Positions 1 through 64,000 of a stretch of DNA of 64,000 nucleotides are shown here, one piece after another (the first letter of the stretch is position 1; each line of letters starts with the position of its first letter). The stretch is from a bacterium (lineage in GTDB: Bacteria; Patescibacteriota; Patescibacteriia; Patescibacteriales; GWC2-42-12): assembly GCA_030650415.1 (NCBI GenBank), contig JAUSEG010000017.1:16885-80884 (forward strand), in the 5' to 3' direction. A model generated the notes under the pieces. It was not told where the DNA came from. It saw nothing but the letters and a program-made list of their open reading frames with translations, and did not search any database. The position numbers and the translations under genes are program-made.

Positions 1-94
1 ATATCGTAGAATAGTTTTAAATTACATCGGCGAAAAAGATTCGACTGAAGTTTCAGAACAAAACGACTCTAAGCCAGAAGCTTCTTCACCCAGG

Positions 95-1615
95 ATGGTC
101 GATGGCGTTAATTTAAATAAAATTAATCGATTTGCGTCAAAAGAGAAAGGTAAATTTGAAAAAGCGCCCGCTCAAGGAGATCAGAAGGCCGTTTCCGGCA
201 GAAACCAGGAAGAATTGATAAAGTCTGGCGAAGAAGAGCGGTTAAGAGAGGCGATTAAACGGCAAGAAGAGGGAAGAAAAAAAATAAAAGAAGAAGAAAG
301 GCAATATCAAATAAATAAGGAGCAGGAAGAAAGAAATCGGCTGGAGCAGGAGGAGAGGCAAAGGCAAGAAAAAATCAGACTGGAGGAAGAGCGTATTAGA
401 CAGGAAAAAAATAAAGAGAAAGAAAGACAGAGGGCTGAAGAAACTAAGAAATTGGTAGAGAAGAAAAAATCAGAAGATCTAATAAAAGAAGAGCAAAAAA
501 AGGCTAAAGAGAAAATTAGGCTGGAAAGTGAAAAAATCGAAAAAGAGAAAGCTAAACAGCTTGAGATTATAAAGCAGAAGCGGGAGCTGGCTGAAAAAAA
601 ATTCCGCGAAGAGCGTGAGTTAATCAAGCAGGAAGAATTAAAGAAAAAAGAAATTGTCGAACAGGCTAAACGCCAGGCGCAAGAAAAAAAGCGAGCGGAA
701 GGCATTAAAAGGTATGAAGAAAGAATCAGGCTCGAGAAGCTTAAAGAAGAAGAAAATAGAAGAATTAGAGAAAATTTTCGCTTGGAAAGAATGAGGCGTA
801 GAGAAGAGATAAAGAGGCTAAGGCTGGAAATGAAAATAAAAAGGCAGGCGGAAAGGGAAAAACGCAGAATTAAACGGCGTCGGGCTTGGAAAAAAATGAA
901 GAAAAACTTTAATTTTAAATTAAGGATTCTGCTTCTTAGGCTTAAGCAAAACATTATTTATATAGTCTCGTTCTTAGCGGTTTCTTTGGCTATTATATAT
1001 ATAGTTTTTTGCTTGGCGGTTCTAAGGTTTAATAATGGTTTTATCGGTTGGGCGGCTAATTACCTGTCGGTGCCAGCGGTTATTACCAACCAGGGTATAG
1101 TAAGCTACAGCGATTATAGAAAAATTGAGGATGAAAATTATCTGAGATTAAGTTTAGCCGAGAAAAAAAATTATTTGTCCGAGTGGGTGGTTCTGCGGAA
1201 TTTAAGGAATAAATATCGAATTTCGACCGAATCATCAGACAATAATTTGGCCATAAGGTATGTTTTGGATAAAGATTTTAATCAGGTTGGATTGTCTAGA
1301 ATAAATAAAATTAATGAATTATTAAAAGGCGGCAGCGAGTTTGAATCGTTAGGCCGATACGCGGATGAATATAGCGACGGAGCTTATTATGATAGCGCGA
1401 GCGCGACAGAGAAATTCGGCTCTAAAGGACTAGGCTTAGTCATCGGCCAAACTAGCCAAATTATACCTCAAGCCAATGGTTATTATCTAGTAGAAAGAAT
1501 TGATGATAAAAATGGCCAGCTTGGCTTAAGATATCTTTTTATTGAAGCCAAGACTTTGGATCAGTATGTCCATGAAAAATTGAATAAAACCGGAGTGTTT
1601 ATTTTGGCTGACTAA
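95..1615 (+). CDS. Membrane-anchored protein with a Lys/Glu-rich coiled-coil N-terminal half and a degenerate parvulin/PpiC-like C-terminal domain; possibly 5'-partial
   Basis: 506-aa ORF. The frame stays open from nt 2 to the ATG at 95, so the true start may lie left of the window. About 250 aa of E/K/R-rich repeats, one hydrophobic helix (IIYIVSFLAVSLAIIYIVFCLAVL). C-terminal LLKGGSEFESLGRYADEYSD...GYYLVERID resembles PpiC-type PPIase domains. Confidence 0.6.
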   Translation: MVDGVNLNKINRFASKEKGKFEKAPAQGDQKAVSGRNQEELIKSGEEERLREAIKRQEEGRKKIKEEERQYQINKEQEERNRLEQEERQRQEKIRLEEERIRQEKNKEKERQRAEETKKLVEKKKSEDLIKEEQKKAKEKIRLESEKIEKEKAKQLEIIKQKRELAEKKFREERELIKQEELKKKEIVEQAKRQAQEKKRAEGIKRYEERIRLEKLKEEENRRIRENFRLERMRRREEIKRLRLEMKIKRQAEREKRRIKRRRAWKKMKKNFNFKLRILLLRLKQNIIYIVSFLAVSLAIIYIVFCLAVLRFNNGFIGWAANYLSVPAVITNQGIVSYSDYRKIEDENYLRLSLAEKKNYLSEWVVLRNLRNKYRISTESSDNNLAIRYVLDKDFNQVGLSRINKINELLKGGSEFESLGRYADEYSDGAYYDSASATEKFGSKGLGLVIGQTSQIIPQANGYYLVERIDDKNGQLGLRYLFIEAKTLDQYVHEKLNKTGVFILAD

Positions 1616-1630
1616 GAGAAATTTAATAAT

Positions 1631-1657
1631 CAGCTCCGACGTTTTGTCGGGGCTGAT
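1631..1657 (+). terminator. Rho-independent terminator-like hairpin after 95..1615
   Basis: cagctccgac-gtttt-gtcggggctg forms a 10-bp stem (one G.T), followed by attatttat, 16 nt after the stop codon. Confidence 0.6.
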
Positions 1658-1663
1658 TATTTA

Positions 1664-1739
1664 TGGAGCCGATGGTCGGGATCGGACCGACGACCTATGG
1701 TTTACGATACCATTGCTCTACCAGCTGAGCTACATCGGC
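1664..1739 (-). tRNA. tRNA-Thr (anticodon CGU)
   Basis: The reverse complement folds as a cloverleaf: acceptor GCCGATG/CATCGGC, D-arm GCTC-AGCTGGTA-GAGC, anticodon arm ATGGT-ATCGTAA-ACCAT, T-arm GTCGG-TCCGATC-CCGAC, encoded CCA. Confidence 0.9.
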
Positions 1740-1746
1740 AAACTTT

Positions 1747-2079
1747 CTAGACTATATCATATCTGGGCATAATATCAATAGCCGGTTCTTCGTAGGGGTG
1801 GAATTTTTTTACTTCGGAGATAATTTTCTCCACCAGATTTCGATGGCAAATAATTTCAATTAATTCTTCTTTCACTTCTTCCGGCAGTCCAATCTGGCCG
1901 ACAGACGGCTGCGCTCCTGGCTTCGGAAGGAAACGTCCGGTTTGTTTCATTGAACTGCTGCAATGTTCATAGTTTCCCTGCTGGCCGGCTCCAGCCCTGC
2001 CCAAAATTTCGCGGATTTTATCCGCGGCTTCAACCGGAACGGCAATACGGATTTTTACGAAAGCAGATTCTTTCAGCAT
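1747..2079 (-). CDS. Small protein resembling the PII-like insert module (COG3323) of NIF3/YqfO-family proteins
   Basis: The track ORF is 1747..2157. I prefer the internal ATG at 2079 (MLKESAFVKIRIAVP...) because it removes a 71-nt overlap with 2087..2824. GNYEHCSS...GRFLPKPGAQPSVGQIG..EEV.E..IE pattern recalled from COG3323 proteins. Confidence 0.5.
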   Translation of the reverse strand: MLKESAFVKIRIAVPVEAADKIREILGRAGAGQQGNYEHCSSSMKQTGRFLPKPGAQPSVGQIGLPEEVKEELIEIICHRNLVEKIISEVKKFHPYEEPAIDIMPRYDIV

Positions 2080-2086
2080 AGGAAAT

Positions 2087-2824
2087 TTATTTTTTGCCGT
2101 ATATCCCTTCTTCAATTTGTCGAACGCCTTGCTTCTCGGTTTCAACTGTTTTAGCATAGGCGTCTGAATTTCTCATGGCTTCTATGATTTTTTCGTATTT
2201 AGCATCTCGCGATATCAATATTTCTTCCGCTGGCAATAGGCGAATCTGTAATTCTTTTCCCTTTTTAAAGTAATCCCAAGATTCAAAAAAATCTTTATCA
2301 TCGGGTTTCAATCTTTTTGCCAATTCCTCTAAATGATCTAACATCGACCGGACTCTTGGGAAATGAATCTCGCCGGTAAGTATCGCAACGCTTCTCCAGC
2401 TGTTCCTTCTCGCCATTTTAACCATTTCAAGCAATTCGGTTAAAGTATTTGTAGATTTTTCCTCCAACTCAATAGTTTTTTCTGATACCCCCAATCTCTT
2501 AAGTTCTTGCGCGTATGTTTCGGCGAGAGTAGGTTCGTCTTCGTAGTCGTAGCTTGTGGTTACGAGTTTTATTTTAGGAAAAAATTGTGAAATTTCCGCG
2601 GCCGCGATAACGCGAGCATGTCCACCGCCCATGGAACCATGATTATCTAAACTACTGTAAGAATCAGCACGATACATTTTTTTTTCACCAAAATTTTTAT
2701 TCCTAGCGCTTGCGGATAAAATAAAAATAGCCTTTGCATCGTCTACCATTTCACCGTATTTTTTGACTTTATTTTTTTCAGTACTTTGTTCTAACTTAAA
2801 ATTTTGTAGTTCATTTTTTCTCAT
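2087..2824 (-). CDS. DUF218 (YdcF/SanA/ElyC-like) domain protein
   Basis: 245-aa ORF. GGGHARVIAAAE ... EEKSTNTLTELLEM ... VAILTGEIHFPRVRSML matches the S-x-N-T and H-x-x-R signatures I associate with DUF218. Confidence 0.5.
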   Translation of the reverse strand: MRKNELQNFKLEQSTEKNKVKKYGEMVDDAKAIFILSASARNKNFGEKKMYRADSYSSLDNHGSMGGGHARVIAAAEISQFFPKIKLVTTSYDYEDEPTLAETYAQELKRLGVSEKTIELEEKSTNTLTELLEMVKMARRNSWRSVAILTGEIHFPRVRSMLDHLEELAKRLKPDDKDFFESWDYFKKGKELQIRLLPAEEILISRDAKYEKIIEAMRNSDAYAKTVETEKQGVRQIEEGIYGKK

Positions 2825-2886
2825 AAATTTTGTTCATAGTTAAAGTATAAATTTGATTAACATTAATAAAAGAATATTCGCATAGG

Positions 2887-2957
2887 AGCGGGATACGAGA
2901 ATCGGACTCGCGTCTCCTGCTTGGGAAGCAGATGTACTACCATTGTACTAATCCCGC
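2887..2957 (-). tRNA. tRNA-Gly (anticodon CCC)
   Basis: Reverse complement: acceptor GCGGGAT/ATCCCGC, D-arm GTAC-AATGGTA-GTAC, anticodon arm TCTGC-TTCCCAA-GCAGG, T-arm GCGAG-TCCGATT-CTCGT, 71 nt, no encoded CCA. Confidence 0.9.
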
Positions 2958-2965
2958 CTATTATT

Positions 2966-3154
2966 AAATTCGAAATCCTAAATTTTAAACTCTCATCGCT
3001 ACGCGAGATCTGGCGTAGCCATGATAAACAAATACAATCCGCCAGCTGGCGGACAAAATTCTAAATAAACTCCTAGTATTTATTGATTAGTTTAGAGTTT
3101 GGAACATTTGAATTGGGAATTTGTTTAGGGTTTAGATATTAGAATTTAGAGTTT
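2966..3154. repeat. AT-rich word-repeat element (homologous to 39450..39583) carrying two nested GC-rich hairpin insertions
   Basis: Shares aaatcctaaa..aaactc / taaacaaatacaa / aaattctaa and ...gaatttgtttagg(g)tttagatattaga..tttagagttt with 39450..39583. It is interrupted by tcatcgctacgcgagatctggcgtagccatga (2993..3024) and the perfect palindrome tccgccagctggcgga (3038..3053). Confidence 0.8.
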
Positions 3155-3183
3155 ATTTGTAAGTATGTTATAATTATATTTGT

Positions 3184-4797
3184 ATGGTGAGACAAAGTCA
3201 AATTTTTGCAAAGATAATAGTATTCTTTCTAATATTACTGCTGGCTCAAATGGCCGGTGGTTTTATTTACGCTTCTGAACCGGCGGCGCAAGATGAAAAT
3301 TCGTTTTTCATTAATATTAATAAGGCCACCGCCGATAAGGGCTATGCCATAAAAGCTTTGGCCGGTCAGTTTAGCCTTTCTTTACCCAAGGGAATTTTAA
3401 AAGACGCTACCGGAGTGGAAATAAAAAAAGTTAATGAAGATATGGATTTGCCTTGGCAGCTGGAAAAATTAAGCGAAATTTATCAGTATGAAATTATTAA
3501 TAAAACGGCTTATGACGGTAAAAAACCGCTAACGGTTGAGATTAAATATAATCAAGCGTCTTATTACTATAAGCAAGTTTATTTTTACGACAAAAATTAT
3601 TCTTCTTGGCGGCCGCTTTCCTGCAAGGAAATTTTTGACAAAAGTTCCGTTAGATGCGAAGTGCCGTTTAATTTCGCCCGATTGGCCGTCTTCGCCAATC
3701 CCAATGTCTTAGCCATCGGCAAAGCCAGCTGGTATAGCTACAAAAAAGGCAACTTTACAGCCTCGCCGGATTTTCCCAAAGGTTCAAAATTGCGTGTCTA
3801 TAATTTGGATAACGGTAAATTTGTAGATGTGGTAGTCAATGACTTCGGGCCGGAAAGAAAATTGCATCCTGATCGGGTGGTTGACTTGGAAAAAACCGCT
3901 TTTAGTAAAATTTCCAATATAAAACAGGGAACCATTAAAGTCAGAGTTGAACTCATTTCTCTTGGAGTTAAGTCCGAAAGATTATTTGGCATAAGCAATC
4001 AGGGAGCAAAAAACCAACCGGTGATAACGGCTAAGTCGGCTATTGTTATGGATGAACAGACCGGAGATATTCTATGGCAGAAGAACGCGACCAGCACTCT
4101 ACCTTTAGCCAGTCTTACAAAACTCGTTGCTATTAGAGCTTTTTTAGATACCAGGCCGAGCTTGAATAAAATAGTCGCTTACAGTATTAGAGATGAAGAA
4201 TATAATTATGAATATGTAAATAAATGGGAGTCGGCCAGGTTAAAATTAGCCGACGGCGATACTCTAACCATCGAAGATTTACTTTACGCGGCCTTAGTGG
4301 GTTCAGCCAATAACGCGGTTGAAACCCTAGTGCGCTCGAGCGGTTTAACCCGCAGTGAATTTATTAAGAATATGAATGATCTAGCGGCCGGTTGGGGCGC
4401 GTCAGCGACTCATTTTATCGAGCCGACCGGCTTGGCGCTGGAGAATGTGAGTTCGGCTTATGATTATGCTATAATAAGTAAGGAGGTTTATACTCATCCG
4501 ATTATTCAGAAGGCCAGCACCATGTATAAATATAAATTTACCACTCTGAACACTAATAAAGCCCATACCATAGTTAATACCGATAAACTTTTAGAAGTCA
4601 GCAGTTTAAACATCACCGGCTCTAAGACCGGCTACTTGGACGAAGCGCAATATTGCTTAATGGCCAGAGCTGCCAATAAGAAAGGCGGGCAAGTTATCGC
4701 CGTTATCATGGGAGCGGATAGCCGAGAGAAAAGCTTTGCCGAAACCGAAGAGCTTTTAAAGTATGGATTAAAAAATTGGACGCTGGTTATTAAATAA
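3184..4797 (+). CDS. Fusion protein: RlpA-like double-psi beta-barrel domain plus D-alanyl-D-alanine carboxypeptidase (peptidase S11, PBP5-like)
   Basis: N-terminal hydrophobic signal. ASWYSYKKGNFTASPDFPKGSKLRVYNLDNGKFVDVVVNDFGP is RlpA/DPBB-like. The C-terminal half has SLTK (SxxK), SANN (SxN) and KTGY (KTG). Confidence 0.8.
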   Translation: MVRQSQIFAKIIVFFLILLLAQMAGGFIYASEPAAQDENSFFININKATADKGYAIKALAGQFSLSLPKGILKDATGVEIKKVNEDMDLPWQLEKLSEIYQYEIINKTAYDGKKPLTVEIKYNQASYYYKQVYFYDKNYSSWRPLSCKEIFDKSSVRCEVPFNFARLAVFANPNVLAIGKASWYSYKKGNFTASPDFPKGSKLRVYNLDNGKFVDVVVNDFGPERKLHPDRVVDLEKTAFSKISNIKQGTIKVRVELISLGVKSERLFGISNQGAKNQPVITAKSAIVMDEQTGDILWQKNATSTLPLASLTKLVAIRAFLDTRPSLNKIVAYSIRDEEYNYEYVNKWESARLKLADGDTLTIEDLLYAALVGSANNAVETLVRSSGLTRSEFIKNMNDLAAGWGASATHFIEPTGLALENVSSAYDYAIISKEVYTHPIIQKASTMYKYKFTTLNTNKAHTIVNTDKLLEVSSLNITGSKTGYLDEAQYCLMARAANKKGGQVIAVIMGADSREKSFAETEELLKYGLKNWTLVIK

Positions 4798-4812
4798 ATT
4801 CTTATTTGCATT

Positions 4813-5493
4813 ATGATAAAGTTAGAAAATATTTCAAAAATCTATCCGCCGGATATTAAAGCTCTATATAAAGTTAACCTGCATATTAAGCCGGGCGAAT
4901 TTGTTTCCATCGTCGGCCGATCAGGCACGGGGAAAACTACCTTAGTTAAACTTTTAATCGGCGAAGAAAGGCCGAGCCAGGGGAAAATTATCGTTGGCGG
5001 CTGGGATATTACCAATATCGGCCAAGCGGAAGTTCCGGTTTTGCGTCGGCAGATTGGCGTAGTTTTTCAGGATTTTAAATTGCTTAACCGCAAGACTTTG
5101 TTTGAAAATGTCTGCTTCGCTTTGCAGGTTTGCGGCGAACCGCAGAGTAAGATTAACGGCATTGTGCCCCAAGTTCTAAAGATTGTCGGTTTGGAGAATA
5201 AGATGCATCGCTATCCCTCAACCGTTTCCGGGGGCGAGCAGCAGCGCGCCGTGATCGCCCGCGCCTTAGTGCATCGGCCAAAGATTCTTTTAGCCGATGA
5301 GCCGACCGGCAATCTGGATTCTATCAACGCCGATGAAATTATTGAAATTTTGCAGAAGATTAATAAATTCGGTACGACCGTTCTGCTTGTTACCCATAAT
5401 CGTGATGTAGTTAATAAATTAAGAAAAAGAGTTATTACCATTGAAAATGGGCTAATCGTCGGCGATCAAGCGGTGGGAAAATATATATTATAA
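4813..5493 (+). CDS. ftsE: Cell division ATP-binding protein FtsE
   Basis: Walker A GRSGTGKTT, signature SGGEQQR, Walker B LLADEPT, 226 aa, upstream of ftsX. Confidence 0.9.
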   Translation: MIKLENISKIYPPDIKALYKVNLHIKPGEFVSIVGRSGTGKTTLVKLLIGEERPSQGKIIVGGWDITNIGQAEVPVLRRQIGVVFQDFKLLNRKTLFENVCFALQVCGEPQSKINGIVPQVLKIVGLENKMHRYPSTVSGGEQQRAVIARALVHRPKILLADEPTGNLDSINADEIIEILQKINKFGTTVLLVTHNRDVVNKLRKRVITIENGLIVGDQAVGKYIL

Positions 5494-5498
5494 AACCT

Positions 5499-5603
5499 TT
5501 AAAAACTTTTTAAGAAAAAGTTTTTAATATTTTCAAAAAATATATGGTATCAAATAAAAATCTTACAGCGAGCAAAGCTCTACGGCCGTAAGATTTTTAT
5601 TTG
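5499..5603. other. Two perfect hairpins in the ftsE-ftsX spacer
   Basis: ttaaaaacttttt-aag-aaaaagtttttaa (5499..5527, 13-bp stem). caaataaaaatcttac...gtaagatttttatttg (5551..5603, 16-bp arms). Confidence 0.7.
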
Positions 5604-5626
5604 ATGATTAATAAATATTATATTTT

Positions 5627-6541
5627 ATGTTTTTATTATCAATTTTAAGAGTCATAAAATTCAGCCTGCAAGACTTTGTCCGTAATATTTGGCTGTCGGT
5701 TATAACGATTATAATTATAGTTTTAGCTTTAATTTCCGTAAATCTTTTACTGGTGGTTAAAGTTTTGGGCACGGCAACCGTCAACGCGGTTAAAGAAAAA
5801 GTTGATATCAGCTTGTATTTAAAATCAGAGTCCGAGGAAAGCCGTATCTTAGCTTTAAGGAGTAAAATTAGTTCCCTGGGCTCGGTTCAAGAAGTTATAT
5901 ACATATCCAAGCAGGAAGCAATCGATAGTTTCAGGGAAAAGCATAAAAACAACCCGGAAATTTTAGCGGCGCTTCTGGAATTAGGCAGAAATCCGCTTTC
6001 TCCGAGCCTAGTAATTAAACCTAAGGATATAAATAATTACGAAGAATTAATTGTCAGCTTAAATAAGATTGATGATCAGCTGATTGAGTCAAGGAATTTT
6101 GACGATCACCGAGCCATGCTGGCAAAAGTTAATGATATTACCGAGAAGGCTTCCCGGGTCGGACTGGCGATCAGTTTGCTGTTTATTTTAATAACTATTC
6201 TGGTGGTTTATAATACGGTGCGCGTGGCTATTTATACTCATAAGAGAGAAATTGGCATTATGAAATTAGTCGGCGCTTCAAATTGGTTTATTCGCGCGCC
6301 CTATTTAATTTCCGGAATAATTTACGGCTTTCTGGGGGTAGTGGCGATAATAATTATTCTCTATCCGCTGCTAAGTTTTATTCAGCCATATCTCGAAGTT
6401 TTCTTTTACGGTTTTAAAGTGAATATTTTAGAATATTATAATAGTAATTTTTTTACAATTTTCGGCCTGGAATTTTTAGCCGTAACTTTAGTAAACTTTT
6501 TAGCCAGCTTAGTGGCGGTAGGGAAATATTCTAAAGTGTAA
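5627..6541 (+). CDS. ftsX: Cell division permease-like protein FtsX
   Basis: 304 aa: N-terminal TM helix, extracytoplasmic domain, three C-terminal TM helices. REIGIMKLVGAS motif; follows ftsE. Confidence 0.85.
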   Translation: MFLLSILRVIKFSLQDFVRNIWLSVITIIIIVLALISVNLLLVVKVLGTATVNAVKEKVDISLYLKSESEESRILALRSKISSLGSVQEVIYISKQEAIDSFREKHKNNPEILAALLELGRNPLSPSLVIKPKDINNYEELIVSLNKIDDQLIESRNFDDHRAMLAKVNDITEKASRVGLAISLLFILITILVVYNTVRVAIYTHKREIGIMKLVGASNWFIRAPYLISGIIYGFLGVVAIIIILYPLLSFIQPYLEVFFYGFKVNILEYYNSNFFTIFGLEFLAVTLVNFLASLVAVGKYSKV

Positions 6542-6557
6542 TTAGGATGATAGCCGT

Positions 6558-6686
6558 CTCTTTTTTCGTCAGTTAGCATTGTTCGGGCTGGAGGACGACT
6601 TTAGAACGATGGACTGGGTGGAAGTTAGGGAAAATCTAAAGTTTGCCGCCTGTAATTTAAAATGCTTAAAAGATGTTTTCGGTTAA
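6558..6686 (+). repeat. Direct repeat copy A (coding-like remnant ending ...DDFRTMDWVEVRENLKFAACNLKCLKDVFG*)
   Basis: About 95 nt align at about 85% identity with 8368..8463, and ttttttcgtca is shared further upstream. Both copies end in TAA in the same frame, and several differences are synonymous (gtt agg vs gtc cga = VR). Confidence 0.75.
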
Positions 6687-7633
6687 ACAAAATTAAACAA
6701 ATATCCAATAATAATTATACCGAGAGTAACCGTGCCAAAGAATATGGCCAGTAATTTCATTGTCATAACCCTTTTTAGCATTATTGCTTCCGGTAGTGAC
6801 AACCCGGCGATAGCCATCATAAAAGCTAAGGCAGTGCCCAAAGGTATGCCTTGAACGGTTAAGGCAAAAACGATTGGCACGAGAGTTGAACATCCGGCAT
6901 AAATCGGAACGCCAATTAAGGTAGCGATCGGCACGGCCCAGATTGAATTAATGCTAAGATAGTGCCTAAAGAAATCTACCGGAACATACCCATGTATTAA
7001 AGCGCCAATTCCTACGCCGATAGCAATAAACAACCAAAGTTTTTTGAAAGTGGTAAAACTCTCATTTAACGAATACTGGATCTTCCCCTCTATGCTCTTG
7101 GGTAGATATTCAAGAGACAGGATCTCTCCTCCGTTATCATCAAATTTCAAAATTATTTCTTTTTCTAATTTCATCTTGCCAATTATTAGGCCGGCAACAA
7201 CGCCTAGAATAATCCCAGCCAAAGCGTAAAGGGTGGCTATCCTCCAGCCAAAAGTTCCCCCTATTAGCACAAAGACAACTTCATTTACTAGCGGAGAAGT
7301 AATAATAAAGGAAAAGGCTATGCCCAGGGGCATTTCCGCTTTTAAAAAGCCGATAAAAATCGGGACAGACGAGCAAGAACAAAAAGGCGTAACCGCCCCA
7401 AGAATTGAAGCGGCAATATTTCCAATGCCAAATTTTTGTTTGGCGAATGTTTCTTTCAACTTATGCGGCGATAGAAACGTGCGGATAAAAGCAATTACCG
7501 CGATAATAGCTAAAACAAGAAGATATATTTTAACCGTGTCATAAACAAAAAAGTTTATACTGCTACCTGCCCTTGAGGCGGGATCAAGATGAAATATAGA
7601 ATAAACTAACCAATTGGCAAATTGCTGAATCAT
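6683..7633 (-). CDS. Permease, COG0701/DUF318 (YraQ/ArsP-like) family
   Basis: 316 aa, about 8 TM helices. The TPFCSCSSVP motif is typical of this family. Last gene of an ArsR-headed three-gene unit. Confidence 0.7.
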   Translation of the reverse strand: MIQQFANWLVYSIFHLDPASRAGSSINFFVYDTVKIYLLVLAIIAVIAFIRTFLSPHKLKETFAKQKFGIGNIAASILGAVTPFCSCSSVPIFIGFLKAEMPLGIAFSFIITSPLVNEVVFVLIGGTFGWRIATLYALAGIILGVVAGLIIGKMKLEKEIILKFDDNGGEILSLEYLPKSIEGKIQYSLNESFTTFKKLWLFIAIGVGIGALIHGYVPVDFFRHYLSINSIWAVPIATLIGVPIYAGCSTLVPIVFALTVQGIPLGTALAFMMAIAGLSLPEAIMLKRVMTMKLLAIFFGTVTLGIIIIGYLFNFV

Positions 7634-7643
7634 AAATTATATT

Positions 7644-7925
7644 TTAGCAACAGCTTTTATTAGTATCACTTCCGCAACAGTCTTTTTCCTCGGATTTTGG
7701 GTTGGTGTCACAAACACTATCCCCGCAACAGCTGCCGTCAGTTTTTTCAGAGCCTTTAAAAACATTCTTAACAAAATTTACAGCGGAAAATTCTTGTTTA
7801 ATATTTTTTGACTGGCATTTCGGGCAAGTAAATTTTTCGCTTTTACCCTCTTCTTTTTCCTTAATTGATGCCTTAACATCAAATACTTCGCCGCAGTCAG
7901 AACATTTGTAAGTGTAAGTTGCCAT
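7644..7925 (-). CDS. FmdB-type zinc-ribbon protein with Cys-rich (metallothionein-like) tail
   Basis: YKCSDCGEVF...FTCPKCQS gives CxxC...CxxC. The last 30 aa carry 8 Cys (SCCGDSVC...DCCGSDTNKSCC). Confidence 0.7.
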   Translation of the reverse strand: MATYTYKCSDCGEVFDVKASIKEKEEGKSEKFTCPKCQSKNIKQEFSAVNFVKNVFKGSEKTDGSCCGDSVCDTNPKSEEKDCCGSDTNKSCC

Positions 7926-7950
7926 AGATTTTAAGATTAATTAATAATTA

Positions 7951-8241
7951 TTAAAACGAATTGTCTTTTTTTACGTTCAAAATATTATCTATCGTTTTCT
8001 TCAATTCTATTAATGTTTTTTTGTTTAAAGAATAATATACCCATTTGCCATCTTTGCGGTCTACGATAAAACCACTTTCTCGTAAAATACCTAAATGGTG
8101 GGAAGTAAGATTTTGCGGCAAGCCAAATTTCTTAAAAATATTACAAACGCATTTTTCTCCGGAAGCCAAATAATTAATAATCTTGAAACGAATATTATTA
8201 CCTAATACGCAACAAAGTTCGTGTGATTTTTTTGATGTCAT
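7951..8241 (-). CDS. ArsR/SmtB-family metalloregulator
   Basis: 96 aa. ELCCVLGNNIRFKIINYL...CVCNI...LPQNLTSHHLGILRESGFI is a winged HTH with Cys pairs at the usual metal-site positions. Confidence 0.85.
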   Translation of the reverse strand: MTSKKSHELCCVLGNNIRFKIINYLASGEKCVCNIFKKFGLPQNLTSHHLGILRESGFIVDRKDGKWVYYSLNKKTLIELKKTIDNILNVKKDNSF

Positions 8242-8246
8242 ATTAT

Positions 8247-8268
8247 CATATCAAATTATATTGATATG
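8247..8268. promoter_or_regulatory. Candidate ArsR operator (8-6-8 perfect inverted repeat)
   Basis: catatcaa-attata-ttgatatg begins 6 nt upstream of the arsR-family start codon. Confidence 0.45.
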
Positions 8269-8278
8269 TTATCTTATT

Positions 8279-8463
8279 TTTATTTTTTCGTCAAATTAAT
8301 TATATTCTCTACCTGTAATTACAAAAAAGCGCTCTAATATTAGAGTGCTTTCTATTTACTCGGATTGGCCGACGACTTTAAAACGATGAATTGGGTTGCA
8401 GTCCGAGAAAATCTAAAGTTCGCCGCCTGTAATTTAAAATACTTAAAAAATATTGTTGGCTAA
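8279..8463 (+). repeat. Direct repeat copy B (remnant ending ...DDFKTMNWVAVRENLKFAACNLKYLKNIVG*)
   Basis: Second copy of the 6558..6686 repeat, with an extra ~50 nt that contains the palindrome ctctaatattagag. Confidence 0.75.
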
Positions 8464-8645
8464 GTCGTCGTTTATTGATTTAAACTTATCTTCAAGACAT
8501 AATTATTATAGATTAATAAGCCGGAAGTTACAATATATGGGCAAAATCAAAGAAAACATTTTCGAACTCCCAATAAATCGCTTACCTAACGAAAAAGCAG
8601 GCGTTTTATCACCTGCTCGTTCTGCATTGTTCGGGGACCAGGATT

Positions 8646-8798
8646 TTCACCCCGTCAAATAGTAAAGTTTTCTTCACATCGTTCGGGGACCAGGATTCGA
8701 ACCTGGATTAATGGCTTCAAAGGCCACTGTCTTACCATTGGACGATCCCCGAACGATATGAAGAAATTATATTAATAATTTTTATTTGACGGGGCAGG
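8646..8798 (-). mobile_element. Hairpin-bounded 153-nt element carrying a complete tRNA-Gln (family E, copy 1)
   Basis: Sense-strand termini are CCTGCCCCGTCAAATA ... TATTTGACGGGGTGAA (12-bp inverted repeat). The inner 13-bp stem TTCTTCATATCGT/ACGATGTGAAGAA flanks the tRNA. The termini match 22573..22676. Confidence 0.6.
8682..8752 (-). tRNA. tRNA-Gln (anticodon UUG)
   Basis: Acceptor TCGGGGA/TCCCCGA, anticodon arm GTGGC-CTTTGAA-GCCAT, T-arm CCAGG-TTCGAAT-CCTGG, 71 nt, discriminator A. Confidence 0.9.
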
Positions 8799-9104
8799 CC
8801 TGGATTAACGGCTTCAAAGGCCGCTGTCTTACCATTGGACGATCCCCGAATGTTGAGATGATTGTTAAATTATCTCTGGAAAACTAAGCAAAATCCCGAA
8901 AACTCGGGATATTGTTATCATAAAATATTATTTGATTTTTGTAAACCCCAGTTAAATATTTTTTAGCTATTATTAGCTTCGCCATAATAAAAGCGTATGT
9001 TTTGCTATCTGCTGTTGATATATTTATTTTTAACGGAGCGGGGTTGTTCTGGATTTTATTTTGAGCTATGATATAATATAAGATATAAAAAATAATTATA
9101 TTAT

Positions 9105-9422
9105 ATGCCAGAAAGACCCGAAGAACAATTAGATTTTTTTAATAGAACAGACAGGCAGCCGGCGCAGAAAAATGGCGCGGTAGAAGCTGGAGCGCAAAAA
9201 AGAGATAAAATGATACCGCCGATATTTAAGCCAGAAGATATAAAAAAAATTTTTGGTGAAAACGAAATAGCGCCGGCGGGAGAGTCTGAAAAAACCACTC
9301 CGGAAAAAAATGTTAGGGAGCCGAGAAGTCATCCGAGGAAGATGCCTTTGAATTCTGCTGAAAAAAGTTTAGGCTGGGCGGGTCGTTACTGGGGTAATAA
9401 CCCAGATGATTCTAAGCAATAA
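9105..9422 (+). CDS. Hypothetical low-complexity protein upstream of htrA-like gene
   Basis: 105-aa ORF ending 11 nt before the protease gene. An extended -10 (tgatataat, ~9069..9077) lies upstream. No recognisable domain. Confidence 0.35.
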   Translation: MPERPEEQLDFFNRTDRQPAQKNGAVEAGAQKRDKMIPPIFKPEDIKKIFGENEIAPAGESEKTTPEKNVREPRSHPRKMPLNSAEKSLGWAGRYWGNNPDDSKQ

Positions 9423-9433
9423 TTATTAATTTT

Positions 9434-10555
9434 ATGATAAAAAAATATTTTATAATTAGCGTGATGTTATTAGTCGGATTGATCGGCGGTTTATTTATTA
9501 ATTTTTATTTACCTAAAACGACCAGTGTGATAGCCGATAATCTGCGCTTGGATGATCAAGAAGCGACGATTAGGGCGATTAATAAAGTTATGCCCGCAGT
9601 AGTAAGCATAATTATAATTGATCAACAAATCTCGGTTAGCGTAGATTTAAATACCGGCCAGCAAACCGAGAAAAAGGATAAAGTTCAGAAGGGCTCCGGC
9701 ACCGGCTTTATTATTTCGCCGGACGGACTGATTTTAACCAATAAACATGTAGTTAGCGCGGGTAACGAAAAAACCGCTGAATACAGAGTAATTTTGAATT
9801 CAGGCAAGCAATATTACGCCCAGTTAATCGGCAAAGATCCGATAAATGATCTGGCGGTATTAAAAATTTTTGATAAAAACTTGCCCTTCGTGCAGTTAGG
9901 CGATAGCGATAAACTGCAGATTGGCACGACCGCCATCGCTATCGGCAATACTTTAGGCAGATATCAGAATAGCGCTGCTAAGGGCATAATCAGCGGTTTA
10001 GGCAGAAATATCGAGGCTTCAGATCAAAGCGGCAGTCTGACCGAAACTTTAGATAATGTTATCCAGACCGACGCGGACATAAATTTAGGCAATTCGGGCG
10101 GTCCGTTGGTTGATTTGGAAGGTAATATCATTGGTATAAACGTAGCTATCGATCAATCCGGTTCGTCAGTTGGTTTTGCCATTCCGATTAACGATGCCAA
10201 GCCGGTAATAAAGTCGGTGCGTGAACTCGGCCGCATTATTAGGTCGCGGCTCGGGATTAGATATCAGATGTTAACCCCGGAGATAGCAGCCGAATACAAA
10301 TTAGCTAAAGATAGCGGCGCCTGGATATCGACCAACGAAATCGGCGGCCCAGCGGTGCTCTCGGATTCGCCGGCCAATAAAGCCGGTTTGATTCCCAACG
10401 ATATAATTATGGAAATAAACGGCATAAAACTGCAAGGCAAAACTACCCTTATGTCAGTAGTTCAAAAATATAAGCCGGGCGATAAAATTGGTTTAAGAGT
10501 TTTTCGCGATGGGAAAATTATTATTTTAACGGCCATTTTGGATGAGTTTAGATAA
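9434..10555 (+). CDS. HtrA/DegP-family serine protease with PDZ domain
   Basis: N-terminal TM helix. Triad contexts TNKHVV, DLAVLKI, GNSGGPL. C-terminal PDZ (SPANKAGLIPNDIIMEINGIKL). Confidence 0.9.
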   Translation: MIKKYFIISVMLLVGLIGGLFINFYLPKTTSVIADNLRLDDQEATIRAINKVMPAVVSIIIIDQQISVSVDLNTGQQTEKKDKVQKGSGTGFIISPDGLILTNKHVVSAGNEKTAEYRVILNSGKQYYAQLIGKDPINDLAVLKIFDKNLPFVQLGDSDKLQIGTTAIAIGNTLGRYQNSAAKGIISGLGRNIEASDQSGSLTETLDNVIQTDADINLGNSGGPLVDLEGNIIGINVAIDQSGSSVGFAIPINDAKPVIKSVRELGRIIRSRLGIRYQMLTPEIAAEYKLAKDSGAWISTNEIGGPAVLSDSPANKAGLIPNDIIMEINGIKLQGKTTLMSVVQKYKPGDKIGLRVFRDGKIIILTAILDEFR

Positions 10556-10556
10556 A

Positions 10557-10662
10557 TTATGCCCTCCTTCCAAAGGAGGGGTAGGCCTGCCCGCAACGCT
10601 TCGCTTGCGAGGCGGGCGGGGGAGGTTTAAACCCCCTTAATCCCCCTTTTGAAGGGGGATAA
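10557..10662. repeat. Cluster of GC-rich hairpin modules
   Basis: ccctccttccaaaggaggg, gcccgc..gcgggc, and atccccctt-ttga-aagggggat are the same module types seen at 26976, 44293, 45221, 50403 and 59334. Confidence 0.8.
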
Positions 10663-10665
10663 AAT

Positions 10666-10944
10666 ATGATAGAAATAAATAATTTATTTAATAATATGGA
10701 ACAACCCGAATCAATAAAAAAAGGTCTAGAGATGGGACCTCCAGTAGAAAATATCCAACGAATCAATAAAGGAGAAAAACATTTTCAAATTTTTGCCGAT
10801 GTTAATGGTGAAAGGAGGTGGGTTTTAAGTTCTATCAATGGTGTAGTTACAATAAAGGGAGATCTTTGGTCGAAAAAAATGAAACGAAAAGTGGAAGAAT
10901 TTACTGGAGAAAAATTTGAAAATCCAAATATGGATTGGGCATAG
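10666..10944 (+). CDS. Hypothetical 92-aa protein inserted in front of the ABC ATPase gene
   Basis: Its first 7 codons plus 5 upstream nt (aaaatatgatagaaataaataattta) duplicate the start of the next gene (10952..10977, 25/26 identical). Confidence 0.45.
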   Translation: MIEINNLFNNMEQPESIKKGLEMGPPVENIQRINKGEKHFQIFADVNGERRWVLSSINGVVTIKGDLWSKKMKRKVEEFTGEKFENPNMDWA

Positions 10945-10956
10945 TAGAAATAAAAT

Positions 10957-11661
10957 ATGATAGAAATAAAAAATTTAACAAAAAAGTTTGGTCAAAACTT
11001 GGTTTTAGATAACTTAAGTTTTTCTGTGGCTAAAGGCGAAATCTTGGGTTTTCTCGGTCCGAATGGAGCCGGCAAGACTACGACCATGAAAATTATTACT
11101 TCTTTTTGGCCGGCGACGTCAGGCCAGATTTTAATCGACGGATTGGACACGGCCGTAAATTCCTTGGCTACGAGAAGAAAGATCGGCTATTTGCCGGAAA
11201 CTGTGCCGCTCTATGAGGATATGAGAGTTTTTGAATATTTAAAGTTTGTGGCGGAAATCCGCGGATTGGAAAAATTCAAGATTATGCCCAGATTAAAAGA
11301 AGTGGTTTCGCTTTGCGGTTTATCTAAGGTTTGGCGCCGGCCGATTGACGAGTTGTCAAAGGGTTTCCGCCAGCGCGTGGGCTTGGCTCAAGCGATTATG
11401 CATGAGCCGGATATTTTAATTTTAGATGAACCGACTACCGGTTTAGACCCGAATCAAATAGTGGAGATCCGCGATTTGATTAAAACCATCGGCCGAGAAA
11501 AAACCGTGATTTTTTCCACCCATATCTTAAGCGAGGTTAGCGCCACCTGTAATCGCGTGATAATTATTAATAATGGCAAGATTGTCGGGCAGGGGAGTCC
11601 GGCGGAGCTGGAGAAACAATACGGCAACCTGGAGCAGGCGTTTAGGGAATTAACGAAATAA
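10957..11661 (+). CDS. ABC transporter ATP-binding protein (ABC-2/GldA-like)
   Basis: Walker A GPNGAGKTT, signature LSKGFRQR, Walker B ILILDEPT. Heads a permease/GldG-like/DUF4340-like operon. Confidence 0.9.
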   Translation: MIEIKNLTKKFGQNLVLDNLSFSVAKGEILGFLGPNGAGKTTTMKIITSFWPATSGQILIDGLDTAVNSLATRRKIGYLPETVPLYEDMRVFEYLKFVAEIRGLEKFKIMPRLKEVVSLCGLSKVWRRPIDELSKGFRQRVGLAQAIMHEPDILILDEPTTGLDPNQIVEIRDLIKTIGREKTVIFSTHILSEVSATCNRVIIINNGKIVGQGSPAELEKQYGNLEQAFRELTK

Positions 11662-11688
11662 ATGAAAAATGGCAATACCGTCTTAATT

Positions 11689-11880
11689 GTCATTGCGGCC
11701 TCTGAGCCGCAATCCAGGAGTGAGCAGTAAAAATAAAAATATTATAATAAAAATTAATAGCAAGTAAAATGTTTAGAAGCGTTTTTTGATAACTCGTAGT
11801 TTGTGCGGTTTACTCCTGGATTCCGGCTTCGCCTGCCTGATGGCAGACTCTCCGCCTGCTGGCGGAGGCCGGAATGACAG
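11689..11880. repeat. GC-rich hairpin modules
   Basis: gtcattgcggcctctgagccgcaatccagga (11689..11719). ctcctggattccggcttcgcctgcc..ctccgcctgctggcggaggccggaatgacag (11813..11880). Confidence 0.8.
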
Positions 11881-11902
11881 TATAATAAACTTTAAATTAC
11901 CT

Positions 11903-12637
11903 ATGAATAAATTGCAGTATCTAAAAATTATCTATATACTCTTTAAGAAAGAATTAATGTCCTATTTTAATTCTCCCATCGCTTATATTTTTATCGGCGT
12001 ATTTTTAATCGTCGGCAATTGGCTATTTTTTAATGCTTTTTTTCTAATTGGGCAGGCGAGCGTTAGAAATTATTTTTCTCTCTTACCCTGGATATTTTTA
12101 TTTTTATCGCCGGCTATTACTATGCGACTCTGGGCCGAAGAAAAGAAAAGCGGTACGATTGAATTTTTATTGACTTTACCCGTAACTGATTGGCAAGTGG
12201 TCTTGGCTAAATTTTTTAGCGCCTTGGCTTTTCTATTTTTCAGCTTACTGCTTTCAATCAGCATACCGTTCTCCGTGGCCTGGCTCGGTAATTTAGATAT
12301 GGGTCCGGTAATCGGCGGTTATCTGGGCGCTTTATTTTTAGGCGGATCATACTTGGCTCTAGGTTTATTTATTTCCAGTTTGACAAAGAATCAAATTATC
12401 GCTTTTATTTTAGGTTTGGTGGCTTGTTTTACTGCTTTTATTATCGGCGCGGATTTTGTTTTAGCCGGCGCGCCGGCCGCGCTCGCGCCTTTGATGAAGT
12501 TTATTGGGTTAGGCAGCCATTTTAATAATATCGCCAGAGGCGTAATTGATACCAAGGATATAATTTATTATTTATCTTTTATATTTTTATTTCTCTGGCT
12601 TAATGTCAGGGTAATCGAGAAAAGAAGTTGGAAATAA
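11903..12637 (+). CDS. ABC-2 type transporter permease (GldF-like)
   Basis: The track ORF starts at 11786 inside repeat modules. The ATG at 11903 (MNKLQYLKIIY...) gives a 244-aa six-TM permease. Confidence 0.8.
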   Translation: MNKLQYLKIIYILFKKELMSYFNSPIAYIFIGVFLIVGNWLFFNAFFLIGQASVRNYFSLLPWIFLFLSPAITMRLWAEEKKSGTIEFLLTLPVTDWQVVLAKFFSALAFLFFSLLLSISIPFSVAWLGNLDMGPVIGGYLGALFLGGSYLALGLFISSLTKNQIIAFILGLVACFTAFIIGADFVLAGAPAALAPLMKFIGLGSHFNNIARGVIDTKDIIYYLSFIFLFLWLNVRVIEKRSWK

Positions 12638-12649
12638 TATTTTTTTATT

Positions 12650-14173
12650 ATGAAAATTAATAAATTTTTTGCCAAAGCCAATTTAAGCATTACCGTTGCT
12701 ATCGTCATCGGCATTTTAATCATGGTTAACTTTTTTTCTTATAATATATTTTATCGCTTTGATTTAACCCAGAACAAGGATTATTCAATTTCCAAAGTAA
12801 GTAAAAAAACCGTGGCCGATCTCCGGGATTTAGTAAACATCAAGGCCTACTTTTCCGCCAATCTGCCGTCGCAGTATCTTAGTTTAAGGCAGGAAGTTGG
12901 GGATATCCTTGATGAATACGCTAATTATTCGAGCGGAAAAATTAAAGTGGAATTTATTAGCCCCGGGGGCGACGAAACCGTTAAGCGCGATTTATATTTA
13001 GCCGGCATACCGGAATTGCAATTTAATGTTTTGGAAAAAGACAAATATCAGGTTGTAAATGGCTATTTAGGCATGATAATTAAATATGGCGACAAGTCGC
13101 AGGCCATACCGGTTATTGAGAGCACTCTTGACTTTGAATATCAAATTACCTCGGCCATTAAAAAATTAACTAATGATAAAATCGCCAATCTAGGTTTTTG
13201 GCAAGGCGCTGGAGCCTTGGATACGCAAAAAGATCTTACCGTAGCTTTTAAAAAACTGGAAGAAATATATAATGTCTCGGTTATAAATTTTATAGCAGAG
13301 AAAAAAATTCCCGACGACCTGGATACATTAATTATTATCGGTCCAAAAGAGCAGTTTAAAGACGAAGAATTAAAAGCCATTGATGCGTTTTTAATGAAAG
13401 GAAAATCTTTAATAATTTTGGCTGACGGGGTAACCGTTGATCAGGGTTTATCGGCTAAGAGCAACGATATCGGCCTGAATAAAATTTTAGAAAGCTGGGG
13501 GGTTAAACTTAACAACAATTTGGTGCTGGACGTTAATAATAGCCTGGCATCATTCAGCCAGGGCTTCGTTACTTTTTCAACCAACTATCCGTATTGGCCG
13601 AAGGTTATAAAGCCAGGCTTTGATCAGAATAACGTTGCCGTAGCCAGACTGGAGAGTTTGGTTTTACCTTGGACCTCTTCAATTGATGTAAATTCCGATA
13701 AAACAAAAAATTTAAAAATTTCACTTCTAGCTCAAAGTTCCGACAGAGCGATGGCGATAGCCGATAATTTTAATTTGTCGCCGCAAGCCGAAATAAAGAA
13801 TGGCGTTAGGGCTAAATTTAATTTGGCTATAGCCGCAACCGGCAGTTTCGCGAGCGCTTTCAATCAACCGAGTACGGGAGCCGGCCGCTTAATCTTAGTC
13901 GGGGACAGTGATTTTATTAATGATAATTTTTTGAGAAATTACCCGGATAATTTAGTCTTTTTTCAAAATGTGGTTGATAGTTTAGCTTTGGGCGATGATT
14001 TAATTTCCATTCGCTCAAAAGGGATAACCGAACGGCCGATTAAAGAAATAAGCGAATCGATAAAAGCCATGGTTAGATATGCCAATATTTTCGGAATAAC
14101 CGCGGTGGTTATATTATTTGGCTTAGCCAGATACTTTCTTAGAAGAAGAGGGAAGTTCGGGGAGGAGATATAA
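12650..14173 (+). CDS. GldG-like ABC-transporter auxiliary protein
   Basis: 507 aa with N- and C-terminal TM anchors around a large exposed domain. The position after the ABC-2 permease is typical of the GldG/ABC_transp_aux family. Confidence 0.7.
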   Translation: MKINKFFAKANLSITVAIVIGILIMVNFFSYNIFYRFDLTQNKDYSISKVSKKTVADLRDLVNIKAYFSANLPSQYLSLRQEVGDILDEYANYSSGKIKVEFISPGGDETVKRDLYLAGIPELQFNVLEKDKYQVVNGYLGMIIKYGDKSQAIPVIESTLDFEYQITSAIKKLTNDKIANLGFWQGAGALDTQKDLTVAFKKLEEIYNVSVINFIAEKKIPDDLDTLIIIGPKEQFKDEELKAIDAFLMKGKSLIILADGVTVDQGLSAKSNDIGLNKILESWGVKLNNNLVLDVNNSLASFSQGFVTFSTNYPYWPKVIKPGFDQNNVAVARLESLVLPWTSSIDVNSDKTKNLKISLLAQSSDRAMAIADNFNLSPQAEIKNGVRAKFNLAIAATGSFASAFNQPSTGAGRLILVGDSDFINDNFLRNYPDNLVFFQNVVDSLALGDDLISIRSKGITERPIKEISESIKAMVRYANIFGITAVVILFGLARYFLRRRGKFGEEI

Positions 14174-14180
14174 AATATAA

Positions 14181-14299
14181 AAATTTTCAATTTTCAATTT
14201 ATAATTTTCAAACAATTTTCAATGAATTAATTTCCAATTTAAAAATTGAAGAATTAAAACATTGTTTAAAAATTGAAAATTAGAAATTAGAAATTAATT
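14181..14299. repeat. AT-word palindromic element (family with 30598, 42991, 60927)
   Basis: aaattttcaattttcaattt..ttttcaaacaattttcaatgaatt ... aacattgtttaaaaattgaaaattagaaattagaaatt is an imperfect dyad directly after a + strand stop codon. Confidence 0.8.
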
Positions 14300-14304
14300 C
14301 TCTT

Positions 14305-15264
14305 ATGAATCGTAAAACATTAGTATTGGGCGGAGTATTAATAGCGCTTATAGCCCTGGCTTTCCTTTATCAAGGGCCTTTAAAAAAATGGCAAAATAGT
14401 TTAGGCAAACCGAGTAATTTTTTAGCTAAAATTGATTTAGCTAAAATTGATAAAATTGAAGTTATTTCCGGAAGTAATACCGTAGTTTTAAACAAGCAGG
14501 GAGGATTATCGGCCGGTTTGGCGCAAGCTACTTCGGCTGGCTCAGTAGAAACTAAATGGAAATATAATAATAGCAAAGATTTTTATGTTGATCCGGCTAT
14601 TATGGCAAAAGTTCTGGAAAGTTTAGATAAGGCGAAGACATCAGAGCTTGAACTAGTCAGTAATAACCCCGAAAGAAAAAGCGAATTTAAAATCGATAGC
14701 GCCGGTTTAACGGTTAGAGTCTATCAGGCCGATAAAAAGGTCGCTGATTTTATTATTGGCGGAGTGGCTAGCGGCGAATATGGCAGCTCTTATATATCAA
14801 CGCCGGAGTCGCGAGCCACCTACTTGGTTAGGGTTGATTTTATTGGCGCTTTTAGGCGGACTGAGTGGCGGGATTTAACGATTTTTTCAACCGCTCAGGA
14901 GAAATTAAATAAAATTAGATTCCAATATTCGAATCGTGAGTTTACAGTAGAATTAAAAGATGGTAAATGGGCCGGAATCTTGCCTCAAAAATTCGCAGTG
15001 AATAAAGAAAAAATTGAAAAAATAGCCCAAATTATGTCAAATTTAAAAGCCGTGGAAATTCCCGAGCAAACCTTTAGTAAAACCGGTTTAAATAAGCACC
15101 TCATAATTATAGAAGCAAAAGGCGAGGCGATTGATAATATATTGATGATCGGAGAAAATTTAGATGGGCGGTCATATGCCAAGAGAGGCGAGAGCGATAA
15201 TATATATTTAATAAATAAATCGGATCGGGATGAGCTGGATAAATGGATTTGGCAGCTGAAATAA
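14305..15264 (+). CDS. DUF4340-like protein (fourth gene of the GldG-type operon)
   Basis: 319 aa with an N-terminal TM anchor. Position and size match the DUF4340 proteins that usually follow GldG-like genes. Confidence 0.5.
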   Translation: MNRKTLVLGGVLIALIALAFLYQGPLKKWQNSLGKPSNFLAKIDLAKIDKIEVISGSNTVVLNKQGGLSAGLAQATSAGSVETKWKYNNSKDFYVDPAIMAKVLESLDKAKTSELELVSNNPERKSEFKIDSAGLTVRVYQADKKVADFIIGGVASGEYGSSYISTPESRATYLVRVDFIGAFRRTEWRDLTIFSTAQEKLNKIRFQYSNREFTVELKDGKWAGILPQKFAVNKEKIEKIAQIMSNLKAVEIPEQTFSKTGLNKHLIIIEAKGEAIDNILMIGENLDGRSYAKRGESDNIYLINKSDRDELDKWIWQLK

Positions 15265-15312
15265 TAAAAAAATAAAAAAACAAGTCTAGGGCTAAGGCTG
15301 GTTTTTTTATTT

Positions 15313-16650
15313 CTACTGGATCAGCAATTTATATAAACCCTCGATGTTGCCGACTTTACCGGAAAAATATAGAATGTCGCCATCGGCATTTAAGCCAAAA
15401 GATTCGATTAAATCGAATCTTGCCAATTCAACAATATTTCTTTTTTCTCTTTCATCCAACTCAATCGCGTTTATAGTCTGGCCGGTGGAATATATGATAT
15501 AATTTTTGTTTGGGTGCATGACGACGCTATTGATTTCTTCGCTTATTCTGGTTATTAAAGTTTGTTTTTTTGTTTCGAGATTGTACAGCCAGATTTCATA
15601 GTCTCCAGCGTACAATAAGAGGTTGTTATTAACCCAGAAAGTAGTTTTTACATTATTTATAACTTCTACCAAGGGCGAATAATTCGCGGCTAGCGGATTA
15701 ATCAGATAAAGAATTTTATGATCATTATCGTAAAGGTTAATTAAATTCTGTTCGGGGTTAATAAAAGAATAATTATTTGAGGCCGGTAGGTCGATATTTT
15801 TAATTTGCGCGCCGGTTTCTATATTTATAATTTCCAGCGAGCTGGCGGTTGGTTTCGATTGGTTAATTAAATATAGATAACGATCTTTAGTTAAGAAATC
15901 ATTAAATTTTTTATTGGCAATTATCTCGGTTGGTAAGTTAGCGCTGTTTAACCGGTAAATTGAAGTTTTGTTTTGAAAGTATAAGTTGTCGTTTTGCCAC
16001 TTATAATTAAGACCATCGAGAGGCTTATTCGGGCCGATGTTAATATTTAAATTATTTAAATCGTAAAGATAATTATCAATTATCAATTTTTGGCCATCGC
16101 CTGACCAGGTAATATTTTTTCCTTTAAGATTGTTTTGGCTGATCGATTTCTTCGTTTCATCTTCCAAATTTAAAAAAGTAATTTGGCCGGCGGATAAAAT
16201 CAAGGCTTGATTATTATTTGGTGATAAATTTATGGATTTAACTCCAGCCGGAGCGATCTGAATCGGCAGGTCGTTTTTAAACAAATAAATGTCTTCTATA
16301 AAGGTTGAAGCCCCGGGGTTGATAGACAATTTTTTTTGCCAGTTCCAGTAGCCATTAAGTTTAAGCGCCAGATCGTATTCTCCCGGCAGAAGGTTTTTAA
16401 TTTTTGCCGGCGTAGTGATAAAATCATTTTTATTGAATATGGAGCTGATGAGTTTTTTTTGAACCTGGCCGTTTATAAGTATTTTGGCGCCCCGCGGATT
16501 GGAGTCAACAATAAACATGCCGGTTCGCTGGATGAAAAAACCGTTTTTGCTTAATTTAAAACCCGCGGCGTAAAGCACAACGACCGGGGTAATTGCTAAA
16601 AACAGCAGTATAAAAATTAAACTAAGAATCCTTCTGACTTTTAATGTCAT
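15313..16650 (-). CDS. PEGA-domain protein with beta-propeller-like C-terminal region
   Basis: N-terminal TM helix. IVDSNPRGAKILINGQ...TPAKIKNLLPGEYDLALKLNGYWNWQKKLSI is PEGA-like. The remainder is beta-rich and repetitive. Confidence 0.6.
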   Translation of the reverse strand: MTLKVRRILSLIFILLFLAITPVVVLYAAGFKLSKNGFFIQRTGMFIVDSNPRGAKILINGQVQKKLISSIFNKNDFITTPAKIKNLLPGEYDLALKLNGYWNWQKKLSINPGASTFIEDIYLFKNDLPIQIAPAGVKSINLSPNNNQALILSAGQITFLNLEDETKKSISQNNLKGKNITWSGDGQKLIIDNYLYDLNNLNINIGPNKPLDGLNYKWQNDNLYFQNKTSIYRLNSANLPTEIIANKKFNDFLTKDRYLYLINQSKPTASSLEIINIETGAQIKNIDLPASNNYSFINPEQNLINLYDNDHKILYLINPLAANYSPLVEVINNVKTTFWVNNNLLLYAGDYEIWLYNLETKKQTLITRISEEINSVVMHPNKNYIIYSTGQTINAIELDEREKRNIVELARFDLIESFGLNADGDILYFSGKVGNIEGLYKLLIQ

Positions 16651-16662
16651 AGTTTAACTTAT

Positions 16663-17979
16663 TTAATTAACTCGTTCTATGTCCGTGCCGAGTTTATTTA
16701 ATCGTTCGCAGATATTTTCATAACCGCGATCAATTGAGTATGAATTATAAAGAATTGATTTACCCTTGGCCGCCAGCATGCATATAAGTAAATTTATTGC
16801 CGGTCTTAGAGCCGGCGGGCAAATTATTTTAGCGGGTTTCAATTTTGTTGGACCGCTGACCGTAACCCGATACTGATCGTGCATAAGGATCCTTGCCCCT
16901 AATTTATTTAATTCAGTATAATAGATTGCCCGATTTTCATAAACCCAATCATGCACGAGAGTTTGGCCCTTGGCTTGAGTTAGGATCGGCAGGAATAAAG
17001 GCAGATTATCAATATTTAAGCCGGGAAAGGGGCGACCGTAAATTTTATCCGGCAGGGCGATTAATTTTGAGGGCGTGATCTCTATGTTAACAAGTTTAAA
17101 TTGGCCGTTAGTAGATTTGTAGGCTCGGCTGATTTTTATTTTTTGGCCCATCAGGCTTAATTTTTCCAATTCCAGACTTAAAAATTCTATGGGGCAATGG
17201 GTGATTTTTAATTTTGAACCGGTGGTGATGGCAATAGAAATAAAAGCCATGGATTCTATCGGATCAGGCATAATCGGGTAATTAATCGGTTTCAGTTTTT
17301 TTACTCCGGTAATCCGCAGCTTAGTCGTGCCGATGCCTTTAATTTTTGCTCCGGCGCGGACTAAGAAGAAACACAAATCTTGCACCATATAATTAGGCGA
17401 AGCTAAATTTATTTCGGTTATGCCGGGCAGAAGAACAGCGGCTAAAATAGCATTTTCGGTAGCCGTATCTCCGGATTCGTACATAGTAAACTCTGCGCCT
17501 TTAGCCTTGCCTCGATTAACAAAGAATTGGTTGTTGATTTTTTTTACTTCAATGCCAAGATGCTTTAGGGCAATCATGTGCGGATTGATGGTTCTTTTCC
17601 CTAGCTTGCAGCCGCTGGTTTTCGGCAAAGAGAAATTTTTAAATATCGAAGATAGGGCGCCGATTAAGAGAATCGCCGATCTGGTTTTTTCATAAGACTC
17701 ACGGTTAATTTTTTTAAGAGAAATTTTACCGGAGTTTATGACTTCCAGTTTATTGCCCGAGAGCCAGGTTATTTTTAAACCAATGGAAGTTAAAATTTCT
17801 ATGATTCGGTTAACTTCTTCAATTCGCGGCATGTCTGTTAAAATAGTTTTTCCTTTGATTATCGGTAGGGCGCAAAGTATGGCCACGGCCGAATTTTTCG
17901 CCGAGTTGGTTTTAATCGTGCCATGCAGTTTACGACCGCCGTTTATAACGAAATTTGACATAAAGTTATTAAAAATCAA
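16663..17979 (-). CDS. murA: UDP-N-acetylglucosamine 1-carboxyvinyltransferase
   Basis: Collinear with E. coli MurA: GTIKTNSAKNSAVAILCA, active-site Cys context KTSGCKLGKRTINPH, C-terminal IDRGYENICERLNKLG. Confidence 0.85.
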   Translation of the reverse strand: MIFNNFMSNFVINGGRKLHGTIKTNSAKNSAVAILCALPIIKGKTILTDMPRIEEVNRIIEILTSIGLKITWLSGNKLEVINSGKISLKKINRESYEKTRSAILLIGALSSIFKNFSLPKTSGCKLGKRTINPHMIALKHLGIEVKKINNQFFVNRGKAKGAEFTMYESGDTATENAILAAVLLPGITEINLASPNYMVQDLCFFLVRAGAKIKGIGTTKLRITGVKKLKPINYPIMPDPIESMAFISIAITTGSKLKITHCPIEFLSLELEKLSLMGQKIKISRAYKSTNGQFKLVNIEITPSKLIALPDKIYGRPFPGLNIDNLPLFLPILTQAKGQTLVHDWVYENRAIYYTELNKLGARILMHDQYRVTVSGPTKLKPAKIICPPALRPAINLLICMLAAKGKSILYNSYSIDRGYENICERLNKLGTDIERVN

Positions 17980-17999
17980 AATTAAAATATTTATATTTT

Positions 18000-18158
18000 G
18001 TCATTGCGGCCTCCGAGCCGCAATCCAGGAGAAGAAGCAGGAGTGAGAAGATAAGAATGAAGCTAATTAAAGAAAGAAAATTTTGTTTGGCGCAATTTAT
18101 TTAGTGATTTATAGTTCGTTCAACTTCCTCCTGGATTCCCGCCTGCGCGGGAATGACA
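18000..18158. repeat. GC-rich hairpin modules
   Basis: gtcattgcggcctccgagccgcaatccagga (18000..18030). tcctggattcccgcctgcgcgggaatgaca (18129..18158). Confidence 0.8.
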
Positions 18159-18231
18159 AGATAGAATTATCATAGCTTAAACCGGGCGATTTTTCAAGGA
18201 TTTGGCAAGGTTTGTCCGTTTTACGCCAAAT

Positions 18232-18263
18232 AAAAAAGCGTTCGAGGTCGGAGTCTCGAACGC
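18232..18263 (-). terminator. Rho-independent terminator of 18290..18943
   Basis: Minus strand: gcgttcgag-actccgac-ctcgaacgc (9-bp stem) followed by tttttt. Confidence 0.75.
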
Positions 18264-18289
18264 GGTTTGTGAGTAAATTTTTGCCGCGA

Positions 18290-18943
18290 TTACTGCGCGT
18301 CAACGGTATAGAGGGCGGCTACCTTTTTTTCCGCCTTAAGCCAATCCTCCGTTGCTTGACCATCCTTCCTCTCCTGCCATAGGTGCTTTGCTCGTTCCGT
18401 CCTTTCGGTTAGGGAGGGGATGTGGCCACTTTCCTTGATAAACAGATCCCAGGCATCGCACCAATTGTGCTGGCTTCTGTCCTGTTCGTAGCGACTCCAG
18501 ATGTGTTGCGCTGCTTTGGCTACAAGTTCATTGAACTCGGAGCGGTTGACCAACGATTTCTCGGCACGCGAGATACGTTCAAGTGTGATGACTCCGTCTG
18601 CTGTCAGACAGAGCAGGATCTTGGCGCAGTGTTCGTGTGTCTCGCAGGCGCTGATGATGACCTTAACGCCCGGACAGAGGCAGATGTCAGGGATAGGGCC
18701 ATAACAGGCTTCGGGCTTGAACATGGCCACGATACGTTTTCCGGCCGCCAGGCATTGCGCGATGGCATGGATATGATGGTAGCCGTATGAGCTGCGTCCT
18801 CTTTGCCCGCACACGAAACAGGTGGCATCCGGGTTTTGCCCGTGATATTGTTGGAGACCGTACTTGTCGGTGTAGAAGTACTCGCCTTCAGAAGGTTTTA
18901 GATCTGCCAATTCGGCAGTGCCCGTAGAATTAGTTTCTATCAT
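18290..18943 (-). CDS. High-GC orphan: Cys/His-rich N-terminal domain plus DUF2934-like C-terminal repeat(s)
   Basis: 217 aa. CFVCGQ..GYHHIH..C...C..CLC...CETHEHC..C gives about 9 Cys and 6 His in 75 aa. C-terminal RAKHLWQERKDGQATEDWLKAEKKV resembles the DUF2934 motif (E.W...G...G...DW..AE). 57% G+C in line 18601-18660. Confidence 0.7.
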   Translation of the reverse strand: MIETNSTGTAELADLKPSEGEYFYTDKYGLQQYHGQNPDATCFVCGQRGRSSYGYHHIHAIAQCLAAGKRIVAMFKPEACYGPIPDICLCPGVKVIISACETHEHCAKILLCLTADGVITLERISRAEKSLVNRSEFNELVAKAAQHIWSRYEQDRSQHNWCDAWDLFIKESGHIPSLTERTERAKHLWQERKDGQATEDWLKAEKKVAALYTVDAQ

Positions 18944-19002
18944 GTTTCCTTTGTTCGTTGAGTTTTTGGTGTTTGTTTTCCCTCGTTTTTCCCTCCGCCC
19001 TC

Positions 19003-19031
19003 ATACTATCAACTCAACTGACACCTGTCAA
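19003..19031 (-). promoter_or_regulatory. Sigma70-type promoter of 18290..18943
   Basis: Minus strand: TTGACA-17 nt-TAGTAT about 60 nt upstream of the ATG. The leader ends ...actcaacgaacaaaggaaacATG. Confidence 0.5.
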
Positions 19032-19102
19032 TTCCAGTTAAATTTGGCAAAATGGATTTGCTTATGGTAAGATTAAGAAGTAAATATTAATTATAGTTTA
19101 TT

Positions 19103-20389
19103 ATGGATAAGGTTGATTTACCCGGCCAAATCATCACTCCGAAGAAACGCCGTAAAAGTAAAGTTTTGGGCGTTGTTTTATTATGTCTGATAATACTCGC
19201 CGTTTCTTTTAATGGCGGCATGATTTTCGCGCAGAAAAATGAGTTTATTAAATCGGCGAGCCTTAAGGAAGCTAATTACGCTGGCGGGGTTTATAATAAG
19301 TATGTAACGGCGCCGGCCAACAAGCTAACGCAGGACGTGGATTTTAATTTGTTCTGGAATGTCTGGGACATGCTTAAAGAAAAATATGTTGATAGGGATA
19401 AATTAGACGATAAAAAAATGTTTTATGGGGCGCTCAAAGGCTTGGTTCAATCAACCGGCGATCCTTACACCGTTTATATGGAGCCGAAATTAGCTAAAGA
19501 ATTTTCTAATGATTTGGCCGGAACCTTTGAAGGCATTGGCGCGGAAATCGGCAAGAAGAATGAAATTATAACTATTATCGCGCCGCTCGCCGACATGCCG
19601 GCGGAAAAAGCCGGTTTAAAATCCGGTGATAAAATTTATGCGATTGACGGCCAATCAACAGCCGGTTTGGAAATTGATGAAGCGGTCAGTAAAATCCGCG
19701 GCGCCAAAGGAACAGAAGTCACTCTAACTATTTACAGAGAAGGCTTTGAAGCCACTAAAGATTTTAAGATTACCAGGGACGCCATAATAGTTAAGAGCAT
19801 CAGAACCGAAATGTGGGATGATAAAATTTTTGTCATTACCATAACTAATTTTAACGACGATACGTCGGATTTGTTTAAGCGGGCGGTGCAATCGGCCGTG
19901 GAGAAAAATCCCAAAGGCATAATTTTAGATTTAAGGAATAATCCGGGCGGTTATCTTGAAACCGCTATTGACGTGGCCAGCGAATGGATTGAAAAAGGCG
20001 TGGTTGTTACCGAGCAGTTTAGTCCGGAGAAAAAAAATGAATATTTAAATCGCGGCCGGGCGCGCTTAAAAGATTATCCGACAGTGGTTCTAGTCAATCA
20101 GGGTAGCGCTTCGGCTTCGGAAATCGTGACCGGCGCGTTAAAGGATTATAAGAAAGCCACGGTTGTCGGCAAGAAGACTTTTGGCAAGGGTTCGGTTCAA
20201 ACTTTAGAAGAGCTTCAGGATAGCTCCTCGGTAAAAATTACCGTGGCTAAGTGGCTTACTCCAGGCGGCTATAATATTAACGAGCAAGGCATTATGCCTG
20301 ATATAGAAGTTGATTTTACCGCGGATGATTATGAAAAAAGCAAAGATCCGCAGATGGCTAAGGCGATAGAAATATTAAATAAGAAATAG
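19103..20389 (+). CDS. Carboxyl-terminal processing protease (peptidase S41) with PDZ domain
   Basis: N-terminal TM helix, PDZ (PAEKAGLKSGDKIYAIDG), S41 core LDLRNNPGG...NQGSASASEI...GKKTFGKG. Confidence 0.9.
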   Translation: MDKVDLPGQIITPKKRRKSKVLGVVLLCLIILAVSFNGGMIFAQKNEFIKSASLKEANYAGGVYNKYVTAPANKLTQDVDFNLFWNVWDMLKEKYVDRDKLDDKKMFYGALKGLVQSTGDPYTVYMEPKLAKEFSNDLAGTFEGIGAEIGKKNEIITIIAPLADMPAEKAGLKSGDKIYAIDGQSTAGLEIDEAVSKIRGAKGTEVTLTIYREGFEATKDFKITRDAIIVKSIRTEMWDDKIFVITITNFNDDTSDLFKRAVQSAVEKNPKGIILDLRNNPGGYLETAIDVASEWIEKGVVVTEQFSPEKKNEYLNRGRARLKDYPTVVLVNQGSASASEIVTGALKDYKKATVVGKKTFGKGSVQTLEELQDSSSVKITVAKWLTPGGYNINEQGIMPDIEVDFTADDYEKSKDPQMAKAIEILNKK

Positions 20390-20395
20390 ATAATT

Positions 20396-20606
20396 GTCAT
20401 TGCGAGCGACCATCTTCCTTTTGTCATTCCGGCCTCCGCCAGCAGGCGGAGAGCCTGCTCCGGCAGGCGAAGCCGGAATCCAGAAATTTGTTCGTGGCAC
20501 TGAATTCTGGATTCTCATGGCTACGCCAGATCTCGCGTAGCGATGACCGCCTGCGCGGGAATGACAAAGAGGAGATTGCTTCGTCGCTGAAGCTCCTCGC
20601 AATGAC
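20396..20606. repeat. Cluster of about 6 GC-rich hairpin modules
   Basis: gtcattgcgagc.., gtcattccggcctccgccagcaggcggag.., ggctacgccagatctcgcgtagc (reverse complement of the 2993 module), ccgcctgcgcgggaatgaca, ..ctcctcgcaatgac. Confidence 0.85.
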
Positions 20607-20620
20607 AGAAATATTTTAAT

Positions 20621-22270
20621 ATGGCAAACAAAAAAGCAGGCAGGGAGGTCAAGTACATTTTTGTCGTCGGCGGCGTAATGTCGGGTGTTGGCAAGGGCAT
20701 TACTTGCGCCTCGATCGGCCGGATTTTAGTTTCTAAAGGTTATAACGTCAGCGCCATAAAAATCGACCCATATATAAATGTGGATGCCGGCACCATGAAT
20801 CCGGTTGAGCACGGTGAAGTCTTCGTTACCGAAGACGGCGACGAGACCGATCAGGACGTTGGCAATTATGAAAGATTTTTAAACAAGAATATTTATCGAG
20901 AAAATTACATGACTACCGGCCGGATTTATTCCGCCGTTATAGCTAAAGAACGCAACCTCGAGTACGGCGGTAGATGCGTGCAGGTTGTGCCCGATATTCC
21001 TAATGAGGTTATAAAAAGAATTAAAAATGCCGCCGAGAAGAATAAAGTTGAAATAATGCTCATAGAAATCGGCGGCACGGTCGGCGAATATGAAAATCTG
21101 CTATTTTTAGAAGCGGCCAGAATTATGCATCTGGCTGATCCGGAAAATGTTTTATTTATTATGGTGTCATACCTGCCGGTGCCGTCAATCATCGGCGAGA
21201 TGAAGACCAAACCGACCCAGCACGCGGTCAGAGCGCTTAATTCGGCCGGCATTCAGCCGGATTTTATCGTGGCTCGTTCGATCGCCACGGTTGACGCGCC
21301 GCGCCGCCGGAAGCTGGCAATTTTTTGCAATATCCAGGAGAGCGACGTTATTAGCGCGCCGGACATAAAATCAATTTATGAAGTGCCGATTAATTTTGAA
21401 AAAGACAATTTAGGCGAGAGAATTCTAGAAAAATTCGGCCTGCCCGGAAAGAAAAAAGATTTAATTGATTGGCGGAAAATGGTAAAGAAGATTAAAAATG
21501 CCAAAAAGACGGTTAATATAGGCATAGTGGGAAAATATTTTTCGACCGGCGATTTTTGCCTGACCGATTCCTATATCTCCGTGATTGAAGCGATCAAGCA
21601 TGCCGGCGGAGCCAATAATTGCCAGCCGATTCTTCACTGGATAAACGCCGAAGATGTGGAAAAACAAGGGGTTAAAATTTTAAAGAAGCTTGACGGCATA
21701 ATCGTGCCCCAGGGCTGGGGTTCGCGCGGCGCTGAAGGCAAGATTAAAACCATTAAATACGCGCGCGAGAATAAGGTGCCGTATTTCGGTTTGTGCTACG
21801 GCATGCAGATGGCGGTGATTGAGTTCGGCCGCGACGTTTTAGGCTTTAAGGGGGCAAATAGTGAAGAGGTTGACCCGAAAACCGCTTACCCGGTAATTCA
21901 TATTATGCCCGGCCAGAAAGAATTGATTGCTAAAAAACAATATGGCGGAACGATACGTTTAGGCGGCTGGCCATGTAAAATTGTTCCCGGAACGCATTTG
22001 GCATCCGCTTACGCTAAGTTCGGCAAGAAGGGGACTATCTCGGAGCGTCATAGGCATAGGTATGAATTTAATAACTTATATCGCGAGCAATATGAAGAAG
22101 CCGGTTTGCGCGTCGCCGGCACTTCGCCGGACGGAAAAATTGTCGAAGCGATTGAAATTACCAATCATCCATTCTTTATCGGCACGCAATTTCATCCGGA
22201 ATATATTTCCCGTCCGCTTGACCCGCATCCCTTGTTCGTAGAGTTTATTAGGGTGTGCGGGAAGAAATAG
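20621..22270 (+). CDS. pyrG: CTP synthase
   Basis: 549 aa. N-terminal YIFVVGGVMSGVGKG synthetase domain and C-terminal glutamine amidotransferase (GLCYGMQ, HRHRYE). Confidence 0.97.
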   Translation: MANKKAGREVKYIFVVGGVMSGVGKGITCASIGRILVSKGYNVSAIKIDPYINVDAGTMNPVEHGEVFVTEDGDETDQDVGNYERFLNKNIYRENYMTTGRIYSAVIAKERNLEYGGRCVQVVPDIPNEVIKRIKNAAEKNKVEIMLIEIGGTVGEYENLLFLEAARIMHLADPENVLFIMVSYLPVPSIIGEMKTKPTQHAVRALNSAGIQPDFIVARSIATVDAPRRRKLAIFCNIQESDVISAPDIKSIYEVPINFEKDNLGERILEKFGLPGKKKDLIDWRKMVKKIKNAKKTVNIGIVGKYFSTGDFCLTDSYISVIEAIKHAGGANNCQPILHWINAEDVEKQGVKILKKLDGIIVPQGWGSRGAEGKIKTIKYARENKVPYFGLCYGMQMAVIEFGRDVLGFKGANSEEVDPKTAYPVIHIMPGQKELIAKKQYGGTIRLGGWPCKIVPGTHLASAYAKFGKKGTISERHRHRYEFNNLYREQYEEAGLRVAGTSPDGKIVEAIEITNHPFFIGTQFHPEYISRPLDPHPLFVEFIRVCGKK

Positions 22271-22273
22271 CTA

Positions 22274-22300
22274 TCATTGCGGGCTTGACCCGCAATCCAG
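22274..22300. repeat. GC-rich hairpin module
   Basis: tcattgcgggcttgacccgcaatccag. Confidence 0.8.
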
Positions 22301-22331
22301 TTTTTTGCTGATGCTAAAAAAAAACGGATTA

Positions 22332-22361
22332 TTTGACATCCGACTAAGTGGACGAGTATAA
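22332..22361 (+). promoter_or_regulatory. Near-consensus sigma70 promoter
   Basis: TTGACA (22332..22337), 18-nt spacer, TATAAT (22356..22361), 33 nt upstream of the 22395 ATG. Confidence 0.6.
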
Positions 22362-22394
22362 TATAAACATAATAATTTATTTTCAATCATAAAT

Positions 22395-22589
22395 ATGGCA
22401 AATAATATGACAATTGATGAATTGGCCGGAATGATAAAAGGAGAATTTGATAATGTTGGTGGAAAATTTGATAAAGTTAACGGTCGTTTTGATAAAATTG
22501 AAAGTGAAATGGCAAAAGGCTTTAAAGAATTAAAGGATGATCATGAGAAGCTTGAATTAAAAGTATCCAATGCCTGCCCTGTTAGATAA
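22395..22589 (+). CDS. Small coiled-coil protein, interrupted near its 3' end by a 104-nt element
   Basis: 64-aa ORF. The last 4 codons plus stop (CPVR*) lie inside element 22573..22676. See 22677..22747 for the displaced remainder. Confidence 0.6.
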   Translation: MANNMTIDELAGMIKGEFDNVGGKFDKVNGRFDKIESEMAKGFKELKDDHEKLELKVSNACPVR

Positions 22590-22676
22590 GTTTGATTTAT
22601 TGGAAAAATAAATTATTTAAATATATCGCTGTGATTAATTTGTGAAATATAAAGTCAATTTATCTAACGGGGTGAA
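22573..22676 (+). mobile_element. Hairpin-bounded 104-nt element (family E, copy 2, no tRNA)
   Basis: Termini CCTGCCCTGTTAGATAA ... TTATCTAACGGGGTGAA match those of 8646..8798, with two compensatory arm changes. The inner ATATCG/TGTGA flanks are also shared. Confidence 0.6.
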
Positions 22677-22747
22677 CCTATCGCTTTGAGTTGGTTGAAT
22701 TGCAAAAACGAGTGGAACTTTTAGAAAAGAAGGTTTTAAAGAGTTAA
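22677..22747 (+). other. Displaced 3' coding segment of the 22395 gene
   Basis: Deleting exactly 22573..22676 joins ...KVSNA to YRFELVELQKRVELLEKKVLKS* in frame (23 stop-free codons in AT-rich DNA, same heptad-like character). Confidence 0.5.
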
Positions 22748-22782
22748 AGAGCTGGCTTAAAAAAATAATAAAGAGAAATAAT

Positions 22783-23145
22783 ATGCTAGAGGAAAAAGAT
22801 ATTCAATCTATCGGAGAGTTGCTTGATAAAAAGTTAAAGAATCAAAAGGATGAAATTGTAGCTGAAATAGGGTCGGCAACGAGTGAAGCCTTTAGCGCTG
22901 TTGAAAGCAGTTTAGGAAAGCTTGAAACTAAGGTTGATAAATTAAGCGAAGAAATGTCGCTTCGTCCGACTTTAAATCAAATCATGAATTGGGGAGACAA
23001 AAAAATAGTCGCGCTGGAATTGGATATGGACAAGGTAAAGTATCTTCATCAAGAAGAGTTTAATAAACTGCCGCCGCAGGCGGAAATTAGCCGGAGATTG
23101 GTTGAATGCGGTTTAAAAGAAAAAACAGCGCATCCGGTTAAATGA
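22783..23145 (+). CDS. Hypothetical coiled-coil protein
   Basis: 120-aa ORF with no recognisable domain. It ends ...AHPVK* in a sequence (catccggttaaatga) loosely similar to family-E termini. Confidence 0.55.
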   Translation: MLEEKDIQSIGELLDKKLKNQKDEIVAEIGSATSEAFSAVESSLGKLETKVDKLSEEMSLRPTLNQIMNWGDKKIVALELDMDKVKYLHQEEFNKLPPQAEISRRLVECGLKEKTAHPVK

Positions 23146-23158
23146 TTTAATCATCTCT

Positions 23159-23293
23159 AAAAAAGCAAGCCCTTAATTAGGCTTGCTTTTTATATTTTCA
23201 GAAGTTTTATTTCGCTTGCGGTATTACGTTAACGATCTTGGTGGATACCAGCTCGCTATCATATTTCTTGATTTTCTTAGTGGTAAAAATGCG
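23159..23293 (-). pseudogene. Diverged duplicate of the rpmA 3' end plus its terminator (att-like island boundary)
   Basis: About 78% identical to 25686..25820. It encodes ...[26 protein letters not shown] versus the L27 end [26 protein letters not shown]. Terminator aagcaagcc-taattaag-ggcttgctttttt is retained. Confidence 0.8.
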
Positions 23294-23559
23294 GGCTCGG
23301 ACACGACAGAATCTAGATTTTCATATTGGAATGCGAAGGCGGAGGCTTTTTGAAAAAGTAAAATGGTGGTTGATTCAAAAATCAAAAAAAACCGAGCATC
23401 TCCAGTCGAGACACCCGGTCAAATGGTTACCCTAAGGGCATCCTAAAAAACTCGTCCGGTTGAAATTGTTTACACCGATGAACTTTGCTCTACGGATTCA
23501 CAAATTTATTGCAAACCCGATAAAGCAGGGAACCGAAGTTCCCTGAAACCGTCCGACCA

Positions 23560-23988
23560 TCAATTTAATGACGGGTCGACGGGCGTGACGGGAAGGCGAG
23601 GTGTTTGCGCTTTTGGTGCTTGCAGAACTGCCGTCATCAGTTTCGCAACTAGAATTGTTTCGGTGATGATGCAAAGCACAATCCCCAAAAAACAATTCCA
23701 GAACCTCGAGGGTGGACTGCCTCCAAGCATCCACGCATACCCAACAAAGCTCACAAAGAGCCCGACCAGTAGCACCACATAAAGCCGCTGGCGAAATTGC
23801 CTCTTGGCAAGTGCAAGGCTTACGCCCGCACCGATTCCCACAAATAATGTGGTGCGTGCCTCCCAAAGAGCCTTCGGCCAACTTTGGAGTTCGTCGAGCG
23901 CGAAGCTCGCTGTGAAAAACAGACCGCCCAAACCACAGGCGATTGTTCCGACAATTAACAGACCGATTTTGGTGTTTTTAGTATTCAT
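23560..23988 (-). CDS. Island gene A: 4-TM membrane protein
   Basis: The track ORF is 23560..24084. The ATG at 23988 (MNTKNTKIGLLIVGTIACGLGG...) avoids translating repeat R1. Four clear hydrophobic helices. Confidence 0.55.
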   Translation of the reverse strand: MNTKNTKIGLLIVGTIACGLGGLFFTASFALDELQSWPKALWEARTTLFVGIGAGVSLALAKRQFRQRLYVVLLVGLFVSFVGYAWMLGGSPPSRFWNCFLGIVLCIITETILVAKLMTAVLQAPKAQTPRLPVTPVDPSLN

Positions 23989-24049
23989 GCAATTTGCCGC
24001 CGTGCCATCACACCGAAGCAAGTTGCATGAATACTTGTTTAAAAGAACA

Positions 24050-24092
24050 AACTCTATGAATCCACCACACTTTGATGGACTCAATTGAGTGG
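24050..24092 (-). repeat. Island repeat R1 (imperfect palindrome)
   Basis: aactctatgaatccaccacactttgatggactcaattgagtgg, followed by the unique hairpin gggagattt..aaatccccc. Confidence 0.8.
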
Positions 24093-24189
24093 GAGATTTA
24101 TTTTGAAATCCCCCAAGATTTTGTGATGATTCTGTTGCCAGGTAATCACTCTACCCCGCGTGCCGAAGCCGCAGTGGAGCCGCTTTGGG

Positions 24190-24336
24190 CTAGGCCAGCA
24201 TGGACTCAGGCACAACCTTGAAGTTGGCCTCATCCACTGCCGCGCAATCATTCCGAAAGTCGCAGGCTTCGTCAAACAAAGCGAACGGCCCGGAATCCAG
24301 CATCCCATCGCGGGTGATGTAAAACGGAGCTTCCAC
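24190..24336 (-). CDS. Island gene B: 48-aa acidic protein (below the ORF-track cutoff)
   Basis: GTG start 8 nt after AGGAGG (24350..24345). Translation: VEAPFYITRDGMLDSGPFALFDEACDFRNDCAAVDEANFKVVPESMLA*. Confidence 0.45.
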   Translation of the reverse strand: MEAPFYITRDGMLDSGPFALFDEACDFRNDCAAVDEANFKVVPESMLA

Positions 24337-24363
24337 TCTTCTCACCTCCTTTCTTAAAGAACT

Positions 24364-24408
24364 GAACTCTATGAATCCGCAAAACTTTTTGTGGACTCAA
24401 TAAAGTGG
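24364..24408 (-). repeat. Island repeat R2
   Basis: gaactctatgaatccgcaaaactttttgtggactcaataaagtgg, followed by the hairpin ggatcaa-aagc-ttgatcc. Confidence 0.8.
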
Positions 24409-24532
24409 ATCAAAAGCTTGATCCGTTTCTCACAACTTTTTCTGGCATGTGACGCACAGGGATTTTTCATAATTTCCAACGCCTTCTTTTATTTATTCTC
24501 GCCGGAGGATTTCGAGTCAGGAAGTAGCCCAC

Positions 24533-24736
24533 CTACTTAATGAACCGTCGTAACCACTTGGGAATTTCCCAAAAGATTACGCAGGTCACTTCGTAAGGGT
24601 GGTGCTCACCTAATGTCTCGCGTTCACGACGCTCTGAATGGTACTTCGATTCATAAGCATCATTCTCGCTTTGACATCCGATGGACACCTGGCCACCTTT
24701 CCGCTTCGCCACATATGCAGTATGCAGCATCTGCAA
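24533..24736 (-). CDS. Island gene C: ~65-aa basic protein, start uncertain
   Basis: ORF ...MLHTAYVAKRKGGQVSIGCQSENDAYESKYHSERRERETLGEHHPYEVTCVIFWEIPKWLRRFIK*. First ATG at 24730. No clear SD. Confidence 0.35.
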   Translation of the reverse strand: MQMLHTAYVAKRKGGQVSIGCQSENDAYESKYHSERRERETLGEHHPYEVTCVIFWEIPKWLRRFIK

Positions 24737-24775
24737 CCAGCGCCACCACTTCTGGGCTTTACTGGTTTCTTCAAA

Positions 24776-24821
24776 GAACTCTATGAATCCACCACATCTA
24801 TGATGAACTCAATAAAATGGG
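24776..24821 (-). repeat. Island repeat R3
   Basis: gaactctatgaatccaccacatctatgatgaactcaataaaatggg, followed by the hairpin gggaatgt..acattccc. Confidence 0.8.
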
Positions 24822-24862
24822 AATGTTTGTTTGGCACATTCCCGAAAGCCGATTGAAACTGG

Positions 24863-25447
24863 TCAAGAAGATGGTTTTGTTTCAGTGACACTGACCATCT
24901 TTTGAAATCCTTCCTCGGTTACGAGGCCGGAGGCGATAGCCAGAGACGCGGCGGATCGTGCCGCACCTATACCGAAACCTCGCCTTTTCCCATTCATCTT
25001 TCCGAAGATGAATTGCGCCACTCGCTCCTGAAAGTCGATCTCCTCTGTCTGGTATTCAAGGCCGTGTTCAATAAAAAACCCGCTAATTAGACGAACGGCT
25101 TTTTTACCAACACCGCGGTAGTGAAGAAGCTGATAGTCGCTTTTACCACGGATGTCGCCGACTCGCTCAAACCCACACTTCGCCAACGGTCCAACGACCG
25201 AACCGGGGAAGACCTCTTCCAGCCGTAACATGTACAGCCCGACCCTGTCTCCCTTCAGCTTCTTTAATTTATTGGCTCGGGCGATTCGGGTTTCTGCCTC
25301 TTGGCGAATAGAACGTATCCGAGAAGAGGTAACCTTGAACCGATCAGCAATTGCCCTTACTTTCTCTCCGTTCGTCATTGCCGTCACAACGGCTTTTTCC
25401 CGATGGGTCAAGATTTCTAGGTTTTCGGCGCTGATATTAGTATTCAT
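24863..25447 (-). CDS. Island gene D: putative DNA-binding regulator (sigma70 region-4/LuxR-like HTH plus RpoA-CTD-like helix-hairpin-helix)
   Basis: LTHREKAVVTAMTNGEKVRAIADRFKVTSSRIRSIRQEA is an HTH. GPLAKCGFERVGDIRGKSDYQLLHYRGVGKKAVRLISGFF resembles alpha-CTD HhH. The 10-bp inverted repeat attgtgaat..attcacaat lies upstream. Confidence 0.55.
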   Translation of the reverse strand: MNTNISAENLEILTHREKAVVTAMTNGEKVRAIADRFKVTSSRIRSIRQEAETRIARANKLKKLKGDRVGLYMLRLEEVFPGSVVGPLAKCGFERVGDIRGKSDYQLLHYRGVGKKAVRLISGFFIEHGLEYQTEEIDFQERVAQFIFGKMNGKRRGFGIGAARSAASLAIASGLVTEEGFQKMVSVTETKPSS

Positions 25448-25736
25448 TGTTTTCCTTTTGTTTTTGTTGTTTGGTTAATTGTGAATCTAAAACCGGAAAA
25501 ATTCGAGTTCAAATTCACAATCAACCCAAAAGGAAAAAACTTAAGAATTCAAATTTAACTAGAGCATAAAATAATATAGCATATCTCATTCTGTTTGTCA
25601 ATACAAGTGGCAGTAAAATTATATATTTTAACTAAAATTAGCTAATTTATATTAATAGATTACGGATCAGAGGTCGCAATGACAATAAAAAAAGCAAGCC
25701 CAATTAAGAGTTTGCTTTTTTGTATTTTCAAAAGTT

Positions 25737-26021
25737 TTATTTCATTTGCGGTATGACATTGACGATTTTAGTGGCTACCAGTTTGCCATCGTATTTTTTT
25801 ATTTTTTTGGTGGTAAAGGTGACGAACCCGGCCACCATAGAGAATAGGGTATCGTCCTTGCCTTTTTCCACATTCTTGCCCGGCCGGTACTTAGTGCCGC
25901 GCTGGCGGATGATGATTGATCCGATTTTAGCGTAGCCGCCATCTTGGATTTTTACACCCAATCTTTTGCTTTGCGAATCGCGGCCGTAGACGGTTGAGCC
26001 GCCGGCTTTTTTATGCGCCAT
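25737..26021 (-). CDS. rpmA: 50S ribosomal protein L27
   Basis: [51 protein letters not shown] is the canonical L27 sequence. Confidence 0.97.
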
Positions 26022-26108
26022 ATGATAATAAATTAAAAATAAAGGTCAAAAACAGTTGCTATTTTTGACTATTTTAATATAACAAATGCCTATATGAATG
26101 TCAAGGGC

Positions 26109-26136
26109 TTGACATAAATTTACGGCATGTTATTAT
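26109..26136 (+). promoter_or_regulatory. Sigma70-type promoter of the FTR1 permease gene
   Basis: TTGACA (26109..26114), 16-nt spacer, TATTAT (26131..26136). SD taggag lies 9 nt before the ATG at 26171. Confidence 0.5.
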
Positions 26137-26170
26137 ATGAATACCAACTAATTTAGTAGGAGATTAAAAT

Positions 26171-26977
26171 ATGCTGGAAAGTTCTATAATATCATTCAGA
26201 GAAATCTTGGAAGCCTCTTTAGTAATCGGCATTGTTTTGAGTTATTTGGTTAAGATAAAACAAACTAAATACAATAATGTCGTTTATCTGGGCGTGGTCG
26301 CCGGCATAAGCGCGAGCATAGTCGGCGCTTTGATATTTAATCAAGTTGCCGGCGGATTTACCGGCCGAGCCGAGCAAATATTCGAAGGGATTACCATGCT
26401 GGTTGGCGCTTTTCTTTTGACCACCATGATATTATGGATGATGAAGCGGAAGCATGTTGCCAAAGAGCTGGAAGACAAAGTGACTGCGGAAATAAGCGAA
26501 GCGCATAAATTTGGTTTATTTTTATTAGTTTTTGTCGCTGTCTTAAGAGAAGGCATAGAAACAGTTATTTTTTTGGGAGCGGCCAGTTTTACTTCAACCG
26601 GCAATAGTTTGATTGGGGCTTTAGCCGGAATAGTGGCGGCGATTTTATTGGGCTACGCTATATTCGTTGGCTCGATGAAAGTCAATTTAAAAAAGTTTTT
26701 TAATATCACCAGCATATTATTAATTTTTTTTGCCGCCGGATTGGTCGCGCACGGGATTCATGAATTTGAGGAAGCCGGCATAATTCCCATAGTCATAGAG
26801 CAGGTCTGGGACACTAACTCTATCATAGATGAAAATGGGATGGTCGGCGGCGTCTTAAAGGGGCTATTCGGGTATAATGGCAATCCTTCATTAATCGAAG
26901 TGTCAGGTTATTTAATTTATCTGTTCTCTATCTTTACGCTTTGGAGGAACATAGAAAAAGTTCATAAAGTAATTTAA
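26171..26977 (+). CDS. FTR1/EfeU-family high-affinity iron permease
   Basis: Seven TM helices with two REXXE-type motifs (REILEAS, REGIETV). Confidence 0.85.
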   Translation: MLESSIISFREILEASLVIGIVLSYLVKIKQTKYNNVVYLGVVAGISASIVGALIFNQVAGGFTGRAEQIFEGITMLVGAFLLTTMILWMMKRKHVAKELEDKVTAEISEAHKFGLFLLVFVAVLREGIETVIFLGAASFTSTGNSLIGALAGIVAAILLGYAIFVGSMKVNLKKFFNITSILLIFFAAGLVAHGIHEFEEAGIIPIVIEQVWDTNSIIDENGMVGGVLKGLFGYNGNPSLIEVSGYLIYLFSIFTLWRNIEKVHKVI

Positions 26978-27016
26978 CCCCCCTTCCCCCTTTTGAAGGG
27001 GGTCAATAAAGTAAAT

Positions 27017-27418
27017 ATGATATTTTCCACTCGTTCAACTTACGGCTTGAGGGCGATGATAAACCTGGGCAGACAGGAGAAGCTCGGCAGCGTTTCTTTA
27101 ACCGCCATCGCCAAGGAAGAAAATATTTCTTTAAAATATCTGGAAAGGCTGTTTTCCAATCTGAAAAAAGCCGGCTTGGTTAAGTCGGTGAAGGGCGCGT
27201 CAGGCGGTTATTCCTTAGCCAGCCAAGCCGGGCAAATTAATATTTATGATATAATTAAAGCGCTGGAAGGCGAGCTTAATCCTTTCCACTGCACCGGTAA
27301 AAATGAAAAAATTTATTGCAACAGCCGGTGCAACTGCGAAGTTACTTATGTTCTTTCAAGAGTGGAAGAAGCTATCAGCCGGAGCTTAAAAGATATAAAA
27401 TTAGATCAACTATTATGA
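27017..27418 (+). CDS. Rrf2-family transcriptional regulator (IscR-like)
   Basis: The ATG at 27017 (MIFSTRSTYGLRAMINLG...) is preferred over the track's TTG at 26993, which lies inside a repeat module. Cys cluster CTGKNEKIYCNSRCNC. Confidence 0.85.
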   Translation: MIFSTRSTYGLRAMINLGRQEKLGSVSLTAIAKEENISLKYLERLFSNLKKAGLVKSVKGASGGYSLASQAGQINIYDIIKALEGELNPFHCTGKNEKIYCNSRCNCEVTYVLSRVEEAISRSLKDIKLDQLL

Positions 27419-28155
27419 AAATTTTAGCCGTAGTTATAAGTTTGTTAATATTCGCCACTCCGGCTTTGGCCGAAAATAAATTAGATAGCGATAACGACGG
27501 CGTGCCGGATAAAGATGAAATAGAAATTTATCATACTGATCCGAATAAGGCAGATACCGACGGCGACGGCTATAACGATTGGCGGGAATTAAATACCGGG
27601 TTCTCTCCACACAACCCGGCACAAGTGAAACTGGCGGATAATGACGCAGACAGCGACGGCTTGTCTGACAGAATGGAATTAAATTTTTATACCGATTTGA
27701 CTAACCCCGACACCGACGACGACGGCTATAAGGACGGAGAGGAAATAAAAACCGGTTACGATCCCTTGAATCCCCAAAGAGTAAAATTAACTAAAAAAAT
27801 TGAAGTTAATACCGGCCGAGAGCAAAAATTATATTATTTTTTAAGCGATGTCAGGATGGGAGAATTTAAAATTTCTTCCGGGAAAGCCAGTACAGCCACG
27901 CCCAAAGGAAATTTTAAGATAGACGGAAAAGCTTTGCGAGCTTGGTCAAGCTATGGACTTTGGATGCCCTACTGGATGAGTTTAAAAAACGGCTATTTCG
28001 GCATTCATGAATTGCCGGTTTGGCCAAACGGGGTTAAGGAAGGAGAAAATCATTTAGGCCTACCGGTTTCTCACGGCTGTATAAGGCTGGGCGTCGGGCC
28101 GGCAAAATTTTTATATGATTGGGCGCCGATCGGCACGGCAGTGAAGATATATTAG
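27415..28155 (+). CDS. L,D-transpeptidase (YkuD) with thrombospondin-type-3-like Ca-binding repeats
   Basis: The ATG at 27415 overlaps the Rrf2 stop (ATGA). Signal peptide MKILAVVISLLIFATPALA. DSDNDGVPD/DTDGDGYND/DADSDGLSD/DTDDDGYKD repeats. Catalytic SHGCIRL. Confidence 0.85.
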   Translation: MKILAVVISLLIFATPALAENKLDSDNDGVPDKDEIEIYHTDPNKADTDGDGYNDWRELNTGFSPHNPAQVKLADNDADSDGLSDRMELNFYTDLTNPDTDDDGYKDGEEIKTGYDPLNPQRVKLTKKIEVNTGREQKLYYFLSDVRMGEFKISSGKASTATPKGNFKIDGKALRAWSSYGLWMPYWMSLKNGYFGIHELPVWPNGVKEGENHLGLPVSHGCIRLGVGPAKFLYDWAPIGTAVKIY

Positions 28156-28192
28156 GTTATCAAAAAATTGAGAATTATTATAAAAAAATTAA

Positions 28193-29518
28193 ATGTCTAT
28201 GGTAAAAAATAAAAAAAATAATATAGCTAGAGTATATCTTGATAATGCGGCGACCACGCCGACAGCCAAGGAGGTTTTAAAAGCCATGACGCCATATTTT
28301 TTTGATGTTTTGGGTAATCCATCGGCTTTGCATTTTGACGGGCGCCGGGCAAAAGGCGCGCTTGGTTTGGCTCGGCAGCAAGTAGCAAAAATAATTAACG
28401 CGGAGTCCGCCGAAATAATTTTTTGCGGCAGCGGCACGGAGTCGGATAATCTGGCAATTTTAGGCGCGGCCAGATTATATAAGCCGAAAGGCGCCCATCT
28501 TTTGACGACCAATATCGAGCATCACGCCGTTCTGCATTCGGTTGAGCGCTTGGAAAATAAAGAAGGTTTTAAAGTCTCAATTTTGGGGGTTGAGGAAAAC
28601 GGGATTATAAATTCGAAGAAAATTTTTGCCAATATCAGTCCGGAAACCATTTTGATCTCCGTGATGTACGCCAATAATGAAATTGGAACGATTCAGCCGA
28701 TAAAAAAAATCGGCGGGTTAATTAAAAAATGGAAACAGAAAAATAATCGCGGGCCGACAGAGCCGCCGTTTTTTCATACCGACGCTTGTCAGGCGGCCGG
28801 ATATTTAGATTTAGACGTTAAAAAATTGGGTGTTGACCTTATGACCTTAAACGGCAGTAAAATCTACGGACCCAAGGGCGTGGGTGTGCTTTACGTCAGG
28901 CGAGGCATCAGTTTGGAACCGCTGATTTTTGGCGGAGGCCAGGAAAGAGGATTAAGATCAGGCACGGAAAATTTAGCCGGCATCGTGGGTTTTGCCAAAG
29001 CTTTGGAATTGGCGCAAAAAAATCGAAAGAAAGAAATTTCGCGATTAACGATTTTAAGAGACTACTTTTTTAAACAAATTTTGAAAAATATTCCCAAAAC
29101 CTTTATTAATGGAGATTTAAAAAATCGATTGCCCAACAACGTTAATGTTTCAATCTTGGATATTGAGGGTGAAGCGATGCTCTTATACTTGGATGAAGCG
29201 GGCGTAAGCGCTTCGACCGGTTCAGCCTGCGATTCATCGCGGCTTGAACCATCGCATGTTATTTTAGCCTTGGGGCGGCCCTATGAATACGCCCATGGCA
29301 GCTTGCGCTTTACTCTGGGCAAGCAAACGACTAAAAAAGAGATTGATTATACCGTAAAAGAGCTTAAAAGAGTAACGGAAAAATTAAGAAAGATTTCTCC
29401 GTTAAATTTTAAACTCGGAGAAGAAAAGTTGTTTTGTCCATCAAGAATTTTCGTCCAAGGCGGCCGGCCGCATTGGGAAAGGAAAAAAATAAATAAGCCA
29501 GCCGCTGTAAAGCCATAA
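28193..29518 (+). CDS. Cysteine desulfurase (NifS/IscS class V aminotransferase), with ~45-aa C-terminal extension
   Basis: VYLDNAATTP, HTDACQA, SGSKIYGPKG-type PLP-lysine context (LNGSKIYGPKGVG), active-site SASTGSACDS. Confidence 0.9.
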   Translation: MSMVKNKKNNIARVYLDNAATTPTAKEVLKAMTPYFFDVLGNPSALHFDGRRAKGALGLARQQVAKIINAESAEIIFCGSGTESDNLAILGAARLYKPKGAHLLTTNIEHHAVLHSVERLENKEGFKVSILGVEENGIINSKKIFANISPETILISVMYANNEIGTIQPIKKIGGLIKKWKQKNNRGPTEPPFFHTDACQAAGYLDLDVKKLGVDLMTLNGSKIYGPKGVGVLYVRRGISLEPLIFGGGQERGLRSGTENLAGIVGFAKALELAQKNRKKEISRLTILRDYFFKQILKNIPKTFINGDLKNRLPNNVNVSILDIEGEAMLLYLDEAGVSASTGSACDSSRLEPSHVILALGRPYEYAHGSLRFTLGKQTTKKEIDYTVKELKRVTEKLRKISPLNFKLGEEKLFCPSRIFVQGGRPHWERKKINKPAAVKP

Positions 29519-29592
29519 AAAAATAAATAATAATTTCACATGATAGTTTCTGCCGCGGAGTAATTTACATTAAATTAATAATGTTTTAAAAT

Positions 29593-30267
29593 ATGAAAAA
29601 AGTTAAAAAGAAAATTAATTTTAAAAGCGATGTCATGAACCAATCTACCGGCCAATCGTGGGTATATTCCGATGTCGTTAAAGACCATTTTTTTAATCCG
29701 CAAAATTTACTTTTAGAAGATCCTGAGCCGGGTGAATACGATGCCGTAGGCGAAGTAGGCAGCCCGGCCTGCGGCGATGTCATGAAAATGTGGGTTAAGG
29801 TGGATAAAAAAAGCGATAAAATTAAGGATTTGAGATGGCGAACCTTCGGCTGCGGTTCGGCAATCGCCGCCACCTCGATGTTTTCCGCGATGGTTAAAGA
29901 GGCGGGCGGGATGAAAATAAACCTGGCCTTAAAAATCAAGCCCCAAGATATCATGAAGAGATTGGGCGGACTGCCGGAGAGAAAAATCCATTGCTCGGTG
30001 CTCGCTGATAAAGCTTTTAGAAAAGCCATGAATAACTATTTTAGGGTCAGCGACCAGCCCCAGAGGATTATCGCTCTAAGCGGAAGAATTATTGATAAGC
30101 GGCTGAACATCACTGATAAAGATATTGAAGAGGCGGTTTTGGAAGGCGCGCGCAATTTAGTGGAGGTGCAAAGAAAATTAAAAGTCGGCGTAGGCGACAA
30201 AGCGGCCATACCCGAACTTGAGCAGCTTATAAGATTTTATGTGGAAAAATATTACGGTAAAGGATAG
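29593..30267 (+). CDS. NifU/IscU-type Fe-S scaffold with degenerate central-domain-like extension
   Basis: GSPACGDVM, FGCGSAIA and IHCSVLA are the three scaffold Cys contexts. The C-terminal ~80 aa is BFD-like in layout but lacks the Cys ligands. Confidence 0.85.
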   Translation: MKKVKKKINFKSDVMNQSTGQSWVYSDVVKDHFFNPQNLLLEDPEPGEYDAVGEVGSPACGDVMKMWVKVDKKSDKIKDLRWRTFGCGSAIAATSMFSAMVKEAGGMKINLALKIKPQDIMKRLGGLPERKIHCSVLADKAFRKAMNNYFRVSDQPQRIIALSGRIIDKRLNITDKDIEEAVLEGARNLVEVQRKLKVGVGDKAAIPELEQLIRFYVEKYYGKG

Positions 30268-30323
30268 CTTTATGTTTTAAAATAAAATTAGTAGAGTTAA
30301 TAAATTATTAAGTTAAAAAATTT

Positions 30324-30599
30324 ATGGTAAAAGCTAAAATTATAAAAAAAACCGACTCTGCCGAAGCAATTGTGGATAAAATAAAGAAAGTTATTGATCA
30401 AATCAGGCCGTCTTTGCAAATGGACGGAGGAGATGTCCAATTCATTGATTTTAACGCCGAATCCGGCCTGTTAAAAGTTGAGTTAATCGGTCATTGCGCT
30501 CATTGCCCGATGTCAACCGTAACTTTAAAGCAGGGGATTGAGGCGGAAATTATGCGAACCGTGCCGGAGGTTAAAGAGGTCAGAGCGGTGCAGATGTAA
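30324..30599 (+). CDS. NifU C-terminal (Nfu-type) domain protein
   Basis: 91 aa. IRPSLQMDGGDV...GHCAHCPMS CxxC motif. Confidence 0.85.
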   Translation: MVKAKIIKKTDSAEAIVDKIKKVIDQIRPSLQMDGGDVQFIDFNAESGLLKVELIGHCAHCPMSTVTLKQGIEAEIMRTVPEVKEVRAVQM

Positions 30600-30700
30600 A
30601 ATTTTCAATTATTAATGAATTAATTTTTAAATGTTTATTTATTTTTTGTTTGGAAATTAAAACATTGAGACATTGTTTAGAAATTGAAAATTAGAAATTT
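30598..30700. repeat. AT-word palindromic element (degenerate copy)
   Basis: aaattttcaattattaatgaattaattttt ... aacattgagacattgtttagaaattgaaaattagaaattt. Confidence 0.7.
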
Positions 30701-30758
30701 TTAACTTAAAAATATTATAAAAAAATATATTTATTTAGACCATAGCGCCACCACGCCG

Positions 30759-31910
30759 GTGGACAAGGCGGTTCTAAAAGCGATGTTACCGTATTTTTCC
30801 GATAAATACGGCAACGCTTCTTCGCTTCATGCTTTCGGCCAAATAGCCGCCAAGGCGGTTAATCAAGCGCGGGAGAATATCGCTAAATTATTAAATTGCG
30901 GGATCGAAGAAGTAATTTTTACTTCCGGCGCCACCGAAGCGGATAATTTGGCGGTTTTCGGCTTGGTCAACGCTTTAAGAAAAAATAACAATGATAAGCT
31001 TCATATTATAACTTCAGCGATCGAGCATCCGGCGGTGCTGGAACCGTTAAAAATATTAGCAGGTCAGGGAGTCGAAGTCACCTATTTGCCGGTTGGCAAG
31101 AGCGGCCTGGTTGATTTGGAAATTTTTAAAAAGTCCATCAAAGACAACACGGTTTTAGTTTCGATTATGTATGTTAACAGTGAAATCGGCATTATTGAGC
31201 CGATCAGGGAAATTGGTGAAGTCATTGAAAAAATTAATGCCGAGAGAGCAGGCCAAGGCGGTAAGAAAAGAATTTATTTTCATACTGATGCCGTTCAGGC
31301 CTTAAATTTTTTGGATTGCGACACCAAAAAACTTCATCTCGATCTTTTATCATTTTCCGGACATAAAATATATGGGCCTAAGGGAATAGGCGTTTTATTC
31401 GTTAAATCCGGCACACCGATTCAAGGTCTGCAATTGGGCGGCCACCACGAAAAAAATTTAAGAAGCGGCACCTTAAACGTTCCGGGCATCGTCGGCCTCG
31501 CTGAAGCCTTAAGAACTTGCTCACGGGACAGAGAAAAAAACAATAAGAAAATTTTAAAATTGAGAAATAACTTTGTCGCTGCGGTTAAAAAGCGAATAAA
31601 AAACGTGAGAGTAAATACCGATTTAAAAAAATCCACGCCGTCGCTGGCCAGTATTTCTTTTGTTGGCGCCGAGGGCGAATCGATCTTAATCGCTTTGGAT
31701 TTAAGCGGCGTGGCGGTTTCTACCGGCTCGGCTTGCGCTTCGGCGAGCCTAAAGGCCTCGCCGGTCTTACTCGCTATCGGTATAAAAGAAGAAACCTGCC
31801 ATAGCACCATAAGGTTCAGTTTCGGAAAAAATAATACTGAAGCTGAGGTTAAAAAAGTCTTAAAAATATTACCACCGATAATTGAGAGATTAAGGAAAAT
31901 GGCTCCCTAG
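30759..31910 (+). CDS. Second cysteine desulfurase (NifS-like); true start upstream and non-canonical
   Basis: The track starts at GTG 30759, but the conserved N-terminus IYLDHSATTP is encoded in frame at 30726..30758. That frame opens at 30705 and has no ATG/GTG/TTG; only ATT (30714) and ATA (30717) are available. Confidence 0.85.
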   Translation: MDKAVLKAMLPYFSDKYGNASSLHAFGQIAAKAVNQARENIAKLLNCGIEEVIFTSGATEADNLAVFGLVNALRKNNNDKLHIITSAIEHPAVLEPLKILAGQGVEVTYLPVGKSGLVDLEIFKKSIKDNTVLVSIMYVNSEIGIIEPIREIGEVIEKINAERAGQGGKKRIYFHTDAVQALNFLDCDTKKLHLDLLSFSGHKIYGPKGIGVLFVKSGTPIQGLQLGGHHEKNLRSGTLNVPGIVGLAEALRTCSRDREKNNKKILKLRNNFVAAVKKRIKNVRVNTDLKKSTPSLASISFVGAEGESILIALDLSGVAVSTGSACASASLKASPVLLAIGIKEETCHSTIRFSFGKNNTEAEVKKVLKILPPIIERLRKMAP

Positions 31911-31992
31911 CTTTTAATCAATTTGCAGTCAGTTTAATAAAAAACGCCTCCCTAGCTTTTAATCAATTTGCAGTCAGTTTAATAAAAAACGC
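31903..31992 (+). repeat. 45-bp tandem duplication spanning the nifS-like stop codon
   Basis: ctccctagcttttaatcaatttgcagtcagtttaataaaaaacgc occurs twice (31903..31947, 31948..31992). The third unit begins but runs into the terminator stem. Confidence 0.9.
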
Positions 31993-32024
31993 CTCCGTCA
32001 AAATTTGACGGAGGCGTTTTTTAT
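31984..32024. terminator. Bidirectional terminator hairpin
   Basis: aaaaaacgcctccgtcaaa-at-ttgacggaggcgtttttt is a perfect 13-bp stem with A/T runs on both sides, between convergent genes. Confidence 0.85.
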
Positions 32025-32025
32025 T

Positions 32026-32304
32026 TTAACGGAAGGGGCTAATTATATCATTGATTTTTTTTGGTTGAGTTTTTTCTGTAATTTTATCGATTATTGAATT
32101 AAATTTTTCTATGTCCACGGTATAGAGGGCGACCTTTCCCTGGAGAACGATGATTTTTTTAGATTGGGTGATGGTTTGATAGAAGTTCTTATACAAAAAA
32201 ATGGAAACGAAAATTAAAACGATGGAAGTTATAAAAATAATAATCACGGTCAGCCAGCTGGAGATTTTTTTTGGGGATAAATTCAATTGTTTTTTTGTTA
32301 TCAT
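32026..32304 (-). CDS. Small membrane protein, last gene of the pilus cluster
   Basis: The ATG at 32304 (MITKKQLNLSPKKISSWLTVIIIFITSIVLIFVSIFLY...) lies 2 nt after the upstream stop. The track's longer start overlaps pilO-like by 92 nt. Confidence 0.5.
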   Translation of the reverse strand: MITKKQLNLSPKKISSWLTVIIIFITSIVLIFVSIFLYKNFYQTITQSKKIIVLQGKVALYTVDIEKFNSIIDKITEKTQPKKINDIISPFR

Positions 32305-32305
32305 A

Positions 32306-32899
32306 TTATTCCCAGTAAGTGTCGGCATCAATAAGCATATTAATAACTCCGCTCTTGCCTGCGGTTTCCGTCTGATCCTGGTTAGTTGTTTTTTCATTGC
32401 CAGCGGCGGGTGTAAGTTCCAATGACTTTACATTAATATAATAGCTCAATGATTCTAAATTTATAAGATATTTTAGCTGATTATTAAAATTTCCATTGGT
32501 CGAAAGCTGCAAATTATTTTTTTGTAACTCTTGGTTTTCTATGTTTTTCGGCGAGCTTAAATTTATTTTTTGGCTTACCTGGCTGTTATTAGCTTCGTTT
32601 TCTATAGTGGTGATGAATTCCAGTTCGCGATTTTTATTAATAAAAATTTGATCCAGCGAACTTAATTTAGGTTCAATCTTTTTAAGATTTTCCGTCAGTT
32701 GCCTTAAACTGCTGCCTTTAATATACTTTTTTTCCAGATCCACCATTTGCTCTTCTATTTTTTGGCTCATGGTTTGTATATCTTCAATTGTCGGAACAAC
32801 GATAAAATAAATCAAACCGAAAATTATTAAAACAAAGCCGACTATCATAACAATAATCTTGTTTTTTAAACTGAATTTTTGGTACTTGCTAAGTATCAT
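32306..32899 (-). CDS. PilO-like pilus assembly protein
   Basis: 197 aa: N-terminal TM helix then coiled coil. Follows pilM and pilN in the canonical order. Confidence 0.45.
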   Translation of the reverse strand: MILSKYQKFSLKNKIIVMIVGFVLIIFGLIYFIVVPTIEDIQTMSQKIEEQMVDLEKKYIKGSSLRQLTENLKKIEPKLSSLDQIFINKNRELEFITTIENEANNSQVSQKINLSSPKNIENQELQKNNLQLSTNGNFNNQLKYLINLESLSYYINVKSLELTPAAGNEKTTNQDQTETAGKSGVINMLIDADTYWE

Positions 32900-32907
32900 A
32901 AAGATTC

Positions 32908-33471
32908 TTATAAGCTTGACAAATTAAGTTTGGCGTTAATTTCAAAGTCAATATTTTCTTTTTCCAGAATATTTTTAATCGGAAATTCAATATCTCTAAA
33001 ATAGTCGGCGTTCTCCATTTTTCCCTTAAAGTCCAGAAGACTGCTTCTAAGCTTAGCCTTGCCTTTGATTTTTATCGTTTGTGCCGCAGAATCAAGTTTA
33101 ATATAATAAAAATTAATATCAGGCGGCGTCATTTCGGCCAGATCTTTAATTAAGTTTGACCAGGGGATGAATTCGTTCTGAATTTTTACAATAAAATTTA
33201 ATTTATTGTTTATCTCTCGAACATTATTATTATAGCCCTGATTGGATTTTGTGACTAAGGTCGTCTGGCTGACGATTTCATTGAATTTTGACTGAAGGAT
33301 AACTCTTGCGACCAGAAGAACGATAGCAATGGCAATTATAATAATTATCAAAGTCAAATTAACGGTTTTTATAAAACTGTAAATATGGCGCAATTTGATT
33401 TCTTTTTTTTGTCCCGAAGAAATTAGGTTTAAAGTTAGCATAGTGGATGGCAATTTATCAATATTCGTCAA
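32908..33471 (-). CDS. pilN: PilN-like pilus assembly protein
   Basis: 187 aa. LNLISSGQKKEIKLRH then a TM helix is typical of the PilN N-terminus. It overlaps the pilM stop. Confidence 0.6.
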   Translation of the reverse strand: MTNIDKLPSTMLTLNLISSGQKKEIKLRHIYSFIKTVNLTLIIIIIAIAIVLLVARVILQSKFNEIVSQTTLVTKSNQGYNNNVREINNKLNFIVKIQNEFIPWSNLIKDLAEMTPPDINFYYIKLDSAAQTIKIKGKAKLRSSLLDFKGKMENADYFRDIEFPIKNILEKENIDFEINAKLNLSSL

Positions 33472-34639
33472 TGAAAATTCCTCTTAAAGCCAGCCCAATA
33501 GCGGTAGCATAAGCGGCGCTGGTGTTTTGTTTAATGGATAAACTTTTTTCTTCACACTTTGAATCGAGTTTAGGAGTTTTAATGTCGAGCACGTGTTTTT
33601 CTGTAAAGAATTTATTAAACCTGGCTTGGTCTTCGTTCAGGTTGGTTAAAGTGTCGGCTAGCCTTACCTCAACTGGCAATTCTTGGCCAATAATTTTTAC
33701 CAGATTGGTTATATTGGCGCCGCCGCCACTGAGTAAGATTTGATTTAACGCGCCGTGTTCGCAAAAGTAATTTTCATAATACTGAATGGCTTCTTTAATC
33801 TTTTCCACCAGATTTTTTACCGTATCGGCCAGGATTTCTTTAATTACCCCGTTAGCTTTAGTTTCATCCATGCCACAGATTATTTTAGCCTTTTCCGCCT
33901 GTTCTTTGGTCAGAGCCAGCGCCTTGGAAATTTTCGCAGTAACTTCTCCGCCGGAGATTGGCATGCTAACGGTAAAAAGAATGGTGTTATTGGAATAAAA
34001 AATCATGCAAGTATGATCGGCGCCAATATCAATCAAGCCGTAATTTATGCCGATTTCCGGTTTATTCTTAGTTCCGGAAATTAATGGTTTTAAATTGGGA
34101 GCCTCTTCTTTTAAGAGGCTCCGAGCGATAGCCGTCGGCTCAATTTCCAAGGCTACCGGGGATAGCTTCGCTTCATCAAGCATGGCCGTATATTGATCGA
34201 CTATTTCTTTGGGCGCGGCGCCGATTAAGATAAAATATTTTTCGGTTGTTTCTTTTATCACTTGCCAGTCGTAGTAAATCTCGCTTTTTGACAGCGGAAC
34301 ATGTTTTTCTATTTCACTGCCGATAATGTCGATTAAGGCATTAGGTGATTTTTGAACTTCAATTGATTTAATAAAAGTTTTTGATTCCGGCAAGCAGGCG
34401 ACCACTTCCTTGGAGCTGGTTTTACCGAAGGCGGGTGAGGAAACGATTTTTCTAATTGCCTTAATTAGTTCGGGTTTATTTATTATTTCGCCTTTATTAA
34501 TTGTATTTTTTGGCAAACTTAACTTTCCTAAGGCCTGGATGGTTATTTTATCCCTGACTTTGTTAAGTTGGACCAATTTTATGGATAAATCCGAAATATC
34601 TAAACCAATCGGGTAAGTTGAGTTATTAGTTAATATCAT
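33458..34639 (-). CDS. pilM: Type IV pilus assembly protein PilM (actin-like ATPase fold)
   Basis: The ATG at 34639 (MILTNNSTYPIGLDISDLSIKLVQL...). GLDIG-type phosphate motifs (IGLDISD, GLIDIGADHT, LLSGGGANI). Confidence 0.8.
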   Translation of the reverse strand: MILTNNSTYPIGLDISDLSIKLVQLNKVRDKITIQALGKLSLPKNTINKGEIINKPELIKAIRKIVSSPAFGKTSSKEVVACLPESKTFIKSIEVQKSPNALIDIIGSEIEKHVPLSKSEIYYDWQVIKETTEKYFILIGAAPKEIVDQYTAMLDEAKLSPVALEIEPTAIARSLLKEEAPNLKPLISGTKNKPEIGINYGLIDIGADHTCMIFYSNNTILFTVSMPISGGEVTAKISKALALTKEQAEKAKIICGMDETKANGVIKEILADTVKNLVEKIKEAIQYYENYFCEHGALNQILLSGGGANITNLVKIIGQELPVEVRLADTLTNLNEDQARFNKFFTEKHVLDIKTPKLDSKCEEKSLSIKQNTSAAYATAIGLALRGIFIDEY

Positions 34640-34668
34640 AGATATATTATACCATAAAAAACCGATAA

Positions 34669-35907
34669 TTAATATTCTTCCTCCCAATGTTCAACCGTCA
34701 TGACCGGGGAAATTGAGCTTACGCCCAGAGCCTCGTTGATTATACTGTTGTCGTAATAAATATTTATTGGCAGCCAAACGCTGGTGATGGTTAGCTTCCT
34801 GCCAATCAGGCCGCCGGTTATAGAATTAGTAAAACCCAGGGGCAGGCTTAAGAGATTAAATTGATCGTTGGCGTAAACTACGCCGGTAATATTGATGTTG
34901 CCGCTCCATAAATCAAAGTTGACCTTTCTTTTGGCGAAAATTCCCGATCGTTGCCCGGCTATTCTAGTAACAGTTAAGTGGCTGTTGCCGCAGCGTGATC
35001 CCCGGCAACGGCTAGAGGCAAGGTTAAAATCGCGGCCGGCGGCCAATAGTCCTTTAACGACTAAAGTTTGCGCTCCGTAAACATTTATATCGCCGTCAAC
35101 GTAAGTTATTGGCCCGTTTAAAGTTAGGTTTTGATTATTCTGCATTAGAGTGTCGAATTGAGCTTGCGTATAGACGACAGTGGCTCGATTTTTTAAAGAA
35201 TTGGCGTCGGTTGAATCGAAATCAATCGCCGGCATCTGAATAGGGGCTGCGGCCGGTTTATTGGGATCGTTAGCGGCATAGATTCTGCCGCCGACATTAA
35301 CGGTCGCGAGCCATGATTCAATGTATTGGTTAACGACGTTTAAATTTTCATCAACGTTAACGGTGCTCAAAAGCTTAATGTTATAAACATTGTTTGAGTG
35401 CGAGCCGCCATCATGAAAGTAAATATTGCTTAAAGCAATATCGACGTTGCCGTCGGCGTAAGAGGCGTTATTCCCTATGCCGGCTTGTCCCATAGCTCTG
35501 AAAACCGCGGTTTCGACTATTCTCTGGCTGGTAGCGCCATTATTTAATCCAATAGTGCCGGTGGAAATAATCGTGCCATGAGCCAGGCTGGTGTTGGTTA
35601 TAGTTACAGTGTATGAACCGTTGCCGGCGCCGAAGGGGTCGGTTCTTGAAAAAGTTATTGTCCAGCTCGGGTTAGTTTCAAAATTTTGTTTGTAGGCGGC
35701 GTCATTTTTTAATTTCCAAACCATCTCTTGGATGCCGGCTTCGGCCAAATAGTAAGTTTTTGCTCCCCAGGACTGGCTGATGGCGATTCGATTTTCTATT
35801 AAAGCGGCATCTAAAAGATAGACGGCTAAAAACATGATTGTCGTCATCAGTAAAATCGTCATGATTAACTCTATGCCTCGATGGTTTTTTATGATGGAAG
35901 TTTTCAT
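34669..35907 (-). CDS. Large pilus-cluster protein with pseudopilin-like N-terminal helix (PilX/minor-pilin-associated?)
   Basis: The ATG at 35907 (MKTSIIKNHRGIELIMTILLMTTIMFLAVYLL...). About 410 aa, Gly/Asn/Thr-rich and beta-rich. Confidence 0.4.
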   Translation of the reverse strand: MKTSIIKNHRGIELIMTILLMTTIMFLAVYLLDAALIENRIAISQSWGAKTYYLAEAGIQEMVWKLKNDAAYKQNFETNPSWTITFSRTDPFGAGNGSYTVTITNTSLAHGTIISTGTIGLNNGATSQRIVETAVFRAMGQAGIGNNASYADGNVDIALSNIYFHDGGSHSNNVYNIKLLSTVNVDENLNVVNQYIESWLATVNVGGRIYAANDPNKPAAAPIQMPAIDFDSTDANSLKNRATVVYTQAQFDTLMQNNQNLTLNGPITYVDGDINVYGAQTLVVKGLLAAGRDFNLASSRCRGSRCGNSHLTVTRIAGQRSGIFAKRKVNFDLWSGNINITGVVYANDQFNLLSLPLGFTNSITGGLIGRKLTITSVWLPINIYYDNSIINEALGVSSISPVMTVEHWEEEY

Positions 35908-35908
35908 A

Positions 35909-36514
35909 TCAATGATTTCTGCTATAAACCATGGTATCAAGCTCAAAAAGGTTTTTATTTTTAGCAAGTTTTATGTAAATATTGACTAAACCGCTAGCTC
36001 CCCAGAATTCTAAGCCGTTAAAGTATTCTCCGACCGTCTGATCGCTAATTATCAATTCCAGGGGCGAGTTGCCGGCTTGATCAACGCTGTTATAAGTAAC
36101 ATAGGTTTCCGGCTCATTGTTAAAATAATAAGCTTTTTGAACTCGGTTAAGGTTTGTTCCTTCAAGCCGGTATAAAATATAAGTAGTCAAACTGGTATTA
36201 TGGCCGTCCTGAAAAAATATTTGATTAATTGGCGGATTTCCCGGGTCAGTATCGGTTGGAGGCAGGGAAGAAACGATGGTTTCCGATTGGCGCAGTTCTC
36301 GCGAAAGCCGATCCAGGGCGACTCTGGCATTCTGGGTTAGCTCGGCTAGATTGGAATTTTTATTATAAGCAGACTGCGAAATGGTAAACATGCTGTTAAT
36401 TAAGAGAATTAAAACCACGAATAAAGATAAGCTGATCATTACTTCTATTAAAGTAAAACCTGCCGGACTTTTGACTTGGCTTTTGACTTTATTTTTTATA
36501 AAAATTTTATTCAT
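35909..36514 (-). CDS. Pseudopilin with prepilin-type N-terminal cleavage/methylation motif
   Basis: SPAGFTLIEVMISLSLFVVLILL is the G/FTLIE class III signal. Confidence 0.8.
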   Translation of the reverse strand: MNKIFIKNKVKSQVKSPAGFTLIEVMISLSLFVVLILLINSMFTISQSAYNKNSNLAELTQNARVALDRLSRELRQSETIVSSLPPTDTDPGNPPINQIFFQDGHNTSLTTYILYRLEGTNLNRVQKAYYFNNEPETYVTYNSVDQAGNSPLELIISDQTVGEYFNGLEFWGASGLVNIYIKLAKNKNLFELDTMVYSRNH

Positions 36515-36603
36515 TTTGCTTGCCCCGTTAAATTAATTATTTTCGGGGGAGGTTATTTATTGATAGGTATTTAATCGTTGTTATTTTTCGTCTATAGATT
36601 AGT

Positions 36604-37314
36604 TTATTTAACCGGGGTAAATTTAAAAGCTGATAAAGCCTGTTCGGCTTCCTTGGTGAATTCAGCCGACTCCTCGCTGTATTTTAAAATATAATTAAGA
36701 TTATTTTTTATTAATAAAATATAAATATTTTTTATTTTGGCCATAAAGTTATTTAAAGTTAACTTCGTTCCGGCAACCCCGGCCAGAACAATCGGCTCTT
36801 CGGTTAAAGAAACCAGTCCGGGATATTTTTTAGCCTCGGCTTTAGCCTGTTGAATTTCATTGTTGGTTTCGCCGGATATAACCTCAATAGTTATGGCGCC
36901 TTGCCCGTTTTTTGGCGGTACCGCGCCTAAGGAGATATTATTTTCCGCGCGAATTCTTATCGGCCAGTCCGGAGGGAAGTTAATTTCGTAAAAATAAGTA
37001 TAATTCTTATAATAGCCCGGCTTCGCATTAGGAATAGTTTGTTTTTCTACCGGTGGTGTAACCCTTTTTACTTCTTCGTTCGGCGCGGCTGTCGGATCGG
37101 TTTTTTTTGAAGCGGTTTGATTATTACTAACCGACGCCGTCTGATTTGAAGATCTGACGTCGGGGGTTTTATGAAGGTTAGCCGCTTTAGCTAAATCTTG
37201 CCTGACTTTATCATCTAAATATTCCGTGTAGCCTAAATAACCTAAAGCTATCAGGCCTAAAATTATCACTATATTTATAATTGAGATTCCGCCCCTGAGG
37301 TTTTTCATTACCAT
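36604..37314 (-). CDS. Hypothetical membrane-anchored protein in pilus cluster
   Basis: 236 aa with an N-terminal hydrophobic helix after RGG. No recognisable domain. Confidence 0.4.
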   Translation of the reverse strand: MVMKNLRGGISIINIVIILGLIALGYLGYTEYLDDKVRQDLAKAANLHKTPDVRSSNQTASVSNNQTASKKTDPTAAPNEEVKRVTPPVEKQTIPNAKPGYYKNYTYFYEINFPPDWPIRIRAENNISLGAVPPKNGQGAITIEVISGETNNEIQQAKAEAKKYPGLVSLTEEPIVLAGVAGTKLTLNNFMAKIKNIYILLIKNNLNYILKYSEESAEFTKEAEQALSAFKFTPVK

Positions 37315-37823
37315 TGGTTTATTAAAGTTGTCGTAACGTAAGTTTTTTCCGTCTTGGAAAAAGAATTAATATAGTAAACGGTAACAGTGATTTTTTTTAA
37401 ACCCAGATCAGCCGCGGAAATTCCTAAGTTGCCATCAACATATTGCGCCTGGGTTTGCCGCTGAAAATAATATAAATAGCTGGCCGGATCCAGGGATAAT
37501 TTATGTTTAACCTCAATCACGCCCGTTGCAATGTCGCCGTAACCCAAAGAATAAAGATGTTCGAGCTGGCTTTGCGCTAAGTATGAAGCCTTGGTGGAAT
37601 TTTCAGCGGTTTTATTAATCATTAGTCCGCGGGGGAATGAATAGGCTAAGCTGATAAAGACCATGGAAAAAATAAAGAAAGCCACCATGGTTTCAATCAG
37701 AGTAAACCCCGTTAGAGAACTTTTAATAGTTGACAGTATCTTTAATGACCGTCGATTTAAGTCGGTAGTATTCTCTAACGGGGTAAATCCTTTTTCTAAA
37801 TTTTGTTTATGGCAACTCAACAT
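37308..37823 (-). CDS. Pseudopilin (PilV-like) with prepilin-type motif
   Basis: SLTGFTLIETMVAFFIFSMVFISL. Unusually long (~45 aa) leader if the first ATG is used. Confidence 0.7.
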   Translation of the reverse strand: MLSCHKQNLEKGFTPLENTTDLNRRSLKILSTIKSSLTGFTLIETMVAFFIFSMVFISLAYSFPRGLMINKTAENSTKASYLAQSQLEHLYSLGYGDIATGVIEVKHKLSLDPASYLYYFQRQTQAQYVDGNLGISAADLGLKKITVTVYYINSFSKTEKTYVTTTLINQW

Positions 37824-38262
37824 AGCCGGAGGCTTTTATATTTATAGTAGAGGTTAGATTATTGATGTTTTTTAAGATTACTTGGCCGGCCTGGCTAACG
37901 CCTCCGTAAAAATTGTAATAAACGTAGTTGTTGCTTAGGCCGGTAACTTGCTGGTAGCTTATGTCTGCGTCAAAATTTACGGTTTTAAGCGTAGTCGTAG
38001 CGGTTTCGTCCAGCCTTTGAATCAGATATCTTTTATTGGCGCTGTCAAAATATACGACATGAACTTTTTGCTGCGTGACCGCCAGCTGCTGAGCATATCT
38101 TACGTCGCTAGCTAAATTGCGCGCCGTTCCATGAAGTTTTAAGTTCGGTTGATATTTTTTTATATAAGGCAAAGCTAAGGTGGATAAAAGAATGACAATA
38201 CCAAGCACAACCAACAAATCAATCAGCATGCCGCCTCTGGAATTTTGTTTTAATCGGACCAT
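37807..38262 (-). CDS. GspH/FimT-like pseudopilin
   Basis: NSRGGMLIDLLVVLGIVILL (variant signal with Asp at the usual Glu+5 position). LHGTARNLASDVRYAQQLAV is GspH-like. Confidence 0.6.
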   Translation of the reverse strand: MVRLKQNSRGGMLIDLLVVLGIVILLSTLALPYIKKYQPNLKLHGTARNLASDVRYAQQLAVTQQKVHVVYFDSANKRYLIQRLDETATTTLKTVNFDADISYQQVTGLSNNYVYYNFYGGVSQAGQVILKNINNLTSTINIKASGYVELP

Positions 38263-38275
38263 GTTATTATATCGG

Positions 38276-39439
38276 TTAAATAGCGGAAGTTAAGGAATAC
38301 ATCGGCATAATAATCGCTACGGCCATGCCGCCGACGACCAAGCCGAGGGTTAAGATTAAAATTGGCTCGATTATCGCCGGTAAATTATTCATAGTTTGAT
38401 CAATTTCTCCTTCATAAAACTCGGCTAATTCTTCAAGCACATAATCAAGTTCTCCGGTTTCCTCGCCGACCGCGATCATCTGGACGATTACCGGCGGAAA
38501 GAGTTTTGGATAATTGCCGACGACTTCGCTGATGGTGCCGCCCTTTTTAATTTTATCGCTCATGGTTAATAAGGCCTCGCGATAATGGGTATTGCCTAAA
38601 ACTTGCGCGGTAATTTGAAAGCTTTTAATAATCATGATGTCGGTTTTTAGGAGCGAACTTATAGTTCTGGCAAAGCGCGCCAAGTTTATTTTTTTTATAA
38701 TCGTACCGAAAATCGGCAGTTTAAGGAGGACGGCGTGAAAAATATATTTGCCCTTGGCCGTGCTTATAAGTTGTTTGAAGATCAAGATAAAAACGACCGC
38801 GCCAATTATATAAAGCGCGCCGTGAGCGACCAAGCTGTCGGAAAATTTAATCAAGATTTTTGTCGGTAAGGGCAGTTCGGCGTTAAAATCTTTAAACATG
38901 CCGGTAATCTTCGGCACCACCGCGACCATCATAAAAATTCCGATGCCGCACATGGCGATTAAGATGACAATCGGATAAGTCAGGGCGCCTTTTACTTTCG
39001 AAACCAGTTCGTGATTTTTTTTAAATTGAACATAGAGTTTTTTTAAAACTTCTTCGAGCTTTCCGGAAATTTCACCCGACTCGACCATATTGACGAACAG
39101 TTGGCCGAAGATTTTTTCATGGGGCCTTAAACTTTCGGTAAAGCTTGTGCCCTTTTCAACGTTTTTTGAGATTTCATTTATTACGCCGGAGAATCTTTTA
39201 TTCTTGGTTTGTTTAGCCAGGGTTTTCAGGGCGATCGATAAGGAGATGCCGGCTTTAAGCATGATTCCCAGATATTGAACGAAAAATAATTTTTCAGAAA
39301 TCGGTATGGTGGTAAATCTTTTGAACCAAAGGCCGACTTTATTGATTTTATCTTTATTTTGGTCGGACTCCTCCGTCGCGGTTGTTTTCGCGTCGGTTTC
39401 TTTTTGCTTTTCGTTTTGACTAGGTAAGTTTATTGGCAT
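38276..39439 (-). CDS. pilC: Type IV pilus platform protein PilC (GspF family)
   Basis: 387 aa, two GspF repeats, three TM segments. C-terminal EPILILTLGLVVGGMAVAIIMPMY. Confidence 0.9.
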   Translation of the reverse strand: MPINLPSQNEKQKETDAKTTATEESDQNKDKINKVGLWFKRFTTIPISEKLFFVQYLGIMLKAGISLSIALKTLAKQTKNKRFSGVINEISKNVEKGTSFTESLRPHEKIFGQLFVNMVESGEISGKLEEVLKKLYVQFKKNHELVSKVKGALTYPIVILIAMCGIGIFMMVAVVPKITGMFKDFNAELPLPTKILIKFSDSLVAHGALYIIGAVVFILIFKQLISTAKGKYIFHAVLLKLPIFGTIIKKINLARFARTISSLLKTDIMIIKSFQITAQVLGNTHYREALLTMSDKIKKGGTISEVVGNYPKLFPPVIVQMIAVGEETGELDYVLEELAEFYEGEIDQTMNNLPAIIEPILILTLGLVVGGMAVAIIMPMYSLTSAI

Positions 39440-39449
39440 ACTTTTATTT

Positions 39450-39583
39450 AAATTCTAAATTAAAAATCCTAAACTCTAAACAAATACAAAATTCTAATGT
39501 TCAAAATTCAAAACGAATAATTATTTTAGTAATTTGGATTTTGGTTATTAGAATTTGTTTAGGATTTAGATATTAGAGTTTAG
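39450..39583. repeat. AT-rich word-repeat element, uninterrupted homologue of 2966..3154
   Basis: aaattctaaattaaaaatcctaaactctaaacaaatacaaaattctaatg ... ttagaatttgtttaggatttagatattagagtttag. Confidence 0.8.
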
Positions 39584-39595
39584 TTTTTTGCCTTT

Positions 39596-41317
39596 TTACT
39601 CCTTAGTTACTCTCATAATTTCTTCGATGGTTGTTATACCGTTTTTGGCTTTAATAAAGCCATCCTCAATTATGGTCAGCATACCCTGTTTTTCCGCTTG
39701 TTTTTTTAGTTCCGCCGGAGCGGCTTTTCTTAAAATCAGTTCGGACATCTCATCGGTAACTTCCAGAGTTTCATAAATGCCCATTCTGCCCTTATAGCCG
39801 GAGCCGGAGCATTGCTTGCAGCCTTTGCCGCGGTAAAAAAGCAAGGATTCAATGCCGCGGCTGGCGTCGTTGATAATTTTTCTTTTTTCCAGGGTTTGCA
39901 TAATATTTTCTAAGTCAAGTTGTTTTTTTAATTCTTCAATTATCTGCTTGTCTAATTTATAGCTTTGAATGCAATTAGGGCAGATTTTTCTAACTAACCT
40001 TTGAGCGATAATTAAGTTGGTAGTAGAAGCCACTAAAAAGGCCGGCACGCCCATATCGGATAGTCTCGGCAGGGTGGTCACGGCGTCGTTAGTGTGTAAA
40101 GAGGACAGCACTAAGTGGCCGGTCATGGCGGCGTGAATGGCGATTTCCGCGGTTTCTTGATCGCGGATTTCTCCGACCATAATTATGTTCGGATCTTGCC
40201 TTAAAAAAGCCCTTAATCCGGAAGCGAAAGTATAGCCGATTTTCGGGTTGACCTGCGACTGGTTAACATGGGGCATGCGGTATTCAATCGGATCTTCGAT
40301 GGTAAGAATGTTAACCTCCGGAGTGTTTAAAATATTCATCACGGTATAGAGCGTGGTGGTTTTTCCCGAGCCGGTCGGTCCGGTGACTAAAGTCATGCCA
40401 TGCGGTTTAGAGATATTTCTTTTGATGGTTTCCAGGGCGGAAGGCTGGAGTCCGAGCTGCTCCAGAGTTAATACTTGAGCTTTTTCATTTAATAAGCGCA
40501 TGACGATTTTTTCACCGTCGAAGGTTGGGATAATGGAAACTCTGAAAGAAACTTTATAGTCTTTAGCGCTTATTTTAAAGCGTCCGTCCTGGGGCAGGCG
40601 ATGCTCATCAACTTTTAAATTGGCCAGAATTTTAATTCTGGCGATTATTCCCGGTTGGACATTTTTCGGCAGGGTCATGACGGTTTTTAAAATTCCGTCA
40701 ATGCGGTAGCGGGCCAGAATATCTTTTTCTTCCGGCTCAATATGAATATCGCTGGCGCCTTCGAAAACCGCGTACTCTAAAAAAGTATCAACGATTCTGA
40801 CGATTGGCAGGTTTTCCGCCAGTTTTTTTAAATCAGTGTCGTTCGGGTCAAGATTTTCGCTGGCTAATTCCTCAAATTCGGCTTTTAAATTTTTATGGTA
40901 TTGTTTTAAAGCTTCATCAAAGCTTTTTGGAGTAGTTAAATATATTCTTGGCAGAAGATTGGTTTTTTTCTTTATAAATTCAAAAATTTCAATATTTTCC
41001 GGATCAAGACAAGCGATTTTTATTTCTTTATCATCGGCGGAGAAGGCGATTATCTGTTGGGTTCCCGCAATCGGCTCGGGGATGCTTAAGAGTACGTCTT
41101 TTCTTATAATTTGGTCTTTTAAATTGATGAATGGCACTTTAAAATAACCGGCCGCGCTTTCGTATAAGGCGTCGGAGGCGATAATTTTTTTTTCAACCAG
41201 GTAGTTTTCTATGTCTTTTCCCAGCCTTTCCGCCTCTTTAATTAATTTTTCGAATTCCGTCGGCGGCATTATATCGGCTCTTTTTAAGATTTTTTTTAAT
41301 TGTTCGTTGGATAGCAT
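39596..41317 (-). CDS. pilB: Type IV pilus assembly ATPase PilB (GspE family)
   Basis: N-terminal T2SSE_N domain, Walker A GPTGSGKTTT, Asp/His boxes, C-terminal zinc site CPNC...CKQCSGSGYKGR. Confidence 0.92.
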   Translation of the reverse strand: MLSNEQLKKILKRADIMPPTEFEKLIKEAERLGKDIENYLVEKKIIASDALYESAAGYFKVPFINLKDQIIRKDVLLSIPEPIAGTQQIIAFSADDKEIKIACLDPENIEIFEFIKKKTNLLPRIYLTTPKSFDEALKQYHKNLKAEFEELASENLDPNDTDLKKLAENLPIVRIVDTFLEYAVFEGASDIHIEPEEKDILARYRIDGILKTVMTLPKNVQPGIIARIKILANLKVDEHRLPQDGRFKISAKDYKVSFRVSIIPTFDGEKIVMRLLNEKAQVLTLEQLGLQPSALETIKRNISKPHGMTLVTGPTGSGKTTTLYTVMNILNTPEVNILTIEDPIEYRMPHVNQSQVNPKIGYTFASGLRAFLRQDPNIIMVGEIRDQETAEIAIHAAMTGHLVLSSLHTNDAVTTLPRLSDMGVPAFLVASTTNLIIAQRLVRKICPNCIQSYKLDKQIIEELKKQLDLENIMQTLEKRKIINDASRGIESLLFYRGKGCKQCSGSGYKGRMGIYETLEVTDEMSELILRKAAPAELKKQAEKQGMLTIIEDGFIKAKNGITTIEEIMRVTKE

Positions 41318-41395
41318 GGGATGATAAAGTAAGAAGTTAGAAGTAAATTGATTATTTATATTATACCATAAATTATGTTTTTATGGAAAGGTAGT

Positions 41396-41476
41396 GTCTC
41401 GCAACTCGTAACTCGTAACCCATAACTCAAAATGCGATATTAAAGAGTTACGAGCTATGAGATGTGAGTTGTGAGA
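41396..41476. repeat. Palindromic word-repeat element (ctcgtaac type; sibling at 53007..53111)
   Basis: gtctcgcaactcgtaactcgtaacccataactc ... gagttacgagctatgagatgtgagttgtgaga. Confidence 0.75.
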
Positions 41477-41519
41477 AAAAAGGTTGCGAATTATGATATA
41501 AATATGGTAAATTATAGAG

Positions 41520-41933
41520 ATGGTAATTGATTGGTATAAATTATTGAATCATTTTCACCTTGGCCGGGCTAAGCTGGCCGAAGTCGCTTGGTATCTAATC
41601 GGCTTTGTTTATGTGCAAATTTATCTTTTATCTTTATTAAGTTTAAACGCGATTAATTGGTTTTTAGCTTATTATGTTAATAAAAATGTCAGTCAGAGCT
41701 TAGTAGTCTTGCATTATAATGTAAATTTAGGCGTGGATTTAATCGGTAATGTCAGGGATATCTACGTCATTCCTACTCTGGGTCTAGCTTTTATTGTGAT
41801 TAATTTACTTTTATTATTAAATATTTATCGCCGAAACCGATTTTTGATCCATTTATTATTTGGTTTTTCTTTATTGATTAATTTATTTTTAATTGCCAGC
41901 ACAATCTCCATATATTTGATTAATTTTAGGTAA
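41520..41933 (+). CDS. Hypothetical 4-TM membrane protein
   Basis: 137-aa hydrophobic ORF ending 3 nt before mraY. Confidence 0.5.
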   Translation: MVIDWYKLLNHFHLGRAKLAEVAWYLIGFVYVQIYLLSLLSLNAINWFLAYYVNKNVSQSLVVLHYNVNLGVDLIGNVRDIYVIPTLGLAFIVINLLLLLNIYRRNRFLIHLLFGFSLLINLFLIASTISIYLINFR

Positions 41934-41936
41934 TTT

Positions 41937-42986
41937 ATGTTTGATTTTTACATCATTAAAATTTTGCTTCTAACCGCCTCGGCTTTTATTTTTGCTATTC
42001 TTTGGACGCCGCTTTTAACCCATTATCTTTATAAATATAAAATGGGCAAGCAGATCAGGAATAACGGCAGTACGCCGGTTTATACAAAAATGCATGCTCA
42101 TAAGGGCGGTACGCCGACTATGGGCGGGATTTTAGTTTGGCTGACAGTTTTAATTTTTGCTCTGGTGTTTTATTATTTGGGTAAGTTTTTACCTTGGGAA
42201 ATTTTTAAACAGCTTAATTTTTTATCAAGAAGCCAGACCCTCTTGCCTTTGGGCGCTTTAATCGCCACGGCTTTAATCGGTTTGTTTGATGATTGGCTGG
42301 ATGTCAAGGGTAAAGGAATTTTGGGCGGCGGCGGTTTAAGGGTTAAGCATCGTTTGTTAATTTATACGGTAATTGCCGCTGTTGGCGCTTGGTGGTTTTA
42401 TTTTAAATTGGACTGGGATGTTTTCCATGTGCCATTTCTCGGCGATTGGCAATTGGGCTGGCCGTATATTTTAATTTTTATTTTTGTCTTGGTATCCACG
42501 GCTTTTTCGGTCAATGAGACTGATGGCCTGGACGGTTTGGCCGGCGGAGTGCTTTTGATTTGTTTTGCCTCTTTCGGCGTGATCGCTTTTTCCACCGGCA
42601 AATATGATCTAGCCACTTTCTGCGGCGTGATCGCCGGAGCGCTTTTAGCTTTTTTATGGTTTAATATAGCGCCGGCGCGTTTTATAATGGGTGATACCGG
42701 CGCCATGAGTTTAGGCATAACCTTGGGTGTTATTGCTATGTTAACTAACTCGGCGTTGATTCTACCGATTATCGGCCTGGTTTTTGTGATTGAATCAATC
42801 TCCGTGATTTTGCAACTTTCATCTAAAAAAATCAGAGGCAAGAAAATCTTTATTTCTTCGCCAATTCATCACCACTTTGAAGCTATGGGTTGGCCGGAAA
42901 CGAAAATTGTTATGCGTTTTTGGGTCATCGCCGGTATTAGCGCGGCCATCGGCCTGGTGATATTTTTGCTCGATAAGACGATGTAA
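41937..42986 (+). CDS. mraY: Phospho-N-acetylmuramoyl-pentapeptide transferase
   Basis: KGGTPTMGG, NETDGLDGLAGG, FMGDTGAM, HHHFE are MraY signatures. Confidence 0.95.
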   Translation: MFDFYIIKILLLTASAFIFAILWTPLLTHYLYKYKMGKQIRNNGSTPVYTKMHAHKGGTPTMGGILVWLTVLIFALVFYYLGKFLPWEIFKQLNFLSRSQTLLPLGALIATALIGLFDDWLDVKGKGILGGGGLRVKHRLLIYTVIAAVGAWWFYFKLDWDVFHVPFLGDWQLGWPYILIFIFVLVSTAFSVNETDGLDGLAGGVLLICFASFGVIAFSTGKYDLATFCGVIAGALLAFLWFNIAPARFIMGDTGAMSLGITLGVIAMLTNSALILPIIGLVFVIESISVILQLSSKKIRGKKIFISSPIHHHFEAMGWPETKIVMRFWVIAGISAAIGLVIFLLDKTM

Positions 42987-42990
42987 ATAC

Positions 42991-43077
42991 AAATTTTTAA
43001 TTTTCAATTCTCAATTTTCAATGAATGATCAATTCATTAATTTTCAATTGAAAATTGAGAATTGAAAATTAAAAATT
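42991..43077. repeat. AT-word palindromic element with perfect 31-bp arms
   Basis: aatttttaattttcaattctcaattttcaat ... attgaaaattgagaattgaaaattaaaaatt, starting 5 nt after the mraY stop. Confidence 0.9.
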
Positions 43078-43085
43078 ATTTTGTT

Positions 43086-44225
43086 ATGTCTTCACTTTTT
43101 GCCTGGTTCCATAAAATAATATCTTCAAGCAACAAGCATGATGAAGCCGATAAAGGCCTGCTCATTATTGTCGGAGCAATTTTGGTTTTCGGTCTTATCA
43201 TGCTGGCCAGCGCTTCTTCAATTATTTCTTATAACACCTACCATCAGGATAGCTATTTTATTTTGAAACATCAGCTTTTTGGTTTAATTTTAGGTCTCGG
43301 TTTTTTTTGGTTTTTTTCCAAAGTTGATTATCAAATTTGGCGCAAATACGCTTTATGGATGCTAGTCGCTTCGATCGGCTTGTTGCTGCTGGTTTTTATT
43401 CCCGGGCTCGCCGGCACCTGGGGGACGTCCAAAAGCTGGATAAATGTTTTTGGTTTTTCTTTGCAGCCGTCCGAATTCGTAAAAATTACCTTCTTGCTTT
43501 ATTTAGCCGCTTGGCTGGAAGGCAGGAAAAAACAGCTAGCCGAAGTGTCGCGCGGCATCGGGCCGTTTATGGTTATTTTAGGAGCGATCGCGCTTTTAAT
43601 GATATTGCAGCCGGATATGGGCACTCTAACAATTATCGCTTTGGCGTCGTTCATCGTTTATTTTATCGGCGGCGGCAGCGTAAAACATTTGGTGGCTTTA
43701 GTTTTATTAGGGCTAACGGCTTTAGTTATTATGGTGAATATTTATCCTTATCAGGCTAACCGATTTAAGTGCATGATGGATCCGTCTTTTTCTAAAAAGG
43801 AAATTTGCTATCAGATCAATCAATCTTTAATCGCGGTTGGTTCGGGTGGTTGGTTCGGCCGGGGTTTAGGCGCCTCCAGGCAAAAGTTTTCGTATTTGCC
43901 TCAAGCGCAGAACGACGCGATTTTTCCGATTATCAGCGAGGAGATCGGCTTTATTTTTTCCGTGGGTTTAATTTTATTATATTTAGCCCTGTTTCTTAAG
44001 GGCGTGGCCATCGCTAAAAAAGCGCCGGATGATTTCGGCAAGATTTTAGCTGTCGGCATAGTCAGCTGGATTACTTTGCAGGCCTTGATAAATATCGGCG
44101 GTATGGTTAATATTATGCCCATGACTGGCGTGCCTTTGCCGATGATTAGTTATGGCGGTTCAGCCATGATAGCGGCTCTGGCCTCTATCGGGATATTAGC
44201 TAATATTAGCAAGCAGGGGAAATAG
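43086..44225 (+). CDS. ftsW: SEDS-family peptidoglycan polymerase (FtsW by position between mraY and murG)
   Basis: The ATG at 43086 is preferred over the track's TTG at 43062, which lies inside the palindrome. LQPSEFVK, RQKFSYLPQAQNDAIF, PLPMISYGGS motifs. Confidence 0.85.
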   Translation: MSSLFAWFHKIISSSNKHDEADKGLLIIVGAILVFGLIMLASASSIISYNTYHQDSYFILKHQLFGLILGLGFFWFFSKVDYQIWRKYALWMLVASIGLLLLVFIPGLAGTWGTSKSWINVFGFSLQPSEFVKITFLLYLAAWLEGRKKQLAEVSRGIGPFMVILGAIALLMILQPDMGTLTIIALASFIVYFIGGGSVKHLVALVLLGLTALVIMVNIYPYQANRFKCMMDPSFSKKEICYQINQSLIAVGSGGWFGRGLGASRQKFSYLPQAQNDAIFPIISEEIGFIFSVGLILLYLALFLKGVAIAKKAPDDFGKILAVGIVSWITLQALINIGGMVNIMPMTGVPLPMISYGGSAMIAALASIGILANISKQGK

Positions 44226-44270
44226 AATTATGAATAATGAATCATGGATTATGATCAATAAGAACTAATT

Positions 44271-44361
44271 GTTATTGCGGACGCTGTTATTGCCCCCTTT
44301 AACAAAGGGGGTTAGGGGGATTTATTTTTTTGTCATGCCGGACTTGATCCGGCATCCAGGA
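44271..44361. repeat. GC-rich hairpin modules
   Basis: gcccccttta-acaa-agggggttaggggga and tgtcatgccggacttgatccggcatccagga. Confidence 0.8.
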
Positions 44362-44396
44362 GGTAGTCGAAATAATTTCGGTTTATCAATTTTTAT

Positions 44397-44792
44397 ATGG
44401 TTAGAAACGTTGCCGTAATAATTCTCTACGAAAAAAATAAAAAAATTTTACTTCAGCATAGAGCCGAAAATGCTAAAAGATTACCAGGATATTGGGGATT
44501 CTTTGGCGGCGGCGTAGAAGCGGGCGAAACGCCTGAGCAGGCGGTGCGCCGAGAAACCAGAGAAGAATTAAATTATGAGTTGGAGAATCCAAAGCTGGTT
44601 ATGACGCAGAAATTTACTTATAAAGGCGATGAAAATACCCAGTATGTGTTTATGGAAGAGTACGATAAAAATAAAAAATTGACGCTGGGCGAAGGGCAAG
44701 GCATGAAGTGGTATGACCTCGCGGAATTAGGCGAATTAAAGATTATAGATCATGACGCGAAAGTTTTAAAATATATTAAGGGCAAATATTAA
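44397..44792 (+). CDS. NUDIX hydrolase
   Basis: Nudix box [23 protein letters not shown]. Confidence 0.85.
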
Positions 44793-44804
44793 AGAATAAA
44801 TTAT

Positions 44805-45113
44805 ATGGCTAAAAAAATTAAATCAATTCATCCGGGTGAAATATTAAATGAAGAATTTTTAGTTTCTTTTAAGATCAGTCAATATCGTTTAGCTAAAGAT
44901 ATCGGGGTCGCTCCGCGCCGAATTAATGAAATCGTGCACGGTTCACGCGCCATCTCTGCGGACACCGCTCTCCGTTTAGGCAAATATTTTAATATTTCTC
45001 CTCAGTTTTGGCTTAACCTGCAATCGCGTTTTGACTTAGAAACAGAAGCGGAAGAGCTGGTTTACACGTTAAAAAACGAAGTAAAAATATTTAATAATTG
45101 CGTAACAGCTTAA
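44805..45113 (+). CDS. higA: HigA-family antitoxin (XRE HTH), no HigB partner seen
   Basis: IHPGEILNEEFL...SQYRLAKDIGVAPRRINEIVHGSRAISADTALRLGKYFNISPQFWLNLQ is the canonical HigA sequence. Confidence 0.85.
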   Translation: MAKKIKSIHPGEILNEEFLVSFKISQYRLAKDIGVAPRRINEIVHGSRAISADTALRLGKYFNISPQFWLNLQSRFDLETEAEELVYTLKNEVKIFNNCVTA

Positions 45114-45126
45114 AATATAAAGCAAG

Positions 45127-46380
45127 ATGAATTTTGAAAAAAATTATAAAATACTTTTTACCGGCGGAGGCACAGGCGGATCAGTGGCGCCGCTCTTGGC
45201 TGTGGCCGAGGAGTTGAATAATCCCCCTAACCCCCTTTATCAAGGGGGAAAAAATAAAACCCCCTCTAGCTCCCCCTTGTCAGGGGGAGAATACGAATTT
45301 CTCTGGCTGGGCACGAAGTTCGGGCCGGAGCGAGAGATGGTTGCTTCGGCGAGCTCCCCTCGGCCTGAGCTCGGGACGAAGGCAGCACAGGGGGCCGGAA
45401 TAAAATTTAGAGCGATTAACGGCGGAAAATGGCGACGGTATTTTTCTTTTAAAAATTTGCTGGATGTCGTAAAAATTAAATTAGGTTTCTGGCAAGCCTT
45501 TTTTATAATGTTAAAATGGCGGCCCGATCTGGTGATAAGCGCGGGCAGTTTCGTGAGCGTGCCGGTAATTTGGGCGGCTTGGTTTTTGCGAGCGCCGATT
45601 TTAATTCATCAGCAGGACGCGATGCCCGGGCTGGCTAATAAGTTGATGGCGCCGCTGGCGCGCGCGGTGACGGTTACTTTTGAAAAATCTTTGGCTGATT
45701 ATGGGAAAAAAGCGGTTTGGACCGGCAATCCGGTAAGAAATCAATTAAAAATTACAAATTACAAATTACGAATTAAAAATTTTAAAATTCAAGATGGTTT
45801 GCCAGTTTTATTGGTGTTAGGCGGGGGTACCGGAGCGATGGCAATTAATAAATTAGTGGAAGAGAGTTTAAGTGAATTGACCAAATTTTGCCAAATTATA
45901 CATGTTACAGGCAAGAATAAAAATTCCAGTGTCATTCTGGAGCCGAAGGCGATAGAATCCCATGGCTTAGAGTTGAAACAAGGAGATCCTATCGCTTCGC
46001 TGGCGCTACGCTCCAGGATGACAAACTATTTCGCTTTTGAATTTTTAGACGCGGAACGAATCGCTGGGGCGTTTAAACTGGCTGATGTAGTGGTAACGCG
46101 CGCCGGCCTGGGGTTTTTAACCGAATTATCATTTTTAAGTAAACCAGCCATAATTATTCCACTACCCGATTCACACCAGGAAGCCAACGCCGAGATGTTT
46201 AAAGAAGCGGCCATTGTTTTAGAGCAAAAAGATTTAAACGCTGAAAAATTTGTCGGCGAAATAAAAAATTTAATTGGCGATAAAGAATTGCAAAAGGAGT
46301 TAGGCGAAAAAATCGGGCGAGTGATGAAGCCGGGAGCTAATGAGGCGATGGTGAAGATAATTTTGGAGTTATTGAAATAA
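45127..46380 (+). CDS. murG: UDP-N-acetylglucosamine--N-acetylmuramyl-(pentapeptide) pyrophosphoryl-undecaprenol GlcNAc transferase, expanded by in-frame repeat modules
   Basis: FTGGGTGGSVAPLLAVAEEL, IHQQDAMPG, LVLGGGTGA, VVTRAGLGFLTEL. 417 aa versus ~355 typical. Confidence 0.9.
   Translation: MNFEKNYKILFTGGGTGGSVAPLLAVAEELNNPPNPLYQGGKNKTPSSSPLSGGEYEFLWLGTKFGPEREMVASASSPRPELGTKAAQGAGIKFRAINGGKWRRYFSFKNLLDVVKIKLGFWQAFFIMLKWRPDLVISAGSFVSVPVIWAAWFLRAPILIHQQDAMPGLANKLMAPLARAVTVTFEKSLADYGKKAVWTGNPVRNQLKITNYKLRIKNFKIQDGLPVLLVLGGGTGAMAINKLVEESLSELTKFCQIIHVTGKNKNSSVILEPKAIESHGLELKQGDPIASLALRSRMTNYFAFEFLDAERIAGAFKLADVVVTRAGLGFLTELSFLSKPAIIIPLPDSHQEANAEMFKEAAIVLEQKDLNAEKFVGEIKNLIGDKELQKELGEKIGRVMKPGANEAMVKIILELLK
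45221..45288. repeat. Two C5/G5 hairpin modules inside murG coding sequence
   Basis: atccccctaaccccctttatcaaggggga is near-identical to intergenic 59334..59365. Second module aaccccctctagctcccccttgtcaggggga. Translated PPNPLYQGGKNKTPSSSPLSGG. Confidence 0.85.
45344..45381. repeat. Imperfect GC hairpin inside murG
   Basis: cttcggcgagctc...gagctcgggacgaag, translated SASSPRPELGTK. Absent from the E. coli MurG alignment as I recall it. Confidence 0.55.
45931..46022. repeat. ~92-nt long-hairpin module inside murG
   Basis: gtcattctggagccgaaggcgatagaatcc...ggatcctatcgcttcgctggcgctacgctccaggatgac, translated VILEPKAIESHGLELKQGDPIASLALRSRMT. Confidence 0.8.
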
Positions 46381-46385
46381 ATTAT

Positions 46386-46550
46386 ATGGATATAAAATCA
46401 GTTGTTTGGAAAGAAGGCAAACATTATGTTTCGCAATGTTTAGAAGTTGATGTTTCGAGCTTCGGTGAAACCAAAAAAGAAGCTTTAACCATGTTGCAAG
46501 AGGCATTAGAATTATATTTTGAAGATACTCCGGTTTCTAAAAAAATTTAA
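46386..46550 (+). CDS. HicB-like (UPF0150) antitoxin, 54 aa, no HicA seen
   Basis: Below the ORF-track cutoff. MDIKSVVWKEGKHYVSQCLEVDVSSFGETKKEALTMLQEALELYFEDTPVSKKI* matches the HicB N-domain pattern (..G.Y.A......v...G.T.eEAl.n..eAl.l..e). Confidence 0.6.
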   Translation: MDIKSVVWKEGKHYVSQCLEVDVSSFGETKKEALTMLQEALELYFEDTPVSKKI

Positions 46551-46579
46551 GAAAATTTTAAATATTAAAAAATAATATT

Positions 46580-48028
46580 ATGGATAAAAATATTTTTGGC
46601 AATAAAATAAAATGGATTTGGACCATGAGAAAGTTAAATACGCCCTTATCGGTTTCCTCTTATCCCAAGGGCATAAAAATGGGTCAGGACTCTTTTAAGT
46701 ACCCTCTGCGTTTAAGCGCGACTTGGTATGACTACGGCGACATTTATTTTGACGAGGAGGAGATGAATTTAATCCGTGAATTTTTGAAATATAAAATAAA
46801 AAATGACCCGGCTTATCCTAATAAAATCGCCGAACAAATTTTTTCTTTGTCAAGAAGGATTGACCGATATGATGCCGGAGAGGTTGATAACAAAAATCTC
46901 AAACAGCTCATCGCTTTATTTAAAAACAGCGAAGAGTTATTTTTAAAAATGATTGGCTTTATGAGCTATCGCGGTTCGGTGCAAATGAGCGAGGTTTTAA
47001 GAGAGCAAATAGAGATGGTTTTAAAATACAAGCTTGCCGAAAGCAAGCCATTGAATTTATTCCAAATTTATTTAGAACGGCTTTCTTATCCTCTTTATAA
47101 AAGCGTGGTAGCCGAAGAGAAAAAATTTGTTTTGCGATTGGCAAAAGGCTTTAAAAGAATCTCTGAACAGGGGCGGGAGAAAAGAATAAATTTATATTTG
47201 GAAAAATTTGAGTGGCTCTCTTACCATTGGTTCGTTGGAATATCACCGAGTAAAACGCAAATAAAAGATAAGCTTAACAGGTTATCTTTAAATGTTGATC
47301 GGGAATTAACAAAAATTAAAATTGAACAGAAGAAAAACGAGGGCGAGGTGAAAAAAATTGTTAAAGAACTGAAATTTAGTTCAGCGGAAAAACTTTTGCT
47401 TAAACAATACAGAAGCTGGCTGTTTTTACGGACTTATGTAAAAGACAACCTTAATAAAATGGCTTTTAAGTCATTGCCGATCCTCTATGCCATTGCCGAG
47501 CAAAAACAAATTGAGCCTAAATTAATTCCTTTTTTGACATCAGAAGAAATTTATAATATTGAAAGTCTCGCAGCCAAGGAAATTAATAAATTAATCAATG
47601 AACGAAAAAATGGTTTTAGCGCCGGGATTATTGAAAATAAATTTAGTTTCCGAGCATTTAATAAAATGGCGGCACTCGAGAAAAACATAGATGAAACTAA
47701 AATTAAAGGATCAATCGCTTTTAAGGGTATAGTTCAAGGCATTGTAAAAGTTATTATGTCGCCCAAAGAACAAGGTGAACTTAAAAAAGGTGAAATTTTA
47801 GTTACTTCTATGACCACTCCGGATTTACTGCCGGCTATGGAACGAGCGATCGCTTTTGTTACTGACGAGGGTGGTATTACTTGCCATGCCGCAATTGTAG
47901 CGCGAGAAATGAAAAAGCCTTGCATAATTGGAACTAAGACAGCAACAAAAATTTTAAGAAATGGAGATCTTGTGGAAGTTGACGCGATAAATGGTTATGT
48001 AAATATAATTAAACGAAATGATGAATAA
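46580..48028 (+). CDS. PEP-utilizing enzyme mobile-domain protein (PpsA-related)
   Basis: The C-terminal GEILVTSMTTPDLLPAMERAIAFVTDEGGITCHAAIVAREMKKPCIIG is the phosphohistidine swivel domain. The N-terminal ~380 aa is unassigned. Confidence 0.75.
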   Translation: MDKNIFGNKIKWIWTMRKLNTPLSVSSYPKGIKMGQDSFKYPLRLSATWYDYGDIYFDEEEMNLIREFLKYKIKNDPAYPNKIAEQIFSLSRRIDRYDAGEVDNKNLKQLIALFKNSEELFLKMIGFMSYRGSVQMSEVLREQIEMVLKYKLAESKPLNLFQIYLERLSYPLYKSVVAEEKKFVLRLAKGFKRISEQGREKRINLYLEKFEWLSYHWFVGISPSKTQIKDKLNRLSLNVDRELTKIKIEQKKNEGEVKKIVKELKFSSAEKLLLKQYRSWLFLRTYVKDNLNKMAFKSLPILYAIAEQKQIEPKLIPFLTSEEIYNIESLAAKEINKLINERKNGFSAGIIENKFSFRAFNKMAALEKNIDETKIKGSIAFKGIVQGIVKVIMSPKEQGELKKGEILVTSMTTPDLLPAMERAIAFVTDEGGITCHAAIVAREMKKPCIIGTKTATKILRNGDLVEVDAINGYVNIIKRNDE

Positions 48029-48033
48029 ATCAT

Positions 48034-48561
48034 ATGAACCTAAAATCAAAAATTAGGGAAATACCGAATTGGCCAAAGCCGGGGATTAATTTTAAAGATA
48101 TTACCACGTTGTTAGAAGATAAAGCGGCTTTTAAAGAGGCGGTGGATAAGCTAGCCGCTCCATTTTTAGGACAAAAAATTGATAAAGTGGTGGGTATTGA
48201 CGCGCGCGGTTTTCTTTTGGCCGCTCCGGTCGCTTATAAATTAAATACCGGCTTGGCGGTTGTCCGAAAAAAGGGTAAACTGCCATTTCGTTCTATAAAG
48301 CAAGATTATACATTAGAATATGCCAGCAACACGGTTGAGATGCATGAAGACGCTATAAAGCCGGGCGAGAATGTGGTCTTGATTGACGACCTTTGCGCGA
48401 CCGGCGGCACGGCTCTAGCGGCCTGCGATTTAATAAAAAGGCTGGGCGGAAAGATTATCGGCGTGAGTTTTTTAATTGATTTGCCGTTTTTAGGCGGATC
48501 CAAAAAAATTAAAGAGCGCGGGATTGAAGTGCGAAGTTTAGTTGAATATGATAAGGAATAA
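48034..48561 (+). CDS. apt: Adenine phosphoribosyltransferase
   Basis: IPNWPKPGINFKDITTLL, PRPP motif VVLIDDLCATGGTA. Confidence 0.93.
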   Translation: MNLKSKIREIPNWPKPGINFKDITTLLEDKAAFKEAVDKLAAPFLGQKIDKVVGIDARGFLLAAPVAYKLNTGLAVVRKKGKLPFRSIKQDYTLEYASNTVEMHEDAIKPGENVVLIDDLCATGGTALAACDLIKRLGGKIIGVSFLIDLPFLGGSKKIKERGIEVRSLVEYDKE

Positions 48562-48572
48562 ATTATTTGTTT

Positions 48573-48778
48573 GTCATTGCGGGTTTGACCTCGTCATCGC
48601 TACGCGAGATCTGGCGAAGCCACGACAATCCATGAGGTAGCCGTAAGTAAGTGAATTTAATATAATATTTACAAAATAATCGTTCGTGACATTTAATTCT
48701 GGATTCCGGCTCGTAGGCCGGAATGACAGATAAGGAGATTGCTTCGCCACCCTGATTACAAGGGTGGCTCGCAATGAC
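48573..48778. repeat. Cluster of GC-rich hairpin modules
   Basis: gtcattgcgggtttgacc.., tcatcgctacgcgagatctggcgaagccacga (same module as 2993..3024), ctggattccggctcgtaggccggaatgaca, ..ggtggctcgcaatgac. Confidence 0.85.
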
Positions 48779-48789
48779 ATAATAAAAAT

Positions 48790-49575
48790 ATGAATAAAAT
48801 TAAAATCGCCATTATCGGGGGGAGCGGGCTTGATGACCCGGGCATTTTAAAAAATGCCAAAGCAGTTAATATCTCTACGCCTTTCGGCGCTTCGGCCTCG
48901 CCGTTAATTTGCGGGCGGATTGGCGACATTGAGGTAGTGGTGTTGGCTCGCCATGGCCAGAATCATACTTTTATGCCGACCAAGGTGCCGTATCGGGCTA
49001 ACGTTTGGGCTTTAAAAGAAGCCGGCTGCACGCATATTATCGCCACCACGGCCTGCGGTTCTTTAAAGGAAGAAATTAAACCGCGCGATTTAATATTTTT
49101 AGATCAGTTTATTGATTTTACAAAACATCGCAATCTAACATTTTTTGAAGATAAGGTGGTGCATACGGCCATGGCTGATCCATTTTGTCCGAGCTTAAGA
49201 GAAATTTTAATTAGAACCGCCAAAGAATTAAAATTATCTTGTCATGAAAAAGGAACTATTATAACTATCGAAGGCCCGAGATTTTCCACGCGCGCCGAAA
49301 GCCGTTATTTTAAAAGCATGAACGCGGACGTAATCAATATGTCAACTGTGCCGGAAGTAATTTTGGCGCGCGAGCTGGGTATTTGCTATGCCAGCGTGGC
49401 CATGGCTACCGATTATGACGCTTGGCGGGAAGGCGAAGAAGCGGTTACCTGGAAAATGGTTATGCAGGTTATGAAAGACAACGCCAATAATGTCGTGAAT
49501 ATTTTATTAAAGGCGATTCCGAAAATCGCCGCTGAATTGGCCGATGAAGAGTGCGAGCATTGCGGAGTGAAATAA
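48790..49575 (+). CDS. mtnP: S-methyl-5'-thioadenosine phosphorylase (MTAP-type purine nucleoside phosphorylase)
   Basis: IAIIGGSGL, LARHGQNHTFMPTKVPYRANVWALKEAG, VINMSTVPE. Confidence 0.85.
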   Translation: MNKIKIAIIGGSGLDDPGILKNAKAVNISTPFGASASPLICGRIGDIEVVVLARHGQNHTFMPTKVPYRANVWALKEAGCTHIIATTACGSLKEEIKPRDLIFLDQFIDFTKHRNLTFFEDKVVHTAMADPFCPSLREILIRTAKELKLSCHEKGTIITIEGPRFSTRAESRYFKSMNADVINMSTVPEVILARELGICYASVAMATDYDAWREGEEAVTWKMVMQVMKDNANNVVNILLKAIPKIAAELADEECEHCGVK

Positions 49576-49577
49576 AT

Positions 49578-51026
49578 ATGGATTTATCTAAAATCAAAAA
49601 AATTTATATGATCGGGATTAAGGGCGTGGGCATGACTATGCTCGCTCAGTATTTGCGCGGACAGGGAATGGAGATTTCCGGTTCGGATGGACCGGAAAAG
49701 TATATGACCGACGCGGTTCTGGAAGGCTGTGGCATCAAAGTAATTGAGAAGTTTGAGGTTAATAATCTGCCTAAGGACGCTGATTTGATAATTTATTCCA
49801 CCGCCTATTCTCCGGAAACGAATCTCGAGGTGGCCGCGGCTTTAAAAGGAAGAATCAAAGTTATGACTTATGCCGAGGCCTTAGGGGAAGTGTTTAACCA
49901 AAAATACGGCATCGCCGTGGTCGGTTCGCACGGTAAAACCACGATTACGGCCTGGCTGGGATATGTCCTAAATAAGTCCGGACTTGAGCCGAGCGTGATG
50001 GTTGGCGCCAGCGTACCACAGTTTAACGGCTGTTCGCTCGCGAGCAAATCGGATTATTTAATTATTGAAGCGGATGAGTACCAGAATAAATTGCAGTATT
50101 ACCGGCCCAGAGCCGTACTTTTAAATAATATTGATTACGATCATCCCGATTTTTTTCTCACCCGGGCTGATTATGAAAACGCTTACATAGAATTTATTAA
50201 AAAGATTCCGGCCAAGGGTTTTTTAGTGGCGAATTTCGACGATCCCTTAATTAGAAAAATTGCGCAAGTTAATTGCAAGGGCAAAGTCATAACTTACGCT
50301 ATAGACGAAGCGGCGGATTATGTCGCTTATGATATTAAAACCGATAATGGCAAGCAGTATTTTAAAGTTAAGCTTGGAGTGGAAGATGAGTTGGAAGATG
50401 AAAAATCCCCCCCACCCCCCTTTGTCAAGGGGGGAGATAAATTGGGCGACTTTTCAATTCAACTTTCCGGCCGACACAATATACTGAACGCTTTGGCCGT
50501 TATCGTAACTTGCGTTGAATTAAATGTTGAGTTATTTAAAATAAGAAAATATTTGGAAGAATTTTCCGGCACGGCCAGAAGAATGGAATTGAAAGGTGAG
50601 TTCAGGGGCGCCGCTATAATTGACGACTACGCGCATCATCCCACGGAAATTAAAGCCACAGTTGAAGCGGTACGGCAGAAATATGGCCGAAGGAAATTAA
50701 TTGTGGCATTTCACCCCCATACTTTTAGCCGCACTCGGGCGCTTTTCGACGACTTTGTAAAAAGTTTTGCCGGAGCCGACGAATTAATCGTTTTGGACAT
50801 CTACGGTTCGGCTCGCGAAAAACCGGGCGGAGCGCATAGCCGAGAGCTGGTTGATAAAATTGTCGCAAGAAATAAAGAATTAGAATCCAAGCAAACCGTA
50901 AAATATATTCCGACTCTGAAAGAATGCGAAGAATATTTAAGGGAACATGTCGAGAGAAATGACGTAGTAGTATTAATGGGCGCCGGTGATATATTCAGAG
51001 TGGGGGAAGATTTGGTAAAAAAGTAA
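49578..51026 (+). CDS. murC: UDP-N-acetylmuramate--L-alanine ligase, with one in-frame repeat module
   Basis: The ATG at 49578 (MDLSKIKKIYMIGIKGVGM). GSHGKTTITAW P-loop, DDYAHHPTEI. Confidence 0.92.
   Translation: MDLSKIKKIYMIGIKGVGMTMLAQYLRGQGMEISGSDGPEKYMTDAVLEGCGIKVIEKFEVNNLPKDADLIIYSTAYSPETNLEVAAALKGRIKVMTYAEALGEVFNQKYGIAVVGSHGKTTITAWLGYVLNKSGLEPSVMVGASVPQFNGCSLASKSDYLIIEADEYQNKLQYYRPRAVLLNNIDYDHPDFFLTRADYENAYIEFIKKIPAKGFLVANFDDPLIRKIAQVNCKGKVITYAIDEAADYVAYDIKTDNGKQYFKVKLGVEDELEDEKSPPPPFVKGGDKLGDFSIQLSGRHNILNALAVIVTCVELNVELFKIRKYLEEFSGTARRMELKGEFRGAAIIDDYAHHPTEIKATVEAVRQKYGRRKLIVAFHPHTFSRTRALFDDFVKSFAGADELIVLDIYGSAREKPGGAHSRELVDKIVARNKELESKQTVKYIPTLKECEEYLREHVERNDVVVLMGAGDIFRVGEDLVKK
50403..50434. 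repeat. C5/G5 hairpin module inside murC coding sequence
   Basis: aaatcccccccacccccctttgtcaagggggga, translated KSPPPPFVKGG. Confidence 0.8.
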
Positions 51027-51036
51027 AACTTTTATT

Positions 51037-51197
51037 GTCATTGCGAGCGATCCGCCTACTGGCGGAGAGCGCGGCAATCTCACGAACTCCATAACAATCA
51101 TAATACAATAGTGGCGATATTTAGCAAAATTTAGATATATGTGAGATTGCTTCGTCGTCCCCCACCAAACCTTGGTGGGGGACTCCTCGCAACGACA
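51037..51197. repeat. Cluster of GC-rich hairpin modules
   Basis: gtcattgcgagcgatccgcctactggcggag.., gagattgcttcgtcgtcccccaccaaaccttggtgggggactcctcgcaacgac. Confidence 0.85.
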
Positions 51198-51210
51198 AGA
51201 TAAAAAATAA

Positions 51211-53004
51211 ATGCCGGAAAAAAATTCAAGCCAAAAATTAAATAGGCAGCCGATTAATATGCGTCAGTTTTGGTCGAGGCTATGGCGGTTGATCTCGGCT
51301 TCGCAGCTGCAAATAAAGCATTTGTTTGTTTTGATATTGGCGGCTGAAAGTTTTCAGTTCGTCGGCCCCTATTTGCTTAAAAGAATTATTGACTTGGTGG
51401 CGGCTTTTAAAGTTGAAAATATCAAGAATATAATAATTTTAATTATTTTCATACTCTTAGTTGATTTAATTGCCAATTTAATAGATTATTTTAGCGATAA
51501 AAGAATTTATAAAATTACCATAGCGGCGGAAAAATATTTATCGATTAATGCTCAAAGAAAAATGGTTGATTTGGGCTTGGGCTATCACGAGAAAGAAAAT
51601 ACCGGCAATAAGATTTTTAAAATTCAGAGGGGTATCGATAAAATTATCGACTTAATGGAAAATTTTTTCTGGGAGGTGGGGCCGACGATTATCCAAACAA
51701 TTTTAACCGCTTTTATTTTATATATCGTGGATTGGCGCTTCGGTTTAATATTTACTTTATTTGTCCCAATTTTCGTGTATTTAACAGCTAAGTTAAATAA
51801 TGAAAGAGCTCCTTTAAGAATGCGCCGCCACGATATGTATGAAGAAGCGGCCGGTAAAATGGCTCAGGCCATAATTAACATCAATACCGTCAAATCATTT
51901 GTTCAGGAGGACCGAGAGGTCGGCGAGTTCAAAAAAATAAAGGATAATACCGAGAAAATCGCTTTGCTGGAATTTTTTAAGCTGTTGAATTTTAATTACG
52001 GAAGAACGGCGGTCATAACTGTCGGGCGGGTTTCAGTTATGTTATTTGGCGTTTATTTGGTTTGGATCGGTAATATTACTATCGGCAGTTTTGTTTTTAT
52101 CATAACCATCTCGGAAAAGGCCTTGATTTCTTTATTTAGAATCTCCCGGCTTTACGATAAGATTATGGATTCTAGCGAAGCGATTGATCGGCTGTATCAG
52201 CTGGAAAGCCAGAGCTTGGACATAGAAAATCCGGTTAACGGCCTGGCGGTTAAGGCTATCGCCGGTCAAATTGAGTTTAAGGATGTTAGCTTCGCCTACA
52301 AAGATAGCAGCCTCAAGGCTTTGGATAAGGTAAATTTTAAAATTAATTCGGGTTGCACTACGGCCTTAGTCGGTCCGTCCGGCGGAGGAAAAACTACCGT
52401 GGCGCGTTTAATCTATCGCCACTACGATCCGACCGGCGGACAAATTTTATTGGATAATCAGGATTTAAGAAACTATAACATCTATAATTTTCGCAAATTT
52501 TTAGCAATTGTGCCCCAAGAAGTGGAAATTTTTAACGAGAGCGTTAGAGATAACATTTCCTACGCCAGTCCGGCGGTAAGCATAAAAGCGGTAATCGCGG
52601 CCGCTAAGATTGCCAATGCCGAAGAATTTATTGATAGATTAAAAAGCGGTTATAAAACTTTAGTCGGCGAGCGCGGCATTAAACTTTCCGGCGGCCAGAG
52701 ACAGCGGCTAGGCATCGCCCGCGCCATCTTAGCCAATCCGCGAATTTTAATTTTTGACGAAGCCACCTCGAATCTTGATTCATACAGCGAAAAATTAATT
52801 CAGGAAGCTTTGGAAAGAATCAGTAAGGATCGAACGGTAGTTATTATCGCCCATCGGTTAAGCACGATTAGAAGGGCCGACAAAATTGTTGTTCTGGAAG
52901 ACGGCCGGGTGGCCGAGCAGGGAAGCCATCTGGAATTGGCCAAGATAGATGGCGGGTTGTACCGGGAATTACTAAAATTACAGCGCCTGGGAGATGTTGA
53001 TTAA
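51211..53004 (+). CDS. ABC exporter, fused permease/ATPase (MsbA/ABCB-like)
   Basis: Six-TM N-terminal domain. GPSGGGKTT, LSGGQRQRLGIARA, ILIFDEATS. Confidence 0.9.
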   Translation: MPEKNSSQKLNRQPINMRQFWSRLWRLISASQLQIKHLFVLILAAESFQFVGPYLLKRIIDLVAAFKVENIKNIIILIIFILLVDLIANLIDYFSDKRIYKITIAAEKYLSINAQRKMVDLGLGYHEKENTGNKIFKIQRGIDKIIDLMENFFWEVGPTIIQTILTAFILYIVDWRFGLIFTLFVPIFVYLTAKLNNERAPLRMRRHDMYEEAAGKMAQAIININTVKSFVQEDREVGEFKKIKDNTEKIALLEFFKLLNFNYGRTAVITVGRVSVMLFGVYLVWIGNITIGSFVFIITISEKALISLFRISRLYDKIMDSSEAIDRLYQLESQSLDIENPVNGLAVKAIAGQIEFKDVSFAYKDSSLKALDKVNFKINSGCTTALVGPSGGGKTTVARLIYRHYDPTGGQILLDNQDLRNYNIYNFRKFLAIVPQEVEIFNESVRDNISYASPAVSIKAVIAAAKIANAEEFIDRLKSGYKTLVGERGIKLSGGQRQRLGIARAILANPRILIFDEATSNLDSYSEKLIQEALERISKDRTVVIIAHRLSTIRRADKIVVLEDGRVAEQGSHLELAKIDGGLYRELLKLQRLGDVD

Positions 53005-53006
53005 GA

Positions 53007-53111
53007 AATCTCGTATCTCGTAACTCGCAACCCGCAGCTCAAACTCGCAGCCCATAACTTTTTTAGCTTTATATTTTGAGTTGTGAGCTATGAGCTATGG
53101 GTTGTGAGATT
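53007..53111. repeat. Palindromic word-repeat element (ctcgtaac type)
   Basis: aatctcgtatctcgtaactcgcaacccgcagctcaaactcgcagcccataac ... tgagttgtgagctatgagctatgggttgtgagatt. Confidence 0.75.
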
Positions 53112-53118
53112 CTAATAT

Positions 53119-53652
53119 ATGATAGCCAAAATTATCGCCAATATTTTATTTATTATTATGCTCGCGATCGCGCAAATCTCTTTTATCAGCGGTTTGCCCG
53201 GGGTGTTCGCCGATTTGAATCTGGTTTTAGTGATTTTAATTTTTATTTTGGGTTTCACGAGTTTTAATTTTGCCGCCTGGTGGTCGCTGGGCATCGGTTT
53301 TATGCTGGAAGTTTTTTTCTTTTTGCCATTCGGCGCCTATCTCGTCAGCTTGTCTCTGACTATTATTATCGCCAATTTTTTATTGAATTATTTTTTCACC
53401 AACCGTTCGCTTTATTCGTTTATGGCTTTAGTCGCTTTATCTACTATTTTTTACGAGTTGATAATTAATTCCATATCTTTGATATTTTTTGAAAATAATA
53501 AATATTTCTTTTTGGTTGACGCTCATTTTTGGATTTTAACTTTAAAGCAAATCGGTTTGAATTTATTATTTACCGTTTTTATTTATTATATATTACACAC
53601 CTTTGGCAGAAATTTAAGGCCGGTATTTCTAATAAGGAATAAAAAATATTAA
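53119..53652 (+). CDS. Polytopic membrane protein, possibly MreD-like
   Basis: 177 aa, about 5 TM helices. Size and position near PBP2 fit MreD. No diagnostic motif seen. Confidence 0.35.
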   Translation: MIAKIIANILFIIMLAIAQISFISGLPGVFADLNLVLVILIFILGFTSFNFAAWWSLGIGFMLEVFFFLPFGAYLVSLSLTIIIANFLLNYFFTNRSLYSFMALVALSTIFYELIINSISLIFFENNKYFFLVDAHFWILTLKQIGLNLLFTVFIYYILHTFGRNLRPVFLIRNKKY

Positions 53653-53670
53653 GTTTATTTATAATAAAAA

Positions 53671-53692
53671 AGGCGTCTCATCTGAAACGCCT
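53671..53692. terminator. Hairpin between convergent genes
   Basis: aggcgt-ctcatctgaa-acgcct preceded by aaaaa. Confidence 0.55.
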
Positions 53693-53713
53693 TGAGCAAT
53701 CGTTTAACTTAGA

Positions 53714-53950
53714 TTATCGCTTAAGTTGTTTGTACATTTGCTCAATTGAAAGATCTGATTCTGTTTTTCCATCAAACAGAATGACAGTATCTTTATTGGG
53801 CATAGTAAAGCGAAGTTGGATACGGTTAAATTCCATTGCTTCAGCCGCTATTCCGTCTACGAAAATTTTCCCTCCTTTGTTTACCAGTGTTACTTGTTTT
53901 ACTTTTGGCGTCCAGGCACCACACCACATTTCCGCGTTTGCTGTAATCAC
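53714..53950 (-). CDS. Hypothetical 78-aa protein
   Basis: GTG start 5 nt after GGGAGGA. Opposite strand to its neighbours. No recognisable domain. Confidence 0.5.
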   Translation of the reverse strand: MITANAEMWCGAWTPKVKQVTLVNKGGKIFVDGIAAEAMEFNRIQLRFTMPNKDTVILFDGKTESDLSIEQMYKQLKR

Positions 53951-54098
53951 GACTATCCTCCCTTCTTTTAGCTAATTATTTTTGTTTGTTGGCTTTATAT
54001 TATCAATGTATTTTTAAGTTGTCAATGGTATAAATTTTGATAAACCCCATGCGTTATTTGTAATATTTATAGCTAATTCGTAGATTTGTGTAAAATTT

Positions 54099-56057
54099 AT
54101 GATTTTACTAAAAAAACAATTTAAAAGAAGCGATCCTTTCGTTATTCAGGAGGGCAGTATCCGGTCTGGTAAATTAAAAAGGGATCAAGGCGCGTTTGAA
54201 TTGGTTGAGTCCCAATCTTCATATTCGGGCAGAAAAGAAACCATCGGCCGGAGTTTTGACGTCAATAAAATTTATAAAATAAATATAGTTTTGTTATTGT
54301 TTTTTTTCTTTATTCTCGGCCGAGCCGGCTGGCTGCAAATCGCTAAAGGCGGTTATTATTACGATTTAGCCGAAGGCAATCGCATCAGAGTCGAGAGAAT
54401 GGAAGCGAAGAGAGGTGTAATTTATGATCGATTAGGCCGGCCCTTGGTTAGGAATTCAGCCAATTTTTTATTATATTTTACGCCGGCTGATTTGCCTAAG
54501 GATAAAATTGAGCAAAAAAAGATTATTCAGAAAGTCAGCGAATATTTAGGCGATATCAAGCCGGAGGCAATCGCGGATTCTTTAAGTAAAATTAAAGTTA
54601 ATTCGCTAGAATCCTATCAACCTTTATTTATCGCCGATAATATTGACTATGACCGAGCCATGGCGCTTTATTTAGCGGCCGATAATCTGCCGGGCGTAAT
54701 TATAACCAATAAGACCAGGCGCGAATATAATTTATTCAGCCTGTCTTTATCTCATATTTTGGGTTATACGGGAAAAATCAATGACGCGGAATTAGTTAAA
54801 TTCGGCGGCGGCTATCTGCCGATTGATTATATCGGTAAAACCGGGATTGAGAATTTTTGGGAGAACGAGATGAAAGGAACGAACGGAAAAAAGCAAATTG
54901 AAGTCGATGCTCTAGGTAAGGAAAAAAAGATTATAAACCAAGAGCCGGGTGAAGACGGGCATAATCTGGTTTTATCAATTGACATTGAACTGCAGAAAAA
55001 ACTCGAAGAATCAATAATAAGTTCTTTAGAAAAGCTTCATTTAAATAAGGCTTGCGCTATCGCTTTAGACCCGAATAACGGCGAAGTCTTAGCCATGGTA
55101 AGTTTTCCTTCATACAACAATAACGACTTTGCTCATGGCCTGACGCAGGCCGAATATCAAAAAATTGCCGAGCATCCGGATCGGCCATTATTTAATCGCT
55201 GCGTTTCCGGCGAATATCCGTCCGGTTCGGTGATTAAGCCGGTGGTCGCGGTCGCGGCGCTTGAAGAAAAAATTATTAATGAAAATACCAGTTTTTTAAG
55301 TACCGGTGGAATAAAAATTGATCAATGGTTTTTTCCTGACTGGAAAGCGGGCGGGCACGGCTTAACTAATGTCAGGTCGGCCATTGCCAATTCGGTCAAT
55401 ACTTTTTTCTATTACATCGGCGGCGGCTACCAGGATTTTACCGGGCTCGGCCTTGATCGCATGGTGAAATATGAAAAATTATTCGGCCTGGACGCGCAAT
55501 CCGGCATAGATCTAATAGGCGAAGCCGATGGTTTTTTACCGACTAAGGATTGGAAGCTTCAGACTAAGGATGAAAGATGGTATATCGGCGATACTTATCA
55601 TGTGGCGATCGGGCAAGGCGATCTCTTAGTCACACCCTTGCAGGTGGCGGACTATACGGCGGTTTTCGCCAATGGCGGTTCTCTGTATCGTCCGCATTTA
55701 ATTAAACAAATTTTAAACAGTCAGGATAAAATTATCGGCGAAGTGGATAATAAGCCGATTAGAAGTAATTTCGTAAGCGCTAAAAATATTGAAATCGTCA
55801 GGCAGGGTATGCGCCAAACCATAACCTCGGGTAGCGCGCAGAGCTTGCAAGCCGTTCCCGTTCCCGTAGCCGGCAAGACCGGCACGGCGCAGTGGTCGAG
55901 CGTAAAGCCGACTCATGCCTGGTTCACCGGCTTCGCGCCTTATGACAAGCCGGAAATTGTCATAACCATTTTAATCGAGCAGGGCGGGGAAGGCAGTACG
56001 ACTGCCGTACCGATTGCTAAGGAAGTATTGAATTGGTATTTTAGCAGAAATCCTTAG
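54099..56057 (+). CDS. mrdA: Penicillin-binding protein 2 (class B transpeptidase)
   Basis: N-terminal TM helix, dimerisation domain, SGSVIKP (SxxK), SVN-type motif, KTGTAQ. Confidence 0.85.
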   Translation: MILLKKQFKRSDPFVIQEGSIRSGKLKRDQGAFELVESQSSYSGRKETIGRSFDVNKIYKINIVLLLFFFFILGRAGWLQIAKGGYYYDLAEGNRIRVERMEAKRGVIYDRLGRPLVRNSANFLLYFTPADLPKDKIEQKKIIQKVSEYLGDIKPEAIADSLSKIKVNSLESYQPLFIADNIDYDRAMALYLAADNLPGVIITNKTRREYNLFSLSLSHILGYTGKINDAELVKFGGGYLPIDYIGKTGIENFWENEMKGTNGKKQIEVDALGKEKKIINQEPGEDGHNLVLSIDIELQKKLEESIISSLEKLHLNKACAIALDPNNGEVLAMVSFPSYNNNDFAHGLTQAEYQKIAEHPDRPLFNRCVSGEYPSGSVIKPVVAVAALEEKIINENTSFLSTGGIKIDQWFFPDWKAGGHGLTNVRSAIANSVNTFFYYIGGGYQDFTGLGLDRMVKYEKLFGLDAQSGIDLIGEADGFLPTKDWKLQTKDERWYIGDTYHVAIGQGDLLVTPLQVADYTAVFANGGSLYRPHLIKQILNSQDKIIGEVDNKPIRSNFVSAKNIEIVRQGMRQTITSGSAQSLQAVPVPVAGKTGTAQWSSVKPTHAWFTGFAPYDKPEIVITILIEQGGEGSTTAVPIAKEVLNWYFSRNP

Positions 56058-56137
56058 CTCCTTCTTTCTTTATGGGTGAAGCAGGTTTTGTCTTAATAAA
56101 TTTTTATGCTAAAATATAAGCATAAACATAAATAACA

Positions 56138-56884
56138 ATGAATATGCTGGATAGCCTTATTTTGAACAAAAAATCCATAGAAAGTATTTATAAAACAATT
56201 AGCGAATACCACAAAAAACATTTAGTACAATTTGGAGTAAAATTGCCTAAACTTTATGCTTCTAAAAAGAAATTTACAAAAGACGCGCTAGTTTTAGTCT
56301 ATTTAGCATACGATTACCCAAATACTAGAAAAGTTAGTAAAGAGGAACTTACTAAATTTGTCAGGAGCCATTATCCAAATACAAACGATGTTCAGCAAGC
56401 CAGACATTTGGGCGCGCAAGCTGGCTGGTGGATAGTCGCGGGCGGACGAGATAATATTGTTTTAAAAATAGAAAGAGGTTCATATCAGCTTTATACATTA
56501 GAGCAACCCTATCCTGGATTTAAAAAGGGACACAGGATCGCAGAAACTGATGACTGGGGCACTATAAAAGAAAAATATAATTATCGTTGCGCTACTTGCG
56601 GTTCGCAAGAAGGCAAGCCGCACTTTCATTGGCCAGCGACAAAAACGATTTTAGAGAAATCACATATGGATCCGAACAAACCGCTTGTTCCTGGAAACAT
56701 TATTCCTCAATGCCAGAAATGCAACCGGGGCGACAGAAATAGATGGGTTTATGACGAAAAAGGCAGAGTTATAAAATTAGCAGATGGTAATTTTGTAAAA
56801 AATTTTGATAAAGAGGTAAAGAAAATAATTTATAGAATACTTTATAAAGAATTTAATGGAAAAAATCCAAATTTAAAAAAATGA
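56138..56884 (+). CDS. Putative type II restriction endonuclease, HNH (beta-beta-alpha-Me) type
   Basis: C-terminal CATCGSQEGKPHFHWPATKTILEKSHMDP...NIIPQCQKCNR has two CxxC pairs around His/Asn. Its stop overlaps the methylase start (ATGA at 56881..56884). Confidence 0.6.
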   Translation: MNMLDSLILNKKSIESIYKTISEYHKKHLVQFGVKLPKLYASKKKFTKDALVLVYLAYDYPNTRKVSKEELTKFVRSHYPNTNDVQQARHLGAQAGWWIVAGGRDNIVLKIERGSYQLYTLEQPYPGFKKGHRIAETDDWGTIKEKYNYRCATCGSQEGKPHFHWPATKTILEKSHMDPNKPLVPGNIIPQCQKCNRGDRNRWVYDEKGRVIKLADGNFVKNFDKEVKKIIYRILYKEFNGKNPNLKK

Positions 56885-57888
56885 AAAACAATAAATTTAT
56901 AAACAATATAATTTGCGCTGACACTTTAGAATTTTTACCTCAAATCGAAAGTGATTCTATTGATGTTGTTCTGACTGATCCTCCATATTTTTTAGATAAG
57001 CTTGATAATAATTGGGATTATGAAGAAGTGTCAAATCAAAATAACCAATACACGATAAAATCACTTCCCGCCGGAATGAAATTTGACAGAGAACAAGGTA
57101 AAAGGTTTTATGCCTGGTATTTGAAAATTTCTTATGAAATTTTTAGAATTTTAAAACCAGGCGGTTTTTTCTTTTCATTTTCTAGTCCTAGGTTGTATCA
57201 CAGGATGGCTTCCGCGATTGATGATGCCGGTTTTGAAATCAGAGATGCCTTTATGTGGCTATATACTCAAAATCAGGCCAAAGCGATGGGCGTTGATCAC
57301 TTTATTAAAAAAATGGATATAGATGAGAAAGCAAAAGAAAAAATTAGAGAAAAATTGAATGGTTGGAAAACCCCACAAATTAAATCATGCTTTGAGCCAA
57401 TCGCAATGGCGCAAAAACCAGCCGGTCAAACATATCTTAAAAATATGCTTGAACATGAAGTTGGATTGTTTAATACCAATTTCAGAATTGGCAACAATAT
57501 GTACCCGGCGAATGTTTTTACGGTAGATGAAATAAATGAGTTGGTTGATAGAGCCTTTTTATTGCCGAAACCGACAAAAAAAGAAAAAGGAGATTACAAT
57601 AACCACAAAACCGTTAAGCCCTTGGCTATTTGCGAGTATTTAATTAAATTATCGGCTTTTTCAAAAGACGCTGTTATATTAGATCCGTTTGTCGGTAGCG
57701 GGACAACCGCGGTGGCGGCCAAAAAGTTGGGTAAAAATTATATTGGCATTGACGCGAACGAAAAATATGTAAAAATTTCCGAGAGAAGATTAAAAGAATT
57801 AGATGAAAAATCTGGTTTATTTAAAAATGCAATGAATGTAGAAAAACAGGAAAAAATAAGTTTGCAAGCGCAACTGCAGATTGCCTAA
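56881..57888 (+). CDS. DNA methyltransferase, beta-class (N6-adenine or N4-cytosine)
   Basis: Motif IV VLTDPPYF precedes motif I FVGSGTTAVAA near the C-terminus (beta permutation). Confidence 0.85.
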   Translation: MKNNKFINNIICADTLEFLPQIESDSIDVVLTDPPYFLDKLDNNWDYEEVSNQNNQYTIKSLPAGMKFDREQGKRFYAWYLKISYEIFRILKPGGFFFSFSSPRLYHRMASAIDDAGFEIRDAFMWLYTQNQAKAMGVDHFIKKMDIDEKAKEKIREKLNGWKTPQIKSCFEPIAMAQKPAGQTYLKNMLEHEVGLFNTNFRIGNNMYPANVFTVDEINELVDRAFLLPKPTKKEKGDYNNHKTVKPLAICEYLIKLSAFSKDAVILDPFVGSGTTAVAAKKLGKNYIGIDANEKYVKISERRLKELDEKSGLFKNAMNVEKQEKISLQAQLQIA

Positions 57889-58112
57889 AATTAGATATAA
57901 GATACAAAAAATATGAAAACGAAAAAAGGAGCGGATAATATTACTTTTTTTAGTCTGCCATCGCGCGATCAAAAAAAAGATTATTAAAGCCGCGGTTAAA
58001 GCGGCGAATAAAGACCAAAGTAATTTAGTAATGTAATACGAAAAATCTTGTTGTGGCTTAAAGCCGGCTCACGGTTGCAGATAATTAAAAAAGAATTTGT
58101 AAAAATACTAAA

Positions 58113-58148
58113 AAATAAGGCGTGAATAACGGCCTTATTTTTTTTGTT
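58113..58148 (+). terminator. Rho-independent terminator of the R-M pair
   Basis: aaataaggc-gtgaataacg-gccttattt followed by tttttt. Confidence 0.7.
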
Positions 58149-58151
58149 TTA

Positions 58152-58178
58152 AAATAAAAAAGACCCGCCAGAGGTCTT
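58152..58178 (-). terminator. Terminator of 58222..59121
   Basis: Minus strand: aagacc-tctggcg-ggtctt followed by ttttatttt. Confidence 0.55.
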
Positions 58179-58221
58179 AGTGACATGGCGGGAAGCAGTT
58201 GGTCTGCTTAGTCCGTTGCGA

Positions 58222-59121
58222 TCAGGCGAGTTGGCTGGCGAGCCACTCGATGGCCTCTTGACGCGTCGCGAAGACGTTGGCTTCAGGGAAGCGTTTTTTG
58301 AGCACCTTCAGCGTCTGGTTCATGGCCTTGAGCGGATGCCCGGTTATGCCCTCAGTGTCGAAGACGACCACCGTGCGATTGGACTTGTCGTAGAGGGCCA
58401 TTGTGGCTTCAACCATTGAATAGGCCGAGAGCGGGTTGCCATCCTGTTTGGGATCGGCGATGTAGAAGACGAGATGGCTCGCCTCCGTCTTCGCCGCTTC
58501 TTCGCATCGCTGTGCCTCTTCGTTCCAGTCCTTGACGACCGGATTGAAAAGGGTTTCAGCCGACACGCCACGACCCACGAGGGATTCGATAAGACCGTCC
58601 CGCCAGTTGTTGTTCGCTGCCGTTCCATCCAGGAATACGAGCTTTTTGTTCATTTTGATTTTTTTGCTCTTCCTTTTCCCGTAGTACTTTGCCAGCGCCG
58701 CCTCGATGTCTTCACCGGACGCAACCTGCCAAGTAATTTCCGTATTCAGCAGATGCTCGAGCGAGTCCACGACGGCCAGGTCGGACGGATCCGCGATGGC
58801 GATGGTGAGCGCGTCGCCGTGTTTGTAAACGGGAACGACTCGATAGTTGCGGGCGATGTCCCTGCGGACGCTGGCGATGACCTCATCGTCAATCTTCATC
58901 TCACTCAGATTCACCACCTTCACGCCAAAGTGCGCCGCCAAGGCATGCATGATATTATCCTTCTGGATAATGTTATGGATTAGCATCCAATTCACGACCC
59001 CAACCCGACAATCACTCGCCGCCTCTCTGGCGGCCGCGACCTGTTTGGCGTTAACTAGGCCGAGATTTAGCAGCGAATCAATCAGATAATCTTTCCCTTC
59101 GCCTATAGACTGTTTTTTCAT
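58222..59121 (-). CDS. High-GC orphan: T2SSE_N/MshEN-type domain fused to nucleoside 2-deoxyribosyltransferase-like domain
   Basis: Residues ~10-150 are collinear with the PilB/GspE N-terminal domain (..HFGVKVVNLSEMKIDDEVIASV..ARNYRVVPVYKHGDALTIAIADPSDLAVVDSLEHLL..EITWQVASGEDIEAALAKYYG). After a Lys-rich linker, FLDGTAANNNWRDGLI...FNPVVKDWNEEAQRCE...YSMVEAT matches phage NDT-like proteins (FLGGT....WR..LI...FNPVV.DW...Q..E...YS..E). 58% G+C in line 58441-58500. Confidence 0.75.
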   Translation of the reverse strand: MKKQSIGEGKDYLIDSLLNLGLVNAKQVAAAREAASDCRVGVVNWMLIHNIIQKDNIMHALAAHFGVKVVNLSEMKIDDEVIASVRRDIARNYRVVPVYKHGDALTIAIADPSDLAVVDSLEHLLNTEITWQVASGEDIEAALAKYYGKRKSKKIKMNKKLVFLDGTAANNNWRDGLIESLVGRGVSAETLFNPVVKDWNEEAQRCEEAAKTEASHLVFYIADPKQDGNPLSAYSMVEATMALYDKSNRTVVVFDTEGITGHPLKAMNQTLKVLKKRFPEANVFATRQEAIEWLASQLA

Positions 59122-59201
59122 AGTTTTTTTGTTTTGTTTTACTCCGGCTTGTTTTTGCCGGATATTTTATTTAAGCATATTTTAAAATATTTGTCCAGCT
59201 T

Positions 59202-59262
59202 TTAGCACTCCCTTGACCCCGCATAACTCGCTACGCTCGTAAGCGGGGCAGGCAAGAGTGCT
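59202..59262. promoter_or_regulatory. Degenerate second CIRCE with its spacer expanded by a GC hairpin
   Basis: TTAGCACTC (59202..59210) ... AGAGTGCT (59255..59262) are separated by 44 nt containing the hairpin ccccgc...gcgggg (59217..59248). Confidence 0.45.
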
Positions 59263-59277
59263 TTTTTTATATGTAAA

Positions 59278-59304
59278 TTAGCACTCTTGACACGGGAGTG
59301 CTAA
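59278..59304. promoter_or_regulatory. CIRCE operator (HrcA binding site) overlapping a sigma70-type promoter
   Basis: TTAGCACTC-ttgacacgg-GAGTGCTAA is a perfect consensus. TTGACA lies inside the spacer and TATAGA 16 nt downstream. 67 nt upstream of hrcA. Confidence 0.9.
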
Positions 59305-59370
59305 TTAGTATAGAATGATAATATAGGAAATTAAATCCCCCTAACCCCCTTTGTTAAAGGGGGCAATTAT

Positions 59371-60057
59371 ATGGACAAACGGAAAGAATTAATTCTAAAA
59401 ACCATTATTAAAGAATACATAAAAACCGCCGCGCCCATCGGATCGGAAGGTTTGGTTGAGAAATACAATTTGGACATTTCCTCGGCCACGGTCAGGAATG
59501 AAATGGCGGATTTAGAGGAAGCCGGCTTTATAGCGCAACCGCATACTTCGGCTGGCCGCATTCCAACCGAGAAAGCTTATAATTTCTACTTAGAAAATTT
59601 AAGTGAAAAGAAATTAAGCGATAGCGAGGAGAAAATTTTTAAAGAAGTTTTGATAAAAAAAGAAGAAATAAATTTTAAGCAAGCGGCAAAGCTCATGGCC
59701 AAGATTTCCGGCAACGCGATTTTTTGGGCCTTTCACAAACATAATTTATACTATACCGGAGTATCTAATTTATTGCATCAGCCGGAATTTTCCCAAGCCG
59801 ATATGGTTTATGATATTTCAGGGTTGATTGATCGTCTGGACGAAATTATTAGTCAAATTTTTAACGACTTGAAATTCGGACCGCAAATTATGCTTGGGTC
59901 AAAAAATCCGTTCGGCGTTTATTGCAGTGTGGTGATCAGTAAATACCGGTTAGGCGACGATATCGGTTTAATCGGCGTTCTTGGTCCGATGCGGATGAAT
60001 TATGAAAAGAATTTAGCCTTAGTGAAATTTATAAATGATATATTAAATGAAAAATAA
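59371..60057 (+). CDS. hrcA: Heat-inducible transcription repressor HrcA (short form, 228 aa)
   Basis: KRKELILKTIIKEYIKTAAPIGSEGLVEKYNLDISSATVRNEMADLEEAGFIAQPHTSAGRIPTEKAY is the canonical HrcA wHTH. Confidence 0.85.
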   Translation: MDKRKELILKTIIKEYIKTAAPIGSEGLVEKYNLDISSATVRNEMADLEEAGFIAQPHTSAGRIPTEKAYNFYLENLSEKKLSDSEEKIFKEVLIKKEEINFKQAAKLMAKISGNAIFWAFHKHNLYYTGVSNLLHQPEFSQADMVYDISGLIDRLDEIISQIFNDLKFGPQIMLGSKNPFGVYCSVVISKYRLGDDIGLIGVLGPMRMNYEKNLALVKFINDILNEK

Positions 60058-60928
60058 TAATATGGGGGAAGAAAAAGAAGTTAATAATTTCGGTTGTAAA
60101 TACGCCATTTTTGGAGTAAGCGCGCTTATTTTTAATGAGGAAGGTAAGTTGTTCTTGGCTAAATCACCAAAATGGAAAAATTTATGGATGGTTCCGGGAG
60201 GCAAGGTTGAATTTGGCGAGAGTATGAGCGAAGCCTTAGAGCGCGAGGTTAAAGAAGAAACTGGTCTGTCCATAAAAGATATAAAATATTTGAACACTGT
60301 AGAATTAAACAGAACCGAAGAAAGACCAAATATGCACATGGTAGTTATGAGACATGTGACAAAGACTAGCGATAGCGAAGTGAAATTGAATGATGAACAC
60401 AGTAAATTTGATTGGCGCGCGCCCGAAGATTGGCTTAAAGAGAAAGATATACATCCCAGTATAAAGGAGACGATTGAATATTATTTAAATGAGTTTTTGT
60501 CAAAAAATGATCATGAAGGCCTGTATAAGCGCGCTTTAGCCGATTACCAGAATTTATTAAAGCAGACGGCCAAGGAAAAAATGGAATTTGCCATGTTCGC
60601 CAATGAAATAATGCTAAGAGAAATTTTGCCGGTTTATGACCATTTAAAAATGGCCATAGAGCATCATAATGAAGAGTCTAAAGATGAATGGTTGGCCGGC
60701 GTTAAACATGTAGTTAAACAATTTAAAGACGTTTTGGAAAAAATTGGCGTAACGGAAATTAAAACCGCGGGCGAAAAATTCGACCATAATTCAATGGAAG
60801 CGATAAAGAATGAAGAGACGGCTGATGAAAAATTGGACGGCCAAGTGGCTAAACAAATGAAAGCCGGGTACAAGTTGAATGGTAAAGTTATAGAAGCGGC
60901 TAAAGTAGTAGTTTACAAAGTGAAGTAA
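60047..60928 (+). CDS. grpE: Nudix hydrolase domain fused to nucleotide exchange factor GrpE
   Basis: Perfect Nudix box GKVEFGESMSEALEREVKEETGL at residues ~52-74. Residues ~150-293 are GrpE (YKRALADYQNLLKQ..LPVYDHLKMAIEH..GVKHVVKQFKDVLEKIGVTEI..GEKFDHNSMEAI..GYKLNGKVIEAAKVVV). Confidence 0.85.
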   Translation: MKNNNMGEEKEVNNFGCKYAIFGVSALIFNEEGKLFLAKSPKWKNLWMVPGGKVEFGESMSEALEREVKEETGLSIKDIKYLNTVELNRTEERPNMHMVVMRHVTKTSDSEVKLNDEHSKFDWRAPEDWLKEKDIHPSIKETIEYYLNEFLSKNDHEGLYKRALADYQNLLKQTAKEKMEFAMFANEIMLREILPVYDHLKMAIEHHNEESKDEWLAGVKHVVKQFKDVLEKIGVTEIKTAGEKFDHNSMEAIKNEETADEKLDGQVAKQMKAGYKLNGKVIEAAKVVVYKVK

Positions 60929-61046
60929 TTTTTAATTTTCAATTCTCAATTTTCAAACAATTTTCAATGACTTAATTTTCAATTAATCATTGAGAAATTG
61001 AAAATTAGAACATTGTTTGAAAATTAGAAATTAGAAATTAAAAATT
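60927..61046. repeat. AT-word palindromic element
   Basis: aatttttaattttcaattctcaattttcaaacaattttcaatgac ... gaacattgtttgaaaattagaaattagaaattaaaaatt. The left arm is nearly identical to 42991. Confidence 0.85.
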
Positions 61047-61125
61047 GAACCTAAGCGAAATAATAATTAAATTTATTTCCGCGATTAATTCTGGCAGATA
61101 GAATTGACGCGGAAGAGGAAATTAT

Positions 61126-61554
61126 ATGCCAATAATTAAATGGACGCCATTCCTCGAACCGTTTGAGGATATGAATAAAATGTTTGAAGATTATATGCCA
61201 GCTCGCGGCGGGTTTACCGGCTTAGTGCCGGCCGTGGACGTTTATCAGGATAAGGATAAGGTCTATGTGGAAACGCAACTCGCGGGAATAGATCCGGAAA
61301 AAGTTGATATTTCGATTGAAAATGACGTTCTGATTATTAAGGGAGAAAACGAAAAGAAATCTGAGGTGGAAGATAAAAATTATTATCGGAAAGAAATCAG
61401 ACGCGGCAGTTTTTACAGAAGCGTGCCTTTGCCGACCCATGTGATCGGCGAAAAGGCTTCGGCCGAAGCGGTGAACGGTATTCTGAAAATTTCCGTGCCG
61501 AAAGCGCCGGGAACGAAGCCGAAGACGATTAAAATTAAGACGGGGAAGAAATAA
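61126..61554 (+). CDS. Hsp20/alpha-crystallin small heat-shock protein
   Basis: PAVDVYQDKDKVYVETQLAGIDPEKVDISIENDVLIIKGE...GSFYRSVPLP...GILKISVPK. Confidence 0.9.
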   Translation: MPIIKWTPFLEPFEDMNKMFEDYMPARGGFTGLVPAVDVYQDKDKVYVETQLAGIDPEKVDISIENDVLIIKGENEKKSEVEDKNYYRKEIRRGSFYRSVPLPTHVIGEKASAEAVNGILKISVPKAPGTKPKTIKIKTGKK

Positions 61555-61585
61555 TTTAAAATTTAATTAATAAATAAAATAATTT

Positions 61586-61700
61586 TTGGATTCTCGCCAT
61601 CGCGGGAATGACAAAAGAAAAATAAATTAAAATAATTAATAAATAATTAAATTTGTCCTTGCCACGCGCCCCTGGATTGCGGGTCAAGCCCGCAATGACA
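61586..61700. repeat. GC-rich hairpin modules
   Basis: ttggattctcgccatcgcgggaatgaca and cccctggattgcgggtcaagcccgcaatgaca. Confidence 0.8.
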
Positions 61701-61737
61701 ATTAATACGGTCGCTGGCAATGATAGTAAAAAATATT

Positions 61738-63684
61738 ATGTCAAAAATTTTAGGAATTGATTTGGGGACCACTAATTCGGCCATGGCCATTATTGAAGGC
61801 GGACAGCCGAAAATTATTGAAAACGTTGAAGGCGCGAGAACCACGCCGTCTATCGTCGCGATTACGAAGAATGGCGAACGGTTGGTGGGGATGTCGGCTA
61901 AACGCCAGGGCGTAACCAATCCGGAAAATACGATATTCTCTATAAAACGCTTAATCGGCCGAAGCTTTGAAGATGAAGAAGTGCAACGCGATTTAAAGGC
62001 CATGCCGTATAAGATTATTAAAGCTAACGGCGGGGTTAAAGTATTGATTAGCGGCAAAGAATACACGCCGCAGGAAGTTTCGGCCATGATATTATCCAAG
62101 TTAAAAGCCGACGCTGAAGCGAAGATCGGCGAGAAAATTACCGAAGCGATTATTACCGTGCCGGCCTATTTTAATGACGCGCAAAGGCAGGCGACTAAGG
62201 ACGCGGGTAAGATCGCCGGGCTTGATGTGAAACGGATAATTAACGAACCGACGGCCGCGGCCTTGGCTTATGGCTTTGAAAAGAAAAAAGGCCAGCAAAT
62301 CGCGGTTTACGACCTGGGCGGCGGAACTTTTGATATTTCCATTCTGGATGTGAGCTCCGATACGGTAGAAGTTAAATCAACCAACGGCGACACGCACTTG
62401 GGCGGTGATGATTTTGACCAAAGAATAATTAAATGGATTATAGAACAATTTAAGAAAGATCAGGGCGCGGACTTATCTAAAGATCCCTTATCTTTACAAA
62501 GAATAAAAGAAGCGGCCGAGAAAGCCAAGATTGAACTTTCCACCATGCCGGAAACCGAAATCAATCAGCCATTCATTACGGTTGATCCGACCGGTCGGCC
62601 ATTGCACTTAGTTATGAAGATGACCAGAGCGAAACTAGAAGAGCTTACCGGTGATCTCGTGGCCGCGACCATCGCGCCGGTAAGAGCGGCTCTTAAAGAC
62701 GCGGGCGTTGACGTTAAAGATATTGAAGAAGTCTTAATGGTCGGCGGTATGACCCGCATGCCCCTAGTCTTAAAAACCGTTAAGGAATTTTTCGGTAAAG
62801 AACCGAACCTAACGGTTAATCCGGATGAGGTCGTAGCTTTAGGCGCGGCCGTGCAGGCCGGCGTTCTACAGGGTGATGTTAAGGATGTTTTACTTTTAGA
62901 CGTTACGCCTTTGACTTTAGGCATTGAAACTTTAGGCGGCGTGGCCACGCCTTTAATTGAAAGAAATACCACGATCCCGACTTCTAAATCGCAAGTATTT
63001 TCTACCGCGGCCGACGGCCAGACCAGCGTGGAAATTCATGTCTTGCAAGGCGAGCGCCCGATGGCCGGAGATAATAAAACCTTAGGCAGATTCATACTGG
63101 ACGGCATTCCGACCGCGCCGCGCGGCATACCGCAAGTTGAAGTGTCTTTTGATATTGACGCTAACGGCATTTTAAATGTTAAAGCCAAGGATAAGGCGAC
63201 CAATCGAGAACAAAAAATTACCATCACCGCCTCTTCCGGTTTATCCAAAGAGGAAGTGGAAAAGATGAAAAAAGAAGCCGAGCTTCATGCCGAGGAAGAT
63301 AAAAAGAAAAAAGAGCAGGTGGAAATAAAGAATCAGGCCGAGGCCGTGATTTTCCAGACGGAAAAGATGTTGAAGGAGGCCGGCGACAAGATCAAGGCGG
63401 AAGATAAAAAAGACTTGGAAGAAAAAATTGAAGCTTTAAAAAAGGTCAAAGACGGCGACCCTTCGGCAGGCTCAGGGCAGGTACTTGCTGAAATAAAAAA
63501 GGCTATGGACGAATTAAACGCCACGGCGCAGAAAATTGGCGCGGCCATGTACCAGTCCGCGCAAGGAGCGCAACCTGGAGCCGGAGCTATGCCGGGCGCG
63601 GAACAGGCAAACGGCGGCGCTGATGCCGGTGGAGAGAAAAAACAGGAAGGGCCGATTGAAGGCGAATTCACGGAGAAAAAATAA
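61738..63684 (+). CDS. dnaK: Molecular chaperone DnaK (Hsp70)
   Basis: The ATG at 61738 ([18 protein letters not shown]) is preferred over the track start 61720, which abuts a repeat module. DLGGGTFD and the full Hsp70 architecture are present. Confidence 0.98.
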
Positions 63685-63753
63685 TTGATTAAAATAAAAA
63701 GACGCCCGCGTGATTGCTGAAGTTAGGAACAATCGTGCGGGCGCGGAGAAGGA

Positions 63754-63921
63754 TTAATCCTGCGGAAAGAGACTTTTGCCGTGGGGGCAAACAAATGGTT
63801 CCTCTGACTGAGGCGGTTCCTTGCAATCAGGAAACGGCATTTGCCTTGAGGCAGATCTGGCTAGGCCAAGGACGAAAATAATGACCAAAGCCCCGATAGT
63901 TGAAAGGACAATCAGTAACAT
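63754..63921 (-). CDS. Small membrane-anchored Cys-containing protein in a GC-elevated islet
   Basis: The ATG at 63921 (MLLIVLSTIGALVIIFVLGLA...) lies 5 nt after AAAGGAA. The leader actcaaccaaaggaataaaATG resembles that of 18290..18943. TATAAT upstream. Confidence 0.45.
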   Translation of the reverse strand: MLLIVLSTIGALVIIFVLGLARSASRQMPFPDCKEPPQSEEPFVCPHGKSLFPQD

Positions 63922-64000
63922 TTTATTCCTTTGGTTGAGTGTTACAATTATAGTATCATACATAGTCTTTTATGTCAAAATTTAGCTAATTTTAGAGATG

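Follow-up and report, generated by a model that had tools for sequence, protein, structure and literature searches.

A complete tRNA-Gln carried by a hairpin-ended element within a split tRNA-Gln gene of a groundwater bacterium

In the 64-kb stretch of DNA analysed here (the window), which comes from a groundwater bacterium, a resident tRNA-Gln(UUG) gene is split in its T-loop by a 153-nt segment that itself carries a complete tRNA-Gln. The segment, which has no ORF, is best read as belonging to a family of mobile elements with hairpin ends that occurs on Patescibacteria-like contigs. It probably represents non-autonomous mobile DNA that disrupts an essential tRNA gene and supplies a substitute for it. 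The family is widespread and apparently undescribed; full-text literature searches found no account of nested tRNA genes or of the family ends. All sequence data are metagenome assemblies.

The split tRNA-Gln locus

The minus strand is the tRNA-sense strand for the whole nested locus (positions 8595..8945). The resident unit starts with a promoter at 8917..8945 (TTTACA and TATGAT separated by a 17-nt spacer; 10 of 12 matches in a consensus scan) and ends with an intrinsic terminator at 8595..8618, composed of a 9-bp stem and a T run. Both are still intact. Between the promoter and the tRNA lies a terminator-like leader hairpin, ATCCCGAGTTTTCGGGAT then TTTTGCTTA (8893..8910), whose stem is invariant and whose loop is variable across L003-L006, L083, L089, and L097.

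The resident gene is interrupted between G53 and A58. Its 51-nt 5' fragment (tRNA nt 1-53; 8799..8849) ends in the T-stem strand CCAGG and gives a sub-threshold Rfam tRNA match of 23.2 bits. The 16-nt 3' fragment, AAT-CCTGG-TCCCCGA-A (nt 58 to the discriminator), occupies 8630..8645. The insert (8798->8646), which starts with CCTGCCCCGTCAAATA and ends with TATTTGACGGGGTGAA, stands where the T-loop bases TTCG (nt 54-57) would be. An earlier note on this DNA had read 8849->8799 as the first 51 nt of a tRNA-Gln(UUG), and 8645->8630, beyond the 153-nt insert, as the missing 3' end, identical to the inner gene at 16 of 16 positions. Coordinates and sequence of the former hold, and the latter is confirmed as well.

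The insert consists, in order, of a left end, a left arm, a cargo tRNA, a right arm, and a right end, all on the minus strand. The left end (8783..8798) fits the family left-end consensus. The left arm (8753..8782) contains, in the predicted fold, a small A/T hairpin and a 13-nt strand, TTCTTCATATCGT, that pairs with the cargo trailer; its last part is homologous to the left arms of L097 and L005. The cargo (8682..8752), located at 8752->8682 by the earlier note too, is a complete and canonical tRNA-Gln(UUG) of 71 nt including the discriminator. It is called by ARAGORN and scores 65.3 bits with Rfam, equal to the intact gene of L089. The right arm (8662..8681) comprises CGATGTGAAGAA, which is the 3' strand of the acceptor-extending stem, and an 8-nt linker; L004, L005, and L097 have right arms homologous to it. 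The right end (8646..8661) matches the family right-junction motif. The element contains no ORF.

The predicted fold contains two long stems, both described in the earlier note. The ends of the insert pair as a perfect inverted repeat of 12 bp, or of 14 bp if two G.U pairs on the tRNA-sense strand are counted. The stem TTCTTCATATCGT / ACGATGTGAAGAA lengthens the inner acceptor stem by 13 pairs, including one G.U pair and the discriminator base. The insert junction forms a 2 x 5 internal loop. The nested structure has a predicted energy of -94.9 kcal/mol with a z-score of -8.2, and 0 of 200 shuffles are as stable. The inner and rejoined outer tRNA-Gln differ at positions 27 and 41 only, which constitute a compensatory pair: the anticodon stem is GCGGC/GCCGT in the outer allele and GTGGC/GCCAT in the inner allele. 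The proposal that the two are distinct paralogues stands.

An uninterrupted tRNA-Gln is present at the same syntenic site in two close relatives (Candidatus Falkowbacteria), and one of these genes equals the rejoined halves exactly. In L083, L088, and L089 (HtrA 84% identical in L083 and L088 and 83% in L089), the outer halves are contiguous as one intact tRNA-Gln, which has the HtrA gene on one side and the same promoter and leader on the other. The L089 gene is composed exactly of the outer 5' fragment, which is identical to its first 51 nt, followed by TTCG and the outer 3' fragment. Exact removal of the window element would leave AAT instead of TTCGAAT, as had been pointed out, and TTCG is indeed missing relative to the L089 gene. 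Judged from these sequence comparisons, the element occupies the resident tRNA-Gln exactly where close relatives keep an intact T-loop, TTCG (nt 54-57) is replaced by the element, and the element has the family ends and carries a complete tRNA-Gln.

The neighbouring genes encode FtsX, an ArsP permease, a zinc ribbon protein, ArsR, a 105-aa ORF, HtrA, and ABC transporter components. No transposase or nuclease of any kind was found near the element, no integrase within 5 kb of it, and no GIY-YIG homologue within the 64-kb window. Rfam searches at the gathering threshold (the window and 10 related loci) and at E <= 1 (8550-8960) returned tRNA matches but no intron or ribozyme. A match to the SpF41 sRNA, overlapping the cargo tRNA, was rejected as sub-threshold (27.5 bits against a cut-off of 52). 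The independent Logan assembly of SRR13727527 agrees with the 3' junction through the terminator and with the start of the outer 5' piece; Logan contigs break inside the repeats at this locus, as expected.

A family of hairpin-ended elements

Conserved ends of the kind found at the window locus recur many times, in the window and in independent metagenomes. The family has C[C/T]TGCCCCGTYAAAT as its left-end motif and ATTTRACGGGGTGAA as its right-end motif. The left-end consensus C[C/T]TGCCCCG[T/C][T/C]AAAT is present in L092, L094-L097, L099-L102, and L105-L108, and ACGGGGTGAA is invariant at the right junction of L004, L005, and L092-L106. The ends covary between elements (CCCCGTCAAATA/TATTTGACGGGG, CCCCGTTAGAAAT/ATTTCTAACGGGG, and CCCCGCACCTTTT/AAAAGGTGCGGGG).

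A metagenome scan with a tRNA T-arm followed by TTRACGGGGTGAA as the query returned 15 loci. At every locus examined, the scan motif proved to be the right end of an insert (or of a scar) lying in a tRNA gene of the same type as the cargo. The same ends bound tRNA-Gln within tRNA-Gln (L097, L099, L105, L106, L098/L104, and L093), tRNA-Pro within tRNA-Pro (L092 and L101), tRNA-Ala within tRNA-Ala (L095/L100, L102, and L103), and tRNA-Val within tRNA-Val (L094/L096), on independent metagenome contigs. Nesting across the family reaches at least three levels, as in the tRNA-Pro genes of L101. The size of the family, its several cargo amino-acid types, the multi-level nesting, the GIY-YIG relatives, and the cargo-free hairpins are observations beyond the earlier note.

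Compared with empty sites, each insertion has removed 2-4 target bases and duplicated none. The lost bases are TTCG in the window, TTCA in the T-loop of L092, TG in D-loops and anticodon loops, and one codon at position 22573 of the window. Simple excision therefore cannot restore the outer tRNA. In L093, the ends are reversed relative to the tRNAs, and the lost dinucleotide is still TG on the element's own strand. L097 and L005 contain an identical 72-nt cargo within different resident alleles. In addition, homologous arms occur at a T-loop site (window and L004) and at an anticodon-loop site (L097 and L005). The shared cargo and the arms at two loop sites together point to horizontal movement.

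Outer copies elsewhere show decay or deletion. L004 retains a remnant, the 5' part is missing in L004, L005, and L103, and the outer copy of L105 is broken; level B of L101 carries mismatches. L004 and L005 each consist of a complete tRNA, the right arm, and the 3' remnant, with the 5' fragment absent. Two to four extra hairpin inserts are present in the outer copies of L092, L098, L106, and L108, and shorter cargo-free versions of the hairpin are located in dead outer tRNA copies. The strand running from left end to right end folds much better than its complement (-30.1 versus -15.6 kcal/mol, and -25.4 versus -9.6 kcal/mol) because of many G.U pairs. This asymmetry points to a single-stranded intermediate, either RNA or ssDNA; the proposed model specifies neither.

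A strict end-pair scan finds two copies in the 64-kb window, against 0 in 50 shuffles. Together with two variant copies, the lengths are 153, 104, 103, and 40 nt. The 104-nt copy (22573..22676, plus strand; CCTGCCCTGTTAGATAA...TTATCTAACGGGGTGAA) was found by the strict scan, is a hairpin only, and interrupts a small conserved ORF starting at 22395. Uninterrupted homologues read ...KVSN-V-AYRFEL... at this site, indicating the loss of one codon (3 nt). A likely third copy of 103 nt (36519..36621, plus strand; CTTGCCCCGTTAAATT...ATTTAACCGGGGTAAA) has a variant right end, is antisense to the genes that flank it, and is situated at the 3' end of a minus-strand ORF; it escaped the strict scan because of a bulged C. 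A likely minimal copy of 40 nt (59213..59252, minus strand; CCTGCCCCGC...GCGGGGTCAA) sits in the loop of a terminator-like hairpin, AGCACTC...GAGTGCT. Sites occupied by cargo-free copies with these ends include a protein gene, the loop of a terminator, and an intergenic position.

Longer relatives encode a GIY-YIG nuclease. In L099, L105, L106, L107, and L108, a GIY-YIG ORF (Pfam E = 2e-14) and a cargo tRNA-Gln lie between the same ends. L098/L104 retain only the 3' end of the ORF, and short elements resemble deletion derivatives of such longer, ORF-bearing relatives. The protein is ~80 aa in length and contains little beyond the catalytic domain and no added DNA-binding domain; neither an NCBIfam model nor a solved structure was found for it by sequence. 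Its homologues form ~98 clusters, and their tails are read-through of tRNA. The five GIY-YIG-bearing tRNA-Gln elements share one D-loop site, TCTAA|TG|GTAGG, and the N-terminal read-through ...RLTCPAKF places at least six further homologues at the same site. We know of no GIY-YIG protein that works as a transposase. Scans of viral contigs for the right-end pattern, the paired ends, the GIY-YIG protein, and the left end with a T-arm gave nothing or chance matches. Carriage by phage was rejected, the viral-contig matches L090, L091, L109, and L110 being judged chance.

Proposed mechanism and alternative explanations

In the favoured reading, a single resident promoter would transcribe both outer fragments, together with the element between them, through to the resident terminator. 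The outer gene is probably dead, since its T-loop lacks four bases that cannot be regained by any contiguous excision; its fragments are undecayed in this copy, so sequence alone cannot prove this. Two stems, the paired ends (12-14 bp) and the 13-bp acceptor extension, would present the cargo pre-tRNA for release by the ordinary processing enzymes RNase P and RNase Z, perhaps once RNase III has cleaved the stems, in a manner similar to rRNA processing stems. The released cargo would be the cell's tRNA-Gln(UUG). The suggestion of the earlier note that the outer gene is inactivated and that the element brings its own replacement tRNA is supported by the empty sites, the other copies, and the conserved ends.

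Insertion would involve a putative nuclease break at T(N0-2)G, read on the left-end-to-right-end strand, with sites usually in DNA that encodes hairpin loops. The element would be inserted or copied into the break with the loss of 2-4 target bases, and short ORF-less copies are assumed to be mobilised in trans. Insertion into a single-copy tRNA gene would be survivable only if the element supplies a working tRNA of the same type, a constraint that would make the cargo match its target. Once inserted, the cargo would be essential and could not be lost. Repeated invasion of the current working copy would generate the nested series. If the 5' fragment and the left end were lost later, what remained would be a replacement tRNA gene marked by a right-end scar, the form that L004 and L005 have. 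Several points count against this model, among them the lack of any known GIY-YIG transposase, the undecayed outer fragments in the window, and the strand asymmetry of folding. No nuclease or transposase lies near the element, so mobilisation in trans is an assumption. The window cargo also retains the T-arm sequence of the target, and immunity to re-cutting is not accounted for.

A broader proposal, in which we place slightly less than even confidence, is that the family constitutes a new class of mobile element. Its members would be strand-specific, hairpin-closed units with a minimal GIY-YIG nuclease as their only protein. They would insert at T(N)G, mostly in DNA encoding RNA hairpin loops (D-, anticodon, and T-loops, terminator loops, and possibly rRNA stem-loops), and would persist by breaking an essential single-copy tRNA gene and carrying its replacement.

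Homing alone, in which a tRNA-specific GIY-YIG endonuclease cuts the intact tRNA gene and the break is repaired from the nested donor allele, is an unlikely explanation. The outer fragments would then be homology arms, as in the intronless homing of T4 SegB, and the ends would be inherited baggage, such as RNA processing stems. Homing fits the single D-loop site of all GIY-YIG-bearing tRNA-Gln elements and the constant match of cargo type to target type, and L004 and L005 look as they should if one broken end had invaded the cargo of the donor. T4 SegB, itself a GIY-YIG enzyme, has a 27-bp site containing the tRNA T-stem-loop motif (PMC2330249). However, elements with homologous arms and cargo sit in either of two tRNA-Gln loops, copies that lack cargo but have the same ends lie at other kinds of site (a protein gene, the loop of a terminator, and an intergenic position), and L093 shows that the ends can face either way. 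Apart from its catalytic domain, the ~80-aa protein contains no domain for DNA binding, and a sequence-specific enzyme would cut its own rescue copy, as the cargo bears the same target sequence. The window copy, having no ORF, encodes no homing nuclease, and GIY-YIG genes occur in relatives only. Empty sites and the D-loop-fixed GIY-YIG lineage resemble a polymorphism at a fixed site, yet homologous ORF-less elements occupy two loops.

Removal of the insert from RNA, by an unfamiliar form of splicing or by RNase III without ligation, would keep the outer gene functional, one transcript yielding two tRNAs. The very stable nested fold, the G.U pairs on the transcribed strand, the better folding of the sense strand than the antisense strand, and the undecayed outer fragments in the window are all compatible with this, and both introns and non-intron rRNA insertions are abundant in Patescibacteria (PMC13011429, PMC11270868). 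We nevertheless consider it very unlikely, as the target bases are absent and exact excision would give a 3-nt T-loop. Keeping TGAA would give the 7-nt loop TGAAAAT, without U55 and C56; this variant was rejected, since the same rule would produce 9-nt anticodon loops and TGAA is the element's end everywhere. The anticodon-loop cases would give loops of 5 or 9 nt. In addition, a bulge-helix-bulge geometry cannot be drawn at the junctions, ribozyme and intron models are unmatched, outer copies elsewhere are decayed, truncated, or further inserted, the ends of L093 face the opposite way, and the copy at 36519 runs antisense to the genes beside it. A local rearrangement, either a tandem tRNA-Gln duplication with deletions or the scar of a lost integrase island, is highly improbable and already contradicted by the family evidence. 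The left end CCTG-CCCCG does resemble the 3' strands of a T-stem and acceptor stem, the outer 5' fragment plus left end scoring 23.2 bits, and the 16-nt 3' repeat begins in the T-loop, like T-loop-type integrase att sites. But the same ends recur with unrelated tRNAs and at non-tRNA sites, and a reading as three decayed tandem tRNA copies was rejected on the same grounds; nor is the region a simple tandem tRNA duplication. Integrase is absent within 5 kb, integrase sites leave no 51-nt 5' fragment, and deletions are not expected to yield two long complementary flanks (z = -8.2). An assembly artefact, namely a repeat-induced chimera of two tRNA-Gln loci, has next to no probability. The region contains 51-nt and 16-nt repeats, at which short-read graph assemblies break, but independent Logan contigs match the 3' junction and the outer 5' start, the same architecture is present on independent contigs of several other metagenome assemblies, and the outer and inner alleles differ by a compensatory pair.

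Relation to known systems and implications

The earlier note had set the arrangement apart from MITEs, group I introns, and integrase att sites, and features that define each (for MITEs, the standard kind) are indeed lacking. Integrase islands and prophages reportedly enter tRNA genes, often at the anticodon loop or T-loop, and attP restores the gene. The family resembles them in targeting tRNA genes, in offsetting the disruption by carried tRNA sequence, and in leaving a 3' tRNA remnant. Integrase islands, however, carry only the 3' part of a tRNA, use a tyrosine integrase, lose no bases, are kilobases long, and leave no 5' fragment, whereas the family carries a whole tRNA, loses 2-4 bases, has inverted-repeat ends, and lacks an integrase. 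Rickettsia palindromic elements are said to be palindromic repeats that insert inside genes. Like these and MITEs, the family members are short, ORF-less, bounded by inverted repeats, present in several copies per genome, and sometimes located inside genes. Unlike MITEs, they delete target bases rather than duplicating a target site, form a strand-asymmetric hairpin, and carry a target-matched tRNA cargo judged functional. MITEs have autonomous partners with a known transposase; here the longer elements that share these ends code for a GIY-YIG nuclease, which is not a known transposase family. IS200/IS605 elements have a HUH (Y1) transposase and separate subterminal hairpins, and insert 3' of a fixed short motif with no base loss. 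The window element resembles them only in its strand-asymmetric hairpin: it has no such ORF, its two ends form a stem together, and target bases were deleted.

Synthetic Cleave-and-Rescue (ClvR) destroys an essential gene and carries a working copy, and toxin-antidote addiction is similar. The family would share this combination, by which the element could not be lost. ClvR is engineered, with Cas9 acting in trans and a recoded rescue, whereas in the family the insertion itself disrupts the gene and the rescue is not recoded. Archaeal bulge-helix-bulge tRNA introns occur in D-loops and T-loops too. Group I and archaeal introns are spliced out and the host tRNA is restored; in contrast, the window element has no ribozyme core of group I or group II type and exon bases are missing. 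An archaeal-type intron is further disfavoured, as no 3-4-3 bulge-helix-bulge motif can be drawn at the window junctions, TTCG is missing, and the host is a bacterium. Group I introns are common in Patescibacteria tRNA genes and are missed by standard annotation (PMC13011429).

T4 SegB is a free-standing GIY-YIG homing endonuclease in a tRNA gene cluster, and its gene and the neighbouring tRNA genes are co-inherited at the expense of the recipient's tRNA region (PMC2330249). The GIY-YIG gene of the family is likewise physically linked to tRNA genes. However, SegB lies between genes, and T4 has no hairpin ends, nested tRNA, cognate rescue copy inside a broken gene, or ORF-less miniatures. The ~80-aa family protein is essentially a catalytic domain, unlike SegB. 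At the Caldiarchaeum tRNA-Thr locus, a recombinase-encoding element lies between a 5' tRNA fragment and a complete gene (PMC3293823). In both cases, a 5' tRNA fragment precedes a complete tRNA of its own type, and a mobile element is taken to be the cause. The Caldiarchaeum locus differs in being archaeal, with a 1.8-kb recombinase element, bulge-helix-bulge introns in the inner gene, and no conserved hairpin ends or loop nesting. CPR rRNA genes contain non-intron insertions (neither group I nor group II), some with GIY-YIG ORFs, and many short ORF-less insertions at the tips or bases of stem-loops (PMC11270868). These insertions are from the same phylum; end motifs, tRNA targets, and cargo are not reported in PMC11270868.

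If the broader proposal is true, the family would be a natural selfish element that inactivates an essential gene while carrying its rescue, a break-and-rescue drive whose logic is otherwise known from synthetic cleave-and-rescue drives and toxin-antidote systems. It would build Russian-doll tRNA genes and drive cross-species horizontal replacement of tRNA genes, providing a concrete mechanism for tRNA gene turnover in bacteria with minimal, single-copy tRNA sets. The arrangement also bears on annotation: tRNA finders call the innermost gene only, the outer fragments pass for att remnants or pseudogenes, and GIY-YIG ORFs are called with tails that are translated tRNA sequence. The ~80-residue GIY-YIG nuclease, tied to strand-specific hairpin ends, may act on structured DNA, and the family may explain two kinds of rRNA-gene insertion reported in this phylum, the short uncharacterised ones and the non-intron ones with GIY-YIG ORFs.

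Architecture of the nested tRNA-Gln locus

The locus reads on the minus strand. A promoter-like site (TTTACA-17-TATGAT, 8945->8917) and a short leader hairpin (8910->8893) precede the first 51 nt of an outer tRNA-Gln(UUG) gene (8849->8799), which end in the T-stem strand CCAGG. An insert of 153 nt (8798->8646) separates this piece from the last 16 nt of the gene (AAT-CCTGG-TCCCCGA-A, 8645->8630), and an intrinsic terminator follows (8618->8595). On the minus strand, the insert consists of a left end CCTGCCCCGTCAAATA, an A/T-rich arm with a terminal TTCTTCATATCGT, a complete 71-nt tRNA-Gln(UUG) (8752->8682), an arm CGATGTGAAGAA with an 8-nt linker, and a right end TATTTGACGGGGTGAA.

The inner tRNA-Gln, or cargo, is the sole gene called at the locus by ARAGORN and Rfam (65.3 bits). 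The outer 5' piece scores 23.2 bits in Rfam at a permissive threshold, under the cut-off of 29. Two positions alone, 27 and 41, distinguish the inner gene from the rejoined outer gene, and they form a compensatory pair. The fold of the whole region is a tRNA in a hairpin in a hairpin in a tRNA, with an energy of -94.9 kcal/mol and z = -8.2, a stability reached by 0 of 200 shuffled sequences. When re-read on the minus strand, all that the earlier note says about the sequence proved correct.

The leader hairpin (8893-8910, minus strand) reads TCCCGA-NNNN-TCGGGA followed by TTTTGCTTA and lies between the promoter and the gene. It is common to L003-L006, L083, L089 and L097 at the same position, with an invariant stem and a loop that differs between species. 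Its appearance is that of an intrinsic terminator within a tRNA leader, and it may thus be an attenuator.

The gene content of the window is bacterial (PBP2, DnaK, CTP synthase, PilB and similar). Within 5 kb of the locus lie genes for FtsX, an ArsP-type permease, a zinc-ribbon protein, ArsR, a 105-aa ORF, HtrA and ABC transporters, and no integrase, transposase or nuclease gene is found in this range. HtrA is 0.6 kb from the tRNA, and its nearest homologues belong to Candidatus Falkowbacteria and the Patescibacteria group.

An assembly artefact was considered and rejected, as independent contigs agree with the locus and the nested architecture is also found on unrelated assemblies. In the Logan assembly of run SRR13727527, two contigs carry the flanking genes of the element. 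One begins within the inner tRNA and matches base for base through the right arm, right end, outer 3' piece and terminator. The other stops 26 nt into the outer 5' piece, directly past the outer-specific GCGGC. Contig breaks at repeats are expected from a short-read graph. The observation itself is real.

Empty sites in related genomes

Of 35 related genomes, 15 have a tRNA-Gln(UUG) gene upstream of HtrA and in the same orientation. The closest relatives, L083 and L088 (Falkowbacteria GW2011_GWA2_41_14, HtrA 84%) and L089 (HtrA 83%), contain a single uninterrupted tRNA-Gln with the same promoter and leader hairpin. The halves that the earlier note assigned to one split gene are thus contiguous at the syntenic site, and the L089 gene is exactly the outer 5' piece, TTCG and the outer 3' piece. 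This comparison identifies the outer halves as the resident gene and the inner one as a newcomer, the insert having taken the place of T-loop nucleotides 54-57. The GTGGC/GCCAT stem of the inner gene is absent from all relatives examined.

Other rearrangements are seen at these loci. In L089, a near-perfect long hairpin of ~170 nt (2001-2170, minus strand) is inserted in the tRNA-Gln leader and folds together with the tRNA at -105 kcal/mol (z = -10). The left end of this hairpin repeats the resident leader sequence ATAATTTAACAATCAG in inverted orientation, the core shares 85% identity with a leader segment of L010 (about 4785-4856), and no Rfam family matches it. In L018 (Parcubacteria GW2011_GWC2_42_12; 4527-4572, minus strand), the syntenic tRNA-Gln ends after nt 47 due to a 32-nt deletion relative to L083, and no second tRNA-Gln was found within the 5.8-kb locus. 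L013 (4163-4500, minus strand) carries two tandem units of ~163 nt upstream of a complete tRNA-Gln, each beginning with a ~27-nt tRNA-Gln 5' fragment with a 25-nt GC-rich hairpin in the D-arm. L008 and L009 have one similar fragment each.

A family of elements with paired ends

In L004 and L005, a complete tRNA-Gln is followed by a homologous trailer with ACGGGGTGAA at its end and then by a 3' tRNA remnant. A scan of a metagenome collection for the right-end pattern (GGTTCGAATCC, a gap of 17-47 nt, TTRACGGGGTGAA) yielded 15 loci. Wherever these were examined, the motif forms the right end of an insert, or of a scar, inside a tRNA gene. Where the 5' junction is present, it carries the partner motif C[C/T]TGCCCCG[T/C][T/C]AAAT, with a variant CTCG in L097. 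The earlier note's prospect of further copies with conserved ends was thus borne out, in this window and on independent metagenome contigs.

Cargo and host tRNA correspond at these loci: tRNA-Ala in the anticodon loop of tRNA-Ala (L095/L100, L102), tRNA-Val(CAC) in the D-loop of tRNA-Val(CAC) (L094/L096), tRNA-Pro(UGG) in the anticodon loop of tRNA-Pro (L092, L101), and tRNA-Gln in the anticodon loop (L097) or D-loop (L099, L105, L106, L098/L104) of tRNA-Gln. When the lost bases were supplied and ARAGORN was re-run, 9 of 10 rejoined outer copies were recognised as tRNAs, 8 of them with the amino-acid type of the cargo; the L092 call hinges on the assumed filler bases, and the L105 outer copy is broken. 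The single intact tRNA-Pro of L101 stands behind three 5' fragments, every one with a left end after it, and is followed by two right ends and their corresponding 3' fragments. Each nested level has its own mutually complementary ends (TTAAAT at one level, TTAGAAAT at the next), so that end pairing is conserved through covariation.

A strict paired-end scan of the window detects two canonical copies, against no hit in 50 shuffles. The second, a cargo-free copy of 104 nt with family ends (22573-22676, plus strand), lies inside a small conserved coiled-coil ORF starting at 22395. The deposited annotation there is a truncated 64-aa protein (P0219), whereas its homologues (72-86 aa) are continuous with one extra valine. 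As the uninterrupted homologues read ...KVSN-V-AYRFEL..., one codon was lost at 22573. Two further copies are likely: one at 36519-36621 (plus strand) with a variant right end (CGGGGTAAA), overlapping the 3' end of a minus-strand ORF, and one of 40 nt at 59252->59213 (minus strand) with a variant right end (GGGGTCAA), in the loop of a terminator-like hairpin. A near-identical hairpin ~50 nt from the latter lacks the insert.

Longer versions encode a protein. In L099, L105 and L106, the family ends enclose a GIY-YIG ORF (Pfam PF01541, E = 2e-14, 1e-13) and a cargo tRNA-Gln. Protein homologues also led to L107 and L108, on contigs of 145 kb and 98 kb, where the D-loop site is the same and the element is built alike. 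The homologues form about 98 clusters. Their C-terminal tails (...AAGSSNGRT...LGSNPSPAAL..., final NLTG* or KFGGVK*) are the in-frame cargo tRNA-Gln and right end, and several N-termini (...RLTCPAKF) are the outer D-arm and left end read through. In most of the 34 homologues with sequences retrieved (P0121-P0217; L099, 189-551; L106, 2715-3122), one frame of the 72-nt cargo is free of stop codons, and the called ORF runs on to a stop in or just past the right end, at the TGA of GGGGTGAA or a TAG of the outer D-arm. In L098/L104, just the final portion of the ORF survives, which suggests that ORF-less copies arose by internal deletion. No homologue of the nuclease occurs in the 64-kb window, and the window element is thus non-autonomous. 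Also present in outer copies of L033, L092, L098, L106 and L108 are cargo-free hairpins, 23-40 nt long, whose ends are those of the family or variants of them; they occupy D-, anticodon and T-loops.

Two further arrangements were noted. In L029 (about 76-170), L031 (about 4597-4700) and L036 (minus strand), an inverted T-arm copy AAGGATTCGAAC lies downstream of tRNA-Gln, followed in L029 and L031 by a 3' tRNA-Gln remnant starting after ...GGCGAA|AATCC. This arrangement may represent a diverged form of the scars described above. On the viral contig L090 (3834-3973) lies an element of 140 bp that contains no tRNA and has an inverted repeat of 23 bp without mismatch. The first 11 nt of the repeat (CCCCGTCAAAT) match that of the window element, probably by coincidence.

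Insertion, spread and relation to known systems

Judged against empty sites or cargo, the bases lost from the target are TTCG in the window T-loop, TTCA in the L092 T-loop, TG in Gln D-loops and in Pro and Gln anticodon loops, and TNG in the ORF at 22573. Loops of 7 nt retain their last three bases (AAT, ATT, GGA, CAT). The ends of L093 point the opposite way to both tRNAs; the dinucleotide missing there, CA when read with the tRNAs, is TG on the strand of the element itself. Owing to 7-8 G.U pairs, the strand that runs from left end to right end forms a much more stable fold than the complementary strand (-30.1 vs -15.6 and -25.4 vs -9.6 kcal/mol), indicating that its single-stranded form, RNA or DNA, matters.

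Sequence comparison shows the insertion of a cargo-bearing family member into a resident tRNA-Gln gene. The outer gene is presumably dead, since bases are missing and no contiguous excision yields a normal loop in any member; outer copies in other genomes are decayed, have lost their 5' part or carry extra inserts. The cargo is probably the working gene: the resident promoter would drive its expression, and normal processing at both stems would set it free. These observations support the earlier note's reading that the element inactivates the outer gene and brings a replacement, the inactivation being argued from the missing bases and the decayed outer copies elsewhere.

We propose that the family's GIY-YIG nuclease, provided in trans, acts at T(N)G in loop-encoding DNA. 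Only a matching cargo would make insertion into a single-copy tRNA gene survivable, and the cargo could then no longer be lost. Nests would arise by re-invasion of the working copy, and loss of the 5' fragment and left end would leave a replaced gene with a scar. L097 and L005 share an identical cargo although their resident alleles differ, and this, together with homologous arms at the T-loop (window, L004) and anticodon loop (L097, L005), argues for horizontal spread. Homing, with the outer fragments as homology arms, is the chief alternative mode of spread. It is supported by the nuclease-bearing lineage, which keeps to one fixed D-loop site, but the distribution of elements over two loops, the copies at non-tRNA sites and the flipped copy in L093 speak against it.

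The window element departs from each known family that could be tested in one or more defining traits. T4 SegB is a GIY-YIG enzyme whose recognition site contains a tRNA T-stem-loop motif (PMC2330249), whereas the window copy has no nuclease gene. Integrase elements restore the tRNA 3' end; the window element has no integrase nearby and carries a whole tRNA gene. Unlike MITEs, which with Rickettsia palindromic elements are also among the nearest systems, it makes no target duplication, and it lacks the ribozyme core of Patescibacteria tRNA group I introns (PMC13011429). The Caldiarchaeum tRNA-Thr fragment with a recombinase element (PMC3293823) and non-intron GIY-YIG insertions in CPR rRNA genes (PMC11270868) are further near systems. 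No bulge-helix-bulge motif was found at the element junctions. In its action, the element most resembles a target-restoring invader of tRNA genes, yet it carries the whole gene and nests it in a loop. Full-text literature searches turned up no description of nested tRNA genes or of the family ends. The insert in this tRNA-Gln gene is one member of, and opens onto, a sizeable and seemingly undescribed family of elements.

What the first reader, a model, noticed from the sequence alone, without database searches (positions are those of the whole stretch)
18232..19031. Self-contained high-GC orphan gene (Cys/His-rich domain plus DUF2934-like repeats); all four high-GC islets in the window share strand and leader style
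- **The gene.** 18290..18943 has 34/60 G+C in 18601-18660. It carries its own TTGACA-17-TAGTAT promoter and a 9-bp-stem terminator, and is wedged between murA and the S41 protease amid host repeat modules.
- **Protein features.** A dense Cys/His pattern (CFVC, GYHHIH, CLC, CETHEHC) suggests a multi-zinc domain I cannot place. It is followed by one or two copies of the DUF2934-type motif (..HLWQERKDGQATEDWLKAEKKV).
- **Shared pattern across islets.** The four GC-elevated patches (18.2-19.0 kb, 23.3-25.7 kb, 58.2-59.1 kb, 63.75-63.92 kb) are all minus-strand. Three have similar C/A-rich leaders ending CAAAGGAA(A/T)..ATG: actcaacgaacaaaggaaacATG, acaaaaggaaaacaATG, actcaaccaaaggaataaaATG.
- **Interpretation (inference).** A common donor or vehicle, that is repeated acquisition of single-gene modules each complete with promoter and terminator.
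Basis: partly seen in the sequence, partly recalled or inferred. Interest (0 to 1): 0.55.

Follow-up and report, generated by a model that had tools for sequence, protein, structure and literature searches.

The report
GC-rich mobile single-gene cassette
A real 217-residue gene in a tiny-genome groundwater bacterium (Parcubacteria/"Falkowbacteria"-like) sits on an 842-bp foreign-looking cassette with its own promoter and terminator. The cassette was inserted as a unit between two housekeeping genes, and the gene encodes an undescribed zinc-type domain, but it is neither an orphan nor a recent arrival.

Summary
**Observation.** It is largely correct. ORF 18290..18943(-), its GC excess, its TTGACA-17-TAGTAT promoter, its 9-bp-stem terminator and one DUF2934 match are all real.

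**Not an orphan.** Seven close homologues (48-72% identity) exist in Patescibacteria. The N-terminal domain has 306 representative relatives, including some in large phages, and no Pfam, NCBIfam, PHROG, PADLOC or PDB match. Only one Cys3His site (C42, C45, C100, H103) is conserved, so there is no multi-zinc cluster.

**Comparative genomics.**
- Four sibling lineages carry the cassette at the same S41|murA site.
- At least five others have an empty site with a single ATTTTGCCAAATC. That sequence flanks the 842-bp insert as a direct repeat (13/13 in one sibling).
- The same promoter-to-terminator unit sits at a different locus in another genome.
- dN/dS is about 0.25, so the gene is functional and was acquired before these lineages split.

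**The four islets.**
- Islets 1-3 share a composition-normalised 3-mer signature distinct from even the GC-richest host genes; the 301-bp islet 4 is only marginally atypical.
- Three of the four have C/A-rich AAGGA leaders in a genome that otherwise lacks Shine-Dalgarno sites.
- All four are presence/absence variable among siblings.

**Verdict.** Protein function and insertion mechanism remain unknown.

The parts
19042..19053 (-). Left copy of the flanking direct repeat, ATTTTGCCAAAT. This is the ancestral S41|murA intergenic sequence.
   Evidence: It is single-copy in the empty sites L109 and L111-L114, and it flanks the insert in the window, L104 and L107.
19003..19031 (-). Cassette promoter, TTGACA-17-(TG)TAGTAT.
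   Evidence: Found. It is conserved in L001, L104, L107, L105 and L009. blastn homology to the ectopic copy L105 begins at 19032.
18944..18995 (-). 5' leader: a purine-rich block, then a C/A-rich tract with an invariant AAAnnTCAAC and an AAAGGAAA (18945-18952) SD-like motif.
   Evidence: Shown in alignment A5. SD-like cores are rare in this genome. The leader resembles the leaders of the other islets.
18290..18943 (-). Coding sequence of the 217-aa protein X (identical to NCBI 'DUF2934 domain-containing protein', P0001).
   Evidence: dN/dS is 0.23-0.30 against orthologues.
18545..18910 (-). N-terminal domain of about 120 aa (aa 12-133), an undescribed alpha/beta domain. It carries a CxxC (C42, C45) ... 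CxxH (C100, H103) putative zinc site.
   Evidence: There are 306 relatives among representatives. There is no Pfam, PHROG, NCBIfam or PDB match. The AF2 model has pLDDT 90 and pTM 0.85. The only fold match is a Rhizobium-phage homologue, TM 0.74.
18428..18544 (-). Degenerate DUF2934-like helix (aa 134-172).
   Evidence: hhalign against the C-terminal repeat gives P 5e-4. The AF2 model shows a long helix at 134-172.
18314..18397 (-). DUF2934 (PF11154) match, aa 183-210.
   Evidence: E 1.6e-5, 24.9 bits, above the 22-bit gathering cutoff.
18228..18263 (-). Intrinsic terminator: 9-bp stem, 8-nt loop, T-run.
   Evidence: It is conserved in five orthologous cassettes, with a compensatory T-A to C-G pair.
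18199..18210 (-). Right copy of the direct repeat (CCTTGCCAAATC; 9 of 12 bases match the left copy exactly). It is followed directly by the murA promoter.
   Evidence: The start-to-start distance to the left copy is 842 bp.
18169..18197 (-). Host murA promoter, TTGAAA-17-TATGAT. It marks the right-hand host flank.
   Evidence: It is contiguous with the single repeat copy in empty sites.
22752..25747 (.). Islet 2: a ~3.0-kb indel absent from the sibling L001. It contains a 120-aa plus-strand gene and GC-rich minus-strand genes, including the 194-aa HTH protein (24863..25447), which has a TTGACA-17-TATATT promoter (25601) and an AAGGA leader.
56050..59200 (.). Islet 3 region: a ~3.1-kb indel absent from the four siblings L018-L021. 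It holds a low-GC putative type II R-M pair (56138..56884 and the methyltransferase 56881..57888) plus the GC-rich 299-aa MshEN + Nuc_deoxyri_tr2 gene (58222..59121, minus strand).
63754..63978 (-). Islet 4: a 55-aa ORF with a hydrophobic N-terminal stretch (63754..63921). It has a TTGACA-17-TACTAT promoter, an ACTCAACCAAAGGAA leader and a terminator, and lies downstream of dnaK.
   Evidence: The slot is empty in L019 and holds a different 125-aa gene in L018.

Best explanation
**What it is.** Window 18200-19053 is an 842-bp accessory gene cassette: promoter, leader with an SD-like motif, a 217-aa ORF and an intrinsic terminator.

**How it got there.** The cassette was inserted as one piece into the short S41-protease|murA intergenic spacer of an ancestor of a sub-clade of Falkowbacteria-like Parcubacteria. 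The insertion duplicated, or recombined at, the 12-13-bp sequence ATTTTGCCAAATC that sits just upstream of the murA promoter.

**What happened since.**
- The cassette has been inherited vertically in at least four lineages.
- Sister lineages keep the empty site.
- A close copy of the same unit sits at an unrelated locus in another genome.
- The gene is kept by purifying selection, which is more relaxed than on its neighbours.

**Composition.** Its base and oligonucleotide composition and its leadered, SD-type start are foreign to this SD-poor, 40%-GC genome. They resemble those of the other variable islets in the window. This points to a shared GC-richer source pool, most plausibly other Patescibacteria or their phages.

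**The protein.**
- It combines an undescribed ~120-aa alpha/beta domain with two DUF2934-type helices that form a long helical tail.
- The domain is stabilised by a single Cys3His site, presumably zinc.
- Inference only: it is a non-enzymatic, zinc-stabilised binding or adaptor protein (nucleic acid or protein partner) with an accessory, possibly conflict-related, role.

**Shown versus inferred.**
- Shown: the cassette unit, the filled and empty sites, the direct repeat, the selection and the compositional distinctness.
- Inferred: zinc binding, the binding function, the source pool and the insertion mechanism.
For: - **Real gene.** The ORF and its signals are confirmed. dN/dS is 0.23-0.30, against 0.08-0.11 for S41.
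- **Synteny.** Orthologues P0005 (L001-L008, L110), P0003 (L104) and P0002 (L107) sit between S41 and murA.
- **Empty sites.** L109, L111, L112, L113 and L114 (S41 76-81% and murA 82-84% identical) have murA and S41 100-160 bp apart, with one copy of ATTTTGCCAAATC fused to the murA -35 box. In the S41 tree the empty lineages are basal to the X-bearing cluster.
- **Direct repeat.** It matches 13/13 in L107 and 9 bp exactly in the window, is imperfect in L104, and is lost on the right side in L001. The junction sequences are homologous across the filled sites, which indicates a single event.
- **Unit mobility.** P0004 (L105, between holB-like and another gene) nests inside the S41|murA-site clade in the X tree. 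It shares the promoter, leader and terminator, and homology starts at the -35 box. P0006 lies in a third context.
- **Composition.** GC is 0.534 against 0.41 for the host. Orthologues have GC 0.52-0.56 in hosts of 0.41-0.47. The 3-mer odds signature correlates at r=0.33 with the host, lower than all 300 host segments tested. It correlates at r=0.17-0.40 with the GC-richest host genes and at 0.63-0.73 with islets 2 and 3.
- **Leader.** An SD core precedes 6 of 60 genes, and three of those are islet genes. Many Parcubacteria lack the anti-SD motif (PMC9297842).
- **Protein.** Conserved residues were identified. The family has 306 representatives at E<=1e-3. It has no library match. The model is confident and has no PDB neighbour. 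Phage homologues exist.
Against: - **No mobility machinery.** No mobility gene, terminal inverted repeat or att-type structure was found. The insertion mechanism is therefore unknown, and the repeat in the window itself is only 9 exact bases.
- **Polarity rests on thin data.** The choice of insertion over deletion depends on a poorly resolved NJ tree of a single protein. L108, which lacks X, falls inside the X-bearing cluster.
- **High GC3 persists.** GC3 stays high despite near-saturated synonymous divergence (dS about 1.3 between the window and L001). This fits long-term selection or a native compositional constraint as well as incomplete amelioration.
- **The promoter is host-like.** The promoter type is also used by host genes such as L27, hrcA and FTR1.
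- **Short sequences.** Signatures from k-mer counts over 0.3-2.4 kb are noisy, and no donor was identified.
- **Function is untested.** The function rests on conservation pattern and predicted structure only.
Confidence: 0.62

Rival explanations
1. X is a native, vertically inherited clade gene. Its GC-richness and odd k-mers come from its amino-acid composition and from selection on expression. The empty sites are secondary deletions by recombination between the two short direct repeats.
For: - X is syntenic in four lineages with identical junctions.
- X dS between the window and L001 (1.33) is similar to that of flanking S41 (1.21).
- GC3 stays at 0.56-0.64 in all orthologues.
- The host gene L27 also has GC3 0.58.
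- The promoter is of host type.
Against: - The flanking direct repeat is itself the scar of an insertion.
- The empty-site lineages are basal.
- The same promoter-to-terminator unit lies at other loci (L105, L009).
- The 3-mer signature differs even from the GC-richest host genes.
- The SD-type leader is atypical for the host.
Confidence: 0.15
2. The cassette is a minimal autonomous mobile element. Protein X (zinc domain plus helical DNA-binding tail) is itself the transposase, homing nuclease or recombinase that creates the 12-13-bp duplication.
For: - A single ORF is bounded by a direct repeat of the target sequence.
- The unit is found at three or more genomic contexts.
- Relatives occur in large phages that are rich in free-standing selfish genes.
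- The X gene tree is incongruent with location.
- X dS is lower than flank dS for window-L107 (0.67 against 1.04).
Against: - There are no terminal inverted repeats.
- There is no match to any transposase, nuclease or recombinase model.
- The X subfamily lacks most polar residues conserved in the wider family. Only the Cys3His site and the hydrophobic core are shared.
- There is one copy per locus examined.
- The four filled sites trace to one event.
- Other family members are fused to diverse domains in ordinary chromosomal contexts.
Confidence: 0.08
3. The cassette, and the other islets, were integrated by a trans-acting site-specific recombinase or phage/plasmid vehicle that recognises a ~13-bp core. 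This would resemble integron cassettes or integrase-less mobilisable elements.
For: - The core sequence is identical on both sides and single in empty sites.
- Several intergenic slots (PBP2|hrcA, dnaK|dnaJ, small gene|L27) hold different self-contained genes in different siblings.
- Composition and leader style are shared.
Against: - No integrase, attC-like element or shared repeat was seen at the other islets' borders.
- The ectopic copy in L105 has no flanking repeat.
- The cassettes carry their own promoters, unlike integron cassettes.
Confidence: 0.13
4. The feature is an assembly or binning artefact: foreign GC-rich DNA mis-joined into a Parcubacteria contig.
For: Composition is atypical. 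Logan contigs end close to the islets.
Against: The same S41-X junction occurs in an independent Logan assembly of SRR13727527. Orthologous junctions occur in NCBI, JGI, ENA and Logan assemblies from other samples.
Confidence: 0.02

Closest known systems
DUF2934 (PF11154) proteins
   Same: The C-terminal helix (aa 183-210) matches the model above the gathering threshold, and a second degenerate copy precedes it.
   Different: DUF2934 covers only about 13% of the protein and has no known function; five papers mention it and none characterises it. The defining N-terminal domain is not part of that family, and only 2 of the 150 proteins scanned (148 family representatives plus X and P0005) carry DUF2934.
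Rhizobium phage RHph_TM39 hypothetical protein QIG77003 (BFVD A0A7S5R5G8) and its relatives in Cuauhnahuacvirus-type phages
   Same: The N-terminal domain has the same predicted fold (TM 0.74, rmsd 2.3 Å over 113 columns). The wider family shows sequence similarity to it (tblastn E 2e-10).
   Different: Identity to X is 15%, and there is no direct tblastn hit from X. The phage protein has no DUF2934 tail, is 158 aa long, sits in a phage early/nucleotide-metabolism region, and is also uncharacterised.
Free-standing homing-endonuclease genes (intronless homing, e.g. seg/mob genes of T4-like phages; from general knowledge)
   Same: Both are a single self-contained gene with its own promoter and terminator, inserted between conserved genes, and presence/absence polymorphic among close relatives.
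   Different: X has no GIY-YIG, HNH or LAGLIDADG motif or model hit. Homing does not create a target duplication, whereas a 12-13-bp repeat flanks X.
Insertion sequences / MITEs
   Same: Both are short (0.84 kb) inserts bounded by a direct duplication of the target.
   Different: X has no terminal inverted repeats and no transposase homology. The four filled sites derive from one event. The cassette carries an ordinary sigma-70-type promoter and a terminator.
Integron gene cassettes
   Same: Both are single-gene units added to a genome by a precise event at a short core sequence, and different genes occupy the same slots in related genomes.
   Different: The cassettes here have their own promoters. 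No attC, attI or IntI was seen. The slots are scattered between housekeeping genes rather than arranged in an array.
Treble-clef-type zinc fingers (general knowledge)
   Same: A CxxC knuckle after a beta-hairpin, plus CxxH at a strand-to-helix junction, provides four ligands.
   Different: A beta-alpha-beta-beta unit of about 55 residues is inserted between the two ligand pairs. Foldseek finds no PDB zinc finger or any other chain with TM above 0.31.

Membership tests
DUF2934 (PF11154) | HMM score above the Pfam gathering threshold | tested here: met
   24.9 bits against a 22-bit cutoff, aa 183-210.
ORFan / orphan gene | No detectable homologues outside the genome | tested here: not met
   There are seven close homologues at 48-72% identity. 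A profile search finds 306 representatives at E<=1e-3.
Horizontally acquired genomic islet | Atypical base and oligonucleotide composition relative to the host | tested here: met
   GC is more than 2 SD above the gene mean. The 3-mer signature correlates with the host less than all 300 host segments tested, and it differs from the GC-richest host genes.
Horizontally acquired genomic islet | Presence/absence polymorphism with a precise empty site in close relatives | tested here: met
   Empty S41|murA sites are present in L109 and L111-L114.
Horizontally acquired genomic islet | Identified donor or vehicle (mobility genes, tRNA site, phage genes) | tested here: not met
   There is no tRNA at the site. 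X matches no model in the anti-phage defence library PADLOC. X is not found in the phage collection. Homologues are only in Patescibacteria-type contexts.
Insertion sequence / transposon | Target-site duplication | tested here: met
   The repeat ATTTTGCCAAATC matches 13/13 in L107 and 9 bp exactly in the window.
Insertion sequence / transposon | Terminal inverted repeats | tested here: not met
   No inverted repeat links the two ends.
Insertion sequence / transposon | Encoded transposase of a known superfamily | tested here: not met
   There is no Pfam, NCBIfam or PHROG hit other than DUF2934.
Free-standing homing endonuclease gene | Recognisable nuclease domain (GIY-YIG, HNH, LAGLIDADG, PD-(D/E)xK) | tested here: not met
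   There are no model hits. The structural matches to LAGLIDADG proteins have probability <=0.07 and TM<=0.3.
Integron gene cassette | Promoterless ORF followed by an attC recombination site, next to intI/attI | tested here: not met
   The cassette has its own consensus promoter. Its 3' hairpin is a T-tailed terminator. Rfam finds nothing at the site. Integrase genes in the whole genome were not searched.
Zinc-binding (treble-clef-like) domain | Four conserved Cys/His ligands in knuckle plus helix geometry | tested here: met
   C42 and C45 are invariant; C100 and H103 are invariant or near-invariant in the alignments of 8, 61 and 150 sequences. The secondary-structure positions come from the AF2 model.
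Zinc-binding (treble-clef-like) domain | Actual metal occupancy | not testable with these tools
   This needs purified protein analysed by ICP-MS or X-ray fluorescence.

The most novel reading that the evidence does not exclude
These Parcubacteria carry a previously unrecognised class of minimal 'plug-in' gene cassettes. Each is a GC-rich single gene with a consensus promoter, a C/A-rich SD-type leader (in a lineage that otherwise does not use SD) and a terminator. They would be exchanged among Patescibacteria and their phages and inserted precisely between housekeeping genes, with a ~13-bp duplication, by an unknown mechanism. In the extreme version, the new zinc domain of protein X is itself the integrating enzyme.
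Probability: 0.15. Interest if true: 0.8.

Novelty: new variant of a known kind. Interest (0 to 1): 0.5.

Why it matters
- **Gene flux in CPR bacteria.** Patescibacteria (CPR) have tiny, streamlined genomes, and how they gain accessory genes is poorly understood. This is a cleanly delimited example: filled and empty sites, a flanking repeat, and the same unit at a second locus. A single gene moved with all its expression signals but with no recognisable mobility gene.
- **Hotspot slots.** Several intergenic slots between housekeeping genes behave as hotspots that hold different genes in sibling genomes.
- **Translation initiation.** The cassettes' SD-type leaders stand out in a genome that almost lacks SD sites. 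This offers a handle on translation initiation in Parcubacteria that lack the anti-SD.
- **A new domain.** The N-terminal Cys3His domain has about 300 representative clusters in Patescibacteria-type genomes and large phages. It has no Pfam, NCBIfam, PHROG or PDB counterpart, yet a confident predicted fold. It is a candidate new domain family worth naming and solving.

Tried and rejected
**Searches that found nothing**
- Full-length AF2 model against the PDB: no match.
- N-domain model (pLDDT 90) against the PDB: best E 0.77, TM<=0.31.
- Profile against PDB sequences: nothing significant. Best hits were KacA at E 0.09 and HALC3_919 at E 1.3.
- NCBIfam, PHROGs and PADLOC on X and on the family: nothing useful.
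- tblastn of X against 50,697 phage genomes: no hit.
- IMG/VR scan with the broad alignment failed for lack of a conserved stretch. A narrower alignment gave one 260-kb phage-like contig.
- Cluster look-up for taxon names of distant relatives: all are unnamed metagenomic singletons.
- Rfam on the islets: no RNA family.
- Literature on DUF2934: no functional study.

**Ideas rejected or left weak**
- A conserved partner gene: none. Contexts differ in every lineage.
- Flanking repeats around family members at other loci (L105, L009, L011, L013, L015, L016): none found.
- Host genes being leaderless: -10-like hexamers pile up 0-3 nt before the start codons, which is too close for a promoter, so this was not claimed.
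- An operator-like inverted repeat between the promoter spacer and the leader (I8): not conserved in L001 or L107, so dropped.
- The antisense 122-aa ORF 18422..18790(+): treated as a by-product of high GC.
Full report
**1. The observation**

ORF 18290..18943 on the minus strand encodes 217 aa.
- Its GC is 0.534 and its GC3 is 0.61. The 64 large ORFs of the window average 0.409±0.056 and 0.428±0.083. Only the 299-aa gene at 58222..59121 is higher.
- 18601-18660 has 34/60 G+C.
- The promoter is TTGACA (19031-19026), a 17-nt spacer, then TG-extended TAGTAT (19008-19003).
- The terminator is GCGTTCGAG-8 nt-CTCGAACGC followed by T6 (18263-18238). The consensus scans recover both signals.
- The neighbours are murA (16663..17979) and an S41/CtpB protease (19103..20389).
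- Palindromic host repeat modules occupy 17987-18170.
- Pfam gives one match, DUF2934 at aa 183-210 (E 1.6e-5, 24.9 bits, cutoff 22).
- The preceding helix aligns to DUF2934 in register (hhalign P 5e-4). 'One or two copies' is therefore fair.

**2. Not an orphan**

- The 5.8-billion-protein search returns the protein itself, named 'MAG: DUF2934 domain-containing protein', on an 85,740-bp contig.
- It also returns six full-length homologues at 48-72% identity and one N-domain-only relative. The named ones come from Parcubacteria/Patescibacteria MAGs.
- A profile of the N-terminal ~130 residues finds 306 representatives at E<=1e-3, and 94 at E<=1e-10, among 1.84 billion cluster representatives.
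- In most of these the domain is C-terminal to a CPxCG...CxxC zinc ribbon, or is followed by variable tails.
- Neither Pfam, PHROGs, NCBIfam, PADLOC nor PDB sequences recognise the domain.

**3. The protein**

- Across 8, 61 and 150 sequences, the conserved residues are C42, F43, C45, F75, C100, H103, L107 and L110.
The data support one Cys3His site, not a multi-zinc cluster.
- AF2 with 61 relatives gives a confident model (pLDDT 90.1, pTM 0.85). It has a long beta-hairpin, the CxxC knuckle, a beta-alpha-beta-beta unit, and CxxH at the strand-to-helix junction.
- Foldseek finds no PDB neighbour; the best is E 0.77 with TM<=0.31.
- In BFVD it finds one match, A0A7S5R5G8 (TM 0.74, rmsd 2.3 Å).
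- Its length (158 aa) and the tblastn hit of a family member (P0025) to the same gene indicate that this match is hypothetical protein QIG77003 of Rhizobium phage RHph_TM39. Relatives occur in ten Rhizobium phage records.
- One IMG/VR contig of 260 kb with phage-like gene packing also carries a family member.
- The full-length model shows two long helices (134-172 and 178-211) for the DUF2934-type tail.
- No paper characterises DUF2934.
- The X subfamily keeps only the ligands and the hydrophobic core of the wider family. It has lost the wider family's polar motifs (GGEFF-SRGIG-D, LDYR, EPD-QVK). I therefore infer a zinc-stabilised binding module rather than an enzyme. This is inference only.

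**4. Synteny, empty sites and the cassette**

Filled sites.
- P0005 (56% identity, Parcubacteria GW2011_GWC2_42_12) lies in the same pyrG-S41-[X]-murA-PEGA arrangement on eight independent contigs.
- The two genomes are colinear over window 12002-26977, apart from one indel.
- P0002 and P0003 also sit at S41|murA.

Empty sites.
- A metagenome scan with the S41 protein found five sibling loci: L109, L111, L112, L113 and L114. Their S41 is 76-81% identical and their murA 82-84%.
- In these, murA and S41 are only 100-160 bp apart with no X.
- The empty site reads ...ATTTTGCCAAATC-TTGAAAAA(-35 of murA)-17-TATGAT.
- The filled site reads ...ATTTTGCCAAAT | ttaac..TTGACA..X..terminator.. | (AT/CC)TTGCCAAATC-CTTGAAAAA....

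The repeat.
- The insert is bounded by a direct repeat of the target. It matches 13/13 in L107 and 9 exact bases in the window (19050-19042 and 18208-18200, 842 bp apart). It is imperfect in L104, and the right copy is lost in L001.
- The sequences just inside both junctions are homologous in all filled sites. This indicates one ancestral event.
- In an NJ tree of S41 the empty lineages are basal to the X-bearing cluster. L108, which lacks X, falls inside that cluster, and the tree is weakly resolved.

The unit at other loci.
- P0004 (64-67% identical to P0001-3) lies between a holB-like gene and an unrelated gene.
- It carries the same TTGACA promoter, a related leader and the same GCGTCCGAG...CGGACGC-T6 terminator.
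- blastn homology to the window starts at 19032, the first base of the -35 box.
- In the X tree, P0004 nests between P0005 and the P0001-3 group.
- P0006 sits in a third context, EamA/PfkB.
- The promoter-to-terminator unit has therefore been placed at more than one locus.
- No terminal inverted repeats, mobility genes or tRNA accompany it. No flanking repeat was found at the other loci.

**5. Age and selection**

- dN/dS of X is 0.23-0.30, so selection is purifying. S41 has 0.08-0.11, and X is 56% identical where its neighbours are 83-92%. X is thus a functional but fast-evolving accessory gene.
- dS between the window and L001 is 1.33 for X and 1.21 for S41. This is consistent with co-inheritance since the split.
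- For window-L107, X dS (0.67) is below S41 dS (1.04). That could mean later exchange or constrained synonymous sites. I do not lean on it, because NG86 estimates near saturation are rough.
- The acquisition is old, not recent.
- GC3 remains 0.56-0.64 in all orthologues. Incomplete amelioration from a GC-richer donor and selection are both possible, and this remains unexplained.

**6. The four-islet claim**

Composition. I used 3-mer odds ratios normalised for base composition.
- X, islet 2 and islet 3 correlate with the rest of the window at r = 0.33, 0.63 and 0.62. None of 300 host segments of the same length scored that low.
- Islet 4 correlates at 0.53, in the lowest 3.7% of host segments.
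- Islet-to-islet correlations among islets 1-3 are 0.63-0.74, against 0.29-0.31 for X versus host segments. Correlations involving the 301-bp islet 4 are 0.43-0.52.
- The GC-richest host genes (dnaK, pyrG, L27) correlate with each other at 0.71-0.88 but with X at only 0.17-0.40. The signature is therefore not a by-product of GC alone.

Leaders.
- Only 6 of 60 genes have an AGGA, GGAG or GAGG core within 20 nt of the start codon. Three of them are X, the 194-aa gene of islet 2 and the 55-aa ORF of islet 4.
- The X leader shows local similarity to the leaders of islets 2, 3 and 4, with shuffle P = 0.002, 0.022 and 0.014.
- Published work reports that about half of Parcubacteria lack the anti-SD motif (PMC9297842). 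This fits the SD-poor host genes.

Presence and absence.
- Islet 2 lies in a 3.0-kb segment (22752-25747) absent from L001.
- Islet 3 lies in a 3.1-kb segment (about 56050-59200) absent from four siblings. That segment also holds a low-GC putative R-M pair.
- The same PBP2|hrcA slot holds a 100-aa ORF in L018 and a Nudix-like gene in L019. The Nudix call rests on the Nudix-box motif read by eye.
- The slot downstream of dnaK, which is the dnaK|dnaJ spacer in L018 and L019, holds the 55-aa ORF here and a 125-aa ORF in L018. It is empty in L019.
- A homologue of the 194-aa protein sits in a 55%-GC genome, where its GC (0.547) is native. GC-richer Patescibacteria are therefore plausible sources.

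Caveats.
- Four of four genes on the minus strand has P≈0.015, and the indels also contain plus-strand genes.
- The consensus TTGACA promoters are also used by host genes.

**7. Verdict**

- The sequence features are real and non-random.
- 'Orphan', 'multi-zinc' and 'recent' are wrong.
It gains direct support from filled and empty sites and from an ectopic copy of the unit.
- The insertion mechanism, the source and the protein's function remain unknown.
- I rate this a new variant of a known kind, a horizontally acquired genomic islet. It carries an undescribed domain family and has moderate interest.

Noticed in passing
window 56050-59200 (genes 56138..56884 +, 56881..57888 +, 58222..59121 -): This 3.1-kb segment is absent from four sibling genomes. 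It contains a low-GC (0.34) pair: a 248-aa protein with no Pfam family on record, and a 335-aa N6_N4/type II DNA methyltransferase, together probably an R-M system. It also holds a GC-rich (0.55, GC3 0.70) 299-aa fusion of an MshEN domain with a nucleoside 2-deoxyribosyltransferase-like domain. The C-terminal domain of that fusion has relatives on IMG/VR viral contigs. The segment looks like a small defence or accessory hotspot between PBP2 and hrcA.
   Followed up: partly
L018 9433..9735 (-), L019 235..867 (-), versus window 58222..59121: The same PBP2|hrcA intergenic slot holds a different minus-strand gene in each sibling: a 100-aa ORF in L018, a Nudix-like 210-aa gene in L019 (Nudix box read by eye, no HMM run), and the MshEN fusion in the window. 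The sequence just upstream of the gene, towards hrcA, is conserved between L018 and the window. This is a gene-turnover hotspot.
   Followed up: partly
L123 2751-2805 (+), upstream of the P0167 gene (2863-3462): A type III hammerhead ribozyme (Rfam RF00008, 51.2 bits, above the 48.5 gathering score, E 2.4e-8) lies about 58 nt upstream of the start codon of a homologue of the window's 194-aa islet-2 protein. That homologue sits between HU and RNase Y in a 55%-GC Patescibacteria-like contig. No ribozyme was found in the window.
   Followed up: partly
window 63754..63978 (-): A 55-aa ORF with a hydrophobic N-terminal stretch (MLLIVLSTIGALVIIFVLGLA...) has its own TTGACA-17-TACTAT promoter, AAGGA leader and terminator, immediately downstream of dnaK. 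The corresponding dnaK|dnaJ spacer is empty in L019 and holds an unrelated 125-aa ORF in L018. The window ends 22 nt beyond the promoter, so the far border is unseen.
   Followed up: partly
whole window (start-codon contexts of 60 ORFs): Host genes almost entirely lack Shine-Dalgarno motifs. Upstream regions are A/T-rich, with TATAAT-like hexamers piling up 0-3 nt before the ATG. This is consistent with reports that many Parcubacteria lack the anti-SD sequence. The 16S rRNA is not in the window, so this could not be checked directly.
   Followed up: partly
window 17987-18170, 20400-20600, and CGCAATGACA motifs 10-20 nt upstream of several start codons (e.g. 17990, 20610, 48780, 51200, 61710): Palindromic host repeat modules (TGTCATTCCCGCGCAGGCGGGAATCC... 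/ ...GGCCGCAATGACA) are inserted in 5' regions of housekeeping genes. The one between the murA promoter and the murA start is present in the window. At least its promoter-proximal arm is present in L001. It is not seen in the sequenced portions of L104 and L107, and it is absent from the empty sites L111, L112 and L113/L114. It is therefore a separate, more recent insertion.
   Followed up: partly
L011 10001-12218: A distant family member (P0138, GC 0.526) in a 43%-GC genome lies next to another strongly GC-rich gene (11224-11856, GC 0.605, no Pfam). Elsewhere, then, the family can be part of a multi-gene GC-rich islet.
   Followed up: no
window 22752-25747: Besides the 194-aa HTH-like protein (weak GerE and Sigma70_r4 hits), islet 2 contains a 120-aa plus-strand gene of host-like GC. 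It also contains overlapping minus-strand ORFs: a 174-aa ORF with long hydrophobic stretches at 23560..24084, and a 75-aa ORF. Their coding status is unclear, and a strong terminator lies at 23420-23390. The 194-aa protein has only four homologues in 5.8 billion proteins.
   Followed up: partly
L099 and L100 (Logan assembly of SRR13727527): In an independent assembly of the source sample, contigs break about 160 nt downstream of X and about 240 nt from the 299-aa gene. This may reflect the repeat modules or strain-level heterogeneity at the islet borders.
   Followed up: no
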